DNA of 64,000 bases, from assembly GCA_038087875.1 (NCBI GenBank), contig CM075994.1, forward strand, positions 1,552,001 to 1,616,000, written 5' to 3'. The DNA comes from Malacoraja senta (lineage: Eukaryota). Under the pieces are notes generated by a model, which did not search any database, was not told the origin of the DNA, and was given only the letters and a program-made list of their open reading frames with translations. A program made the position numbers and the translations under genes. The stretch's first letter is position 1; every line of letters begins with the position of its first letter. Positions 1-64,000 of the stretch are shown piece after piece.

Positions 1-520
1 ATGCTGACTTTGTCCAATGATTTCACCACTTTCCAAATGTGCTGCTATCCCATCTTTAATAACTGACTCTCGCAGTTTCCCCACTACCGATGTTAGACTA
101 ACTGGTCTGTAATTCCCCGTTTTCTCTCTCCCTCCCTTCTTAAAAAGTGGGGTTACGTTTGCTACCCTCCAATCCTCAGGAACTACTCCAGAATCTAAAG
201 AATTTTGAAAAATTATCACTAATGCATCCACTATTTCTGGAGCTACTTCCTTAAGTACTCTGGGATGCAGCCTATCTGGCCCTGGTGATTTATCGGCCTT
301 TAATCCATTCAATTTACCCAACACCACTTCCCGACTAACCTGGATTTCACTCAGTTCCTCCATCTCCTTTGACCCGCGGCCCCCTGCTATTTCCGGCAGA
401 TTATTTATGTCTTCCTTAGTGAAGACGGAACCAAAGTAGTTATTCAATTGGTCCGCCATATCCTTGTTCCCCATGATCAATTCACCTGTTTCTGACTGCA
501 AGGGACCTACATTTGTTTTA
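1..520 (-). mobile_element. CR1-clade LINE ORF2 (reverse transcriptase region) fragment, cut by the window edge
   Basis: Near-identical to CR1 segments at ~27610-27843 and ~32101-32390; the reverse strand encodes VTPLFKKGGREKTGNYRPVSLTSVVGKL. Confidence 0.9.
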
Positions 521-544
521 TGCATGATTACAATGTGTTTACAT

Positions 545-915
545 CAAAGATAGACAGGTGACGGGGGGCTGATTGGTAGATGGTTGAACAAAGGCCAGAG
601 ATGGAGAGCCAAGAAGTATGAGGTAAGGAGAGAAGAAGTGCAAAATGTGAAGCCAGAGGAGGGAAGGAAGAGGAGAAATGGGTTCAAACCCAGGGGGGGG
701 GGGAAGAAGAAAAGAGGAGGGGGAGTTCTTAGTAAGTTGAAATCAGAGAATTTGTTGTTCGTACCACTGGGTTGTAAGCTGCCCAAGCGGAATATGAGGT
801 GCTGTTCCTCCAATTTACGTGTGGCCTCATCATGGCAATGCAGTCCTTCCAGGACTGAATCTTCAGTGTGGGAATGGGAAGGGGAGTTAAAATATTTAGA
901 AACCGGGAGATCCAG
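545..915 (-). mobile_element. Penelope-like element fragment (C-terminus of the GIY-YIG region plus pyrimidine-rich 3' UTR)
   Basis: The minus strand reads ..FNSPSHSH..RKLEEQHLIFRLGSLQPSGTN.., typical of vertebrate Penelope-like ORF ends. Confidence 0.75.
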
Positions 916-1797
916 CAGGTCTGCAAATCATACCCCATGGTTTACTGATCTGCTGATCCCTCTATCTTAGATGTGGTTTCATGCTTTGCACGTGTATCAT
1001 GCTCCATCGTTTCATTGAATTCATTGTTTGTATTACAGTGTAGAGTTTGTTGTGTTCACGGTGATCAGGTGAAGATTGGAGGCTGGTGTTTGATGCTGTT
1101 TATAGATTCCTCCTGCAGTAAATTATAGCTGTGAACTACATCAATGCTTGAACTGCATCTTAGCAAGATCAACTTACCACAGTGGTGAAGCTGGTAGAGC
1201 TGCTGTCTCACAGCGACCCGGGGTCGATCCTGACCTTGGATGCTGTCTGTGTGAAGTTTGCACGTTCCCCCTGTGACGGCGTAGGTTTCCTCCGGGTGCC
1301 CCAGTTTTCTCCTACATACCAACGACATGCGGGTTTGTAAGTTAATTGGCCTCTGTAAATTGCTCCTAGTTTAGAGATACAGCGTGGTAATAGGCCCGTT
1401 GTCCTACCGACCAGCGATCCCTGCACACTAGCACAATCCTACACACATTAGCCTACAAAACTGTACGTCTTTGGAGTGTGGGAGACACTGGAGCATCCTT
1501 GTGAAAACCCACGCGGTCACGGGGAGAACGTACAAACTCTGTACAGACAGCACCCGTAGTCAGTATTGAACCCAGGTCTCTGGAGCTGTAAGGCTGCAAC
1601 TTTACCGCTGAGCCACGGTGCCACCCCAAGTCTGTAGGGAGTGGATGTGACAGTGAGATAACAGAACTAACGTTTAGGTAGTGGATTCAGTGGCCCCTTT
1701 CTGAACCATCTTATTTCCTCCTGATTGTGAAACTTCCTGACCACCAACCTCAGCCGGGTTTCTGCGGAAGACTGAAACATGATTTATTGTATTACAG

Positions 1798-1893
1798 ATG
1801 CAGTCTTCTGTGAGAATACTGATGCTCGCTCCACTGAAGACAGACAGAAGAGAGCAAAGCAAACGTTTGATGAAATGATGAATTACATTCCAG
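1798..1893 (+). CDS. SNX14: Sorting nexin-14, internal coding exon (PXC region; [32 protein letters not shown])
   Basis: ag|ATG...CCAG|gt; 96 nt; phase 1/1; matches the recalled human SNX14 sequence DAIFCENTEPRS..AKQTFEEMMNYIP. Confidence 0.93.
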
Positions 1894-4264
1894 GTAGGAA
1901 GTTAGAGTGGTTCAGGGCTGGCAAGCCAACAGTGACAAACGCTGCTACTTCAGGAGCAAAGGGAACTGCTGTCATGAAGTTGGCCATGGTTTGCAATAAA
2001 AGCTGATTCAATTTTATTGTCTTTAAAACATCAGATGATGTTCCAAGTAAAAGCAGTTCTAGGTATTTCCCCAGCGGCCACTATATGAAGTGCGGCAGAG
2101 CCTCTATGTTCATGTCATAGTCATACAGCATGGAAATAGGCCCATTGGCCCAATACGTTCATGCCGACCAAGATGCTCCACCTAAACTATCCCATTTAGC
2201 TCGTATCCTTCTAAACCTTTCCCTATCCATGTACCTATCTAAGAGTCTTTTTGGAGAAAAAGGATAGGTGACGTTTCAGATCGGGACTCTTTAGACTTCT
2301 TCAGTCTGAAGAAGGGTCACGACCCAAAACGTCACCCATCCTTTTTCTCCAAAGATGCTGCCTGACCCGCTGAGTTACTCCAGCACTTTGTGTCCATCTT
2401 TAGTATAAGCCAGCATTGTTTGTGCCAAGTGTCTTTTAAATTCATTTATTGGAACATAAGTCCAAGTTACACAACAGAACATTGTCAATCGCTGAATAAA
2501 AACACACCCTGTTGTCATTTTTTTCCAATCTTGGACATGGACAGATTTCTGGCAGAGGCTTGTGTGATGCCAGTGGTCGCCTGAATTGTTTCTCTCCACA
2601 GACTTCCTGTTCAGCATTCTTTCAATGCCAGCAAAACTATGCTCGGACACAATTCCTAAAATTTAATCAGATGTGATTAAACAGAACCATGACCTTAAAC
2701 ATACAACATTTTCTCTGACATGCTATGCTCTAAGTAGTATAATGAATGCTGTGCTCCTGAGGGCCTTTACTGTTAGATTACGTTTTTTTTTAATTTGTTA
2801 ATTTCTCTGGTGCTGGGTGACTCTGGTAACACCAGCAGTTTAGCGCACATCCTGAACTACCATTGAAAACGTGGCCTGTGGCAGCCCAGTGGCGCAGCTG
2901 GTAGAGTTGCTGCCTCACAGCACAAGAGACCCGGGTTCAATCCTGATCTCGGGTGCTATCTGTGAGGAGTTTGCATGTTCTCCCTGTGACCACGTGGGTT
3001 TTTTCTGGGTGCTCAGGTTTCCTTCTACATCCTAAAGATGTGCGGGTTTGTAGGTTAATTGACCTCTGTAAATGTCCCTAGTGTGTAGGGAGTGGATGAG
3101 AAAGTGGGATAACATAGAACTTTGGGACCAAATGTGTCCTACTTGTAGCACTGAAGATCTGTGCTCCAGAAATATGCCTGTCACAGACTTATACAGCACA
3201 GAAACAGGCCCTTTGGCCCAACTTGCTACTGCTGACCAAGAAGTCCCACCTGTCTGCGTTTAGCCCATATCCCTCTGAACCTTTCCTATGCTTGTCCCTG
3301 TCAAAGTGCTTTTCAATGCTTTTGTGCCTGCCTCAATTACTTCCTCTGGAAGAAACTGTAGGTGCTGGTTTATACCGGATAGACACAAATGGCTGGAGTA
3401 TCTCTGCGGATCAGGCAGCATTTCTGGAGAAAAAGAATAGGTGACATTTTGAGTTGGAACCCTTCCTTAGGCTCAGAATGAATCTTAAGAAGGTTTCAGA
3501 TCCAAAATGTCACCTATTCCTCTTCTCCAGAGACGCTGCCTGACCCACTTAGTTGCTCCAGCATCTTGTGTCTAGGTCATTTAGTAAACCCACCATCCTT
3601 TGTGTGGAAAAAATTGCCCCTCAGGTTCCTATTAAATTTAGCCCCTCATACCTTAAACCTATGTCGTCTGGTTTTTGATTCCTCTTCCTTGGGTAAAAGA
3701 CTCTCAGTTGTCACAAGGCAAAAAGAATTGCAGTCTTGACGTTTCTGCTTTCAACGAGCATGGTGAGTGAGAGCTGTCATGCTCAGCTTATCCGTACCAC
3801 CTTTTATCACTGCGATAACTTACTCAGAACACCTCATTGTAGTTTAGTTTATTGTCACGTGTACACTGTACAGGAACAGTGAAAAGCTTTTTTGTTGCAT
3901 GATGTCCAGTCAGCGGATTGGATAGCACACAATTTGGTAATCCACTTTTTGCCATGGATGGTAAATATACAAAATGGATGCATGCAAGGAAGCAACTTTT
4001 GGACATTTGCATTAAAACTTTATATAATTTGGATCTACACACCTATAAGACTGTCACTTTGCACTAGCACTACTTACATGCCATGTCTTGAGACAAATCA
4101 GACATAGAATGCTGTGCTGTACTGTTCTCCGTTCTCCTCTACAGTTTAGAGATACAGCGCTGAAATAGGCCCTTCAGGTCACCGAGCGATGATCACCCCG
4201 AACATTAGCACTATCTTACACATTAGGGACATTTTAACAACTTACCAAAGCTAATTAACCAATA

Positions 4265-6003
4265 GAGTGCCCTCCATAAATAACGACCCATCATTAATTT
4301 ATTTGTCTCTGTACTCCACGATTTGAGATAAATCACATGTGGTTAAAGTGCACATTGTCAGATTTTAATAAAGGCCATTTTAATACATTTTGATTTCACC
4401 ATGTAGAAATTACAGCAGTGTTTATACATAGTCCCCCCATTTCAGGGCACCATAATGTTTAGGACACAACAATGTCATGTAAATGAAAGTCGTCATATTT
4501 AGTATTTTGTTGCATATCCTTTGCATGCAATGACTGCTTGGTCTGTAATTCATGGACATCACCAGTGGCTGGGTGTCTTCTCTGGTGATGCTCTGCCAGG
4601 CCTCTATTGCAGCCATATTTAGCTTATGCTTGTTTTGGGGGTTAGTCACCCTCAGTTTTCCCTTCAGCATATAAAAGGCATGCTCAATTGTGCTCGGATC
4701 GGGTGATTGACTTGGCCACTACAGAATGGACCATTTTTTAGCTTTGAAAAACTCCTTTGTTGCTTTAGCAGTATATTTGGGATCATTGTCTTGCTGTAGA
4801 ATGAACCGCCGGCCATCTAGGATGTGTTTATACACTTCAGAATTCATTATGCTACTACCATCAGCAGTTGTATCATCAATGAAGATAAGTGAGCCAGTAC
4901 CTTCAGCAGCCATACATGCCCAGGCCATAACACCCCCACCACCGTGTTTCACAAATGAGGTGGTATGCTTTGGATCTTGGGCAGTTCCTTCTCTCCTCCA
5001 AACTTTGCTCTTGCCATCACTCATATATATGTTAATCTTTGTCTCATCTGTCCACAAGACCTTTCTCCAGAAATGTGGTTGCCCTTTTAAATACTTCTTG
5101 GCAAACTGTAACCCGGCCATCCTATTTTTGCGGCTAACCAGTGGTTTGCATCTTGCAGTGTAGCCACTGTATTTCTGTTCATGAAGTCTTCTGCGGACAG
5201 TGGTCATTGGGGTGGAAGATTGCAACCTTCACGTGGTCCACCCTGTTTCGACTAATGCAATCAACTCGACGTGCACAAACGGAAGATCAAATAGAACAAG
5301 TTGTCCAACAACTTTAGGCTGTGCACGCCACACGAAAGAAGAAGTGGTCATTGACAAATCCACACCTGACTCCTGAAGAGTGTTTCTGATCTGTCGGACA
5401 GGTGTTTGGGGATTTTTCTTTATTATAGAGAGAATTCTTCTGTCATCAGCTGTGGTCTTCCTTGGCCTTCCAGTCCCTTTGCGATTAGTAAGCTCACCAG
5501 TGCTCTCTTTCTTCTTAATGATGTTCCAAACAGTTGATTTTGGTAAGCCTAATGTTTGGCCGATGTCTCTAATAGTTTTATTCTTGTTTCTCAGTCTCAT
5601 AATGGCTCCTTTGACTTTCATTGGCACAACATTGGTCTTCGTGTTGATAAACAGCAATAAAAGTTTCCAAAGGTGATGGAAAGACTGGAGGAAAGACTAG
5701 GTGCTGGGAGCTCTGTTATACCTGCATTAAGGAGGCAATTAAACACACCTGAGCAATTACAAACACCTGTGAAGTCATGTGTCCCAAACATTATGGTGCC
5801 CTGAAATGTGGGGACTATGTATTTCTACAGCTGTAATTTCTACATGGTGAAACCAAAATGTATAAAAATGGCCTTTATTAAAATCTGACAATGTGCACTT
5901 TAACCACATGTGATTTTTTTTCTATTACAAATCTCAAATTGTGGAGTTCAGAGGCAAATAAATAAATGATGGGGCTTTGACCCAAACTTTATGGAGGGCA
6001 CTG
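4265..6003 (-). mobile_element. Tc1/mariner DNA transposon with IR/DR-type long TIRs and a degenerate transposase
   Basis: ~220-bp inverted repeats (from 4265 and ending at 6003), each with outer and inner direct repeats; TA at 4263-4264 and 6004-6005. Transposase fragments include an HTH, GRPRKT, VLWTDETK, KHGGGGVMAW and ILQQDNDPK. Confidence 0.93.
5210..5342 (+). mobile_element. Short retroposed insert with a (GAA)n tail, probably an Ingi/Vingi-type 3' end, interrupting the Tc1 transposase
   Basis: 11-bp target-site duplication AGTGGTCATTG (5199-5209 and 5343-5353); ends ACGAAAGAAGAA; a related reverse copy lies at ~56210-56282. Confidence 0.75.
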
Positions 6004-6808
6004 TAAATCTGCCCGTCTTTCGGATGTGGGAGGAAACCGGAGCACCCGGAGAAAACCCACCGATCACAGGGAGAATGTTCAAACTCCATGCAAACAGCAG
6101 CCGTAGTCAGGATTGAACTCGAGTCTCTGGCGCTGTAAGGCAGCAACTCTGCCGCTGTGCCTATTGACTGAAAATAGTTTCTTCTGCATTCCCGTTTTGT
6201 TTTCTGCCCGCATTATTCAAAGATTGGGATATATAACGTTTTTAGCAGAAAAATAACTTTGAGTTGGCAACAGTTCAGTGTACTTGATTTCTGAAAATCT
6301 CCTCCTGTAAATAGTGTTCATTGTGAGTACATTGTCTCTTAAACCAGCAGCGAGGTGGTGGGGCATGGGGATGTGGTGAGGATGTGGTGACAGTGCTGGA
6401 TTATGAACCGATCTCGTTACGCTGAGACTGAGAGGGGCAGACCAGAGACAGGGACTATCACAGAAGCCAATCTTCAGTCAATTTGATTCATCCCTGTGTT
6501 ATTGGAAGTGTCTGAGTGCACTGGATACAGCAGAGGCTTTGGGACTAGACGTATCCCGGTTATAGTTCTAAAGATCCGTGCTCCAAAAATATGCTTTTGC
6601 CCAAGTTATAGCGTCATCGCGTCATATAGCACAGAAACGGGCCCTCTGGCCCAACTTGCCAACGCCGACCAAGATGCCCCATCTATGCAAATCCCACCTG
6701 CCCACGTTTGGCCCATATCCCTGTAGATCTTTTCTATCCATGAACCCGTCCAGTGTCTTTTCATTTATTGGACCCTAAGTCCACGTTTCACAGCAGAGAG
6801 ATAAGAAC

Positions 6809-7012
6809 TGTTAAGTACTGGAGTCAGATACTTAAATAACCATCGAGAAACCATCAGGTAAAACCAACGTGCCTTTAATCATGGTTTCAGAGGGGGAAAA
6901 GAAGAAAGAGAGGTCACACTACCACCAGGGCTTTTATACTAAGCAAGCCCCCTTTTGTGGCTACCGGTATTACAATAGGTGTATGATATCTCTTAAAGGG
7001 GCATACACCACA
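6809..7012 (-). mobile_element. Solo LTR (Gypsy/ERV-type), 204 bp
   Basis: TG...CA ends; 5-bp TSD AGAAC (6804-6808 and 7013-7017); on the minus strand TATAAAAG followed by ATTAAA; absent from the paralogous segment at ~2470. Confidence 0.8.
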
Positions 7013-7584
7013 AGAACATTGTCAATTACTGAATAAAAAGACACCCTGTTGTAATTTCTTTCCAAACTAGGACATCTACAGATTTCTGGCAGAGGCTTGT
7101 GTGTTGCTTCCTCTCTCCACAGAACCGCTGTTCAGCATTCTTTCAATGCCAGCAAAACTCTGCTCAGACAAAATTCCTAACATTTAATCAGATGTGATTA
7201 AACAAAATCATGACCTTGTACATACAATTTTTTCTGTCACGTGCTCTGCACAAAGTAGTACTTTAGAAATACAGTGCGGAAATGTGTCCTTCAGCCCACC
7301 GACTCTATGCCGTCCAGCGAACCTGGTCTCTGGTGATAAAAGGCAGCAACTCTACCACTGTGACACCCAATTAGTATAATGAATGCTGTGCTCCTGAGGG
7401 CCTTTACTGTTGGGTTCCGAGAGTTTTTGAAAAAAAAATATTTCTTCATATCTTTGCAACTGGGTGACTCTGGTTACGCTAGCATTTATCGCACATGCTG
7501 TACTGGCCTTCAGAAGGTGGCCTTTAGTCCATATCCCTCCAAATCTTTCCCGTCGATGTACCTGTCCAAGTGTCTTTTAAATGA

Positions 7585-7962
7585 TCAAATTAGACACAAA
7601 GTGCTGGAGTAACTCAGCAGGTCAGACAGCATCTCTGGAGAAAAGGAACAGGTGATTTTGGCAGGAACCCTTCAGACTGAAAGTGGAGGTGAGGTGTGGG
7701 CAGAGAAGAACTGGAGGTGGGAAAAGGCCAGAACAAATCAGCAAATCCTGCCATTTGTTGTTGTCCCTGATTTGATCTGGCCTTTTCATATCTCCAGTTT
7801 CCCCCCCCCCCCGCTCCCCCTCAACTTTCATTCTGAAGAAGGATTCTGACCCGAAACGTCACCTGTTCTTTTTCTCCAGCAATGCTGTCTGACCCACTGA
7901 GTTGCTCCATCACTTTGTGTTTATCTTCTGTGTAAACCAGCTTCTGCAGTCCCTTCCTACAT
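7585..7962. mobile_element. Fold-back Penelope-derived non-autonomous insertion
   Basis: Inverted arms (CACAAAGTGCTGGAGTAACTCAG...); flanking duplication TGTCTTTTAAATG; CTGAAGA...GAAACGTC core at ~7833-7860. Confidence 0.7.
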
Positions 7963-8299
7963 GTCTTTTAAATGTTGTTATAGTACCTCAAGTCCCTCCT
8001 CTAGCAGTTCATTCCATTCCGCCACCACCCGCTGTGGGAGTATATCAATGTGTACTCAGGTGGACTTCATTCACAAAAAGTGGGCTTGTTATGGCCAAAT
8101 CAGTCTACTCAGTCATCAGCAGAATGATAGAAGCTGTCATTGTGGATACCACTTATCGCTCACTTAGGAAGTCACGGTGCAGCTTTATAGGACTTTTCAT
8201 AGGCTGCATTTGGAGGTTTTTGTGCTGTTCTGCTCGCCCCATTATTGCTGGAGGTTTTGGTGAGGCTGCAGAAGAGGTTTACCTGAATGCTGTCTGGAT

Positions 8300-8660
8300 T
8301 AAGGACGTGATTCATCCCGGTCACTCTCTCTTCTCCCCTTTCCCATCAGGCAAGAGGTATAGAAGTATGAAAACGCACACCTCCAGATTCAGGGACTGTT
8401 TCTTCCCAGCTGTTATCAGGCAAATGAACCATCCAACCAATAAATAGAGTGCAGTCCTGATCTACTATCTGCCCTCAGACTATCTTTAATCAGACTTTAC
8501 TGGACTTTGTCTTGCACTAAACATGATTCCCTTTATTCTGTATCTTTATACTGTGGATGGCTCGATTGTAATCATGTATTGTCTTTCCGCTGACTGGTTA
8601 GCACGCAACAAAAGCTTTTCACTGTACCTCGATACACGTGACAATAAACTAAACTAAATG
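8300..8660 (+). mobile_element. Rex/Babar-type LINE 3' fragment
   Basis: Encodes HPGHSLFSPFPSGKRYRSMKTHTSRFRDCFFPAVIR and ends GTGACAATAAACTAAAC; similar fragments recur across the window. Confidence 0.7.
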
Positions 8661-10740
8661 AGGATATTAACTAGAAGGAGATATTGACAAATTTGAATTG
8701 TTTTCTCTGGAGCGTTGGAGGCTGAGGGGAGACCCGACAGGATTATAAAGATATGGGAGGCCTAGATAGGGTAAACACTCAAAAGCATTTTCCCCAAGGT
8801 GGAAATATCAAAGACTAGATGGCGTAGGTTTAAAGTGAGAGGGCTAAAGCTTAAAGGAGATGCACAGACATATGTTTTCCACGAGAAATGGTGGGTGCCT
8901 GGAATGTGCTGCCAGGAATGGTGGTGGAGGCAGGTACGATAGTTGTTTATGAGGCTTTTAGATAGGCACATGAAAATGCAGGGCATGGGGGAATGTGGGT
9001 CATGTGCCGGCAGAGGAGATTAGTTTATCTTGGCGGCATGTTCGGCACAGCCTGTTCCTGTGCCTCTGTACTCACCATATGCATGCGCACTGATGCCCAG
9101 CTTGAATTTTGCCCAGGAAATGTAGCTCCAGACATGATTACGACCTTGGTTCCAGAGCTGAGGTTAGAGCAAATGCCCATGACAGCAGGTAGTATTTGTC
9201 CAAGCGCAGATTGAAGGAAGCCGAATAAATGCAATGGTGCTTTTAGTGCCACATGTGCTAAGTGCAAACGCACATTGAAATTATTTTCTTACAAACAGTC
9301 TAGTAGAGAATTGCCAAACCTATTGCCAAAACTTAGCACAATCCCCAATTAGCAAATGGTAAAGAAATTGTCTACGGATCCTGCACGCAATAGGCACCAT
9401 TTTCAGTCCAGTCTCCCTCTAGCTGTTATGAGCGGTGCCTGTTCCAGGCCAGTCCCAGGCTGCTGCGGGCCTTCAGCCATCGCTATCCTTGGATGCGACG
9501 TCCCTCTCTTCGCCCGTCCACCTTTGTTCCTCAGGGGTGCCTCCTGCAGCCGACCTCAAGAGACGCGGCTAGACCTTGGTTCCCTCTCCTCCACTATCGT
9601 CCTTGCTCCCCACCCATTGTTGTCACCACCTCCCTGGTCGCTGCTCTTGGGGAACGAGCAGAGGTCGACTGGGCAGCTTCCCCCTGCAGGCTCCGTCTTG
9701 CGTCCGGCCGAGCAAGGGTCACAGCCCTCTTGGAGCTTAATTGTGAAATTAAGAGGAAAATACTCCTGACATGAAAATGATAAGTGTGCAAATTTGAAAA
9801 TGATGGTCAGATGTACATTCATTGTGTGAGAAGGAGGGATTTTGTTTCAGAAAACTACCAACTGAAAACGACCTGCGTTTGTACTGAACACATTCCACCT
9901 CATAAGTTATAGGAGCAGAATTAGGCCATTCAGCCCATCAAGTCTACTCTGCCATTCAATCATGACTGATCTATCTTTCCCTCTCAGCCCCATTCACCTC
10001 CCCATAACCCCTGACACCCGTACTAATCAAGAGTCTGTCAATCTCCGCCTTAAAAATATCCATTGACTTGGCTTCCACAGTCGTCTGTGGCAATGAATTC
10101 CACAGATTCATCACCCTCTAACTAAAACAATTCCTCCTCATCTACACATAAAAGGTACGTCCTTTTATTCTGAGGCTATGGTCTCTTGTCCTAGACTCTC
10201 ACTCCCACCATTCACTCTATCCAGTCCTTTCACTGTTCGGTAAGTTACAGTGAGGTCCCCCCCCTCATCCTTCTAAACTCTTGGCCGAGACTTTGGCTTA
10301 TAAGCATTAATAAGTTCACACCAACGCCTCCACTTCCTTAAAAGACCGAGGCATGTCTCCAATAACTCACAAACGCCTACAGATGCACCATACAAAGCGC
10401 ACTATTAGGTTGCATCACAGTTTGGTTTGGGAACAGCTCTGCTCAAGACCACAAGAAACCAGAGTTGTATAAGTAGCCCAGTCCATCCCACAGACCAGAC
10501 TCTCCACCAATGACTCCATCTACACCATGCTGCCTCGGAAAAGCATAATCAAAGACTGATCCCATCGTGGTTATTCCTCCCTCTCCCTCGATCTCCTTAT
10601 TGTACTTAAGTTTGACATAATTGTATTTATGTATAATATCTGAACCTGGAATGCATGTGACAATAATAAACCTAGACATGGTACGGGTTGATTGTACTTA
10701 TTATTTTATCGGTTGCTAAACCAGTTTCTTTACTTGGCAG

Positions 10741-10832
10741 ATTACTTTGTGAAGTGCATTGGGGAAGAAGCGAAGTATGAGGGGATTAGACTGCTGTTTG
10801 AGGGGCTGCAGCAGCCTGTCCTGAACAAACAG
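10741..10832 (+). CDS. SNX14: Sorting nexin-14 coding exon ([31 protein letters not shown])
   Basis: ag|...CAG|gt; 92 nt; phase 1/0; in frame with the neighbouring exons. Confidence 0.95.
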
Positions 10833-11229
10833 GTCAGTGCATCGCGGTCGTTCGAGTCTTATCTCATCGCACACAGACTCTGATCAGCCACAAACCACAG
10901 GGTTTGGACTAAGCAGGGGAATGCATTTCCCACGCATTTTCCGTCTTACAGCTATGTCTCCTTTCGTCAGACTAATTCATCGATGTTTGTGAAAGCTCAA
11001 AAGCTGGGTTGGTCCATTTTCCAAAGACTCGTTTTAAGATGGATTCAGGATGGCTTTGTATTGAACCAGTCAAGAGTGTTTTATTGTCATATGTCCCAGA
11101 TAGAACAATGAAAATATGTAAACATAGTACACTGTAAACAATATGATAAACGAGAGAGAAAAAAGTTCTGTGTGTGTGTATATATACACATACTCACAAG
11201 TACACACACACACACACTCAAAAAACAAA

Positions 11230-14200
11230 CAATAATAGTGTAATAAAATAGTCTATTGTAGTTCAGAGCTTATTGTAGTGTTTAATAGCCTGATGGCTGT
11301 AGGGAAGAAGCTGTTCCTGAACATTATAGTTTTCAGGCTCCTGTACCTTCTTCCCGATGGCAGTGGTGAAATGAGCGTGTGGCCAGGATGGTGTGGGTCT
11401 CTGATCATGCTGGCAGCCTTTTTGAGGCAGCGACTCCGATAAATCCCTTCGATGGTGGGGAGGTCAAAGCCGGTGATGGACTGGGCAGTGTTCACAACTT
11501 ATTGCAGTCTTTCTGCTCCTGGACGTTCAGGTTGCTGAACCAGGCCATGATGCAACCAGTCAACATGCTCTCTACTGTACACCTGTAGAAGTTCAAGAGA
11601 ATCCTCTTTGACAGACCAAATCTCCTTAATCTTCTCAGGAGGTAGGGGCATTGATGTCCTTTATTTATAATTGCATCAGTGTGCTTGGTCCAGGAAAGAT
11701 CTTCGGAAATATGCACGCCCAAGAATTTAAAGTTTTTGACTCTCCACCATGTTGATATAAACAGGATTGTGGATGCTCATCCTTCCTCTTCCAAAGTCCA
11801 CAATCAGTTCATTGGTTTTACTGATATCGAGAGGATGGGAACCTCAGACCTCAGTAGTGAGAGGTTGAAAATATCCGCAAAAACCCCAGCCAGTTGGTCT
11901 GCACAGGTTTTGAGAACGCGACCGGGTATATCATCAGATCCAGGCGCTTTCCGAGGGTTCACCCCCTGAAGGATCTTCTGACGTCTTCCTCTGTGACTGT
12001 AATACCATCAGGGCATATGGAGGCTTGGGAAGGCACATCAGTGTTCTCCCTTTCAAAGCGCAGGGAGTGATTCTTCGCTGTCGCTTGAGCTGCCTCCTGG
12101 TGTCGCCTTGTAGGAGGTGATGGCATTCAAGCCCTGCCACAGTTGCAGAACATCCGCTCCAGCTTTGAGCGGAAGTCCCTTTTGGCCTTTTTGATGGCCT
12201 TGTCAAGGTCATATCTGGACTTCTTATAGACCTCTATGTCACCACACCTGAATGCCGGGATCAGATCCTCAAAAGAATGCGGATATCCCGGTTCATCCAA
12301 GGCTTTTGGTTAACATTTCCTGGAAGTCTGTAATGACTGGCGTATTCATTCAGGTCCATTGCCGTCCTTGAACATTGCCCAATCTACTGACTCCAAGCAG
12401 TCCTGTAGATGTTCCTCTGCCTCCCCAGACCAGCTCTGTGCAGTACTCACCTCTGGGGGTGCGCTCTTCAGTTGCTGCCTATATGCAGAAAGAAGCAGCA
12501 CTGCTGAATGGTTGGATTCAGGGATAGAGGGCGAGGGATATAGAGATAGGAATCCTTGATGGTCGTATATCAGTGGTCAAGGGTGTTTAATCCTCTGGTG
12601 CTGCAGGAGGCATATTTATGGTAGTTTGGGAGTGATTTTTTTCAGGTTGGCTTTGTTGAAGTCCCCGGCTATGGTGGTAAACGCTTCGGGGTACGCTGTC
12701 TGGTGCTTGACGAGTGGTGGCGCCATTGAGTGGCTGCTTCGCCTGCAGCTGTCTGTCCATTCATTCATTTTGTTATTTTTAGTCTGTTTTAAAGTTTGTT
12801 TTTGGAGGTCTTTTAGTCTTTTTTATGTAGGGGAGGGGGAAACTGTTTTATCTTAGTGACTTCCTGGTCGAGGATGTGACTATTCTCCGAACCGCATCTT
12901 CGCCCCCTCCTCGCGGCGTACCATCTGGATTGGCGCGGCCTTTCCTGCCGGAGACCGGCCAGTGCTTCAGCTTCAGCAGCGGCGCAGCACTGGATTCCAT
13001 CGCGGAGCGAGCGATGCCTTACCGGGAATCGCCGTGTTGGAGCTGCAGAGTGCTGGGACTGCCGACTTTGAATACCGTGGAGCTGTGGTCTGCGGAGCTT
13101 TCAGCCGCTGGCGGCGCTGACTTTGACATCGCGGAGCCTGGGATCTCTCGCCGAGGTAGCCAGAGTTGAATCTCGGCCTGTGGACTTCGGAAGCCGCGGT
13201 CTCCGGTAGGAAGCGGACGATTCGGAGGCTCTGGGCCGCTGAGAATGTTCTTCCGTTCGAGGGCCTGAAACAAACATCGGGCCACCGTTGCAGCGACTGT
13301 GGAGGCCTTAATAGGCCCCGACCACAGGTGAACAGAGGAAGAGGACTGAACTTTGGTGCCTTCCCTCACAGTGGGAAACGTTGATGATTCCGTTGTGGGG
13401 GGAAGTGTTTTATGTTAAATTCTAAAGTGTTGTGTTGATCTTATTTGTGTGCTGCATGGTAACTCAAATTTCACTGCACCAATTGGTGTATGTGACAATA
13501 AATGTCCTTTGTCCTTGTCCTTGTTGACCACGGCGTGCAGCTCCTCCAATGCTAGACGGACGACTGCCTGGGGTGGGATGTAGACCATGGTCAGAATGAT
13601 GGAGGTGAATTTCCTCGGGAGATAGAAGGGGCGGCATTTCACCGCCAGATGTTCCAGGTGCGGAGAGCAAGAGTTAGACAGAACTGCCACTTCTGAGCAC
13701 CACGAATAGTTGATCATGAGGCGGATGCCCCCGCCTTTCCCTTTCCCAGATGTCTACGTACGATCCACACGGTGGATGGAGAATCCTTCAGGCTGGACAG
13801 CTGAGTCCGGGGGTCTGGGGGTGAGCCATGTCTCTGTGAAACAGAACACAGAACATTCCCTCAGCTCCCTTTGGTAAAGCAGCCTTGTCCTTACGTCCTC
13901 CACTTTATTTTCCAGTGATTGTACATTGGCCGATAGGATGGTAGGGAGAGGGTGTCGTGGTCCCCTGCGCTTCAGTCTGACTTGTAGTCCTGCCCGCCGG
14001 CTGCGTTTCCAGACACAATGGAGGCCTCCCGAGTGTTTCCAGGTACAGTACTTGCTGTTCCTACGACGCTCCACCAGATCTAGGATTCCCCTTGCATCGG
14101 GAATTTCCTTACAGTCGGCAGCTCCGTTGCTGTCGGTAGACCGCAGTAGCGCTAATGCGTTTAAATGCATGAGCAGCTTGCCAGTTGCATCGCTGGTTTC

Positions 14201-14293
14201 TGCTGTTTCTTTTATACAGGTAAGCTGAGAACTTATATTTGATGATTTTCTGCTGTGCTGCTGGCAACATGTCGCCACAGACAGGCGCCATCT
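11230..14293 (-). mobile_element. Degenerate, internally deleted Rex1/Babar-type LINE
   Basis: 5' end CCAAGATGGCGCC; endonuclease motifs (ANVQSLENK, FCFTETWL, CRPFYLP..VYIPP); RT C-terminus (GVHISEDLSW, FYRCTVES, HPGHTLISPLPSGRRYRS). Confidence 0.8.
12712..13522 (+). mobile_element. GC-rich non-autonomous retroelement nested in the Rex/Babar LINE
   Basis: Interrupts the LINE endonuclease region; homologous to copies at ~21.5, ~35-36.9 and ~61.1 kb; ends GTGACAATAAA followed by (TGTCCT)n. Confidence 0.7.
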
Positions 14294-16036
14294 TGGTTTT
14301 AAGCGTTTACTAGCATTGTTAGGCTACAATGCTGAGAACTATATTCTGCACACTGTATTTCTCTTCGCTCTTCCCATTGTACTTAGGTTTGGCTTAATTG
14401 TACAGGTCCAACACCGATTTTCCAGCAACTGGTGGTCCGGCACCTCCTTTAATTACAAAAGTGCACTTGGTCAGGGAACAGCTCAGCCCAAGACCACAAG
14501 AAACTGCAGAAAACTGGATGGTGCACAATGCAATCAGACAATATGGGCGAGGGAACGGTTGAGGCAGCTGATGGGGAGAAGCAAAGTTGTGAAATTGGAC
14601 ATTAATTTGCAAAATTATTGATGCAGCTTTCAAACCCAGCTTGGAAGTGCAATAAGGATAAAGAAGGCATTCTCGCAGTGAGAAAAATATACTGCATAAT
14701 GCTGATGATGTGAAGTTTTAGAACAGGAATTGTCCCTTAATAATAACTAAGACAATATATGATATAATAAATAAGACTATATAATAATATATTAGTTTTT
14801 AGTTTTGGAGGTACAGCGCGGAAACAGGCCATTCGGCCCACGGGTCCATGCCGACCAGCGATCCCCACACATTAACACTATCCTACACCCACAAGGGACA
14901 ATTTTTACATTTATCAAGCCAATTAACCTACAAACCTGTACGTTTTTGGAGTAAATAATAATTAGGATTAATAATAATAATCCCTTAAGAATAAAGTGGC
15001 TGATAGATATTTACAAGTTTGTAAATGGAGATTTATTCAACACCACTGGCTGAAGGGAGAGATTCCAAACCTTTTTCAGGGTGGAAATGTCAAAGACTAG
15101 AGGGCATAGCTTTAAAGTGAGAGGGGCAAAGTTAAAAGGAGAAGTGCGGGGCAGGTTTTTTACACAGACGATGGTGGGTGCCTGGATCACACAGACTCGG
15201 GTGATGGTAGAGGCAGATATGATAGTGGCCTTTAAGTTGCCTTTCGATAGGCACATGGATATGCAGAGGGATATGGGACACGTGTAGGCAGAGGAGATTA
15301 GTTGATCTTTGGCCTACAATGTTTGGCATGGACATTGTGACAAAAGGCCTGTTCCTGTGCAGAACTGTTCTATGTTCTGGAGAGAAAGAAGGTGCTCTCT
15401 TGTACTGCATAGCGATGTGAAGTTTTAGAACAAGGCAAATTAGTTTAGTTTATCATCAGGAGGTACACAAAAATGCTGGAGAAACTCAGCGGGTGCAGCA
15501 GCATCTGTAGAGCGAAGGAAATAGGCAACGTTTCGGGTCGAAACCCTTCTTCAGACCATCCTCTCTCCTTAGTTTATCATCATGTGTACCAGGGTACAGT
15601 GAAGAGCACTTTTGTTACATGCTATCCAGTCAGCGGAAAGACGATACATGATTACAATCAAGCCATCCACATTGTACAGATAAAGGGAATAATGTTCAGT
15701 GCAGGGTAAAGTCTAATTAAAGATAGTCTGAGGGTCTCTAAGACCAAGTTCTGAAAGATGTTCATGAGATTGTAAATGGAGATTTATTTACCATCGGTTA
15801 AATGCAGCCACAATACCTAATACAGTTTGGCACGCTAAACAAAATATATTTGTGCCTGTGTTTGCATGGGATGGGCATAAATAATGTCAGGCTGCTGACT
15901 GATAGGGTATTAAAAGTCATCTTCACTAAATCGTACAAGTGGTTGCAAAACAAGGTGCAGGAATGTTTAAAAAGATTCTTTGTTTACCCAAGTTAGGATT
16001 AGAGATGGACATTTACTCAGTTGCCTTTTCTTTCAG

Positions 16037-16093
16037 CTAACGTATGTGCTGCTGGATATCGTACTCCAGGAAATGTTTCCTGAACTCAGTAAG
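16037..16093 (+). CDS. SNX14: Sorting nexin-14 penultimate coding exon (LTYVLLDIVLQEMFPELSK)
   Basis: tttcag|CTA...AAG|gtaagg; 57 nt; phase 0/0. Confidence 0.95.
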
Positions 16094-16162
16094 GTAAGGA
16101 GGCACAGTACGTCGAGTGTTTACGTGTCGAGTCTTGACAATATTATTGGGAACAACTTTTAG

Positions 16163-16460
16163 CAGCACGGTGGAACAGCAGTAGAGTTGCTGCCTTACAA
16201 CGCCAGAGACCCTGGTTCGATCCTGACTACGAGCGCTGTCTGCACGGAGTTTGTTCGTTCTCCCTTTGACTGTGTAGATTTTCTGCGGGTGTTCCGGTTT
16301 CCTCCTACATTCCAAAGACATACAGGTTTGTAGGTTAATTTGCTTCTGTAAGCTATACAATTGTCCCCAGTGTGAGTAGGTTAGTGTACAGGGTGATCGC
16401 TGTTCCGTGTGGACTTGGTGGGCCGAAGGGTCTGTTTCCGCGCTATATCTCTAAGTTTAA
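16163..16460 (+). mobile_element. tRNA-derived SINE (HE1/V-SINE-like)
   Basis: A-box-like head, B box GGTTCGATCC, V-domain GGAGTTTG..GTTCTCCC..GGTTTCCTCC and a CR1-like tail; many copies in the window. Confidence 0.8.
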
Positions 16461-17764
16461 AGCATGGGGTTGGAACTTGGAGCTCAGAGTCTGTAGTTGT
16501 GGTGCAGATTCCTTTGGGGACTTCAAGAGGTAACTAGACAAAGGAGGAGAGTTTGTCATGCTGTAGAGAAAGGACCTCGTACTCCCCTGGCAGAGGGCCA
16601 GCACAGACACGATGGGCTGAATGACCTCCCTCACTATACTGTAACCATTCAAAGATCTGAACTTTTGCGTTGAGTGTACCACCTGTCAAAAGTGCCTCAA
16701 CTGTTCCCAATGCGTATGAAAAATTTATTAGGATATTTTATTAAATTATAGAACTTTTCAGTAGTGAACTGGAAAGGACAGTTTCCCCTTTGAAAAGTCA
16801 TAGTCATACAGTGTGGAAACGGGCCCTTTGGCCCACACCGACGAACATATCCCATCTACACTAGTCCCACCTGCATATGTTTAGCCCATATCCCTCGACA
16901 CCTGTCCTATCCATGTACCTGTCTAATTGTTTCTTAAACATTGCATAGTACCTGCCTCAACTACCTCAACTGGCAGATTGTTTCATACACCAATCACCCT
17001 TGGTGTAAAAAAGGTACCCCTCAGGTTCCTATTAAATCTCTCTCACCCTCTTTAAACCTCTGGTTTTCTATTCTCCCTCACTGGGCAATCTATTCCTCTC
17101 ATGATCTTGTACACCTCTAGAAGATCATCCCTCAGCCTCTTGCGCTTCAGGGAATAGATTCCCAGCCTGCTCAACCTCTCCCTATAGCTCAAGCCCTCGA
17201 GTCCTGGCAACATCCTCGTAATCTTCTTTGCAGGTGCCTCGACTATTCTCAATGCACATGGAAAATGTATTTGGGTATTTTATTATATTGTAGAACGTTT
17301 CAGTGGTGAACTGGTAGGACTGTTTTTTCTATACATTTTCCACACAAAGGGTGTTGGGTGTATGGAACAAGCTGCCGGGGGAAGTAGTTGAAGCGGGTAC
17401 TATCACATCGTTTAAGAAACATTTGGAGAGGTACATGGATAGAACAGGTTTAGAGGGATATGGGCCAAAAGCAGGCAGGTGGGACTAGTGTAGATGAGAC
17501 ATGTTGGCCGTTGTGGGCAAGTTGGGCCGAAGGGCCTGTTTTCATGCTCTATGACTCTAATGTAGGAGGAGGGGAAGAAATAGATGCGAGTCCAGGTGGG
17601 CACAGGCGAGATGGGCGGGGGGGGGGGGGGGTGGAGAGTAAGAAGGGGAGGGTGTTCCCAGAGAAGCTGCCTGACCCGCTAAGTCACTCCAGCACTTTGC
17701 GTTCCATGTTATTAATCCGTTTGTGGGCTGTGGTTTTTTCTAAGTAATCTTCTGTGTGTTCCAG

Positions 17765-17803
17765 GTGCAGAAGGAGACTGGCTCTGCATCCACGTGGAAG
17801 TGA
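17765..17803 (+). CDS. SNX14: Sorting nexin-14 terminal coding exon (VQKETGSASTWK*)
   Basis: ttccag|GTG CAG AAG GAG...TGG AAG TGA; parallels the recalled human C-terminus VQKEVTSVTSWM*. Confidence 0.9.
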   Translation: MQKETGSASTWK

Positions 17804-18006
17804 AGAGTATTGAGATCCATTTCCTGTTACTCTAGGAGCTGGAGTGCAATAGAGCCAATCTGTGTATTTACCGCGGGGGAGTTTAATTATGTGCACGGAT
17901 TACCAAGTGATTTTAGTGGGACTGGTGTGAACGTGGACATAAGTTTTCCTTGAATGAAAACGCTGATCTTATTTCTGAACCTGTGTGTATTGCTCTGGGC
18001 AGCAAC

Positions 18007-18012
18007 AATAAA
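18007..18012 (+). promoter_or_regulatory. Candidate proximal SNX14 polyadenylation signal (AATAAA)
   Basis: AATAAA ~200 nt after the stop codon in unique sequence. Confidence 0.4.
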
Positions 18013-18400
18013 CAATGTGCATCATTGCACCACAGAAGCTCTGATGACTTTTATCGCTAGGTAGACCAAGATTGATTGCTCGGAGAACGCGGGTTTTGCA
18101 AACCGTTTTCTAACATGCCCAGTGCAGACCCTTGTTGCTGTGTGGACAATGTGCAGGCGTAACTCTGTGCTGTGGGCAAACAAGAATGACCTTGCAAGCA
18201 CTGGATTAAGAGATCAAACCAAAGGTCACTAGAGTGGTCTCAGTAGATTTTGGCCAGATCAGCACTCCCGGTATGAGCCGCAGGTGGACAATCTACTTTG
18301 TGTTCAACTGGATGAATGTGCATTTGCAGTAATGTGATGTGATTACAGTAATAACCTCAACTGTAAATAGCAACCCCCACACCACTGGATTCTCAATCAC

Positions 18401-18406
18401 AATAAA
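18401..18406 (+). promoter_or_regulatory. Candidate distal SNX14 polyadenylation signal (AATAAA)
   Basis: AATAAA close to the end of the repeat-free putative 3' UTR. Confidence 0.5.
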
Positions 18407-18543
18407 GACACTTCTGGCCAAATGGAGGGATGGTATTACAGCTGCAGTCCTAGAGTTACACAGCATGGAAATTGCTGCCCAACCTGGCCGTGCCTACCAA
18501 CATTCCCCATCTGCACTGCTTCCACCTGCCCGCATTTGGTCCA

Positions 18544-19125
18544 TCTATCTATATATTACTAAAACTCTCATCTTGTTTGTTTCTATGTCAAAACGGTACA
18601 CGATAGCGCTGCAATTTTTGGACCACCTTATTCACAATTGTCTTGTGGTGTCTTTTTATCAAGTTTCGTTCACATTGAGGTCATATTTTACAAGTTATTC
18701 ACATTTTCAACTTTACAAAACCCCACTTTGAGAAAAATTACTTGAACATTGCAGTGGCAGTTACAGCTATGACATCGCATTGAGATTGTAGCCCTGCCCT
18801 CTACAATGTTACAAATCCCAGGACACTGAGGCCTGGCAGCAAGTGCAAGTACAATTAGATTTTTTTTAAAGTCTAATGAGGGAGGGTAATTACGAGGAAA
18901 TGAGCTGCCCCTGCGCAGTTGGGGGCTATGGGTGAGTGCTGGAATATTGCGTTGGGGGAACGGGTGAGTGGTAGAATATTGCATTGGGGAATGGGTTGCG
19001 TTGGGGGACCACGCCTCCCATGGGGGTTATAGGCGAGTGGTCGAATACTGCGTTGGGGGAATGGGTTGCGTTGGGGGACCAGGCCTCCCGTGTGACAGGA
19101 ACCCAATGGGTTCCACTTGATCTAG
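18544..19125 (+). mobile_element. Non-autonomous Helitron
   Basis: 5' TC(TATCTATATATTACT), 3' CTAG, subterminal hairpin GGAACCCA-A-TGGGTTCC (19098-19114); inserted between A and T of a host repeat with no TSD. Confidence 0.85.
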
Positions 19126-21187
19126 TATCTCTCAAAACCTTTCCTCTCCATGTACCTGTCTATGTGCTGTTTAGTTAGTCATACTGCATGGAATCAGGCC
19201 CTTCAGGACAACTTGCCCACACCGACCAAGAAGCCCCATCAACACTGGTCCCACCTGCCTGCATTTTGCTCGTATCTCTAAACCTTACCTATCCATGAAC
19301 CAGTCCAAATTATCTTTTGAACACATATAGTACCTGCCTCAACTACCACCTCTGGCAGCTCGTTCCATATACCCACAACCCTCTAAGTGAAATGTCTTAG
19401 AACTATGTTTGTCTGAAAGTATTTCTCACCTAGGGTATCTATTACCATTCTTCATTGGAGCAGAATTAAGTCATTCGGCCCATTGAGTCTACTCTGCCAT
19501 TCAATCATGGCTGATCTATCTTGCCCTCTCAATCCCATTCTCCTGCCTTCTCCCCATAACCCCTGACACCCATACTAATCAAGAATCTGTCAATCTCCGC
19601 ATTAAAAATATCCATTGACTTGGCCATAGCCGTCTGTGGCAATAAATTACACAGATTTGCTGCCCTCGGACTAAAGAAATTCTTCCTCAACTCCTTTCCA
19701 AAGGTATGTCCTTTTATTCTGAGGCTATGGCCTAGACACACCCACTAGTGGAAACATCCTCTCCACATCCACTCTATCCAAGCCTTTCTTGACTTTGTTC
19801 TTCAAGTTAAAGTACAACCTTTGTAACACTTTAATACAAACACTGGATAAATAAAACAAAATCTCATCACTTCAGCGTGGCACAGCTGCTAGAGTTGCTG
19901 TCTCACAACGTTAGAGACCCAGGTTCGATCCTGACCTTGGGTGCTGTCAGTGTGGAGTTTGCACGTTCTCCCTGTGAGTGCGTGGGTTTACTCCGGGTGC
20001 CCACACATCCCAAAGGAATGTGGGTTTGTGGGTTAATTGGTAAAATTGTCCTAGTGTGAAGGAAGTGGATGAGAAAGTGGGATAACATAGAAACATGGAA
20101 CTGCAGATGCTGGTTTACAAAAAAAAGACACAAAGTGCTGGAAACGGAACACCACTTATCCATGTTCTCCAGAGATGCTGCCAGACCTGCCGAGTTACTC
20201 CAACACTGTGTCCTTTTTCGAATTAGTGGGAAAGGCTGAACGATGGTCGGCGTGGAAGGGCATGTTTCCATGCAGCATCATTAAATTAAACCTCAAGGGA
20301 ATATTCGGCCCATCACATCCATTCCAGCTACCGGGGAGCAATCTCATTCATCCCCTTCCCTCTCTCCTTATTCCTTTCCCTGCACTTTATTCCGCCGCAC
20401 ACTCATATTTCGATAAACTCCTTTGTCATCAACCTGCACTGGGGTAATTCACAGCGACCATTTATCCCAACAGCATGTGCATACAACTGGAGAACAGACT
20501 GGAGCACACGGAGGAAGCCTAGGGAGCGTGCAAACTCTGCAGAGACAACGGCCAAAGTCAGTTCTGAGCCCAGCCTGCTGCCACACAGACATCATTCTCA
20601 GAATGTTTCTGAATCGATGGTGTGCATTTATGTTCTTGATCCAAGCAGCGCTACGTTTCAGAGCCTGTGCCTGTACGGAAGCTTGTTTAAAGACGTTGGG
20701 GATTTTTAAGGTGGAGATTAATAGGTTCTTGATTAGTATGGGTGTCAAATATTTTGAGGAGATGGTAAGCGAATGGGATTGAGAGGGAAAGGTAAATCAA
20801 CCATGATTGAATGGCGGCGTAGAATCGATGGGCTGAATGGTCTAATGCTGCCCCTACGACTTATGAAGTTTAAATTTGAACCTCTTATTCTGCATGGGTA
20901 GCTTATAAGATCTGGGAGCAGAATAAGTTCATGGCTGATCTATCTTTCCCTCTCAACTCCATTCTCCTGCCCTCCATTTTAGCCCTGATGCCCTTGCTAA
21001 TCAAAAATCTTTCTATCTCTGCCTTAAAGATATCCATTGACTTGGCCTCCACAGAATCACCACCCTCTGACTAAAGAAATTCCTTCTCATTTCCTTTATT
21101 AAGGTACGTTCTTTTATTCTGAGACTTTGGCCTCTGGTCCTAGACTCTCCCAATAATGGAAACATCCTCTCCACATACACTATCCAG

Positions 21188-22340
21188 GCCTTACAACCCA
21201 ATGGTATAAATGTTGATTTCTCCAATTCTAGGTAAGCTCTAACACCCTTTTTCTCCCATGTGGCCCACTTGGACTTGCACATAGTTGTAGGTAACCTCTA
21301 ATACTCCCCCCCCCCCCCCCCCCCGGACAAGCACCGATTCCTCCCCTTTCACCTACATGGCTTCCTCTAGCTTCACAATTCACAACTCTTCATTCTTTTT
21401 GTATCACACCTTCTGTCTTGTCACCTCTGCCCTTTATCCAGCCATCTACCAAACAATCAGAATCACATTTTATTCGCCAAGTATGTTTTGCAACATACGA
21501 GGAATTTCATTGGCCAGGTTTCATTAAAAGCAACAGATCAGTCAAAAACACATTTTAACATGAACATCCACCACAGTGACTCTTACACATTCCTCACTGT
21601 GGTGGAAGGCGAAATAAAGTTCAAGTCCTTCCCTTAGTTCTTCCCGGTCGTGGGCCTCGCGCCCCCCTTTGACGGGACGATCTTCACTCCCGTAGCCGGC
21701 GGCATTCGGGCCCTCCACATCGAGGTGATCAAGCTCCCGCATCGGGGGGATATCAGCTCCCCCGCGCCGGGCGATCGAACCTCGCTTTGGGGCTGGTCGA
21801 ACCTTCTGCGACGTTGGAACTTCCCGTCTAGCCTCTCCGAAAGACTGCGAGCTTTTGATGGTAAGTCCGCGGTGGGAGCGATCCCAGGCAAGGGATCAGC
21901 TCCGATGTAAAGTCCGCGCCCCGCGATAGAGCTCAAAGTCAGTTCGAGGAGGCCTCCAGCTCCATCGAATGGAAGGCCGCAGAGCGCGCCAGAGAATGTG
22001 ATCCGAAAATTAATCACATCTCCGGCAGAACCTGAAAAAAGTTCCCCCCTCCCCCCTCCCCCCACATAAAACAAACCGAAGAACATTAAAACAAACTTTT
22101 AACACACTAAAAATAACAAAAAGAATGAAAAAACAAACAGACTGCTGACAGGGCAGCCATCTCCCTGGCACCCCTGGTAATTTGTCCCCCCTCACCAACA
22201 GTTCACCTGATATTTGCAAGACTTTCTACATCCCCCTTTACAATTAGTCTGAAGAAGGATCCTGATCCGAAACGCCACTTCCGAAATGTTCCCCAGGAAT
22301 GCTGACTGACCCGCTAAGCATTTTGTCTTGTCTTTTTAAA
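21188..22340 (+). mobile_element. Penelope-like 3' end (ORF terminus plus pLTR), interrupted by a GC-rich element
   Basis: LQPNGINVDFSNSR* at ~21190-21235, then a poly-C UTR; resumes at ~22185 and contains CTGAAGAAGGATCCTGATCCGAAAC (22249-22273). Confidence 0.65.
21457..22178 (-). mobile_element. GC-rich non-autonomous retroelement
   Basis: Aligns by eye along its full length to 61075-61768; the minus-strand tail is ..CATACTTGGCGAATAAAA-TGTGATTCTGATT. Confidence 0.7.
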
Positions 22341-24196
22341 GGTTGAAAACTGGCAAGGCCAGGTATGGTAGCTCATAAAGATTGAGAGATCCTTCATAAA
22401 AAGATTACAAAACGATGGAAGTTATGCACTGACTAGAAAACAAAAAACAGGTGTCAATTCTGGAGGCTCCGTGTTAGAAAGGTGAAGAGGAAGAGGCGTT
22501 TCCCTGGAACACCGGCATTTTGTGTCTATCCAAGTCTGTCCAACCTCTTTGTAGCTAATACCTTCTAATCCTTCTAAGCGACTTTGAGTCCTGAAAAGCG
22601 CTATATAAAAAATTAAAAAATCTATTATTATTAATCCAGGTAGCATCTAGGTAAGAAAGAACTGAAGATGCTGGTTTAAACCGATGATAGACACAAAAAG
22701 CTGGAGTAACTCAGCGGGACAGGCATCATCCCGAGAGGAGAAATGGGTGACGTTTCAGATCAAGACAGTTCAGACTGAAAGGTCTCGACCCAAAACATCA
22801 ACCATTCCTTCTCTCCAGAGATGCTGCCTGTCCTGGTGAGTTGCCCCTTTTTGTGTCTATCTTTTAGCATCTTGGTAAACCTTTTCTGCACCCTCTCCAA
22901 AGCCTCCACATCCTATAATGGGGCAACCAGAAATGAACACCATACTACAAATGTGGTCTCTGGTAGCTCAAAGCCAAAACCTCTTTGAGTATGTGTTCCC
23001 TCCTCCACAGCATTCTCCACCACAAGTTATGGGAGTAGAATTAGGCCATTCAGCCCATCGACTCTACTCTGCCATTCAATCATGGCTGATCTCTGCCTCC
23101 TAATCCCACTTTCCTGCCTTCCCCATAACCCTTGACACTCGTTATAATCAAGAATTTGTTGATCTCTGCCTTAAGAATAGCCCTCTGTGACAATGTGTTC
23201 CACAGATTAAGTACCCACTGACTAATGAAGTACCTCCTCTCCTCCTTTCTAAAAGAGCGCCCTTTAATTCTGAGGCTGTGACCTCTGGTCCTAGACTCTC
23301 CCACCAATGAAAATATACTTTCCACATCCACTCTTTCCTCCTGGTATCTCCACTCGTGGTCCACCCCAGGCCACTGTGAAAGTCACCCGCTCAGCAGTGA
23401 CCGTGGGAAATGCTTGGCCTCGGCACCCCACAGGAAAGAAGCGGAGGTAGTGGAGCGCTGACTTTCACGACAAATGCAAGCATTAAACCTTGCACCGTTG
23501 CACAATTTCCACTCCCGCCCATTCCAGGCTTGTCGCACGATCTGCCCTAGTGCTGTTTGTTATCCTGTAATTTATCACCAAGTGCTACACGGTCAAAGGG
23601 TTAACTGATCACGCCCCTGTGTTAATACATAATACATGACCTTTAAGGTAAGTGAATAATATTTTGATTGTTCATTCCCTTCACACATTGGTTTAATCTT
23701 TTGATAAATGTGATGTCAGAAGCCAAGAAACACTAGCTTTCCTGATTCACGGTTGTCACTGGCACGCTACAGGGTTGGGATTCCACACCCACAGTTCAAT
23801 GTAAGTTTATTTAGTTTTAGTTATGGTTTAGGTTTAGTTTCTCTTCAGTTTTAGTTTAGAAATACAGCACGGAACAGGCTCCCGGGCCCACCGAGTCCAC
23901 GTCAGCCAGAGATTCCCGCACACTAGCACTATGCTACGCACACTGGGACAATTTACAATTTTATCAAACCCAATTAACCTACAAAACTGTATGGATTTGG
24001 AGTGTGGGAAGAGCACCCAGAGAAAACCCACGCGGTCACGGAGAACGTAAAATTCCGTACAGACAGCACCCGTAGTCAGGATCGAACCCTGGTCTCTGGC
24101 GCTGTAAGGCAGCAACTCTGCTGCCCCGAGTTTTAGTTTTGTTGTCATGTGTACCAAGGTACAGTGAAAAGGCTTTTTGTTATATGCTATCCAGTC

Positions 24197-26070
24197 AATA
24201 GACAATAGGTGCAGGAGTAGGCCATTCGGCCCTTCGAGCCAGCACCGCCATTTAATGTGATCATGGCTGATCATCCCCAAATAGTACCCTGTTCTTGCCT
24301 TGTCCCCATATCCCCTGACTCCGCTATTTTTAAGAGCCCGATCTAGCTCTCTCTTGAAAGCATCCAGAGAACCTGCCTCCACCGTCCTCTGAGGCAGAGA
24401 ATTCCACAGACTCACAACCCTCTGTGAGAAAAAGTTTCCTCATCTCCATTCTAAATGGCTTACTCCTTATTCTTAAACTGTGGCCCCTGGTTCTGGACTC
24501 CCCCAACTTCGGGAACATGTTTCCTGCCTCTAGCGTGTCCAAACCCTTAACAATCTTATATGTTTCAAGGAGATTCCCTCTCATCCTTCTAAACTCCAGA
24601 GTGTACAAGCCCAGCTGCTCCATTCTCTCAGCATATGACAGACCCGTCATCCCGGGAATTAACCTTGTAAACCTACGCTGCACTCCCTCAATAGCAAGAA
24701 TATCCTTCCTCAAATTAGGAGAAGAAAACTGCACACAATACTCCAGGTGTGGTCTCACTAGGGCTCTGTACAACTGCAGAAGGACCTCTTTGCTCCTATA
24801 TTCGACTCCTCATGTTATAAAGGCCAACATGCCATTCGCTTTCTTCACTGCCTGCTGTACCTGCATGCTTACTTTCATAGACTGGTGTACAAGGACCCCC
24901 AGATCCCGTTGTACTTCCCCTTTTCCCGAACTTGACATAATTTAGATAGTAATCTGCCTTCCTGTATTTGCTACCAAAGTGGATAACCTCACATTTATCC
25001 GCATTAAACTTCTAGAAACATAGAAAATAGGTGCAGGAGGAGGCCATTCGGCCCTTCGAGCCAGCACGCCATTCATTATGATCTGCCATGCATCTGCCCA
25101 CTCCCCCAACCTGTCCAAGTCACCCTGCATTCTCATGGCATCCTCCTCACAGTTCACACTGCCACCCAGCTTTGTGTCATCTGCAAATTTGCCAATGTTA
25201 CTTTGAATCCCTTCATCCAAATCATTGATGTAATTTGTAAATAGCTGCGGTCCCAGCACCGAGCCTTGCGGTACCCCACTAGTCACTGCCTGCCATTCTG
25301 AAAGGGACTCGTTAATCCCTACTCTTTGTTTCCTGTCTGCCAACCAATTTTTTATCCATGTCAGCACTCTACCCCCAATACCATGTGCCCTAATTCTGCC
25401 CACTAATCTCCTATGTGGGACCTTATCAAATGCTTTCTGAAAGTCCAGGTACACTACATCCACTGGCTCTCCCTTGTCCATTTTCCTTGTTACATCTTCA
25501 AAAAATTCCAGAAGATTAGTCAAGCATGATTTCCCCTTCGTAAATCCATGCTGGCTCGGACCGATCCTGTTACTGCTATACAAATGTGCGGCTATTTCAT
25601 CTTTTATAATTGACTCCAGAATCTTCCCCACCACCGATGTCACGCTAACTGGTCTATAATTCCCTGTTTTCTCTCTCCCGCCTTTCTTAAAAAGTGGGAT
25701 AACGTTAGCTACCCTCCAATCCACAGGAACTGATCCTGAGTCTATAGAACATTGGAAAATTATCACCAATGCATCCACGATTTCTAGAGCCACTTCCTTA
25801 AGTACCCTGGGATGCAGACCATCAGGCCCTGGGGATTTATCAGCCTTCAGTCCCATCAGTCTATCCAACACCATTTCCTGCCTAATGTGGAATTCCTTCA
25901 GTTCCTCCATCACCCCAGATCCTCTGGCCACTACTATATCAGGAAGATTGTTTGTGTCCTCCTTAGTGAAGACAGATCCAAAGTACCTGTTCAACTCATC
26001 TGCCATTTCCTTGTTCCCCATAATAAATTCACCTTTTTCGGTCTTCAAGGGTCCAACTTTGGTCTTAACT
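24197..26070 (-). mobile_element. 5'-truncated CR1-clade LINE (RT plus 3' UTR) with a ~67-bp CR1 3'-end insert at ~25014-25080
   Basis: 368-aa ORF with [25 protein letters not shown] and FADD motifs; 3' UTR and a short repeat tail. Confidence 0.93.
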
Positions 26071-26199
26071 AATTGTCAGTATACATGATTTCAATCAAGC
26101 CGCCACAGTAACAGGATAAAGGGATTAACAACATCCAGGAATCACACACAATTAAAATCCCGTCAACAGTGCAGTCCCCACACCAAGAGCAACACCTCG

Positions 26200-26372
26200 A
26201 GACCCACCCGGCTCGGACCTGCCCCGCAAAGAGTGGGTCGCCCTGAACCAGCTCCATACAGGGGTCGGCCGGTTCAACGCCAACATGCATCGCTGGGGGC
26301 TGCGTTCATCATCAGCCTGCGTGTGTGGAGCAGACCAGCAAACAGCACAGCGCGTCATTTTCGACTGCTGTC
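26200..26372 (+). mobile_element. Ingi/Vingi-like LINE C-terminal zinc-knuckle fragment
   Basis: Translates as PPGSDLPRKEWVALNQLHTGVGRFNANMHRWGLRSSSACVCGADQQTAQRVIFDC (LNxLxTG..CxCG..QT..C). Confidence 0.65.
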
Positions 26373-27843
26373 CTCCACCATTCAATATGATCATGGCTGA
26401 TCATCCAACTCAGTATCCTGTACTTGCCTTCTCTCCATACCCCCTGATCCCTTTAGCCACAAGGGCCACATCTAACTCCCTCTTAAATATAGCCAATGAA
26501 CTGGCCTCAACTACCTTCTGTGGCAGAGAATTCCAGAGATTCACCACTCTCTGTGTGAAAAATGTTTTTCTCATCTCGGTCCTAAAAGATTTCCCCCTTA
26601 TCCTTAAACTGTGACCCCTTGTTCTGGACATCCCCAACATTGGGAACAATCTTCCTGCATTTAGCCTGTCCAACCCCCTAAGAATTTTGTAAGTTTCTAT
26701 AAGATCCCCCCTCAATCTTCTAAATTCTAGCGAGTACAAGCCGAGTCTATCCAGTCTTTCTTCATATGAAAGTCCTGACATCCCAGGAATCAGTCTGGTG
26801 AACCTTCTCTGTACTCCCTCTATGGCAAGAATGTCTTTCCTCAGATTAGGAGACCAAAACTGTACGCAATACTCCAGGTGTGGTCTCACCAAGACCCTGT
26901 ACAACTGCAGTAGAACCTCTCTGCTCCTATACTCTAATCCTTTTGCTATGAATGCTAACATACCATTCGCTTTCTTCACTGCCTGCTGCACCTGCATGCC
27001 TACTTTCAATGACTGGTGTACCATGGCACCCAGGTCTCGTTGCATCTCCCCTTTTCCTAATCGGCCACCATTCAGATAATAGTCTACTTTCCTGTTTTTG
27101 CCACCAAAGTGGATAACCTCGCATTTATCCACATTATACTGCATCTGCCATGCATTTGCCCACTCACCCAGCCTACCCAAGTCACCTTGCAGCCTCCTAG
27201 CAACCTCCTCACAGCTAACACTGCCCCCCCAGCTTTGTGTCATCCGCAAACTTGGAGATGTTGCATTCAATTTCCTCGTCCAAATCAATAATATATATTG
27301 TAAATAACTGGAGACCCAGCACTGAGCCTTGCGGTACCCCACTAGTCACTGCCTGCCATTCTGAAAAGGACCCGTTTACTCCTACTCTTTGCTTCCTGTC
27401 TGCCAGCCAGTTCTCTATCCACATCAATACTGAACCCCCAATACTGTGTGCTTTAAGTTTGTATACTAATCTCTTATGCGGGACCTTGTCGAAAGCCTTC
27501 TGAAAGTCGAGATATAACACATCCACTGGTTCTCCCTTATCCACTCTACTAGTTACATCCTCGAAAAATTCTATAAGATTCGTCAGACATGATTTACCTT
27601 TCATAAATCCATGCTGACTGTCCAATGATTTCACCACTTTCCAAATGTGCTGCTATCCCATCTTTAATAACTGACTCTAGCAGTTTCCCCACTACCGATG
27701 TTAGACTAACTGGTCTGTAATTCCCCGTTTTCTCTCTCCCTCCCTTTTTAAAAAGTGGGGTTACATTAGCTACCCTCCAATCCTCAGGAACTACTCCAGA
27801 ATCTAAAGAGTTTTGAAAAATTATCACTAATGCATCCACTATT

Positions 27844-30800
27844 GGAACCCGAGGGGGACCAATATCCTGGCGGGGAGGTTTGCAAAGGCTACTGGGGAGA
27901 CTTTAAACTAGAACGGTTGGGGGGAGGGACTCAAATAGAGAAAGCTAGTAGAAAATGTGGGAGGCAGGAGGCAGAGAAGGGAAGCACTCGGACCCAAAAT
28001 GTAGGGGAGAAAGAAGAAAAAGATAATAAACAGAGAATAAGTGGTGGTGGGTTTCTTAAATGTGTATATTTTAATGCTAGGAGCATTGTAAGAAAGGTGG
28101 ATGAGCTTAGAGCCTGGATTGACACCTGGAAGTATGATGTTGTGGCGATCAGTGAAACATGGTTGCATGAGGGCTGTGATTGGAAACTAAATATTCCAGG
28201 ATTTCGTTGCTTCAGGGGTGATAGAATTGGAGGGGCAAGAGGTGGGGGTGTTGCATTGCTTGTCAAGGAAGATATTACAGCAGTGCTTTGGCAGGATAGA
28301 TTAGAGAGCTTGTCTAGGGAGGTTATTTGGGTGGAACTGAGAAATGGGAAAGGTGTAGCAACACTTATAGGGGTGTACCACATAAGAGATTAGGATACAA
28401 ACTTAAATCACACGGTATTGGGGGTTCAGTATTGATGTGGATAGAGAACTGGCTGGCAAACAGGAAGCAAAGAGTAGGAATAAACGGGTCCTTTTCACAA
28501 TGGCAGGCAGTGACTAGTGGGGTACCGCAAGGCTCAGTGCTGGGACCCCAGCTATTTACAATTTATATTAATGATCTGGACGAGGGAATTGAAAGCAACA
28601 TCTCCAAGTTTGCGGATGACACTAATTTGGGGGGCAGTGTTAGCTGTGAGGAGGATGCTAGGAGACTGCAAGGTGACTTGGATAGGCTGGGTGAGTGGGC
28701 AAATGTTTGGCAGATGCAGTATAATGTGGATAAATGTGAGGTTATCCACTTTGGTGGCAAAAACGGGAAGGCAGACTATCTTCTAAATGGTGGCCGATTA
28801 GGAAATGGGGAGATGCAGCGAGACCTGGGTGTCATGGTACACCAGTCATTGAAAGTAGGCATGCAGGTGCAGCAGGCAGTGAAGAAAGCGAATGGTATGT
28901 TGGCCTTCATAGCAAGAGGATTTGAGTATAGGAGCAGGGAGGTTCTACTGCAGTTGTACAGGGTCTTGGTGAGACCACACCTGGAATATTGCGTACAGTT
29001 CTGGTCTCCAAATCTGAGGAAGGACATTATAGCTATAGAGGGAGTGCAGAGAAGGTTCACCAGACTGATTCCTGGGATGTCAGGACTTTCATATGAAGAA
29101 AGACTGGATAGACTTGGCTTATACTCGCTAGAATCTAGAAGATTGAGGGGGGATCTTATGGAAACGTACAAAATTCTTATGGGGTTGGACAGGCTAGATG
29201 CAGGAAGATTGTTCCCGATGTTGGGGAAGTCCAGGACAAGGGGTCACAGCTTAAGGATAAGGGGGAAATCCTTTAAGACCGAGATGAGGAAAAACTTTTT
29301 CACACAGAGAGTGGTGAATCTCTGGAACTCTCTGCCACAGAGGGTAGTTGAGGCCAGTTCATTGGCTATATTTAAGAGGGAGTTAGATGTGGCCCTTGTG
29401 GCTAAGGGGATCAGGGGGTATGGAGAGAAGGCAGGTACGGGATACTGAGTTGGATGATCAGCCATGATCATATTGAATGGCGGTGCAGGCTCGAAGGGCC
29501 GAATGGCCTACTCCTGCACCTATTTTCTATGTATCTATGTATTATAGACCGCCAAATGGGGAGCGAGAATTGGAAGAGCAAATATGTAAGGAGATAGCAG
29601 ATATTAGTAGTAAGCACAAGGTAGTGATTGTGGGAGATTTCAATTTTCCACACATAGACTGGGAAACACATTCTGTAAAAGGGCTGGATGGTTTGGAGTT
29701 TGTAAAATGTGTGCAGGAAAGTTTTTTGCAGCAATACATAGAGGTACCTACTAGAGAAGAGGCAGTGCTGGACCTCCTGTTCGGAAATGGGACAGGGCAG
29801 GTGGCGGAGGTATGCGTTGGGGAGCACTTCGGGTCCAGTGATCACAATACCATTAGTTTCAATATAATTATGGAGAGGGTCAGAACTGGACCTAGGGTTG
29901 AGATTTTTGATTGGAGAAAGACTAACTTTGAGGAGATACGAAAGGATTTAAAAGGAGTGAATTGGGACGTTGTTTTATGGGAAGGACGTAGAAGAGCTTT
30001 GGAGGACATTTAAAGGTGAAATTTTAAAAGTACTGAATCTTTATGTCCCTGTTCTGTTGAAAGGAAATAGTAAAAATTGGAAAGAGCCAAGGTTTTCAAG
30101 GGAAATTGGACACGGTTCGGAAAAAGAGAGAGATTTACAATAATTATATGCAACATGGAGTAAATGAGGTGCTTGAGGAGTATAAAGAATGTAAAAAGAA
30201 TATTAAGAAAGAAATTAGAAAAGCTAAAAGAAGATATGAGGTTGCTTTGGCAAGTAAGGTGAAAGTAAATCCAAAGGGTTTCTACAGCTATATTAATAGC
30301 AAAAGGATAACAAGGAATAAAATTGGTCCATTAGAGAGTCAGAGTGGACAGCTATCTGCAGAACCAAAAGAGATGGGGGAGATATTGAACAATTTCTTTT
30401 CTTCGGTATTCACCAAGGAGAAGGATATTGAATTATGTGAGGTAAGGGAAACAAGCAGAGTAGTAATGGAAACTATGAGATTCAAAGAAGAGGAGGTGCG
30501 GACACTTTTGAAAAATATGAAAACGGATAAGTCTCCAGGTCCTGACAGGATATTCCCTATGACATTGAGGGAAGTTAGTGTAGAAATAGCAGGGGCTATG
30601 ACAGAAATATTTCAAATGTCATTAGAAACGGGAATAGTGCCGGAGGATCGGCGTACTGCGCATGTTGTTCCGTTGTTTAAAAAGGGTTCTAAGAGTAAAC
30701 CTAGCAATTATAGGCCTGTTAGTTTGACGTCAGTGGTGAACAAATTAATGGAAAGGATACAGAGATAATATATATAAGCATCTGGATAAGCAGGGTCTGA

Positions 30801-32100
30801 TTAGGAACAGTCAACATGGATTTGTGCCTGAATCTTCTTGAATTTTTCGAAGAGGTTACTAGGGAAATTGATGAGGGTAAAGCAGTGGATGTTGTCTATA
30901 TGGACTTCAGTAAGGCCTTTGACAAGGTTCCTCATGGAAGGTTGGTTAAGAAGATTCAATTGTTGGGTATTAATGGTGGAGTAGCAAGATGGATTCAACA
31001 GTGGCTGAATGGGAGATGCCAGAGAGTAATGGTGGATGGCTGTTTGTCAGGTTGGAAGACGGTGACTAGTGGGGTGCCTCAGGGGTCTGTGTTGGGTCCA
31101 CTGTTGTTTGTCATGTACATCAATGATCTGGATGATGGTGTGGAAAATTGGATTAGTAAGTATGCAGATGATACTAAGATAGGTGGTGTTGTGGATAATG
31201 AAGTAGATTTTCAAAGTCTACAGAGAGATTTAGGCCATTTGGAAGAGTGGGCTGAAAGATGGCAGATGGAGTTTAATGCTGATAAATGTGAGGTGCTACA
31301 TCTTCGCAGGACAAATCAAAATAGGACGTACATGGTAAATGGTAGCGAATTGAAGAATGCAGTTGAACAGATGGATCTAGGTATAACTGTGCATAGTTCC
31401 CTGAAGGTGGAATCTCATGTAGATAGGGTGGTAAAGAAAGCTTTTGGTGTGCTGGCCTTTATAAATCAGAGCATTGAATATAGAAATTGGGATGTCATGT
31501 TAAAATTGTACAAGGCATTGGTGAGGCCAATTCTGGAGTATGGAGTACAATTTTGGTCGCCTAATTATAGGAAGGATGTCAACAAAATAGAGAGAGAGTA
31601 CAGAGGAGATTTACTAGAATGTTGCCTGGGTTTCAGCAACTAAGTTACAGAGAAAGGTTGAACAAGTTAGGTCTTTATTCTTTAGAGCGCAGAAGGTTAA
31701 GGGGGGACTTGATAGAGGTCTTTAAAATGATGAGCGGGTTAGACAGAGTTGACGTGGATAAGCTTTTCCCATTGAGAGTAGGGAAGATTCAAACAAGGGG
31801 ACATGACTTGTGAATTAAGGGACAGAAGTTTAGGGGTAACATTAGGGGGAACTTCTTTACTCAGAGAGTGGTAGCTGTGTGGAATGAACTTCCAGTGGAA
31901 GTGGTGGAGGCAGGTTCGATTTTATCCTTTAAAAATAGATTGGATGGGTATATGGACGGGAAAGGAATGGAGGGTTATGGTCTGAGTGCAGGTAGATGGG
32001 ACTGGGGGGAAGAAAGAAGGGGGGGGGGAAGTGTTCGGCACGGACTTGAAGGGCCAAGATGGCCTGTTTCTGTGCTGTAATGGTTATATGGATATATGGT
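27844..32100 (+). mobile_element. CR1-clade LINE 'C' (ORF1 end, endonuclease, RT, 3' tail), from a different subfamily and frameshifted
   Basis: FNARSI..ISETWL, YRPP, VGDFN, SDH and YADD motifs; ends in an (ATGGTTAT)-type tail. Confidence 0.88.
28378..29540 (+). mobile_element. 5'-truncated CR1 LINE 'D' nested in the endonuclease region of C
   Basis: Open RT C-terminus (ORF 28327-29448), 3' UTR and TTCTATGTATCTATGT tail; the host reads GV|YYRPP across the insertion. Confidence 0.88.
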
Positions 32101-34148
32101 TATTTCTGGGGCTACTTCCTTAAATACTCTGGGATGCAGCTTATCTGGCCCTGGCGGTTTATCGGCCTTTAATCCATTCAATTTACCTAACACCACTTCC
32201 CGGCTAACCTGGATTTCACTCAGTTCCTCCATCTCATTTGACCCGCGGTCCCCTGCTATTTCCGGCAGATTATTTATGTCTTCCTTAGTGAAGACAGAAC
32301 CAAAGTAGTTATTCAATTGGTCTGCCATGTCCTTGTTCCCCATGATCAATTCACCTGTTTCTGACTGCAAGGGACCTACATTTGTTTTAACTAATCTTTT
32401 TCTCTTCACATATCTATAAAAACTTTTGCAGTCAGTTTTTATGTTCCCTGCCAGTTTTCTTTCATAATCTATTTTCCCTGTCCTAATTAAGCCCTTTGTC
32501 CTCCTCTGCTGGACTCTGAATTTCTCCCAGTCCTCTGGTAGGCTGCTTTTTCTGGCTAATTTGTATGCTTCATCTTTTGTTTTGATACTATCCCTGATTT
32601 CCCTTGTTATCCACAGAAGCACTACCTTACCTGATTTATTCTTTTGCCAAACTGGGATGAACAATTGTTATAGTTCATCCATGCAGCCTTTAAATGCCTT
32701 CCATTGCATATCCACCTTTAAGAATCAATTGCCAGTCTATCTTGGCCAATTCACGTCTCATACCCTCAAAGTTACCTTTCTTTAAGTTCAGAACCCTTGT
32801 TTTTGAATTAATTATGTCACTCCATCCTAATGAAACTCAACCATATTATGGTCACTCTTGCCCAAGGGGCCACGCACAACAAGACTGCTAACTAACCCTT
32901 CCTCATTACTCAATACCAATTCTAGGATAACCTGCTCTCTCGTTGGTTCCTCTACATGTTGGTTTAGAAAACTATCCCGCATACATTCCAAGAAATCCTC
33001 TTCCTCAGCACCCCTGCCAATTTGATTCACCCAATCTATATGTAGATTAAAGTCACCCATTATAACTGTTTTACCTTTGTTCCTGTTTGATGCCATCCCC
33101 AACTCCACTACTACTGTTAGGTGGCCTGTACACAACTCCCACTAGCGTTTTCTGCCCCTTAGTGTTTCACAGCTCTACCCATATCGATTCCACATCCTCC
33201 AAGCTAATGTCCTTCCTTTCTATTGCGTTAATCTCCTCTCTAACCAGCAACGCTACCCCACCTCCTTTTCCTTTCTGTCTATCCCTCCTGAATATTGAAT
33301 ATCCCTGGATGTTCAGCTCCCAGCCTTGGTCACCCTGTAGCCATGTCTCCGTGATCCCAACTATATCATAGTCATTAATAGCTATCTGCACATTCAACTC
33401 ATCCAACTTATTAGGGATGGTAGATGGTTCAATGGTGCTTTATTGTCACATGTACCAATGCATAATTAAATTATTTTCTTACAAATAGCTCAGCAGAGTA
33501 TCACCATACCTAAGCCCATCCCCCCCGATTAGCAAGTGTACAGAAATAGTCCACTGCACCCACCTGCCAGAGGCGCCATTTTCAAAGTCCAGTCGGTGCT
33601 CTAGTTCTTATGAGCGGTGCCCGACCCAGGCGAGCCCCAGGCTGTTACAAGGCCTCCAGCCATCGCCTTCCTTGGACTTGTGGATTGAGCTGCTGCCTCA
33701 GGGCACCAGAGAGACCCGGGTTCGATCCTGACCTCGGGTGCTGTCTGTGTGTGGAGTTTGCACGTTCTCCCTATGACTGCGTGGGTTTCCTCTGGGTGCC
33801 CCGGTTTCCTCCCACATACCAAAGACGTGTGGGTTTGTAGGTAAATTTCCCCTAGTGTGTAGGAAATGGGTGAGAAAGTGGGAAAACATGGAACTAGTGT
33901 GAACAGGTGATCGATGGTCAGCGTGGACTCGGTAGGCTGAATGGCCTGTTTCCATGCTGTATCTCTAAACTAAACCACACATGTTTCTGCATTGAAGAAT
34001 ATTTCCTGGTCTTATCTCCAAATTACCAATTTAAAGTGCAAACTTCAGCCCCACAATTCTACTCCTTAAACGTAATTGATATGTTGCAGTAGGCAGCTAC
34101 AGTGAAAAGCTTTGTTTTGCATGTTATCTAAACAAATGAGATAAGACT

Positions 34149-34503
34149 ATACATAAATCCAATCGAATGTACACTGAAGTGTTCTGAAGAAGGCCTCCAA
34201 CTGGAAACGTCGCGTATCCAAGTTCTCCAGAGATGCTGTCTGACCCACTGAGTTACTCCAGCACTTTGTGTCTTTCATTGTTTTACTTAGTTGGGTAGAT
34301 AGACTAAGGAAATATAGCATGTCTCCAACTACTTTTTCCAACTTTTAAATACACTGTAGAAAGCATATTATCGGAGATAGACACAAAGTGCTGGAGTAAC
34401 TCAGTGGGTCAGACAGCATCTCTGGAGAACTTGGATACGCGACGTTTCCGGTCGGAGGCCTTCTTCAGACCACTTCAGTGTACATTCGATTGGATTTATG
34501 TAT
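34149..34503. repeat. ~125-bp inverted repeat (34149-34273 / 34379-34503) of Penelope-derived sequence plus flank
   Basis: The arms are near-perfect reverse complements; the same peptide appears in ORFs on opposite strands. Confidence 0.85.
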
Positions 34504-34904
34504 GCGTGATGTTGGAAAATGGATGGGTGAAGTTTCGGGTCGGCTCTGAAGAAGGGCTTCTTCACTCATCCTTTTTTTCCAAAGATTCTACCTGACCGGT
34601 GAGTTAATCCAGCACTTTGTGTCCATCTTTGGTAAAAAAACAGCATCTGCAGTTCTTTGTTTCTACACGTGTATCAGCTTGGTTTAGCAACAGCTCAAAA
34701 CTGCAAGAAATTGCAGAGATATGTGGATGTTGCCCAGTCCATTACACAGACCAACCTCCCCGCCCCTCTATGGACTCCGTCTATTCTTCACCTTGCCTCG
34801 GCAAAGTGGCCAACAGATTCAAGGATTATTTTCACTCGGTCATTCTTTCTTCTCACCTCACCTGTCAGGCAGTAGATACAAAAGCTTGAAAGCATGCATG
34901 TAAT

Positions 34905-36910
34905 AATAATAATTATTATCAATTTTATTTATGGGCGCCTTATACCAAAGTCTCAAGGACATCTTACAGAGTTTAACAAGTAAGAAACAAATAATCGGAG
35001 TAAAATAAATTATAAAGACATCACCAATACACAAATTAAAGACAGAATTCGATCCAAAGACACACAAAGAAAATAAAAATCAGAAACACAATGTGAAGAG
35101 AGAGCAGTGGCAGCTAAACCGCGCCAGCGTCCACTCTCCCTTCCGACCGCCATTTTGGACACAGACTAAAATAGACACTACATACAAAAATCATCCCCCC
35201 ACAATGGTTACCACTGTGGGGGAAGGCACAATGTCCAGTCCCCATCCCCAGTTCTCCCACAGTCAGGCCTATTGAGGCCTCCGCTATTGCCTCTACGGAG
35301 GCCCGATGTTCCTGGGCGTTCTCGCCGGGTGCCGTTGCCCCGGCGTCAGGAGAGTCCTCTCAGCGGCTGGGCCACCTGGAACGGCCGCTTCCATTGCCGT
35401 AGACCGCAGCTTCCGAAGCCGACAAGGCCGCGCCGGTTTTGAGCTCCCAGGCTCCCGATGTTGAAGTCGGCGCCGCCCGCTGCGCTCCGCAGGCCCGCAG
35501 CCCGGAGATGTTGAGCTCGGCGGTCACAGGCAAGGCAAGGCAAATTTATTTGTATAGCACCATTCGTGCAAACAGCAATTCAAGGTGCTTTACAGGAAAG
35601 AAAAAATAAAATAGTCAATAATTAAAAATGGCAAAATAAGCAATACGACAAAAGTATGAATAATAAAACAACGTCAATGAAGCAATAAAACAATTTTAAA
35701 AAGCACATAAAAGGGTTAAAATTAGACAGTTAAGATTACCTGCATGTCAGGTTATGTAAAAGCTCTAGTAAACAACAGTGTTTTAAGGCCTGATTTAAAT
35801 GCGCTTACAGTCTGTGCTCAGGTGTTCACGGAGCTTGTTCCACAGGTGTGGAGCATAAAAACCCAATGCTGCTTCAGCCTTTTTAGTTCTGACCCTGGGA
35901 ACACAGAGTAAACCTGTCCCTGAAGACCTGAGGAGTCTAGGCGCCTCATATACAACAAGTAGGTCAGAGATGTATTTTGGACCTAGACCATTCAGTGCCT
36001 TGTAGCTCAGTAACAGAATTTTAAAATCTATCCTCTTACACACAGGGAGCCAGTGCAAAGATTTAAGGACAGGTGTAATGTGGTCCATTTTCTTGGTGTT
36101 GGTCAAGACTCTGGCAGCGGCATTTTGGATAAGCTGCAGTTGTTTAATTGATTTTTTATTGAGACCTGTAAAGATACCATTACAATAATCTAACCTACTA
36201 AAAATATATGCATGAACAAGTTTTTCAGTGTCTTCTTTGGACAGCAATCCCTTGATTCTTGCAATATTTTTTAGATGGTAATAGGCAGATCTGGTAATGG
36301 TCTTTATATGGCTGTTAAAATTCAAATCCGAGTCCATAACTACACCAAGGTTTCTGGCTTTGTCTGTAGTTTTCAGTGCAATTGAGTCGAGTTGAGCACT
36401 CACCTCTAACCTTGTTTTTTTGGGACCAAAGACAATAATTTCTGTCTTATTTGCATTGAGCTGGAGGAAGTTCTGGTTGATCCACTCATTGATATGTTTG
36501 ACACATTGGCTCAGTGAGTGTAGGGGACTACACTCACTGAGCTCCAGCGCGTCGATCCAGCGCGGCGACCCAGGCAAGGCATCGCCTGCTCCACTCCGTG
36601 ATAGCGCTCCAGTGCTGTGCCGCCACCGAAGCTGAAGGTGCTGGGCGGTCCCCGCCAGGAAATGGCGCTCCACGCCCGCTGGTAGGCCACGAGGACGGGT
36701 CGACGGGGCAACCCGGAGAAAAAGCTGCCTCACCGACCAGGTAGGGACCTAGAAATAAGGTTACCCCCTTGCCCCTACATTAAAAGTCTAGTTCTCCTAC
36801 AGACAGCACACAAGACTAACTAAAACTACAAAAAAAAAGTGAATTAAATGGACGGCTGCTGATTAGCAGTGAACTGATTAGCAGCTGTTCACCAAGATGG
36901 CTCCTCCTCC
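34905..36910 (-). mobile_element. GC-rich non-autonomous element with an L2-like tail, split by an L2 insertion
   Basis: 36541-36910 and 35100-35529 are collinear with 12712-13200; the tail has AATAAA followed by (ATT)n on the minus strand. Confidence 0.65.
35530..36540 (-). mobile_element. 5'-truncated L2-clade LINE with an open RT C-terminus and a (CTTGC)n tail
   Basis: Encodes NFLQLNANKTE, ARNLGVVMD, SRLDYCN, LQLIQNAAAR and HITPVLKSLHWLPV. Confidence 0.88.
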
Positions 36911-38230
36911 GTTGTACCACCAGATTCAGGACCAGCTTCTTTCCTTCTGTTATCAGACTACTGAATGGTTCTCCCATAAGCAAGGGGTTAGTTCCGATCT
37001 CCAAATCTACCTCACTGCACCCCCTTGCACTTCTGCTTTTTCTATAATGCTGTAAAACTGGGCAGCACTGTGGTAGAGACGCGAGTCTATGGGTGTTGCC
37101 TGTGCGGAGTTTGTACGTTCACCCTGGGACTACGTGGGTTTTCTCCAGGTAATTTGGTTTCCTTCCACATTCCGAATACATGCAGGTTTTAAGGTTAATT
37201 AGTTCCTGTAAAAATTGTTCCTCGTGTATAGAATAGAATTAGTATGTGGCTGGTCGCTGGTCATACAGTGTGGAAACAGGATATTCGGCCCAACTTGCCC
37301 AGGTCAACCAACATGTCCCATCTATACTAGTCCCACCTGCCTGTATTTAGCACATATCCCACTAAACCTGTCCTATTCGTGTACCTGTCTATGTTTCTTA
37401 AACATTGTCTCAACTGCAGCAGTTGATGGCAGCACGGTGGCGTAGCGGTAGAATTACAGCCCCGGGTTCGATCCTGATTTATAGGTGCTGTATGTTTTTG
37501 TACCTTCTCCCTGTGACCTGCGTGGGTTTTCTCCCACACTCCAAAGACGTACAGGTTTGTAGGTTAATTGGCTTGGTATAAATGTAAATGTCCCTAGTGA
37601 GTGTAGGATAGTGCTAGTGCGCAGGGATTGCTGGTCGGTGCGGACTATGTGGGCCCAAGGGCCTGTTTCCACGCTGTATCTCTAAACTAAACTACCTTCT
37701 CTGGCAGCTCGCTCCATATACTCGCCAACTTTTGTGTAAAAAAAAGTTACCCCTCACCTTAAACCTATGGTTTTCCTACTGAACCTATGATTCCCCTACT
37801 CCAGGCAAAAGGCTGTGCATTTACCCAATCTATTCCTCTCATGATTTTGTGCACCTTTATAAGATCAGCCCTCAATCTCCTGCGCTCCAAGGAATATATT
37901 CCTAGCCTGCTCAACCTCTCCCTATAGCTCAGGCCCTCGATTCATGGCAACATCCTCGTAAATCGGCCGGTGCGGATTCGGTGGGCCACGCTGTATCTCT
38001 AAAACTAAACAGGTCCAGGCTCCCAAACTTTTCTCTGCACAGCTTGAAAAATAAATACTTAACTCGACCGTGAGGAAAAATAAAGTAGGGTTTGAATAAA
38101 AACTAATTCCAACTAAATAAAATCCTGTGATCTATTACAAATAATTGGAATAAAATTAATTTTGCTGCTCAAATCAACTTTATAAGATCATATAAAATTA
38201 CATTACTTTTATTCATAATCGGTGTCAGTA

Positions 38231-38613
38231 CAGCAAACCTTCGCTATAACAGACCATGGGGGGCGGGGGGGGGGGGGGAATGCTGCCGTTATTGCCGATT
38301 GCCCATATCACCGAGTCAGGGATTTGCTCCCCACACCGAGCTGACACGGGTGTTGTGCAGCAATGAAATGTTTTCAAGTACAAATTCATTAACACCTAAA
38401 AATGTTTTTTTGTTACTGCAAGCGACAAATACTAAAGGCTGTTTGTTACATTGTTTAAATAAATTAAGTGCGGTTGAAAGCGATTGCTTGCCAATTTCAA
38501 TGCCATGCCAATTTCAACAGCCTCACATTGCAACTAGCAGACTGTGTTCTTAACGATAGTCCGTTATAACTAAAATCCATTATAAAGAGGTGTATAATAA
38601 CGAAGGTTTAATG
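38231..38613. mobile_element. Tigger/pogo-like MITE
   Basis: Imperfect TIRs CAGCAAACCTTCGCTATAAC / ATAATAACGAAGGTTTAATG; flanking TA at 38229-38230 and 38614-38615; subterminal CCGTTAT repeats. Confidence 0.7.
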
Positions 38614-40804
38614 TATGTGCATCCAGTGACACCAATCAAAAATATTGTAAATCAACCACTTTCAATATAAAACTGTATCATTACTCCTGTGCCAACAGTG
38701 ATTTCCATTTATCTACATGTGTCTTTGGTAAAACATAAGCTTTGTGCTTTGATTAAAGTGACCTGATTTCAAAGGAATTCCTTGTGAATCACAGTGGGTG
38801 AAAGTCTTTGTGCCTCGGAGTTGTGTAGTCTGTAGGTTCTGCTGATCCCTACAGCTGTGATCCCACCACCAATGTTCTGTTCGAGTCCGTGCTGTGTGTT
38901 TGTGAAGTCAATCTTCTTGTGATCTCAGTAATAGCTTGATGTCAGTCGGCTTCCTCCACACTCCTGACCATTGGTCGCCCGGGGTGGGGGGAGGAGGGTC
39001 GATGGGAGGGGGGAATCTCCCTGTATGTTTGCTCCTGGGGCTGGCCAAGATGACCCAGGCATCGGACAGTCGAGGGTCCGGTCCATGTCGACTGCCTGCC
39101 CCTCTTTCCAGGCATTACGTCCGTGCCCTCGATTCCCCGGAGAAGGAAGACATGGTGTCCACGGGTACTTTGGAGGCTTCCGTGAATGCTGGTCGCTGCG
39201 GGAGGTTGTGGACATGACTTTCAATGTTGTAATTTGATAGAGTCATACAGCAAAGAAACAGGTCCTTCAGCACAACTTGCCCACACCGTCCACGATGCCC
39301 CATCTACACTAATCCCACCTGCCTGCATTTAGCCTATATCCCAGCCCACAGTACAGGTTGATGTTTGCAAACTGCACAAACCAGCGCTCAGGCCGATTCT
39401 TCCCCCTCCTGCTAAATCCAAGGGTAGATAAACCAGTCATCTAACTCACTGCCCTGTCAACAAAGCCCTGCAAATTGGTTGCTGCATTCCACCGCGTTAC
39501 AGCAGCAACAATTCTCTGGACGTGGTTGTAAAGTGCTCGGGTCTTCCTGAGGTCAAGAACGGTGATTCATAAATTCAGTGCTGGAGTAACTCAGCAGGTT
39601 GGGCAACATCTCTGGAGAATAGTCTATGGACTCCACCTTTCCCGAGGTCAACAATGGGTCATTAGCTCCACCCTTTCTGAGGTCATCTGTTGCCGGCACT
39701 GATTTGTTCTGGTCTTTCCTCACCTCCATTTTTTTTCACCGCCCCATCATCTCTATCAGTCTGAAGAAGGGTCCCGATCCAAAACGTCACCTATTCCTTT
39801 TCTCCAGGGATGCTGTCTGACTCACTGAGTTACTCCAGCAGTCTGTCTCTGGTGAATATGGATAGGGGAAGTTTAGTGTCAGGTTCTTCCATCTTGTCCA
39901 CCCTTCTTGAGCCTGAAGCAGGAGCCAATGTCCTCAATGAGGTAGAGGTGAATCATACATTACCTCAGCTTATAGAAGGACTATTCAGAAGCCTAATAAC
40001 AGAGGGGAAGAAGCTGTTCCTGAGTCCGGTGGTGCGCGCTTTCAAGCTTCTGTGTATTCTGCCTGAGGGGAGCGGAGAGAAGGAGTGACCGGGGTGGGAC
40101 AAGTCTTTGATTTTGTTTAAGAAGGAACTGCAGATGCTGGAAAATCGAAGGTACACAAAAATGCTGGAGAAACTCAGCGGGTGCAGCAGCATCTATGAAG
40201 AAGGGTTTTGGCGCGAAACGTTGCCTATTTCCTTCGCTCCATAGATGCTGCTGCACCCGCTGAGTTTCTCCAGCATTTTTGTGTATCTTTGATTATGTTG
40301 GCTGCTTTACTGAGGCAGCGTGGAGTGTAAATGGAGTCGATGGTGGGGAGTCTGGTCTGTGTGAAAGGTCCCTGTCCATCGCAACCATATCAAGCTGCTG
40401 CAATACTGTGTGCTGCACTGCAGGAAAGATGCATCTGTGCAGCAGAGTGTGCAGGGGAGATTCACCCAGTCTGAAGAAGCGACTCGACCCGAAACGTCAC
40501 CTATTCATGTTCTCCAGAGATGCTGCCTGAGCCGCTGAGTTACTCCAGCACTTTGTGCCCTTTTCCTTTTGAAAACCAGCATCTGCTGTTCCTTGCATCC
40601 TTCATAAATAATGTGGGGTTTTGCAATCTCAGAAACCTCCGGTGTCTCTGGATCCCACAGTCAGGCTGGGGATTGACCTGCTGCTGGCTTGGAAGAGAAG
40701 ATTGGATTTGTTGCTGTCATTGTGTCCAATATACGTTGATTTTTTTAAATTAAAAAATGCAAGCTGCTATTTCCCTGAACTCTTCCGCCATGACTCGCCA
40801 GGAT

Positions 40805-40974
40805 CTACAAGTGCAGGAACCCGGCGAGAATCGAGAAGAGAGGCAATGCGAAGTGCAGGTTCATGGTGGGGTGTGTGCCGCTGCTTTGCGTGAACAAGAT
40901 CCGTCCTTCAACCGCAGGGTAAACCAGTTGCATCTGCTTGATGTAAGCCGAGACCACCGATATATCCGTGCTGC
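40805..40974 (-). CDS. NT5E: Ecto-5'-nucleotidase exon 9 (terminal exon, GPI-anchor signal)
   Basis: ctag|GC AGC ACG GAT; reads STDISVVSAYIKQMQLVYPAVEGRILFTQSSG, then a hydrophobic tail and TAG. Confidence 0.93.
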
Positions 40975-41556
40975 CTAGAATGGCCACAAAATTAAAACAC
41001 CCGTTAAAATCGGCATTCACCAAGGTCCTGAGAAGGTTAATGGGAATAATCCCGGGGATAAGAGTGTTTGACGGCTCTGGGCCTGTACTCGCTGGAGTTT
41101 AGAAGGGTGGTAGAGCTGCTGCATTTAGTTTAGTTTAGTTTCGAGATACTGCGCAGAAACAGGCCTCTCGGCCCACTGAGCCCGCATCGACCAGTGATCC
41201 CCATACACTGCACGCTAAGGACGATTTACAATTTTTACCAAGCCAAATTTGGTAATTGTAAAATTGTCCCGAGAGTGTAGGATAGTGCTAGTGTATGGGG
41301 ATCGCTGGTCGGCGTGGGCTTGGTGAGCCGAAGGGCATGTTTCCACGCTGTATCTCTAAACTAAACTAAGGTAAGATGAGGGGGGGATGTAATTGAAACT
41401 TATTGAATAGTGAAAGGCCTAGCTAGAGTGGATGTGGTGAGGATGTTTCCACTAGTGGGAGAGTCTAGGACCGGACCAGAGGCCATAGCCTCTGAATAAA
41501 CGGACATACCTTTAGAAAGATGGAGGAATTTCTTTAGCAAGACGGTGGCAAATTGA

Positions 41557-42408
41557 AACATAGACAATAGGTGCCGGAGTAGGCTATTCGGTCCTTCGAA
41601 CCAGCACTGCCATTCAATATGATCATGGCTGATCATCCAAAGTCAGTACCCCGTTCCTGCCTTCCCCCCCCCCCATCCCTTGATTCCATTAGCCCTAAGA
41701 GCTATATCTCTCTTGAAAACACTGTGGCAGAGAATTCCACAGATTCACAACTCTCTGGGTGAAAAAGTTTTTCCTCATCTCAGTTCTAAATGTCCTACCC
41801 TTTATTCTTAAACTGTGACCCCTGGTTCTGGACTCCCCAACATCAGGGAATTTTTTCCCTGCATCTAGCCTGTCCAATCCCTTTAGAATTTGATATGTTT
41901 CTATAAGATACCCTCTCATCCTTCTAAACACCAAGCCCAGTTTACCCATTCTTTTATCATATGTCAGTCCCGCCATCCTAGGAATTAACCTGGTGAACCT
42001 ACACTGCACTCCCTCAATAGCAAGAATCTTCTTCCTCAAATAAGGAGACCAAAACTGCACACAATACTCCAAGTGCGGTCTCACCAGGGCCCTGTACAAC
42101 TGCAGTAGGACCTCCTTGCTCCTCTACTCAAATCCTCTCGCTATGAAGGCCAACATGCAATTTGCTTTCTTCACTGCCTGCTGTACCTGCATGCATACTT
42201 TCAGTGACTGATGGACAGGGACACCCAGGTCTCGTTGCACCTCCCCTTTTCCTAATCTGACATCATTCATTTAATAATTTGCCTTCTTGTTGTTGCCACC
42301 AAAGAGGATAACCTCACATTTATCCACATTATACTGCATCTGCCATACATCTGCCCACTCACCCAACCTTTCCAAGTCACCCTGCAGCCTCATAGCATTC
42401 TCCTCACA
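41557..42408 (-). mobile_element. CR1 LINE 3' fragment in NT5E intron 8
   Basis: YRALVRPHLEYCVQFWSP motif and a CR1 3' UTR. Confidence 0.88.
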
Positions 42409-42634
42409 CTGAATCTGTGGAGGCCGTCAATGGATATTTTTAAGGCGCAGATTGACAAATTCTTGATTAGTACGGGTGTCAAGGGTTAAAGGGAGAAGGC
42501 AGGAGAATGAGGTTGCGAGTGAAAGATAGATCAGCCATGATTGAATGGTGGAGTAGACGATGGGCCGAATGGCCTAATTCTGTTCCTAGAAGATATGAAC
42601 TCGTCAGCAAGATTGGCTGGAAATATTTGGTTAC

Positions 42635-42835
42635 CTGTGTCGTGTTTCAACTTCTCGTTTTTCAGCATTGAGAATCCATCTCCCCCGTTGGCGATGTAGG
42701 AACTGGTAACGATTTTATAGACCTGGCTATCGATGAGAGGTTTGTACTCAGGCATTCGGCAATTCGCACACAACACGTCCAACTTGACCACCCGGCTCCC
42801 TGGAGGTCTTGTCACATCAAACTTCACATGGACAC
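42635..42835 (-). CDS. NT5E: Ecto-5'-nucleotidase exon 8
   Basis: aag|GT...ACAG|gtaacc; 201 nt; VHVKFDVTRPPGSRVVKLDVLCANCRMP..ANGGDGFSML..HDT. Confidence 0.95.
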
Positions 42836-44497
42836 CTTGGGAATGCAGCAGGCCAGTCAGTCGCAGAGCCAGACGATGCAGGGACAGGCCCTTCAGCCCA
42901 TCATCTCATCCCCTCTCCCACTCCCATCAGGCGAGAGGTACAAAAGCTTGAAAGCGCGTATTTCCAGATTTAAGGACAAGTAGCGCAGCGGTAGAGTTGC
43001 TGCCTCACAGCGCCAGAGACCCAGGTTCGATCCTGACTACGGATGCTGTCTGTATGGAGTTTGTAAGTCCCCCCCCCCCCCCCGTGACCTACATGGGTTT
43101 TCTCCGAGTTACGGTTTACACCCACACTCCAAAAACATACAGGTTTGTCAGTTAATTGGCTTGGTGTCATTGTATAGTGTCCCTAGTGTGTAAGATAGTG
43201 TACGTGTACAGGGATTGCTGGTCGGCTCGGACTCTGGGCCGAAGGGCCTATTTCCGCGCTGTATCTCTAAACTAAAGACAGCTTCTTCCCCTCTTTTATC
43301 ATACTACTGAATCCTCCCATGAGCTAGGATGTGGTCCTAATCATCCAACCTACCTTATTGGGGACCTTGCACTTTAAATAAATATTGCATTTTTCTGTTA
43401 TGGTATTGCTATCACCGGGGGTACAGTGAAGAGCTTTCTGTTGCGTGCCACCCAGTCAGTTAACGCCACGATTGCATGATCTGATTGGAAAGGTGTGCAA
43501 ACAGGTTTTGCTTTGGGAAGAAGGTACAGGAGCTTGAAAAACATGACCACCAGGTTCCAGAACAGCTTCTTCCCACCAACCTTCAGGCTCTTGAACACAA
43601 CACAAAACTAATCCAGTAAAGTCAGATTAAAGATAGTCTGGGGGGTCTCCAATGAGGTTGATGGAAGGTCAGGACCGCTTTCTTATCACCAACTAGAGAG
43701 CGGTCCTAACCTACCATCTATCTCATTGGAGACGCTCGGACTATCCTTCATTGGATTTTATCTTGCAGTAAACGCTATTCCCTTTATCCTGTATCTGTGG
43801 ACTGTGGACGCCTTGATTGTAATCATGTATAGTCTTTCCGCTGACTGGATAGTAAGCAACAAAAAAACTTTTCACTGTACCTCGGAATACGTGACAATAA
43901 ACTAAGCTAAAGTACCTCGGCAACTACCATCTACTATGGACTGTGTTTCGGTTGCATTATGAACTTTGGTTTTGCACTGCTATGGACTGCTTCCCTGGTA
44001 ATAATGATTATTAGTTTATTGTATCACAGATTATTGTATAAAATCATGAGAGGAATAGATCGGGTAAATGCACAGAGTCTCTTACCAGAATAGGGAAATC
44101 GAGAACCAGACGACATAGTTTTAAGGTGAGGGGGGAAAGATTTAATAGGAACTTGAGGGGTAACATTTTCACACAAAGGGTGGTGGGAGTATGGAACGAG
44201 CTGCTGGAGGAGGCTGGGTCTATCGCGACGTTTAAGAAACATTTGGACTGGTGCATGGATTAGGACAGGTTTAGATGGATATGGGCCAAACACAGGCAGG
44301 TGGGACTAGTGTAGAGTGGGCATATTGGTCGGTGTGGGCGAGTTGGGCTGAAGGGCTTGTTTCCATGCTGTGCGACTCTAGTGCAGATGGGGCATGTTGG
44401 TCGGTGGGGGCGAGTTGGGCTGAAGGGCTTGTTTCCATGCTGTGTGACTCTGATTCTCTAGGCTGAGGCATACTGTGCCACCACTGACGGTCCTTAC

Positions 44498-44647
44498 CTG
44501 AGACCTGCAGGAACTCGCCGGTGATCGCCCCATAGCGCCGGACCGAGTGCTCGAATGTCGCTCGGAGAGTGGATCCCCGGACCTGCAGCAGGTCCACGGT
44601 GCCGCCGAACGGTAAAACCGTCAGCAGGTTCTGCACCAGGATCGTCC
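44498..44647 (-). CDS. NT5E: Ecto-5'-nucleotidase exon 7
   Basis: cag|GG...TCAG|gtaagg; 150 nt; TILVQNLLTVLPFGGTVDL..FEHSVRRYG..GEFLQVS. Confidence 0.95.
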
Positions 44648-44691
44648 CTGCATGGAGCGAACCAAACACACGTGTGTTACACCAACCCTGG

Positions 44692-44845
44692 CCCACCTCT
44701 CCACTCCCACCCCCACCCCCACCTCTCCACTCCCACCCCACCCCCCACCACTCCACTCCCACCCCCACCTCTCCACTCCCACCTCTCCACTCCCACCTCT
44801 CCACTCCCACCTCTCCACTCCCACCTCTCCACTCCCACCTCTCCC
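44692..44845. repeat. 14-bp minisatellite (CCACCTCTCCACTC)n
   Basis: Direct tandem copies, G-rich on the NT5E sense strand. Confidence 0.9.
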
Positions 44846-45039
44846 ATAGAGAATTGTCACCCTTCTGAGAGGAGCCAAGTTGTCTCCCGGCATGAACATT
44901 GTGGGCTGGAGGGTGAGGGAGATTACCAAATGTGGAATCAAGGAGATCACAAAGAGTGGTGGACACTGCCCAGTCCATCACGGGTTCCGACCTCCCCACC
45001 ATCAAAGAGATCTACAGTTCAACAGAATTCAACAAAGGG

Positions 45040-46070
45040 GTTAATTAGGTGGGGGGGGAAATAGAGCATGAATGAAATCTTGCAGGGAATATAAAAACTG
45101 ACTGTAAAAGCTTCTTTAGATATGTGAAGAGGAAAAGATTAGTGATGACAAATGTAGGTCCCTTATACAGTCAGAGACAGGTGAATTTATAATGGGGAAC
45201 AAGGAAATGGCAGACCAGTTAAATTACTTTGGATCTGTTTCACTAAGGAAGACACAAACGATCTCCCATAAATACCAAGGTACCGAGGATCTAGTGGGGG
45301 GGGGGGGAAGGAGGAACTGAAGGGAATCCACATTAGTCAAGAAATGGTGTTGGGTAAACTGTTGGGACCAAAGACAGATAAATCCCCAGGGTCTGATGGT
45401 CTGCATCCCAGAGCTCTCAAGGAGGTGGCCCAAGAAATCGTGGATGCATTGGTGATCATTTTCCAATGTTCTCTCGACCCTGGATCAGTTCCTGTGGACT
45501 GAAGGGTAGCTAATGTAACCCCACTTTTTAAGAAAGGAGGGAGAGAGAAAACGGGGAATTATAGACCAGTTAGCCTGACATCGGTAGTGGGGAAGATGCT
45601 GGAGTCGATTATTAAAGATGTTATAGCAGCGCATTTGGAAAGCAGTGATAGGATCGGTCAAAGTCAGCATGGATTTATGAAGGGAAAATCATGCTCGACT
45701 AATCTTCTGGAATTTTTTTAAGGATGTAACAAGTAGAATGGATAAGGGAGAGCCAGTAGATGTGGTATATCTGGACTTTCAAAAAGCCTTTGACAAGGTC
45801 CCACTCAAGAGATTAATGTGCAAAATTAGAGCACATGGTATTGGGGGTAGGGAATTGACATGGATAGAAAACTGGTTGGCAGACAGGAAGCAAAGAGTAG
45901 GAATTAACGGGTCCTTTTCAGAATGGCAGGCAGTGACTAGTGGTGTGCCGCAAGGCTCAGTGCTGGGACCCCAGTTATTTACAATATTTATTGACGATTT
46001 AGACGAGGGAATTAAACGTACCATGGCAGATGCTGTATAATGTGGATTAATGTGAGGTTATCCACTTTTG
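45040..46070 (+). mobile_element. Degenerate CR1 RT fragment in NT5E intron 6
   Basis: [11 protein letters not shown] and [10 protein letters not shown] motifs, with frameshifts. Confidence 0.88.
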
Positions 46071-46256
46071 CTCTATTATGGTCTGATTACCTGCTATTAC
46101 TGAGAATTAATTTATCATTCCGAATGATTGCACATTTATCTATATGATATTATGTTAATGGGCCTATCAAGCAGCAACAAGAAAATATTTAATCGTTCAG
46201 ATGGCAGTAAATATGACACAAAGCACTCTTGACCCTTGACTACCTTGTGCTTTATA

Positions 46257-46562
46257 GGGCAGCACAGTGGTGCAGCGGTAGAGTTGCTGCCTTACAGCGC
46301 CAGAGACCCTGGTTCAATCCTGACTGCGGGTGCTGCCTGTATGGAGTTTGTACCTTCTCCCTGTGACCACGTGGGTTTTCTCCGGGTGCTCCAGTTTTCT
46401 CCCACACTCCAAAGACGTACAGGTTTGTAGGTTAATTGGCTTCAGTAAAATAGTAAATAGTCCCTAGTGTGTAAGATAGCGCTTGTGTATGGGTGATCGC
46501 TGGTCGGCGCGGACTCGATGGTCTGAAGCGCCTGTTTCCGCATTGTATCTCTAAAGTCTAAA
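46257..46562 (+). mobile_element. Full-length tRNA-derived SINE (HE1/V-SINE-like)
   Basis: A box TGGTGCAGCGG, B box GGTTCAATCC, V-domain, and tail TGTATCTCTAAAGTCTAAA. Confidence 0.82.
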
Positions 46563-49500
46563 TTCAAAGTTTATAAACAGAGAATGGAAGTTTCAGTTTT
46601 ACGGTGTTAGCCACTTGCATGCTCCTTTAGAGGACTTTAAAAATTCATTTTCCCTTTCACCAGACATTCAGCCCATCGAATCTATGGTGTTTCTCAGAGC
46701 AGTCATAGAGTCATACAGCACGGAAACAGACCTTTCGGCACAACTTACCCATGCCGACCAAGATACCCCATAGTCCACCAGCCCACGTTTGGCCCTTATT
46801 CCTCCAACCCTTTCTTATCCATGTCCCACCAACCCCATTTCACCACCACTTTTCCTGTAACCCAATCTCTCGCACTCTGATTCCCCCAACCCACAGACAC
46901 ATGGAGGGCAATTAACCTACAAACCTGTACATGTGGGAGGGAACCGGACTCTCATGACTCTCAGCACTGGGATTCTGGATTCATTGACTAGCAGCAGCTC
47001 AACCTGCTGGTCTGTTTAGTGTAGTTTAGAGCTACAGCACGGAACTGGCCTTCAGCCACACCGAGTCCTTGCCAACCATTGATCACTTGTTCATACAAGT
47101 TTCTTATGTTATCTTTACTTTAGTTTAGTTTATTGTCACGTGTACCAAGGCACAGTGAAAGCTTTTTTTTGTGCTATCCAATCAGCAGAAAGACAATACA
47201 TAATTACAATCAAGCATCCGCAATGTCCAGATACAGGACAAAGGGATCTTTATAAAATATCTCACTTTCACACCCACTCCCTACACAATTCACAGAGGGC
47301 CAATTAACCTATAAACCCTGCACGTCTTCAGGATGTTGGAGGAAACCAGAACACCCGGAGAAACCCATGCAGTCACAGGGCGATCGGTGCAAACTCCACA
47401 CAGAAAGCAGCCGAGGTCAGGATTGAACCCGGGTCTCTGGAGCTGCGAGACAGCGACTCAACCTGCTGCACCATCGTGCTACCCTGCTCGATTTATACTT
47501 TGCTAAGCGATTCCTTATGTTAGGATACCAAACACATGTGGGGAGTTACTGATTTTGTGTACATTGGAGAAGTTTTAGGTCAAGTTTTTATAAACACACT
47601 TTAAAATCTGTTTGATTATGGTGGTTCATGACAGATTCTTGGTTCAATAAAATATAAATTAGCTCGGTCAAAATAAATGTTGTTTTCAAAACTGACGCAG
47701 CTTTGGGCAGAGTTCACAATTGGATAACTAGTGGGGCCCAGCTTCAAGGTGAGAGGGGGAAAGTTTAACGGTGATGTGTGGGACAGTTTTTTTTTTTACA
47801 CAGAGTAGTGGGGGCCTGGAATACATCGCCAGGGGTGGTGGGTGGAGGCAGATACGATAATGGCATTTAAGATGCTTTTTGGATAGGCACATGGAAGTGC
47901 AGGGAATGGAGGGATATGGATCATGGACAATCAGATGAGATCAACTTGGCATCATGTTCGGCACAAACGTGGCCAAAGGGCCCATTCTGTGCTGTTCTAT
48001 TTTCCCATAACCAGCTTGAAGTAAAAATACACAAGGCGCTGGAGTAACTCAGCAGATCAGGGGAACATGGATCGGTGACGTTTCGGGTCGGAACGGACGG
48101 AACCAGCTGGTTCCTTCAGACGGAACCAGCTAATAACCAGTGTGGTATTTCCCTGGTTTAAGATTGCCTGGAGCAATACTACAGACCGATACATGTTTAT
48201 TAATGAATACAAAAATTAAATTGACTTTGGTTTAGAGATACAGCATGGAAACAGGCCCTTCAGCCCACGCCGACCATTGATCACCTATTCACATTTAGTT
48301 CTATGATTTCCCACTTTCTCATCCACTTGCTACACACTGGGGGCAATTTATACAGGGGACAATTAACCTACAAGTCTGCAAAACTTTGAGATGTGGAAGG
48401 AAACTAGAGCACCCAGAGGAAAACCCACGGGGATGCAGAGAGAATGTACAAACTCCACACACAGATAGCACCTGAGGCCAGGATCAAACCCGCGTCTCTG
48501 GTGCTGTGAGGCAGCGGCTCTACCCCTGCGCCCGCCACTGTGACATCCAACCGAACAGCTAATCCTGGCTTCGCCCTTGGTCATTTTCTCATCTCCTGGT
48601 TGGGAATCTCCTTCAGTGAATGACCTCTGGTTATCAAACTCTCAATAACTGTTTCTATTCTCCAAGCTGGTTGTTAGAACATAGAACCGTACAGCACCGC
48701 AACGGGACCTCTGGCCCACAATGTTTGTGTCAAACAGTTAATCTAATCTCCTTTGCTTGTACATGATCCATATCCCTCCATTCCCTGCACTTCCATGTGC
48801 CTATCCAAAACCTCTTAAACACCCCTATCGTATCTGCCTCCATGACCACCCCTCGCAGTGCGTTCCAGGCCCCCACTACTCTGTGTAAAAACCGTGACCC
48901 ACACGTCTCCATTAAACTTTCTCCCTCTCACCTTATAGCTTTGACAATAGACAATACGGCCCTTCAAACCAGCACCGCCATTCAATGTGATCATGGCTGA
49001 TCATCCACAATCAGTATCCCGTTCCTGCCTTCTCCCCATATCTCCTGGCTCCGCTATCTTTAAGAGCCTTATCTAGCTCTCTTTTGAAAGTATCCAGAGA
49101 ACTGGCCTCCACCGCCCTCTGAGGCAGAGAATTCCACAGACTCACAATGTGTGAAAAAGTGTTTCCTCATCTCCGTTCTAAATGGCTTACTCCTATTCTT
49201 AAACTGTGGCCCCTGTTTCTGGACTCCCCCAACATCGGGAACATGTTTCTCAGCTCCCTAGTTTGCCCTGGGAAAAATGGTTCTGACTGGTCTATCACAT
49301 CTATGTCTCTCATCATTGAATATACTTCCATCAGGTCACTCCTCAGCCTCCAGCGTTCCAGAGGAAAACAAATCCATAGAAAATTAGTGTGGGGTGGAAC
49401 TGCAGATGCTGGTTTTTACCGATTAAACACAAAATGATTGAGTACTCAGCGGGTCAGGCAGCATCTCTGGAGAAAGACACAAAATGCTGGCGTAAGGGTC

Positions 49501-50568
49501 TGACATGAAACTTCACCTATTTTTCTCCACAGATGCTGCCTGACCCGCTGAGTTTACTTCAGCAGCTTGTGTCTGTCCAGAGAAAACTAATCAGCTCGTG
49601 ATGTTTGCCTGACACTGTGGCATCTGTAACATAAAAGATTAGGGAATGCTAAACCAATCTGCCAAAGGAAGTCCTGCAGTAGATTTTCTGCACTGGTTGC
49701 GATAAGATATCCAATTGTAAGCTCCACCCAAAGCTGTGTCAGTTTTAAAATCAACATTTAATTCGGCCGAGTTCATTTACATTCTATTGAACAAAGAATC
49801 TGTCATGAACCAACAAAATCAAACAGTGTCTGAAGAAGGGTCTCGACTGCCATGCTGTGAGAACAGAGAGGTTGAGAAGGAGTTTCTTCCCAGAGGCCAT
49901 TAGGACTGTAAACTCCTATCTCACCAGGGACTAACTTTACTGTGTACCACTCTACTGGTTTTAAAAATTGGTTTTTTGTTTTCCCCGTTTTTTTCCCCTT
50001 TTTCCTTCCGCCCACAATATTTAATATGTAAAAGAATATGTAATTCTATTCTTCCATTCTGTTGTAGTTTTTTTTTTTTTGCACAATCCGCAGGCATTGC
50101 CACTTGTCATTTCACTACACATCTCGTATGTGTATGTGACAAATAAACTTGACCCGAAATGTCGCCAATTCCTTCTCTCCATAGATGCTGCCTCACCCGC
50201 TGAGTTTCTCAAGCATTTTTTGTCCACCTAGTGTTTTTAAAAGCGTGTTTTTATTAAAGAATTGACCTAAAACTACTCTGACGTACACAAAATCAGTAAC
50301 TCTCAGCATGTGTTGGGCATCGAAACGTAAGGAATCGTTTTGTAAAGCACAAATAGAGCTGGGCGGCATGGTGGTGCAGCGGGTAGAGCCACTGCCTCAC
50401 AGCTCCAGAGACCTGGGTTCATTCACCTGACCTCAGGTGCTTTCTCTGTGGAGTTTGCACATTCTTCCTGTGACTGCTTGGGTTTCTTCCTATTGTTCCG
50501 GTTTCCTCCCACATCCCAAAGACGTGCAAGTTTGTCGGTTAATTGGCCCGGCCAGTGGTTGCACCTAC

Positions 50569-50678
50569 CATTGTTGTTCCGTTCATCGATCGGTGCACGG
50601 ATCCCGCCCCCGCCTAATCAGACAAATGGCTACATGGCTCCAAAACAGATCGTCTGGCTTTCTGATATTTTGCTGGAT
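50569..50678 (-). CDS. NT5E: Ecto-5'-nucleotidase exon 6, with a +1 frameshift as sequenced
   Basis: ttcag|ATC CAG...AAT G|gtagg; reads IQQNIRKPDDLFWSHVAICLI, then after a frame change GGGIRAPIDERNNNG; 110 nt where phase 0/1 requires 3n+1. Confidence 0.88.
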
Positions 50679-50684
50679 CTGAAA

Positions 50685-51220
50685 TGAGAGAGAGTGAGAG
50701 TGAGAGTGGGGGAGAGGAGAGAAGTGACGGGAGAGAATGGGAAAGGAGAGGGAAAAGGAGTGAGAGAGAGAGACAGAGAATGAGCAAAGGAAAGACAGGG
50801 AGGAAAAGAGGGTGAGAGAGAGATGGAGGAAGAGTGAGAGGAAAGGGAGAGCAGAAGAGAGAAGGGGAATGGAGAAGGAGAGAGGGAGAAAAGAGAGGGG
50901 AGAGAGAGAGAGAGAAGGATAAAAGAGATGGAGAGTGAGGGAAGAGCGGGTAAGGGAGAGAGGGGTGAAAGGAGACAGAGAAGGGGAGAGAGAGAGAGAG
51001 GAAGAGAGAGAGAGGAAGAGGGAGAGGGAGAGAGAGAGAGAGGAGAGAGAGGGAAGGGAGAGAGAAGGGAGGGATTGAGTGAGAAGAAGGAGAAAGAGGA
51101 GGGGTAGAGAGATGGAGGGAGAGGAAGTGAGAGAGCGGGTAGAGGAACAGAGAGAGAAGGAGAAGGAGAGGGCAGGGAGAGGGAGCGAGAGGAGGAGAGA
51201 ATGAGGGATGGGCAGAGCGG
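50685..51220. repeat. ~535-bp GA-rich polypurine low-complexity tract
   Basis: Almost only A and G on the + strand. Confidence 0.95.
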
Positions 51221-52049
51221 GAAATGCAGCATTGATTTCATCAGTTCACTTGAACATTTCTACTTGACCGTTTTGGGGACGGTGATGTGAGTGGGAGTGA
51301 TGGAACAGGTTGGGTGACCACGTTACCTCTCCACACTGACGTGCAGAGACACACCGACTCTGCATCGGACACCACCACCGCCTGCTTCCCCCTGCGCCGG
51401 GTAAGTAAATTGTCCCTTGTGTGTAGGATAGTACTAGTGTGCGGGGATCGCTGGTTGGAGCAGGGTCGGTGGGCCGAAGGGCCTGTTTCCACGTTGTATT
51501 TCTAAAGTAAACTAAATAACGGAGGGGGAAAATGCTTTAACTGATTCAGTCATTTAATAGTTTTGTTTTATTGTCAGCGGAAGGCAGATGGTCCGAGCCA
51601 AAGTCTGAAGAAGGGTCTGGACCCGAAACGTGACCCATTTCCTTCTCTCCAGAGATGCTGCCTGTCCCGCTGAGTTACTCCAGCATTTTGTGTCTACCTT
51701 CGATTTAAACCAGCATCTGCAGTTCTTTCTACACAAGGCAGATGGTCCTTTGGCCAACCAATGCGGCAGTGAATGTAGGGCCCAGGGGAATATTGTAGAG
51801 CAATGGGCTGCACAGTGGCGCAGCGGTAGAGCTCCTGCCTTACAGCACCAGAGACCCAGGTTCGATTCTGACTACTGGTGCCGTCTGTACGAGTTTGTAC
51901 ATTCTCCCCGTGACCGTGTGGGTTTTCCCCGGGTGCTCTGGCTCCTCTCACACTCCAAAGATGTGCAGGTTTGTAGGCTAATTAACTTCCGATGATTGTG
52001 GACCTATGATGGTATGGTATGTGTCAGCGGGAGATGGTAGACTGCTCAC

Positions 52050-52204
52050 CATAGCATCACAGATCATGTTCCCCATGTTACATTCCCAATTCCGGCATCC
52101 CACGGTGGTCCCGTCCAAGTACACCACCGTCCGGCCAATGTTTTCTTTCCCAAAATTGGCCAGGGAGGCTTTCCAGCTGTCCACATCTGCCAGCAGCTTC
52201 TTCT
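52050..52204 (-). CDS. NT5E: Ecto-5'-nucleotidase exon 5
   Basis: ctgcag|AG...ATG|gtgag; 155 nt; KKLLADVDSWK..IGRTVVYLDGT..CRNWECNMGNMICDAM. Confidence 0.95.
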
Positions 52205-52327
52205 CTGCAGGAGAGGTAAGGTTTCACCAATGGTCATGTGTGGGGTAGACCGGCCCTCGCCCCTCTGCCAGCCCAGCCCCTCCCTGTCCACCCTTCCCCA
52301 TCCCTCTCACATCCCTCTGACTGCCTC

Positions 52328-53815
52328 GGACTTTCGGGCACAGCATTAAAATGGTTTGAATCCTACTTGAAGGACAGGGACTACTTTGTGTCTATAGGTA
52401 ATTACACATCTGAGCGTGCAAAATTACATGTGGAGTTCCCCAGGGCTCCATTCTGGGGCCTCTTCTGTTTAACATCTACATGCTTCCACTGGCTCAGAGC
52501 ATGAAAAACATCAAAATATGTTACCATAGTTATGCAGACGACACACAAATCTACATAACAATACCACCAGGAGACTATAGTCCAATACAAGCACTGAGTA
52601 GATGCATTGAGCAAATCAACGATTGGATGAACCAGAATTTTCTCCAATTAAACAAAGAAAAAACTGAAATAATTGTTTTTGGAGCCAAGGAAGAACGATT
52701 AAAAGTTAGCACCCAGCTTCAAATGGTAATGCTAAAAACAACAAACCAAGCCAGAAACTTAGGAGCAGTCATGGACTCAGACCTGAACTTCAACAGCCAC
52801 ATAAAAACAGTCACAAGTCAGCCTACTATCACCTAAAGAATATATCAAGGATTAAAGGACTTATGTCTCAGCAGCATTTGGAAAAACTTGTCCATGCATT
52901 TATCTTCAGCCAGGCTCGACTACTGTAACAGTGTCTTTACAGGTATCCCTAAAAAGTCGATCAGACAGCTGCAGTTAATTCAGAACGCTGCTGCTCGAGT
53001 CCTCACTAAGACCAAAAAAAGTAGATCACATTACTCCAGTTCTGAGGTCTTTACACTGGCTTCCTGTCTGTCAAAGAATTGATTTCAAAATACTACTGTT
53101 GGTTTATAAAGCACTGAATGGTTTAGGGCCAAAATACATTTCTGATCTTCTGCTTAGCTACGAACCACCCAGACCTCTCAGATCGTCTGGGACAGGTCTG
53201 CTCTGTGTCCCCAGAGTCAGAACTAAACATGGAGAGGCATCATTTAGTTTTTATGCACCACATATCTGGAACAAACTTCCAGAAAACGGCAGGTCTGCTG
53301 CAACTCTCAGCTCTTTTAAATCTAGACTGAAGACTTTTCTGTTTGCCGCTGCCTTTCAGTAAACAATACAATTTATTAAAGAAGGAACTGCAGATGCTGG
53401 GAAAATCGAAGGTACACAAAAATGCTGGAGAAACTCAGCGGGTGCAGCAGCATCTATGGAGCGAAGGAAATAGGCAACGTTTCGGGCCGAAACGTTGCCT
53501 ATTTCCTTCGCTCCATAGATGCTGCTGCACCCGCTGAGTTTCTCCAGCATTTTGTGTACCTTCAATACAATTTATTAATTACCTATACTGCACTGTAACT
53601 TCTATTTCCTGGTTTTATTCTATTTTAAATATTTTATTTGATTGCTTTTAATTTTGTAATTATTTTATCTGAATAATCTAATAATCATTTTATATCTAAA
53701 TGTCATTTTATATGTGTTTCTTTCAAACGCTTTAAATGTTTTATGTAAAGCACTTTGAATTACCTTGTGGTTGAAAGGTGCTATACAAATAAACTTGCCT
53801 TGCCTTGCCTTGCCT
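52328..53815 (+). mobile_element. 5'-truncated L2-clade LINE with a (CTTGC)n tail, in NT5E intron 4
   Basis: Encodes [21 protein letters not shown] and RLDYCN; ends AATAAA-CTTGCCTTGCCTTGCC. Confidence 0.88.
53380..53562. mobile_element. Fold-back Penelope-derived insertion in the L2 3' UTR
   Basis: 16-bp TSD CAATACAATTTATTAA (53364-53379 and 53563-53578); near-perfect internal inverted arms of ~75 bp. Confidence 0.85.
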
Positions 53816-54062
53816 CTCCCCACTCAGACTCCACAGCAAGGCCACCAGCACAATCAAGGACGGGTCTCACCCCAGACACTCCCTCTTCTCCCCTCTCCCA
53901 TCAGGGCAGGAGGTACAGAAGTTTGAAAACTCACACCTCTGGAATTGGCGGCACAGACTCGCAGCACCAGAGACTCGGGTTCGATCCTTACATGGTGCTG
54001 TCTGAGTGTGGAGTTTGTACCTTCTCCCTGTGACCACGTGGGTTTCTCCAAGTGCTGTCACA

Positions 54063-54320
54063 TCCCAGCCAAGCCGATCCCAAGCCAAGCCGATCCCAGC
54101 CAGGCCGATCCCAGCCAGGCGTCCCAGCCAGGCCGATCCCAGCCAGGCCGATCCCAGCCAAGCCGATCCAGCCAAGTCAAACTCAGCCAAGTCAACTCAG
54201 CCAAGTCAAACTCAGCCAAGTTAAACTCAGCTATGCTAAAACTCAGCTAAACCACTCGGCTAAACCAAACTCAGCTACGCTAAACTCAGCTAAGCTAAAC
54301 TTGAATCAGCTTAGCTAACA
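54063..54320. repeat. 15-bp-period minisatellite whose unit sequence drifts along the array
   Basis: CCCAGCCAGGCCGAT changes to AACTCAGCCAAGTCA and then AAACTCAGCTAAGCT. Confidence 0.85.
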
Positions 54321-54639
54321 TAAACTAGGCTCAACCCCATTCTCCTGTCTTCTCCCTGTAGCCTTTTACAACTAAACAAGATCCTATCATCCCTGCTTTA
54401 AAATATCCAATGACTTGGCCACCACCCTCATGTGGCAATAAATTCCACAGATTCGCCACCCTCTGGCAAAATAAATTCCTCCGCATCTCCATTCTAAAGG
54501 TACGTCTATTTATGCTGAGGCTGTGCCTTCTGGTCCTCGACTCTCCCACTAGTGGGAATATCATCTCCCCATCCACTCTATCCAGGCTTTTCATATCTAT
54601 CTACCTATCTTTGCCTCTGGTAATTTTATATATCTCTAC

Positions 54640-55562
54640 TTGGACAAAGGAATGAAGGCTTTGTGTCAAAGTTTGCAGATGATACGAAAATAGGTGGAGG
54701 GACAGGTCATGTAGAGAAAGCAGGGACTCTGCAGAAGGACTTGGACAGGTTGGGAGAGTAGGCAAAGAAGTGGCATAAGGAATATAGTGTAGCAAAGTGT
54801 GTAGTCATGCATTTTGGTAGTAGGAATAAAGGCATAGGGCTATTTTCTAAATGGGGTGAAAATTCCCCCAAAGTTAATCTGCAAGTCGAATCGAGAGCAA
54901 AGAAAGCAAACTCAACGCTAGCATTTTTTCAATAGGGCTTGTATATAAAACAGGGATGTAATGTTGAGGTTCTAAGGCATTGGTAAGGCCGCATTTGGAA
55001 AATTGTGAGCCATTTTGGCACCATATCGAAAGAAGGATGTGCTGGCTCTGGAGAGGGTCCAGAGGAGGTTTACAGGAATGATCCCAGGAATTAGTAGGTT
55101 AACCTATGATGAGCGTTTATCCGGCCTAGGCCTGTACTCACTGGAGTTTAGAAGAATGAGGGGGGACCTCATTGAAACATACAGAATAGTGAAAGGCTTG
55201 GATAGAGCGGATGTGGAGAGGATGTTTCCACTAGTGGGGGAGTCTAGGAATAGAGGTCATAGCTTTAGATGTAAAGGACGTTCTTTTAGGAAGGAGATCA
55301 GGAGAAATTTCTTTAGTTAGAGGGTGGGGAATCTGTGGAATTCTTTGCCACAGAAGGCTGGAGGCCACAGAAGGCTGGAGGCCACATCAGAGGATATTTT
55401 TAAGGCAGAGATATATAGATTCTTGAATCGTACAGGTGTCAGAGGTTATGGGGAGAAGGCAAGAGAATGGTGTTAGGTGGGAGAGATAGATCAGCCATGG
55501 TTGAATGGCAGAGTAGACTTGGTGGGCCGAATGGTCCAATTCTACTCCTATTCCTTATGACC
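54640..55562 (+). mobile_element. Degenerate CR1 LINE 3' portion
   Basis: Contains FADD-like and LERVQRRFT..LGLYSLEFRRMRGDLIE motifs plus the 3' UTR. Confidence 0.85.
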
Positions 55563-55978
55563 TATCAAGTCTTCCCTCAACCTCCGATGTTCCAGAGAAA
55601 ACAATCCAAGTCTATCCAAACTCTACATGTGGTTGAAACCCTCTAATCCAGGCACCATTCTGATAAACTTCCTTTGCACCCTCTCCAAAGCCTCCATATC
55701 AATTCCTGTAACAGGGTGACCAGAACTGCACGCAATACTCCAGATCTGGCCTCACCAAATGTGTAGGATGAAATTGCAGATGTTGATTTACAATGAAGAT
55801 AGGCACAAAAAGCTGCAGAAACTCAGCGGGTCAGACAACATTTCTGGTGAAAAGGAATGGGTGAGGTTTCAGGTCAAGATCCTGAAACGTCAGCTATCCA
55901 TGTACTCCAGAGATGCTGCCTGACCCGCTCTTGTGTGTATCTGTGGCCTGACCAAAGTCCCACAGAGGTGTGTGTTAC

Positions 55979-56176
55979 CCTGGGGGATGCTGCTGTCTAG
56001 CAGGATGGGGTTCCCTTTGCTCTCCGTCACTAGGCCCGCCTTGTCGAAGGTGAGCTGCAGATACCCCAGGTACTTCCCGTACGCGTAGGCCTGGACCACA
56101 GGGACCCGCCGCCCATCATCCGACTTCACCATGAATGGGTATTTGCCAACTGGTACATCGTTGGATGGAGCCTTGC
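55979..56176 (-). CDS. NT5E: Ecto-5'-nucleotidase exon 4
   Basis: cacag|GC...CAGG|gtaac; 198 nt; KAPSNDVPVGKYPF..VPVVQAYAYGKYLGYL..GNPILLDSSIPQ. Confidence 0.95.
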
Positions 56177-56937
56177 CTGTGAAAACAAACCAACATAAGC
56201 AATGTAGACTCGGCCTAATGTTGTAGGACAACTTGTTCGATTTGATCTTATTTGATTGTGCACGCCAGGTTGATTGCATTCTCCCACCTCAGGAAAACTA
56301 TCAATAAAGTAACAAGTGTCACCTCCTCAGCACATCCGAGATCCTGCCTCTGCTGGCCAGTCTGGAGACCTTCTGTCACCAGCACACACCACGGTCCAAG
56401 CTCTCGGTCTCTCCATCTCACACTCTGCCTCACCCTCCGCCCCAATCTAAGTACAACTGGTAACTATGTTGTTTAAACTAGCTATCCTCCTTAGTGCTAT
56501 CAACATGAGTTCTGTGTCCTATCGGACGCCGAGCTAGTCTCGGATGTCTCTCGGAAGGCAAAGCTTATGTGAGTGACCTCACAGATGGCCATGATTCCCT
56601 TTGGCCCACGCCGACCAACATGCCCCATCTACACTAATCACACCTGCCTGCATCTGGCCCATATCCCACTAAACCTGTCCAATTCATGTACCTACCCCAA
56701 TGTCTCCGAAAGGTTATGATAGTACCAGCTTCAACTATCTCCTGTGGCAGCTCGTTCCATACACCCACCACCCTATGCCACCTGCTCTATTTATACTTTA
56801 CATAACTATTCTTTACCTTACGATGCATATTCTGGGAGTTGCTGATTTTGTGTACGTCAAGGAGTATTTTTAAGTTGACGTTGCCAGAAGGGGAGAGGGA
56901 AGGAAATCCGGCCACCTCCACAGAGAGCCAGACAACT

Positions 56938-57288
56938 GGGGCAGCACGGAGGTGCAGCGGTAGAGCTGCTGCCTTACAGCGCCAGAGACCCGGGTTTGAT
57001 CCCGACTACGGGTGCTGTCTGTACGGAGTTTGTACGTTCTCCCCGTGACTGCTTGGGTTTTCTCCGGGACATTGACCATGTGGATTTCTCCGTGACCATG
57101 TTGAATTTGTCTGGGTGCTCCGGTTTCCTCCCACACTCCAAAGACGTACAGGTTTGCAGGTTAATTTGTTTGGTATTAATGCAAATTGTCCCTCGTGTGT
57201 AAGACAGTGCTAGTGTGCGGTGATCGCTGGTCGGCACGGACTCGATGGGCCGAAGTGCCTGTTTCCATGCTGTATCTCTAAACTAAAC
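56938..57288 (+). mobile_element. tRNA-derived SINE (HE1/V-SINE-like) with a short internal duplication
   Basis: A/B-box head, repeated CTCCGTGAC-like segment and a (CTAAA)n tail. Confidence 0.8.
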
Positions 57289-57423
57289 TGGTCGTGGGAA
57301 TGTTGGACAAACCCGGAGGGGGGACATTGCCGGGATCGCCGGCATCACCGCGGTGAGCCGGCATGTGCACTGTAAGTCGGCCGCGAGGCTGGCCGTCAGA
57401 CGGGTGCACGGCAGGGGCGGTAC

Positions 57424-57612
57424 CTGTGTAAAGGAAGGTGTTGCTGTGTCCGCCCACCACCGCATCCACTCCCCGCACTCTCTGCGCGATCTGCTGGTCC
57501 GTCTGGAAGCCCGCGTGCCCCAGGGCGATGATCTTGTTCACCCCCTGCTTCGTCAGCTTGTCCACCTCGCGCTGTATGGCCACAATCTCATCCTCAAAGA
57601 TCAGGTGCGGCC
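57424..57612 (-). CDS. NT5E: Ecto-5'-nucleotidase exon 3
   Basis: ccag|GG...ACAG|gt; 189 nt; contains the metal-ligand motifs IIALGH and VVGGHSNTFLYT. Confidence 0.95.
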
Positions 57613-58927
57613 CTGGAACAACAACAACAATGCACGTTCTCCAGTTATAGGTAACTTTTACCAACACCTGCCTTCCCTCTCCCCCATTCACTTTACACCA
57701 CAATGTGTGTTTGAGTTTGAGTTTATTGTCACGTGTACCGAGGTACAGTGAAAAGCTTTTGTTACGTGCTAACTAGTCAGTGGAAAGACGACACGATTAC
57801 AATCAAGCCATCAACAGTGTACAGATACAGGATAAAGGGAATGTTTAGTGCAAGATAAAGGCAGCAAAGTCCGATCAAAGATAGTCTGAGTGTCTCCAAT
57901 GAGGAAGTGTGGGATTATACCGGCCCTTTCCCCTCTGTCACCCCTGCCCCTCCTGATCCATAATCCCCTCCTTCCCCCCGCCGTGGCCTCCAGCATCATC
58001 AAGGACCAGTCACACCCTAGTCATTCCCTCTTTTCCCCTCTCCCATCAGGCAAGAGGGACAGAAGTTTGAAAACACACCTCCAGATTCAGGGACAGTTTC
58101 TTCTCAGCTGTTATCAGACAACCGAACCATCCTATAAGCAACTAGAGAGCGGTCTTGACTTCCCATCTACCTCACTGGAGACCTTCGGACTATCTTTCAT
58201 CGGACTTTTCTGGACTCTATCTTGCACTAAACGTCATTCCCTTTATCCTGTATCTGTACACTGTGGACGGCTTAATTGTAATCATGTGTAGTCTTTCTGC
58301 TGACGCAACAAAAAGCTTTTCAATGTACCTGGGCACACGTGACAATAATAATCGAAAGTAAAGCCTGACTGACCTTGCACCAGTTTCTTCCCCACATTAA
58401 CAGTCCATTAACTAGTTTCACGGCTCTCACTATGTATCCCTCTTGGACTCACACATGTTTCTGTTGAACAATCTGCCTATCAAGGAACTGGTCGCTGGCC
58501 GTGATTTGTCCAGCATCTTTTTGCTTCCAGTTTGTTTCCAACCTGCCTCAACTCACTCGAGTACAATCAGTCTGAAGAATGGTTCCGACCCACAATGTCA
58601 CCTATGTACTCCAAAGATGCTGCCTGACCCGCTGAGTGACTCCAGCACTTTGTGTCGATTTTTACAGACAATGCACACTTGATGGGAATGTCAATGCAAG
58701 AGTCATTAGTTTATTGTCACGTGTAGCGAGGTACAGTGAAAAGCAGCCAGCGGAAAGACAATCCATGATTACAATCGTCCACGGTGTACAGATACATGAT
58801 AAAGGGAATATCGTGAATAACGTTTCGTGCAAAGTCAAACCAGTAATGTCTGATGAAAGATAATCGAGTGTTTCCAGTGGGGTAGATAGTAGTTCAGGAC
58901 AGCAGTCGCAGGCCGTTCAACACCTAC

Positions 58928-59151
58928 CTGGGCTGGAGAGAGTTGGGGTTTCCTTGGTGGTATATCCAACCACGCCAATCTTCTCGCCACCTCTTGTCAG
59001 CACAGTAGAAGCCATGTAGTAGTCCTTGAGGCTTGGGGACTTGGTCTGCATCTTCTTTTAGATTCGCACTCAGCACTGGGAACGTAACGTTGCGGAGGAA
59101 AGGCTCCAAAAGACCATCCGCACCGTTGTCAAACTCATGGTTGCCCAAGGC
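58928..59151 (-). CDS. NT5E: Ecto-5'-nucleotidase exon 2, with a +1 frameshift as sequenced
   Basis: cag|GCC TTG GGC AAC CAT GAG (ALGNHEFDNG)..SANLKEDADQVP, then after a frame change SLKDYY..KIGVVGYTTKETPTLSSP G|gtagg; 224 nt where 223 keeps the frame. Confidence 0.9.
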
Positions 59152-61074
59152 CTGTCGAGCAGAAGAGGAAAAGCAGTCAACAAACAGCACAACGCGCAAG
59201 GTATGGAAGCAAGGATGATACTTCCACCGGCTGGGATTCAAGAACCGGCCTCACAGTTCGGCGGTAAGGGGCAGGACATGTAGCCCTGAGACGAGAAGAT
59301 ACTTCTGCACTCTTGAGGGGTAAGGACTACCCTTATAATTCTCCGGCCCAGAGGGCTGTAGAGACTCGGCTGTTGGGTTGTCCTGGATGTTAAAGGAGAT
59401 CATGAGATTGACAGATTGTTGATTAGGACAGGTGTCAAGGATTATGGGGATAAGGCAGGAGAATGGGGTTGAGAGAGAAAGATAGATCAGCCATGATTGA
59501 ATGGCAGAGTAGACTTGATGGACTAAATAGCCTAATTCTGCTAGTAGAATATATGAACTTATGCAAAGAAGTGAAGTTTAAAAGATTGGAACAATTGTAA
59601 TGTGTGATTTCAGATCAACTTCTGGGACCAGTACGCAGTCGCCTAGCTTGGGTGCCATCTTAAGATCATTCTGAAGTGGCTCTGAGGTGGCACAGTGACG
59701 CAGCAGTAGAATTGTTGCCATACAGCGCCAGAGACACAGGTTCGATCCTGTCCTCTGGTGCTGTCTGCACAGAGTTTGCACGTCCTCCTTGTGACCACGT
59801 GGGTTTTCTCCAGGTGCACCGGTTTCCTCCCACACTCCAAAGACGTACAGGTTTGTAGGTTAATTGGCTTTGGTAAAAAAAAATTGTAAACTGTCCCTAT
59901 GTGTGTATAATAGTGTTAGTGTTTGAGGTCGCTGGTTGGTTTGGACTAGGTGAGCTGAAGGGCTTGATTCCGCAGTGTATCTTTAAAGTCTAAAAGGTGG
60001 AAGATCAGCTTATTGAATGATGGAACAGATTGAGGATGATCAGCTTCCGTTCCTTATAGAACATGGAACAGCACAGCACAGGAACAGCTTTGTATTATTG
60101 TCACTACTGAGCTACAGTGAAAAACTTTGTTTTGCATGCTATCCAATAAAATCAGATAATAACATAAATAAATGCAATCAAGTCAAACTCAATGGGTAGA
60201 GTGAAGCGGAAGATACAGAGTACAGAATATAGTTCTCAGTTTTGTAGCACATCGGTTCCATAGACAGAGTCCAATGTCCACGATGGGGTAGATGTGAATC
60301 GGACAATACCTTAGCATATGGAAGGACCGTTCAAAAGCCTGCTAACGGAAAGGAAGAAGCTGTTCCTGAGTCTGGTGGTGCGCACTTTCAAGCTTCTGTA
60401 CCTTCTGCCAGATGGGAGCACGGAGAAGGAGGAATGACTGGGGTGGGACAAGTCTGATTATGTTGGCTGCTTTTCTGAGGGAGTGTGATGTGTAGATGGA
60501 GTCAATGGTGGGGAGTATGGTCTGTGTGATGGGCTGGCTACATCTACAACTCTATGCAACTCCTTGCAGTCATGGGCAGAGCCATTTCCAAAACAAGGCT
60601 GTGATGCAACCGGATAGTATGCTTTCTATGGTGCATCTGTAGAAGTTTGTAAGAGTCAGGATTTCCTCAGTCTTGACTCTTGACTCTGGTGTGCCTTCCT
60701 GGCTGTCTCTCTGATATGCTACCAATGTGGTAACATCCTTCCTTTAATGAGGACACAACTAATTGCACAGACATTCAAGAGATCATAACATAGGAGCAGA
60801 ATTAGGCCATTCAGCCACCAAATCTACTCCATCATTCGATCATGGCTATTCTATTTTTCTCTCTCAAACCCATTCTCGTGCCTTCTCCCCATAACCTTAC
60901 TAATCAAGCTATTACTAATCAAGAACCTTGATTAGTAATAGCTCGAAGGAATAGGTGGTGTTTCGGGTCGAGACCCTTCTTCTGAAGAAGGGTCTCAACC
61001 GGAAACATCACCTATTCCTTCGCTCCATAGATGCTGCCTCACCCGCTGAGTTTTTCCAGCATTTTTGCCTATCA

Positions 61075-61768
61075 TAATCATAATAATACTTAATTAGCCA
61101 AGTATGTTTTGCAAAATACGAGGAATTTCATTTGCCAAGTCAGTCATACAAATAAAAAGCAACAGAACACACAAAACACATTTTAACATAAACATCCACC
61201 ACAGAGACTCCACATTCCTCACTGTGATGGAAGGCGGAAAAAAGTTTAATCTCTTCCCTTAGCTCTCCTACACTCGCGCAGCCGGCGGCGTTTTGGGCCC
61301 TCCACATTGTGCCGATCAGCTCCCGCATCGGGGGGATGTCAGCTCCCCCGTGTCGGCGATCGGACCCCGCGTCGGGGCTGGTCGAGCCTCTGCGTTCGTT
61401 GGAGCTCCCGACATCCATGACCTCTCCAGAGACTGTGAGCTCTTGATGGTAAGTCCGCAGGCTGCGGTTGGAGCGATCCCAGGCAAGGGATCAGCTACGA
61501 TATTAAGTCCACGCCCCGCGGTGGGGCCTAAGGTCAGTCCGAGGAGGCCTCCAGCTCCAGCGATGGTAGGCCGCAAAGCAACAGGAGACGCGACCCAGAA
61601 ACATCGTGTCTCCGGCAAAGTAAGAAACTGAAAAAAGTGTGTCCCCCCCATAAAACAAACCGGAGAACATTTACACAAACTTATAAAACACACTAAAAAT
61701 TTAAAAAAAAAGAGAAACAAACAAACATGGTTGGAGGGGCTGCCAATCGTTCTGCGCCCCTGGTGGTC
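61075..61768 (-). mobile_element. GC-rich non-autonomous retroelement
   Basis: Homologous along its length to 21457-22178. Confidence 0.7.
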
Positions 61769-62224
61769 AATAAAGGTATGTTTATTCTGAGGCAGTGTCT
61801 TCTGGTCCTAGACTCTCCACACTCTACCAAGTGGAGGGGCGTGTTGAGGGGGTGTGAAGGAGGGTGTGGGGATGGGGGTGAGGGAACTGGAGGGGGTTGT
61901 GGGGGTGGAGGGTGTGGGGGTGGCGGGAGGGTGTGGAAGGGGTAGGGGGTGGTCATGTACTGGGTGCCTGGGGTTGATCGCTCTGTATCTGGGCTGTTCA
62001 CAGCTGTTCCACTGAGTACAACTGATGTTGACGGCACCGTGCTCATTTAAACTCGAAGCACTTAGATTCATCAAAAACAAGTTCCTTTTCATGAAACCCT
62101 GCAGTCAGTAACCAGCCCATGCATATTTTGTGAACTTGGCATTGAATATTGGCCCTGGTTTGTGTGATCCCATCCCAGTGCAGCTCAAGGCATTCTCACT
62201 GTGTCCCTATTATTGTGCCTAGTT

Positions 62225-62600
62225 CATTCTCCCTCCATCCGTCAGTCTCCACCTCTCCTCCACTCTCACCGACTGTCTTCCTCTGCCTCTCCCCCAACCA
62301 TGCCACTTCACCCTCTGTATCTCACTCTGCCTCTCCCCCACTCCCTCTATCTCACCCTGCTCCCTCCGTCTCCCTCGTCCGTCTCTGACTCTCTCCCTCC
62401 CTCCGTCTCACTCTGCCTCTCTCTCCTTCCGTCTCTCTCTCCCCCTCCATCTCTCTCTCCCTCACACCAACTCTCCCCTGCTCTCACCTCCAGTCTGCTT
62501 TTTCCATCTCCCTCTCTCCACCTCCCTCCCGCTCCCTCCGTCTCTCGCTCCACTTCTTCCCCACTCGCTACATCTCTCTTGATCCTCCCACCATTCTGCA
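62225..62600. repeat. CT-rich low-complexity tract in NT5E intron 1
   Basis: Pyrimidine-dominated on the + strand. Confidence 0.85.
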
Positions 62601-64000
62601 CCTTGATCAGCACAGACATTGTGGGCTGAAGTTCCTGTGCTGCTCTGGTTTCTTAAGGCACAGTTGGGATGAGACCTTTGCAAGAAATGGAAACATTGCT
62701 TCCATCCTCTGAGGGTGCGAATTCATGTTTGAGGTACTGTCTGGGAACTCCACCCGTTTGTTTGATTCGATTGAACTTGGCGAGAGTTCATTTCCGTAAC
62801 TGAAGCTGTCGAAGGCTCCCTGGCGCTGCCTGGCTCGGTTCCACAGGTTAGGTTACAGCAATAAAGATAAATGCCACAGAACCAACCCAGACCACCGACC
62901 CCATTTCTCTTTCGACAAATACTTCCTGACCTGCTGGGAGTTTTCAGCACTTTGTTTTTATTTCCAAGTTACAGCATCTGCTGTTTAAAAAAAAAAAAAA
63001 TTCATGATTACAGGCTAGTTAACATTAACATGAAGAGGAGTTTTATACAAATCACAGGAAATCCTTGCCAAACAAGCCCAGCAATTACGTATGTGGTGTC
63101 TGCCCCAGGCACGACGCCTCAACAAAGACAATAGTTAATTAGGTTAATGAGGGGCGGCACAGTGGTAGAGTTGCTGCCTTACAACGCCAGAAAACTGGGT
63201 TCAATCCTGACTACCGGTGCCGTCAGTACGGAGTTCATACATTCTCCCTGTGTTTAGTTTAGTTTAGAGATACAGCATGGAAACAGGCCCACCGAGTCCA
63301 CGCCGACCAGTGATCACCCTGAAGCTAGTTCTATTCTACACACTAGGGACAGTTTACAGAAGCCAATTAACCTACAAACCTGCATGACTTGAGTGTGGGA
63401 GGAAACCAGAGCACCTGGAGAAAACCCATGTGGTCACAGGGAGAACGTACAAACTCCATACACAGAACACACGTAAACAGGATCGAACCCGGTCTCTTGG
63501 CGCTCTAAGGCAGCAACTCTACCGCTGCACCACTGTGACGTGATAGGTGTATAGAAAGTGCAGCTGGAGGAGGTAGTCAAGACGGGTACTATCGCAACGT
63601 GTAAGAAACATTTAGAAAGGTACAGGTAAAGAATAGGTTTGGATATGGGCCAAATGCAGGCAGGTTAGACTAGTGTAGATGGAGCATGTTGGGCAGTGTG
63701 GGCACGTTGGGCCGAAGGGCCTGTTTCCATGCTGTGTGACTGTAACTCTATGGATATGGGCCAAACGAGGGCAAATGGGACTAAATTAGATGGGGTAATT
63801 TGGTCGGTATGGATGAGTTGGGCCTATGACTCTTAACTCTAAGTTTAAGAAGATTTTTAAATAGTTAATTGGGTGGTGAGTAGGAAAAGTTTATGAAATG
63901 AATTTTAGACCAAAGAATCCCAACATCATTAAATGAAAGCCACGTGTTGTTGTGATAACCCTTCATAAATGACTGATGTCATCACCACTGCTCCTCTTTG

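Follow-up and report, generated by a model that had tools for sequence, protein, structure and literature searches.

The locus examined here raises the question of what a hammerhead-ribozyme-like core is doing in an intron of a skate gene, and of how the core and its many relatives came to lie there. We analyzed 64,000 nucleotides of Malacoraja senta (GCA_038087875.1, contig CM075994.1, positions 1,552,001 to 1,616,000 of the forward strand), called the window below; all coordinates are those of the window. Direct reading of the minus strand from 15554 to 15527 gives CUGAAGA-A-GGGU(UUCG)ACCC-GAAA-CG-UU, letter for letter what a preliminary description of this DNA had reported. This is a minimal hammerhead core running from C3 to H17 (15527..15554, minus strand), with a CUGA box, an extra A, a 4-bp stem II, GAAA, an ACGU palindrome and a GUU triplet; the predicted cut site lies after 15527. 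The 5' strand of stem I (GGU, 15555..15557, minus strand) pairs with GCC at 15526-15524, making a stem of 3 bp with U-G as its first pair, and upstream of that strand lie extra bases at 15558-15568. The entire insertion is 110 nt long (15459..15568, minus strand), stops at the point that we call end 1 with no tail beyond it, lies antisense in the last detected SNX14 intron, and is flanked by a perfect 14-bp target-site duplication (TSD; left copy 15445..15458, right copy 15569..15582).

The core belongs to a family. A 26-nt pattern, with at most 3 mismatches allowed, matches 11 times in the window compared to a mean of 0.00 in 100 shuffles, and an extended profile gives 37 hits in 23 clusters across the 64 kb; these numbers, together with the read-run contig counts given below, bear out the high abundance that had been claimed, as the copies themselves bear out the minimal type I architecture. 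The motif or a fragment of it is present at every one of the 11 further positions named earlier. Two entries need amendment: the supposed variant copy at 49830 is family sequence but merely a 20-nt fragment, and 34184 and 34440-34468, where the motif does occur, are the two halves of a single inverted duplication (128 nt, 97%, flank included). The stem II pairings given for 51605 (GGGTC/GACCC) and 22249 (GGATC/GATCC) are correct, but both copies are defective elsewhere, the former with G at position 17 and the latter with U16.1>C. Rfam returned no hammerhead hit at the gathering score in the window and, at the focal site, 7 weak hits up to E 10, none of them a hammerhead.

The intronic location of many copies also stands: four clusters fall in introns of SNX14 (exons on the plus strand at about 1731-1892, 10731-10838 and 16034-16114) and eight in introns of NT5E (exons on the minus strand, from 59151 to 40808). 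The Nexin_C exon was the only host-gene lead in a Pfam scan of 150 of the 256 candidate ORFs. Of seven solo copies lying within host introns (one of these in a presumed intron 1), six are antisense to the gene, a small sample. Roughly 58% of the window consists of sequence that recurs elsewhere in it. Decayed transposase frames, presumably Tc1/mariner-like, occupy 4425-5700 (minus strand), and nested non-LTR RT and endonuclease frames, which we take to be CR1-like, cluster on both strands at 23800-33400.

The family unit begins with the hammerhead, which is followed by a pyrimidine tract and then by a conserved body that stops at end 1, about 95 nt past C3; an optional tail of ~35 nt extends the unit to end 2, so that there are two fixed 3' ends. 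ARAGORN found no tRNA genes in the window, and the unit begins at the hammerhead with no tRNA-like head. No ORF start could be placed in the pseudo-LTR (pLTR) sequence of the window, where the single ATG frame runs into a stop within the tail of the 51605 copy. Twelve of the 23 clusters are head-to-head inverted pairs, in which the tail, read by eye, is on one arm in 9, absent in 2 and ambiguous in 1, and none of the 23 is a head-to-tail array.

The pairs differ in where their arms meet. The pair at 2248..2416 is joined at CAG-T-CTG, the 5' edge of the hammerhead; that at 22644..22871 has a CAG-A-CTG junction, the tail on its minus arm and a 14-bp TSD with 1 mismatch; and an old pair (3343..3595) meets immediately upstream of both boxes. 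Junctions within stem II occur in the youngest pair (53371..53563; 67 nt 100% complementary, tail on the minus arm, 16-bp TSD) and at 55762..55929 (tail on the minus arm, 13-bp TSD with 1 mismatch), and the pair at 60946..61076 is joined at the CUGA box. At 20090..20222 the plus arm begins at ~G12 and the minus arm is the end plus tail. Longer arms are found at 7586..7965 (upstream UTR of about 90 and 125 nt, plus arm with tail, 13-bp TSD) and 39577..39850 (about 137 nt of upstream UTR on the plus arm). A young pair at 40114..40292 (14-bp TSD with 1 mismatch) and a pair in an NT5E intron at 49396..49587 both carry the tail on the minus arm, and 34149..34667 holds the inverted duplication of one copy (34149-34276 / 34376-34503) and a rearranged pair (34515-34667). 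Solo copies lie at 40462..40602 (plus strand, with tail, beginning at ~-4 of C3), 48023..48121 (minus strand, decayed, NT5E intron), 51595..51735 (plus strand, full tail, 14-bp TSD at 51581-51594 / 51735-51748) and 58377..58663 (plus strand); short fragments without a hammerhead lie at 17658..17704 (plus strand) and, similarly, at 49828-49847, 50147-50231 and 62903-62985.

These are insertions with duplicated targets: a TSD score of at least 11 was reached by 7 of 21 clusters compared to 1 of 420 mismatched flank pairs, with lengths of 13-16 bp (small clusters at 34183 and 49828 were left out, and the 22231 cluster was tested within its long remnant). The pairs at 2241-2437 and 7571-7974 are independent insertions into the same short stretch of another repeat, with GTCTTTT overlapped by either TSD. 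This stretch is similar to end 1 of the element itself; a target preference is possible. The arms of the 55762-55929 pair look like different sequence variants, as if from two RNAs; in most other pairs the arms match each other. Beside the 60946-61076 pair there is a separate small fold-back in the flank (60905-60945), and an unrelated repeat begins exactly at the pair's end 1 (61076).

The Penelope origin proposed in the preliminary description is supported, and is now tied locally to a GIY-YIG end. The C-terminal codons and stop of a Penelope-like element (PLE) GIY-YIG endonuclease lie at 21185..21236 (plus strand; batoid PLE profile E 0.004, tblastn E 5e-4), followed on the same strand by a 3' UTR (21237..21455) with 68.5% similarity across 143 nt to that of a second remnant, by an unrelated inserted repeat (21456..22178) bounded by its homology to two other copies (61076-61765 and about 12630-12840), and by the remaining UTR, hammerhead (C3 at 22249) and body (22179..22336, plus strand); it is through this copy that the motif is linked to a PLE ORF. 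The UTR stretch after the insert resembles the second remnant no better than chance (171 of 1000 shuffles), so the link from 21185 to 22249 rests on contiguity. The second remnant (545..948, minus strand) carries a GIY-YIG C-terminus at 948-724 and UTR (profile E 3e-28) and ends before any hammerhead. The upstream part of the 58572 copy resembles the UTRs behind both GIY-YIG remnants (5 of 500 and 2 of 500 shuffles as high), a second, weaker link to PLEs.

The part of the second remnant at 745-906 matches 32 proteins, including skate entries and GIY-YIG or RT domain proteins, several of which have a CX4CX2C linker; since CX2-5CxxC is the linker of Neptune-type elements (PMC8557442), the source element likely belongs to the Neptune clade. 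The window remnants stop short of the RT-EN linker, so that the cysteines are seen in the homologous proteins only; the window holds GIY-YIG ends and no RT part.

Outside the window, the core was found at 120 metagenome loci and 1 genome-bin locus. A PLE-ORF match lies upstream on the same strand in 33 of these 121 loci, ending 47-112 nt before the core in 32; the ORFs bear the Pfam domains GIY-YIG and RVT_1 and in turn detect the GIY-YIG C-terminus at 906-745 (minus strand) in the window with E 1e-7. The search pattern had fixed stem II and left stem I free, and stem I pairs 1-4 are Watson-Crick in 55, 50, 52 and 34 of 64 contexts, compared to 46.8, 29.9, 26.7 and 22.9 when shuffled. Double-change cells in stem I number 22 versus 9.7 (0 of 500 shuffles), in 15 rows of which 12 were outside loci chosen as distinct families; stem I in the outside loci is 3-4 bp long with covariation. 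By their sequence the outside loci are analogous families: the downstream body of the window family is in none of the 121, the sole profile hit covering the core alone. Viral contigs gave no motif match and genome contigs gave one (L121), which bears the same PLE end and is probably host DNA within an assembled bin. Head-to-head pairs occur in outside PLE families too (L006, L010, L035, L040, L044, L086, L095 and L111), several of them centered 15-24 nt upstream of the hammerhead.

Taken together, we are rather confident that the motif is a minimal type I hammerhead in the 3' end (pLTR) of a Neptune-like PLE, and that the window copies are short, mostly decayed insertions, likely made by the element's own RT and endonuclease. 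The distinct family of non-coding derivatives that had been proposed is not needed: because 4 of the 16 box-bearing insertions continue upstream into PLE UTR, the pieces can be read as 5'-truncated ends of ordinary PLEs.

Whether the copies still work as ribozymes is a separate matter. We aligned 17 of the 22 arms with a CUGA box, leaving out the truncated or rearranged ones at 2304, 34546, 48119, 49830 and 60984. The extra A between 9 and 10.1 is in all 17, ACGU in 11, and G-C is the commonest 10.1-11.1 pair; stem I in most copies has 2 Watson-Crick pairs, the third position being unpaired in 15 of 17. Compensatory change in stem II, suggested by the earlier observation that differing stems can still pair, was not seen in this small sample of decayed arms (2 double-change pairs versus 2.4 in shuffles; 66.4% of cells paired versus 69.2%), and RNAalifold gave no consensus structure for it. 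Ten of the 17 arms have a core change or a G at position 17, and one is intact: the focal copy alone combines an intact core, a 4-bp stem II, a 3-bp stem I and ACGU. G12 has become A, at a CpG, in 7 of 17 arms, and CpG columns are 25% changed. Non-CpG core columns are changed less than the body (3.1% versus 10.9%, P 0.001; the difference no longer holds with subfamily-like columns removed, 6.3%, P 0.13), a pattern that fits source elements under selection and copies decaying neutrally.

In folding predictions, stem II has a probability of 0.00-0.06 in all 5 copies folded to end 1, the focal copy and two others fold no better than shuffles (z -1.0 to 0.7), and the dimer-active fold sits far above the dimer MFE; in copies other than the focal one, the core is prone to pairing with the pyrimidine tract that follows it. 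Lunse et al. (2017) reportedly dealt with variants of PLE hammerheads that cleave as dimers. In the 51595..51735 copy the tail contains 8 nt perfectly complementary to the body's AGAUGCUG, whose pairing closes a long predicted stem at 51653-51720 (plus strand; z only -1.0), a candidate for a protein-binding or RT-start structure.

The copies thus show no sign of being working ribozymes, the one intact arm among 17 being antisense to its host gene. That some intronic copies are nevertheless kept to act on SNX14 or NT5E pre-mRNA is an idea to which we give very little credence. It can point to the intact focal copy, which trimmed to 38 nt is predicted to fold as a hammerhead (MFE -7.7 kcal/mol), but in longer context the stem II probability of that copy drops to 0.06, and the only sense solo copy in an NT5E intron (48119) is decayed. 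Activity at the focal locus appears unlikely because the copy lacks helix III, has no tandem partner or intact same-strand neighbor, and lies antisense to SNX14. The opposite suspicion, that the likeness to a hammerhead is due to chance, would draw on the missing Rfam hits and on the absence of covariation and consensus fold among the window copies; it is the least probable of all the readings considered here, given that unrelated loci have the same core, its stem I covarying, downstream of PLE ORFs, and that the motif carries the hallmarks published for minimal hammerheads (PMC4209133).

The 5' boundary of the insertions is the more informative feature. Upstream UTR is present in 5 of 22 box-bearing arms and missing from 17 (the 22249 arm being scored as long by its ORF-end link, not by the panel test); counted per insertion, the figures are 4 and 12 of 16. 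Those 12 start at the ribozyme's 5' edge, not at the cut site, and 8 of them are bounded by symmetry or TSD, not by homology. Six solo copies (15554, 34468, 40471, 48119, 49830 and 51605) start at -2 to -4. A constant-hazard model of 35 hand-read start positions, a naive model, gives a p of about 2e-8. At most one start, that of the old fragment at 62903, could lie near the cut site, and cleavage products were rejected as templates on that ground. Stalling of the RT at the fold was rejected as well, since stalls would be expected at the 3' side of stems.

Contigs from four read runs were mapped on the 51605 copy, giving 229,017, 276,100 and 270,287 records in three related DNA runs and 25,130 in the fourth; these are not copy numbers, but they show that at least four organisms have the family in great abundance. 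One of the runs, X22, is probably DNA. In all four, loose ends accumulate both at end 1 (51694-51696) and close to end 2 (51729). Most contigs have C at position 17, and head-to-tail and opposite-strand joints are both present. Head-to-tail joints from 51700 to 51602 were found in 19, 18, 13 and 2 contigs, and from 51729 to 51602 in 20, 17, 19 and 5, with the intervening letters not included. The opposite-strand joints found at 51639 and 51646 coincide with an indel in the reference copy and so were not counted as starts at the cut site. Other opposite-strand joints connect 51693-51696 with 51728-51730, that is, end 1 directly to end 2, tail-to-tail; there are 15-37 such contigs in each larger run and none in the window.

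As a tentative explanation, which we prefer to the others without holding it firmly, the cDNA would run off the RNA near -3 and anneal at the ribozyme palindromes. By analogy with the anole element (PMC11167929), the PLE protein would nick both target strands, and cDNA synthesis would start at two RNA-internal sites downstream of the hammerhead, producing end 1 and the tail end. The cDNA would then run off at the RNA 5' end, which would lie a few bases before the CUGA box; annealing of two run-off cDNAs at the short palindromes of the ribozyme could give head-to-head pairs. We favor this account because it covers solos and pairs alike. Uncleaved RNA would be the likely usual template, and the ribozyme may matter in source elements only, as a dimer or with assistance from protein, while genomic copies decay neutrally.

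An RNA end may be needless, however: with the same PLE origin, cDNAs or a self-primed strand joined at palindromes (CAG-T-CTG, the stem II arms) could set the hot spot, and palindrome joining alone ranks close behind run-off, as a possibility that we take seriously while thinking it somewhat doubtful. The CAG-N-CTG junctions at 2248-2416 and 22644-22871 and the stem II junctions at 53371-53563 and 55762-55929 speak for it, as do the inverted-junction palindromes described in PMC3846280. Two outside families have no 5' pile at -3, and in one the 5' ends pile at -15 to -24 beside the quasi-palindrome AAC-G-GTT, which favors palindrome joining over a start site. The Initiator-like match near -3 is weak evidence since it is found at the equivalent place in outside families lacking the pile. 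Palindrome joining has to contend with the six solos, which have no partner arm and start at -2 to -4 all the same, two of them bounded by intact TSDs.

The non-coding derivative family of the preliminary description, taken here as a separate non-autonomous family (SINE- or retrozyme-like) of short RNAs of about 100-135 nt with its own master loci, moved in trans by PLE protein, seems unlikely to us. Sharp 5' and 3' ends, the head-to-tail joints in four runs and the tandem retrozymes of one chondrichthyan genome (preprint 10.64898/2026.07.22.740005) would suit such a family, but 4 of 16 insertions enter PLE UTR, one of them reaching the ORF end, and the same boundary is common to several sequence variants. 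Moreover, the window has neither tRNA genes nor, among 23 clusters, a head-to-tail array, the joint data do not include the letters between the two sides, and the unit ends differ from the cut site, which a circular intermediate would require them to match. We think it more improbable still that the CAG preceding the core serves as a 3' splice site and that a spliced RNA sets the boundary, after the manner of Drosophila virilis Penelope, whose intron ends at helix I (PMC4209133). The pyrimidine-rich UTR of long copies does end in CAG, and the 21185 remnant has a donor-like GTAAG that overlaps its stop codon (21225-21240, plus strand), but the solos have no common upstream exon and the arms of pairs join with no exon between them.

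With regard to splicing generally, the UTR of the 21185 remnant could be a pLTR intron, with GTAAG at the stop and a pyrimidine tract and CAG before the hammerhead. At 51640-51660 (plus strand), and in other copies, a second pyrimidine tract and CAG followed by AG-ATG lie ~20 nt past the cut site, a possible cryptic splice acceptor judging from its letters.

Returning to run-off, we entertain a further and more speculative idea, which we regard as rather doubtful: the tiny insertions may be the Penelope counterpart of retroviral strong-stop DNA, with RT starting in the 5' pLTR of the messenger and running off its 5' end ~3 nt before the CUGA box, and with ribozyme self-complementarity joining two products. 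If true, the genome would be a huge fossil record of PLE transcription start and of both RT start sites, and would also give the in vivo share of ribozyme-cleaved template.

The family is a known kind of sequence, with an effect on host genes unlikely, and as a ribozyme discovery it matters little: minimal hammerheads at the ends of fish PLEs are already published, and the window copies are mostly dead. Its value lies in natural data on how PLEs prime and finish reverse transcription, an unsettled question. The two 3' ends of the window family agree with the in vitro result for the anole, and the 5' ends at the ribozyme edge rather than at the cut site suggest that in vivo, too, uncleaved RNA serves as template. 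In addition, long double-stranded RNA would be expected in host pre-mRNAs from the many inverted pairs that lie in introns. Our literature searches turned up no paper on the family in skates or rays; Repbase, Dfam and preprint supplements may contain it.

Known work includes PMC2377424 and PMC6155905 as well as the papers compared here. Minimal hammerheads (min-HHRs) in the pLTRs of PLEs of fish and other metazoans occur for the most part singly, in truncated copies, and are weakly active as dimers (Cervera and de la Pena 2014, PMC4209133); the main text of that paper makes no mention of sharks, skates or cartilaginous fish. The window motif resembles them in being type I without helix III, with palindromic 15.2-16.2, an extra base between 9 and 10.1 and G10.1-C11.1, and its mostly dispersed single motifs, with opposite-strand pairs close by, resemble the min-HHR PLEs; its stem I of 2-3 bp and stem II of 4-5 bp differ from the 4-5 and 7-8 bp of their Schistosoma families. 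Non-LTR retrozymes are built as tandem repeats, have circular RNA and bear hammerheads that are mostly canonical (Cervera and de la Pena 2020, PMC7229834); they derive from pLTRs according to a preprint that includes one chondrichthyan genome (Li, Clavereau and Pollet 2026, 10.64898/2026.07.22.740005). The window copies are likewise non-coding, hammerhead-bearing and pLTR-related, but they are dispersed solos and inverted pairs with few if any 5' ends at the cut site, unlike the tandem retrozymes (PMC7229834).

Likenesses are also found among Neptune-clade EN+ PLEs (Craig et al. 2021, PMC8557442; Arkhipova et al. 2013, PMC3846280), with their C-terminal GIY-YIG and near-3' hammerhead, and among EN+ PLEs in the same papers there are inverted 5'-truncated partners, a 30-40-bp tail at one end, TSDs, junction palindromes and solo pLTRs. 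The window TSDs of 13-16 bp differ from the 8-10 bp of rotifer EN+ PLEs, and nearly all window copies are shorter than 140 nt per arm and start at the ribozyme edge, unlike EN+ PLEs (PMC8557442, PMC3846280). In the anole element Poseidon (Frangieh et al. 2024, PMC11167929), the tail is delimited by two internal sites of RT initiation downstream of the hammerhead, both strands are cut and then extended, protein assists the ribozyme, and the template is mainly uncleaved RNA. Poseidon belongs to a different clade, and the window family is known here from its sequence; in both, the tail is bounded by two 3' ends downstream of the hammerhead.
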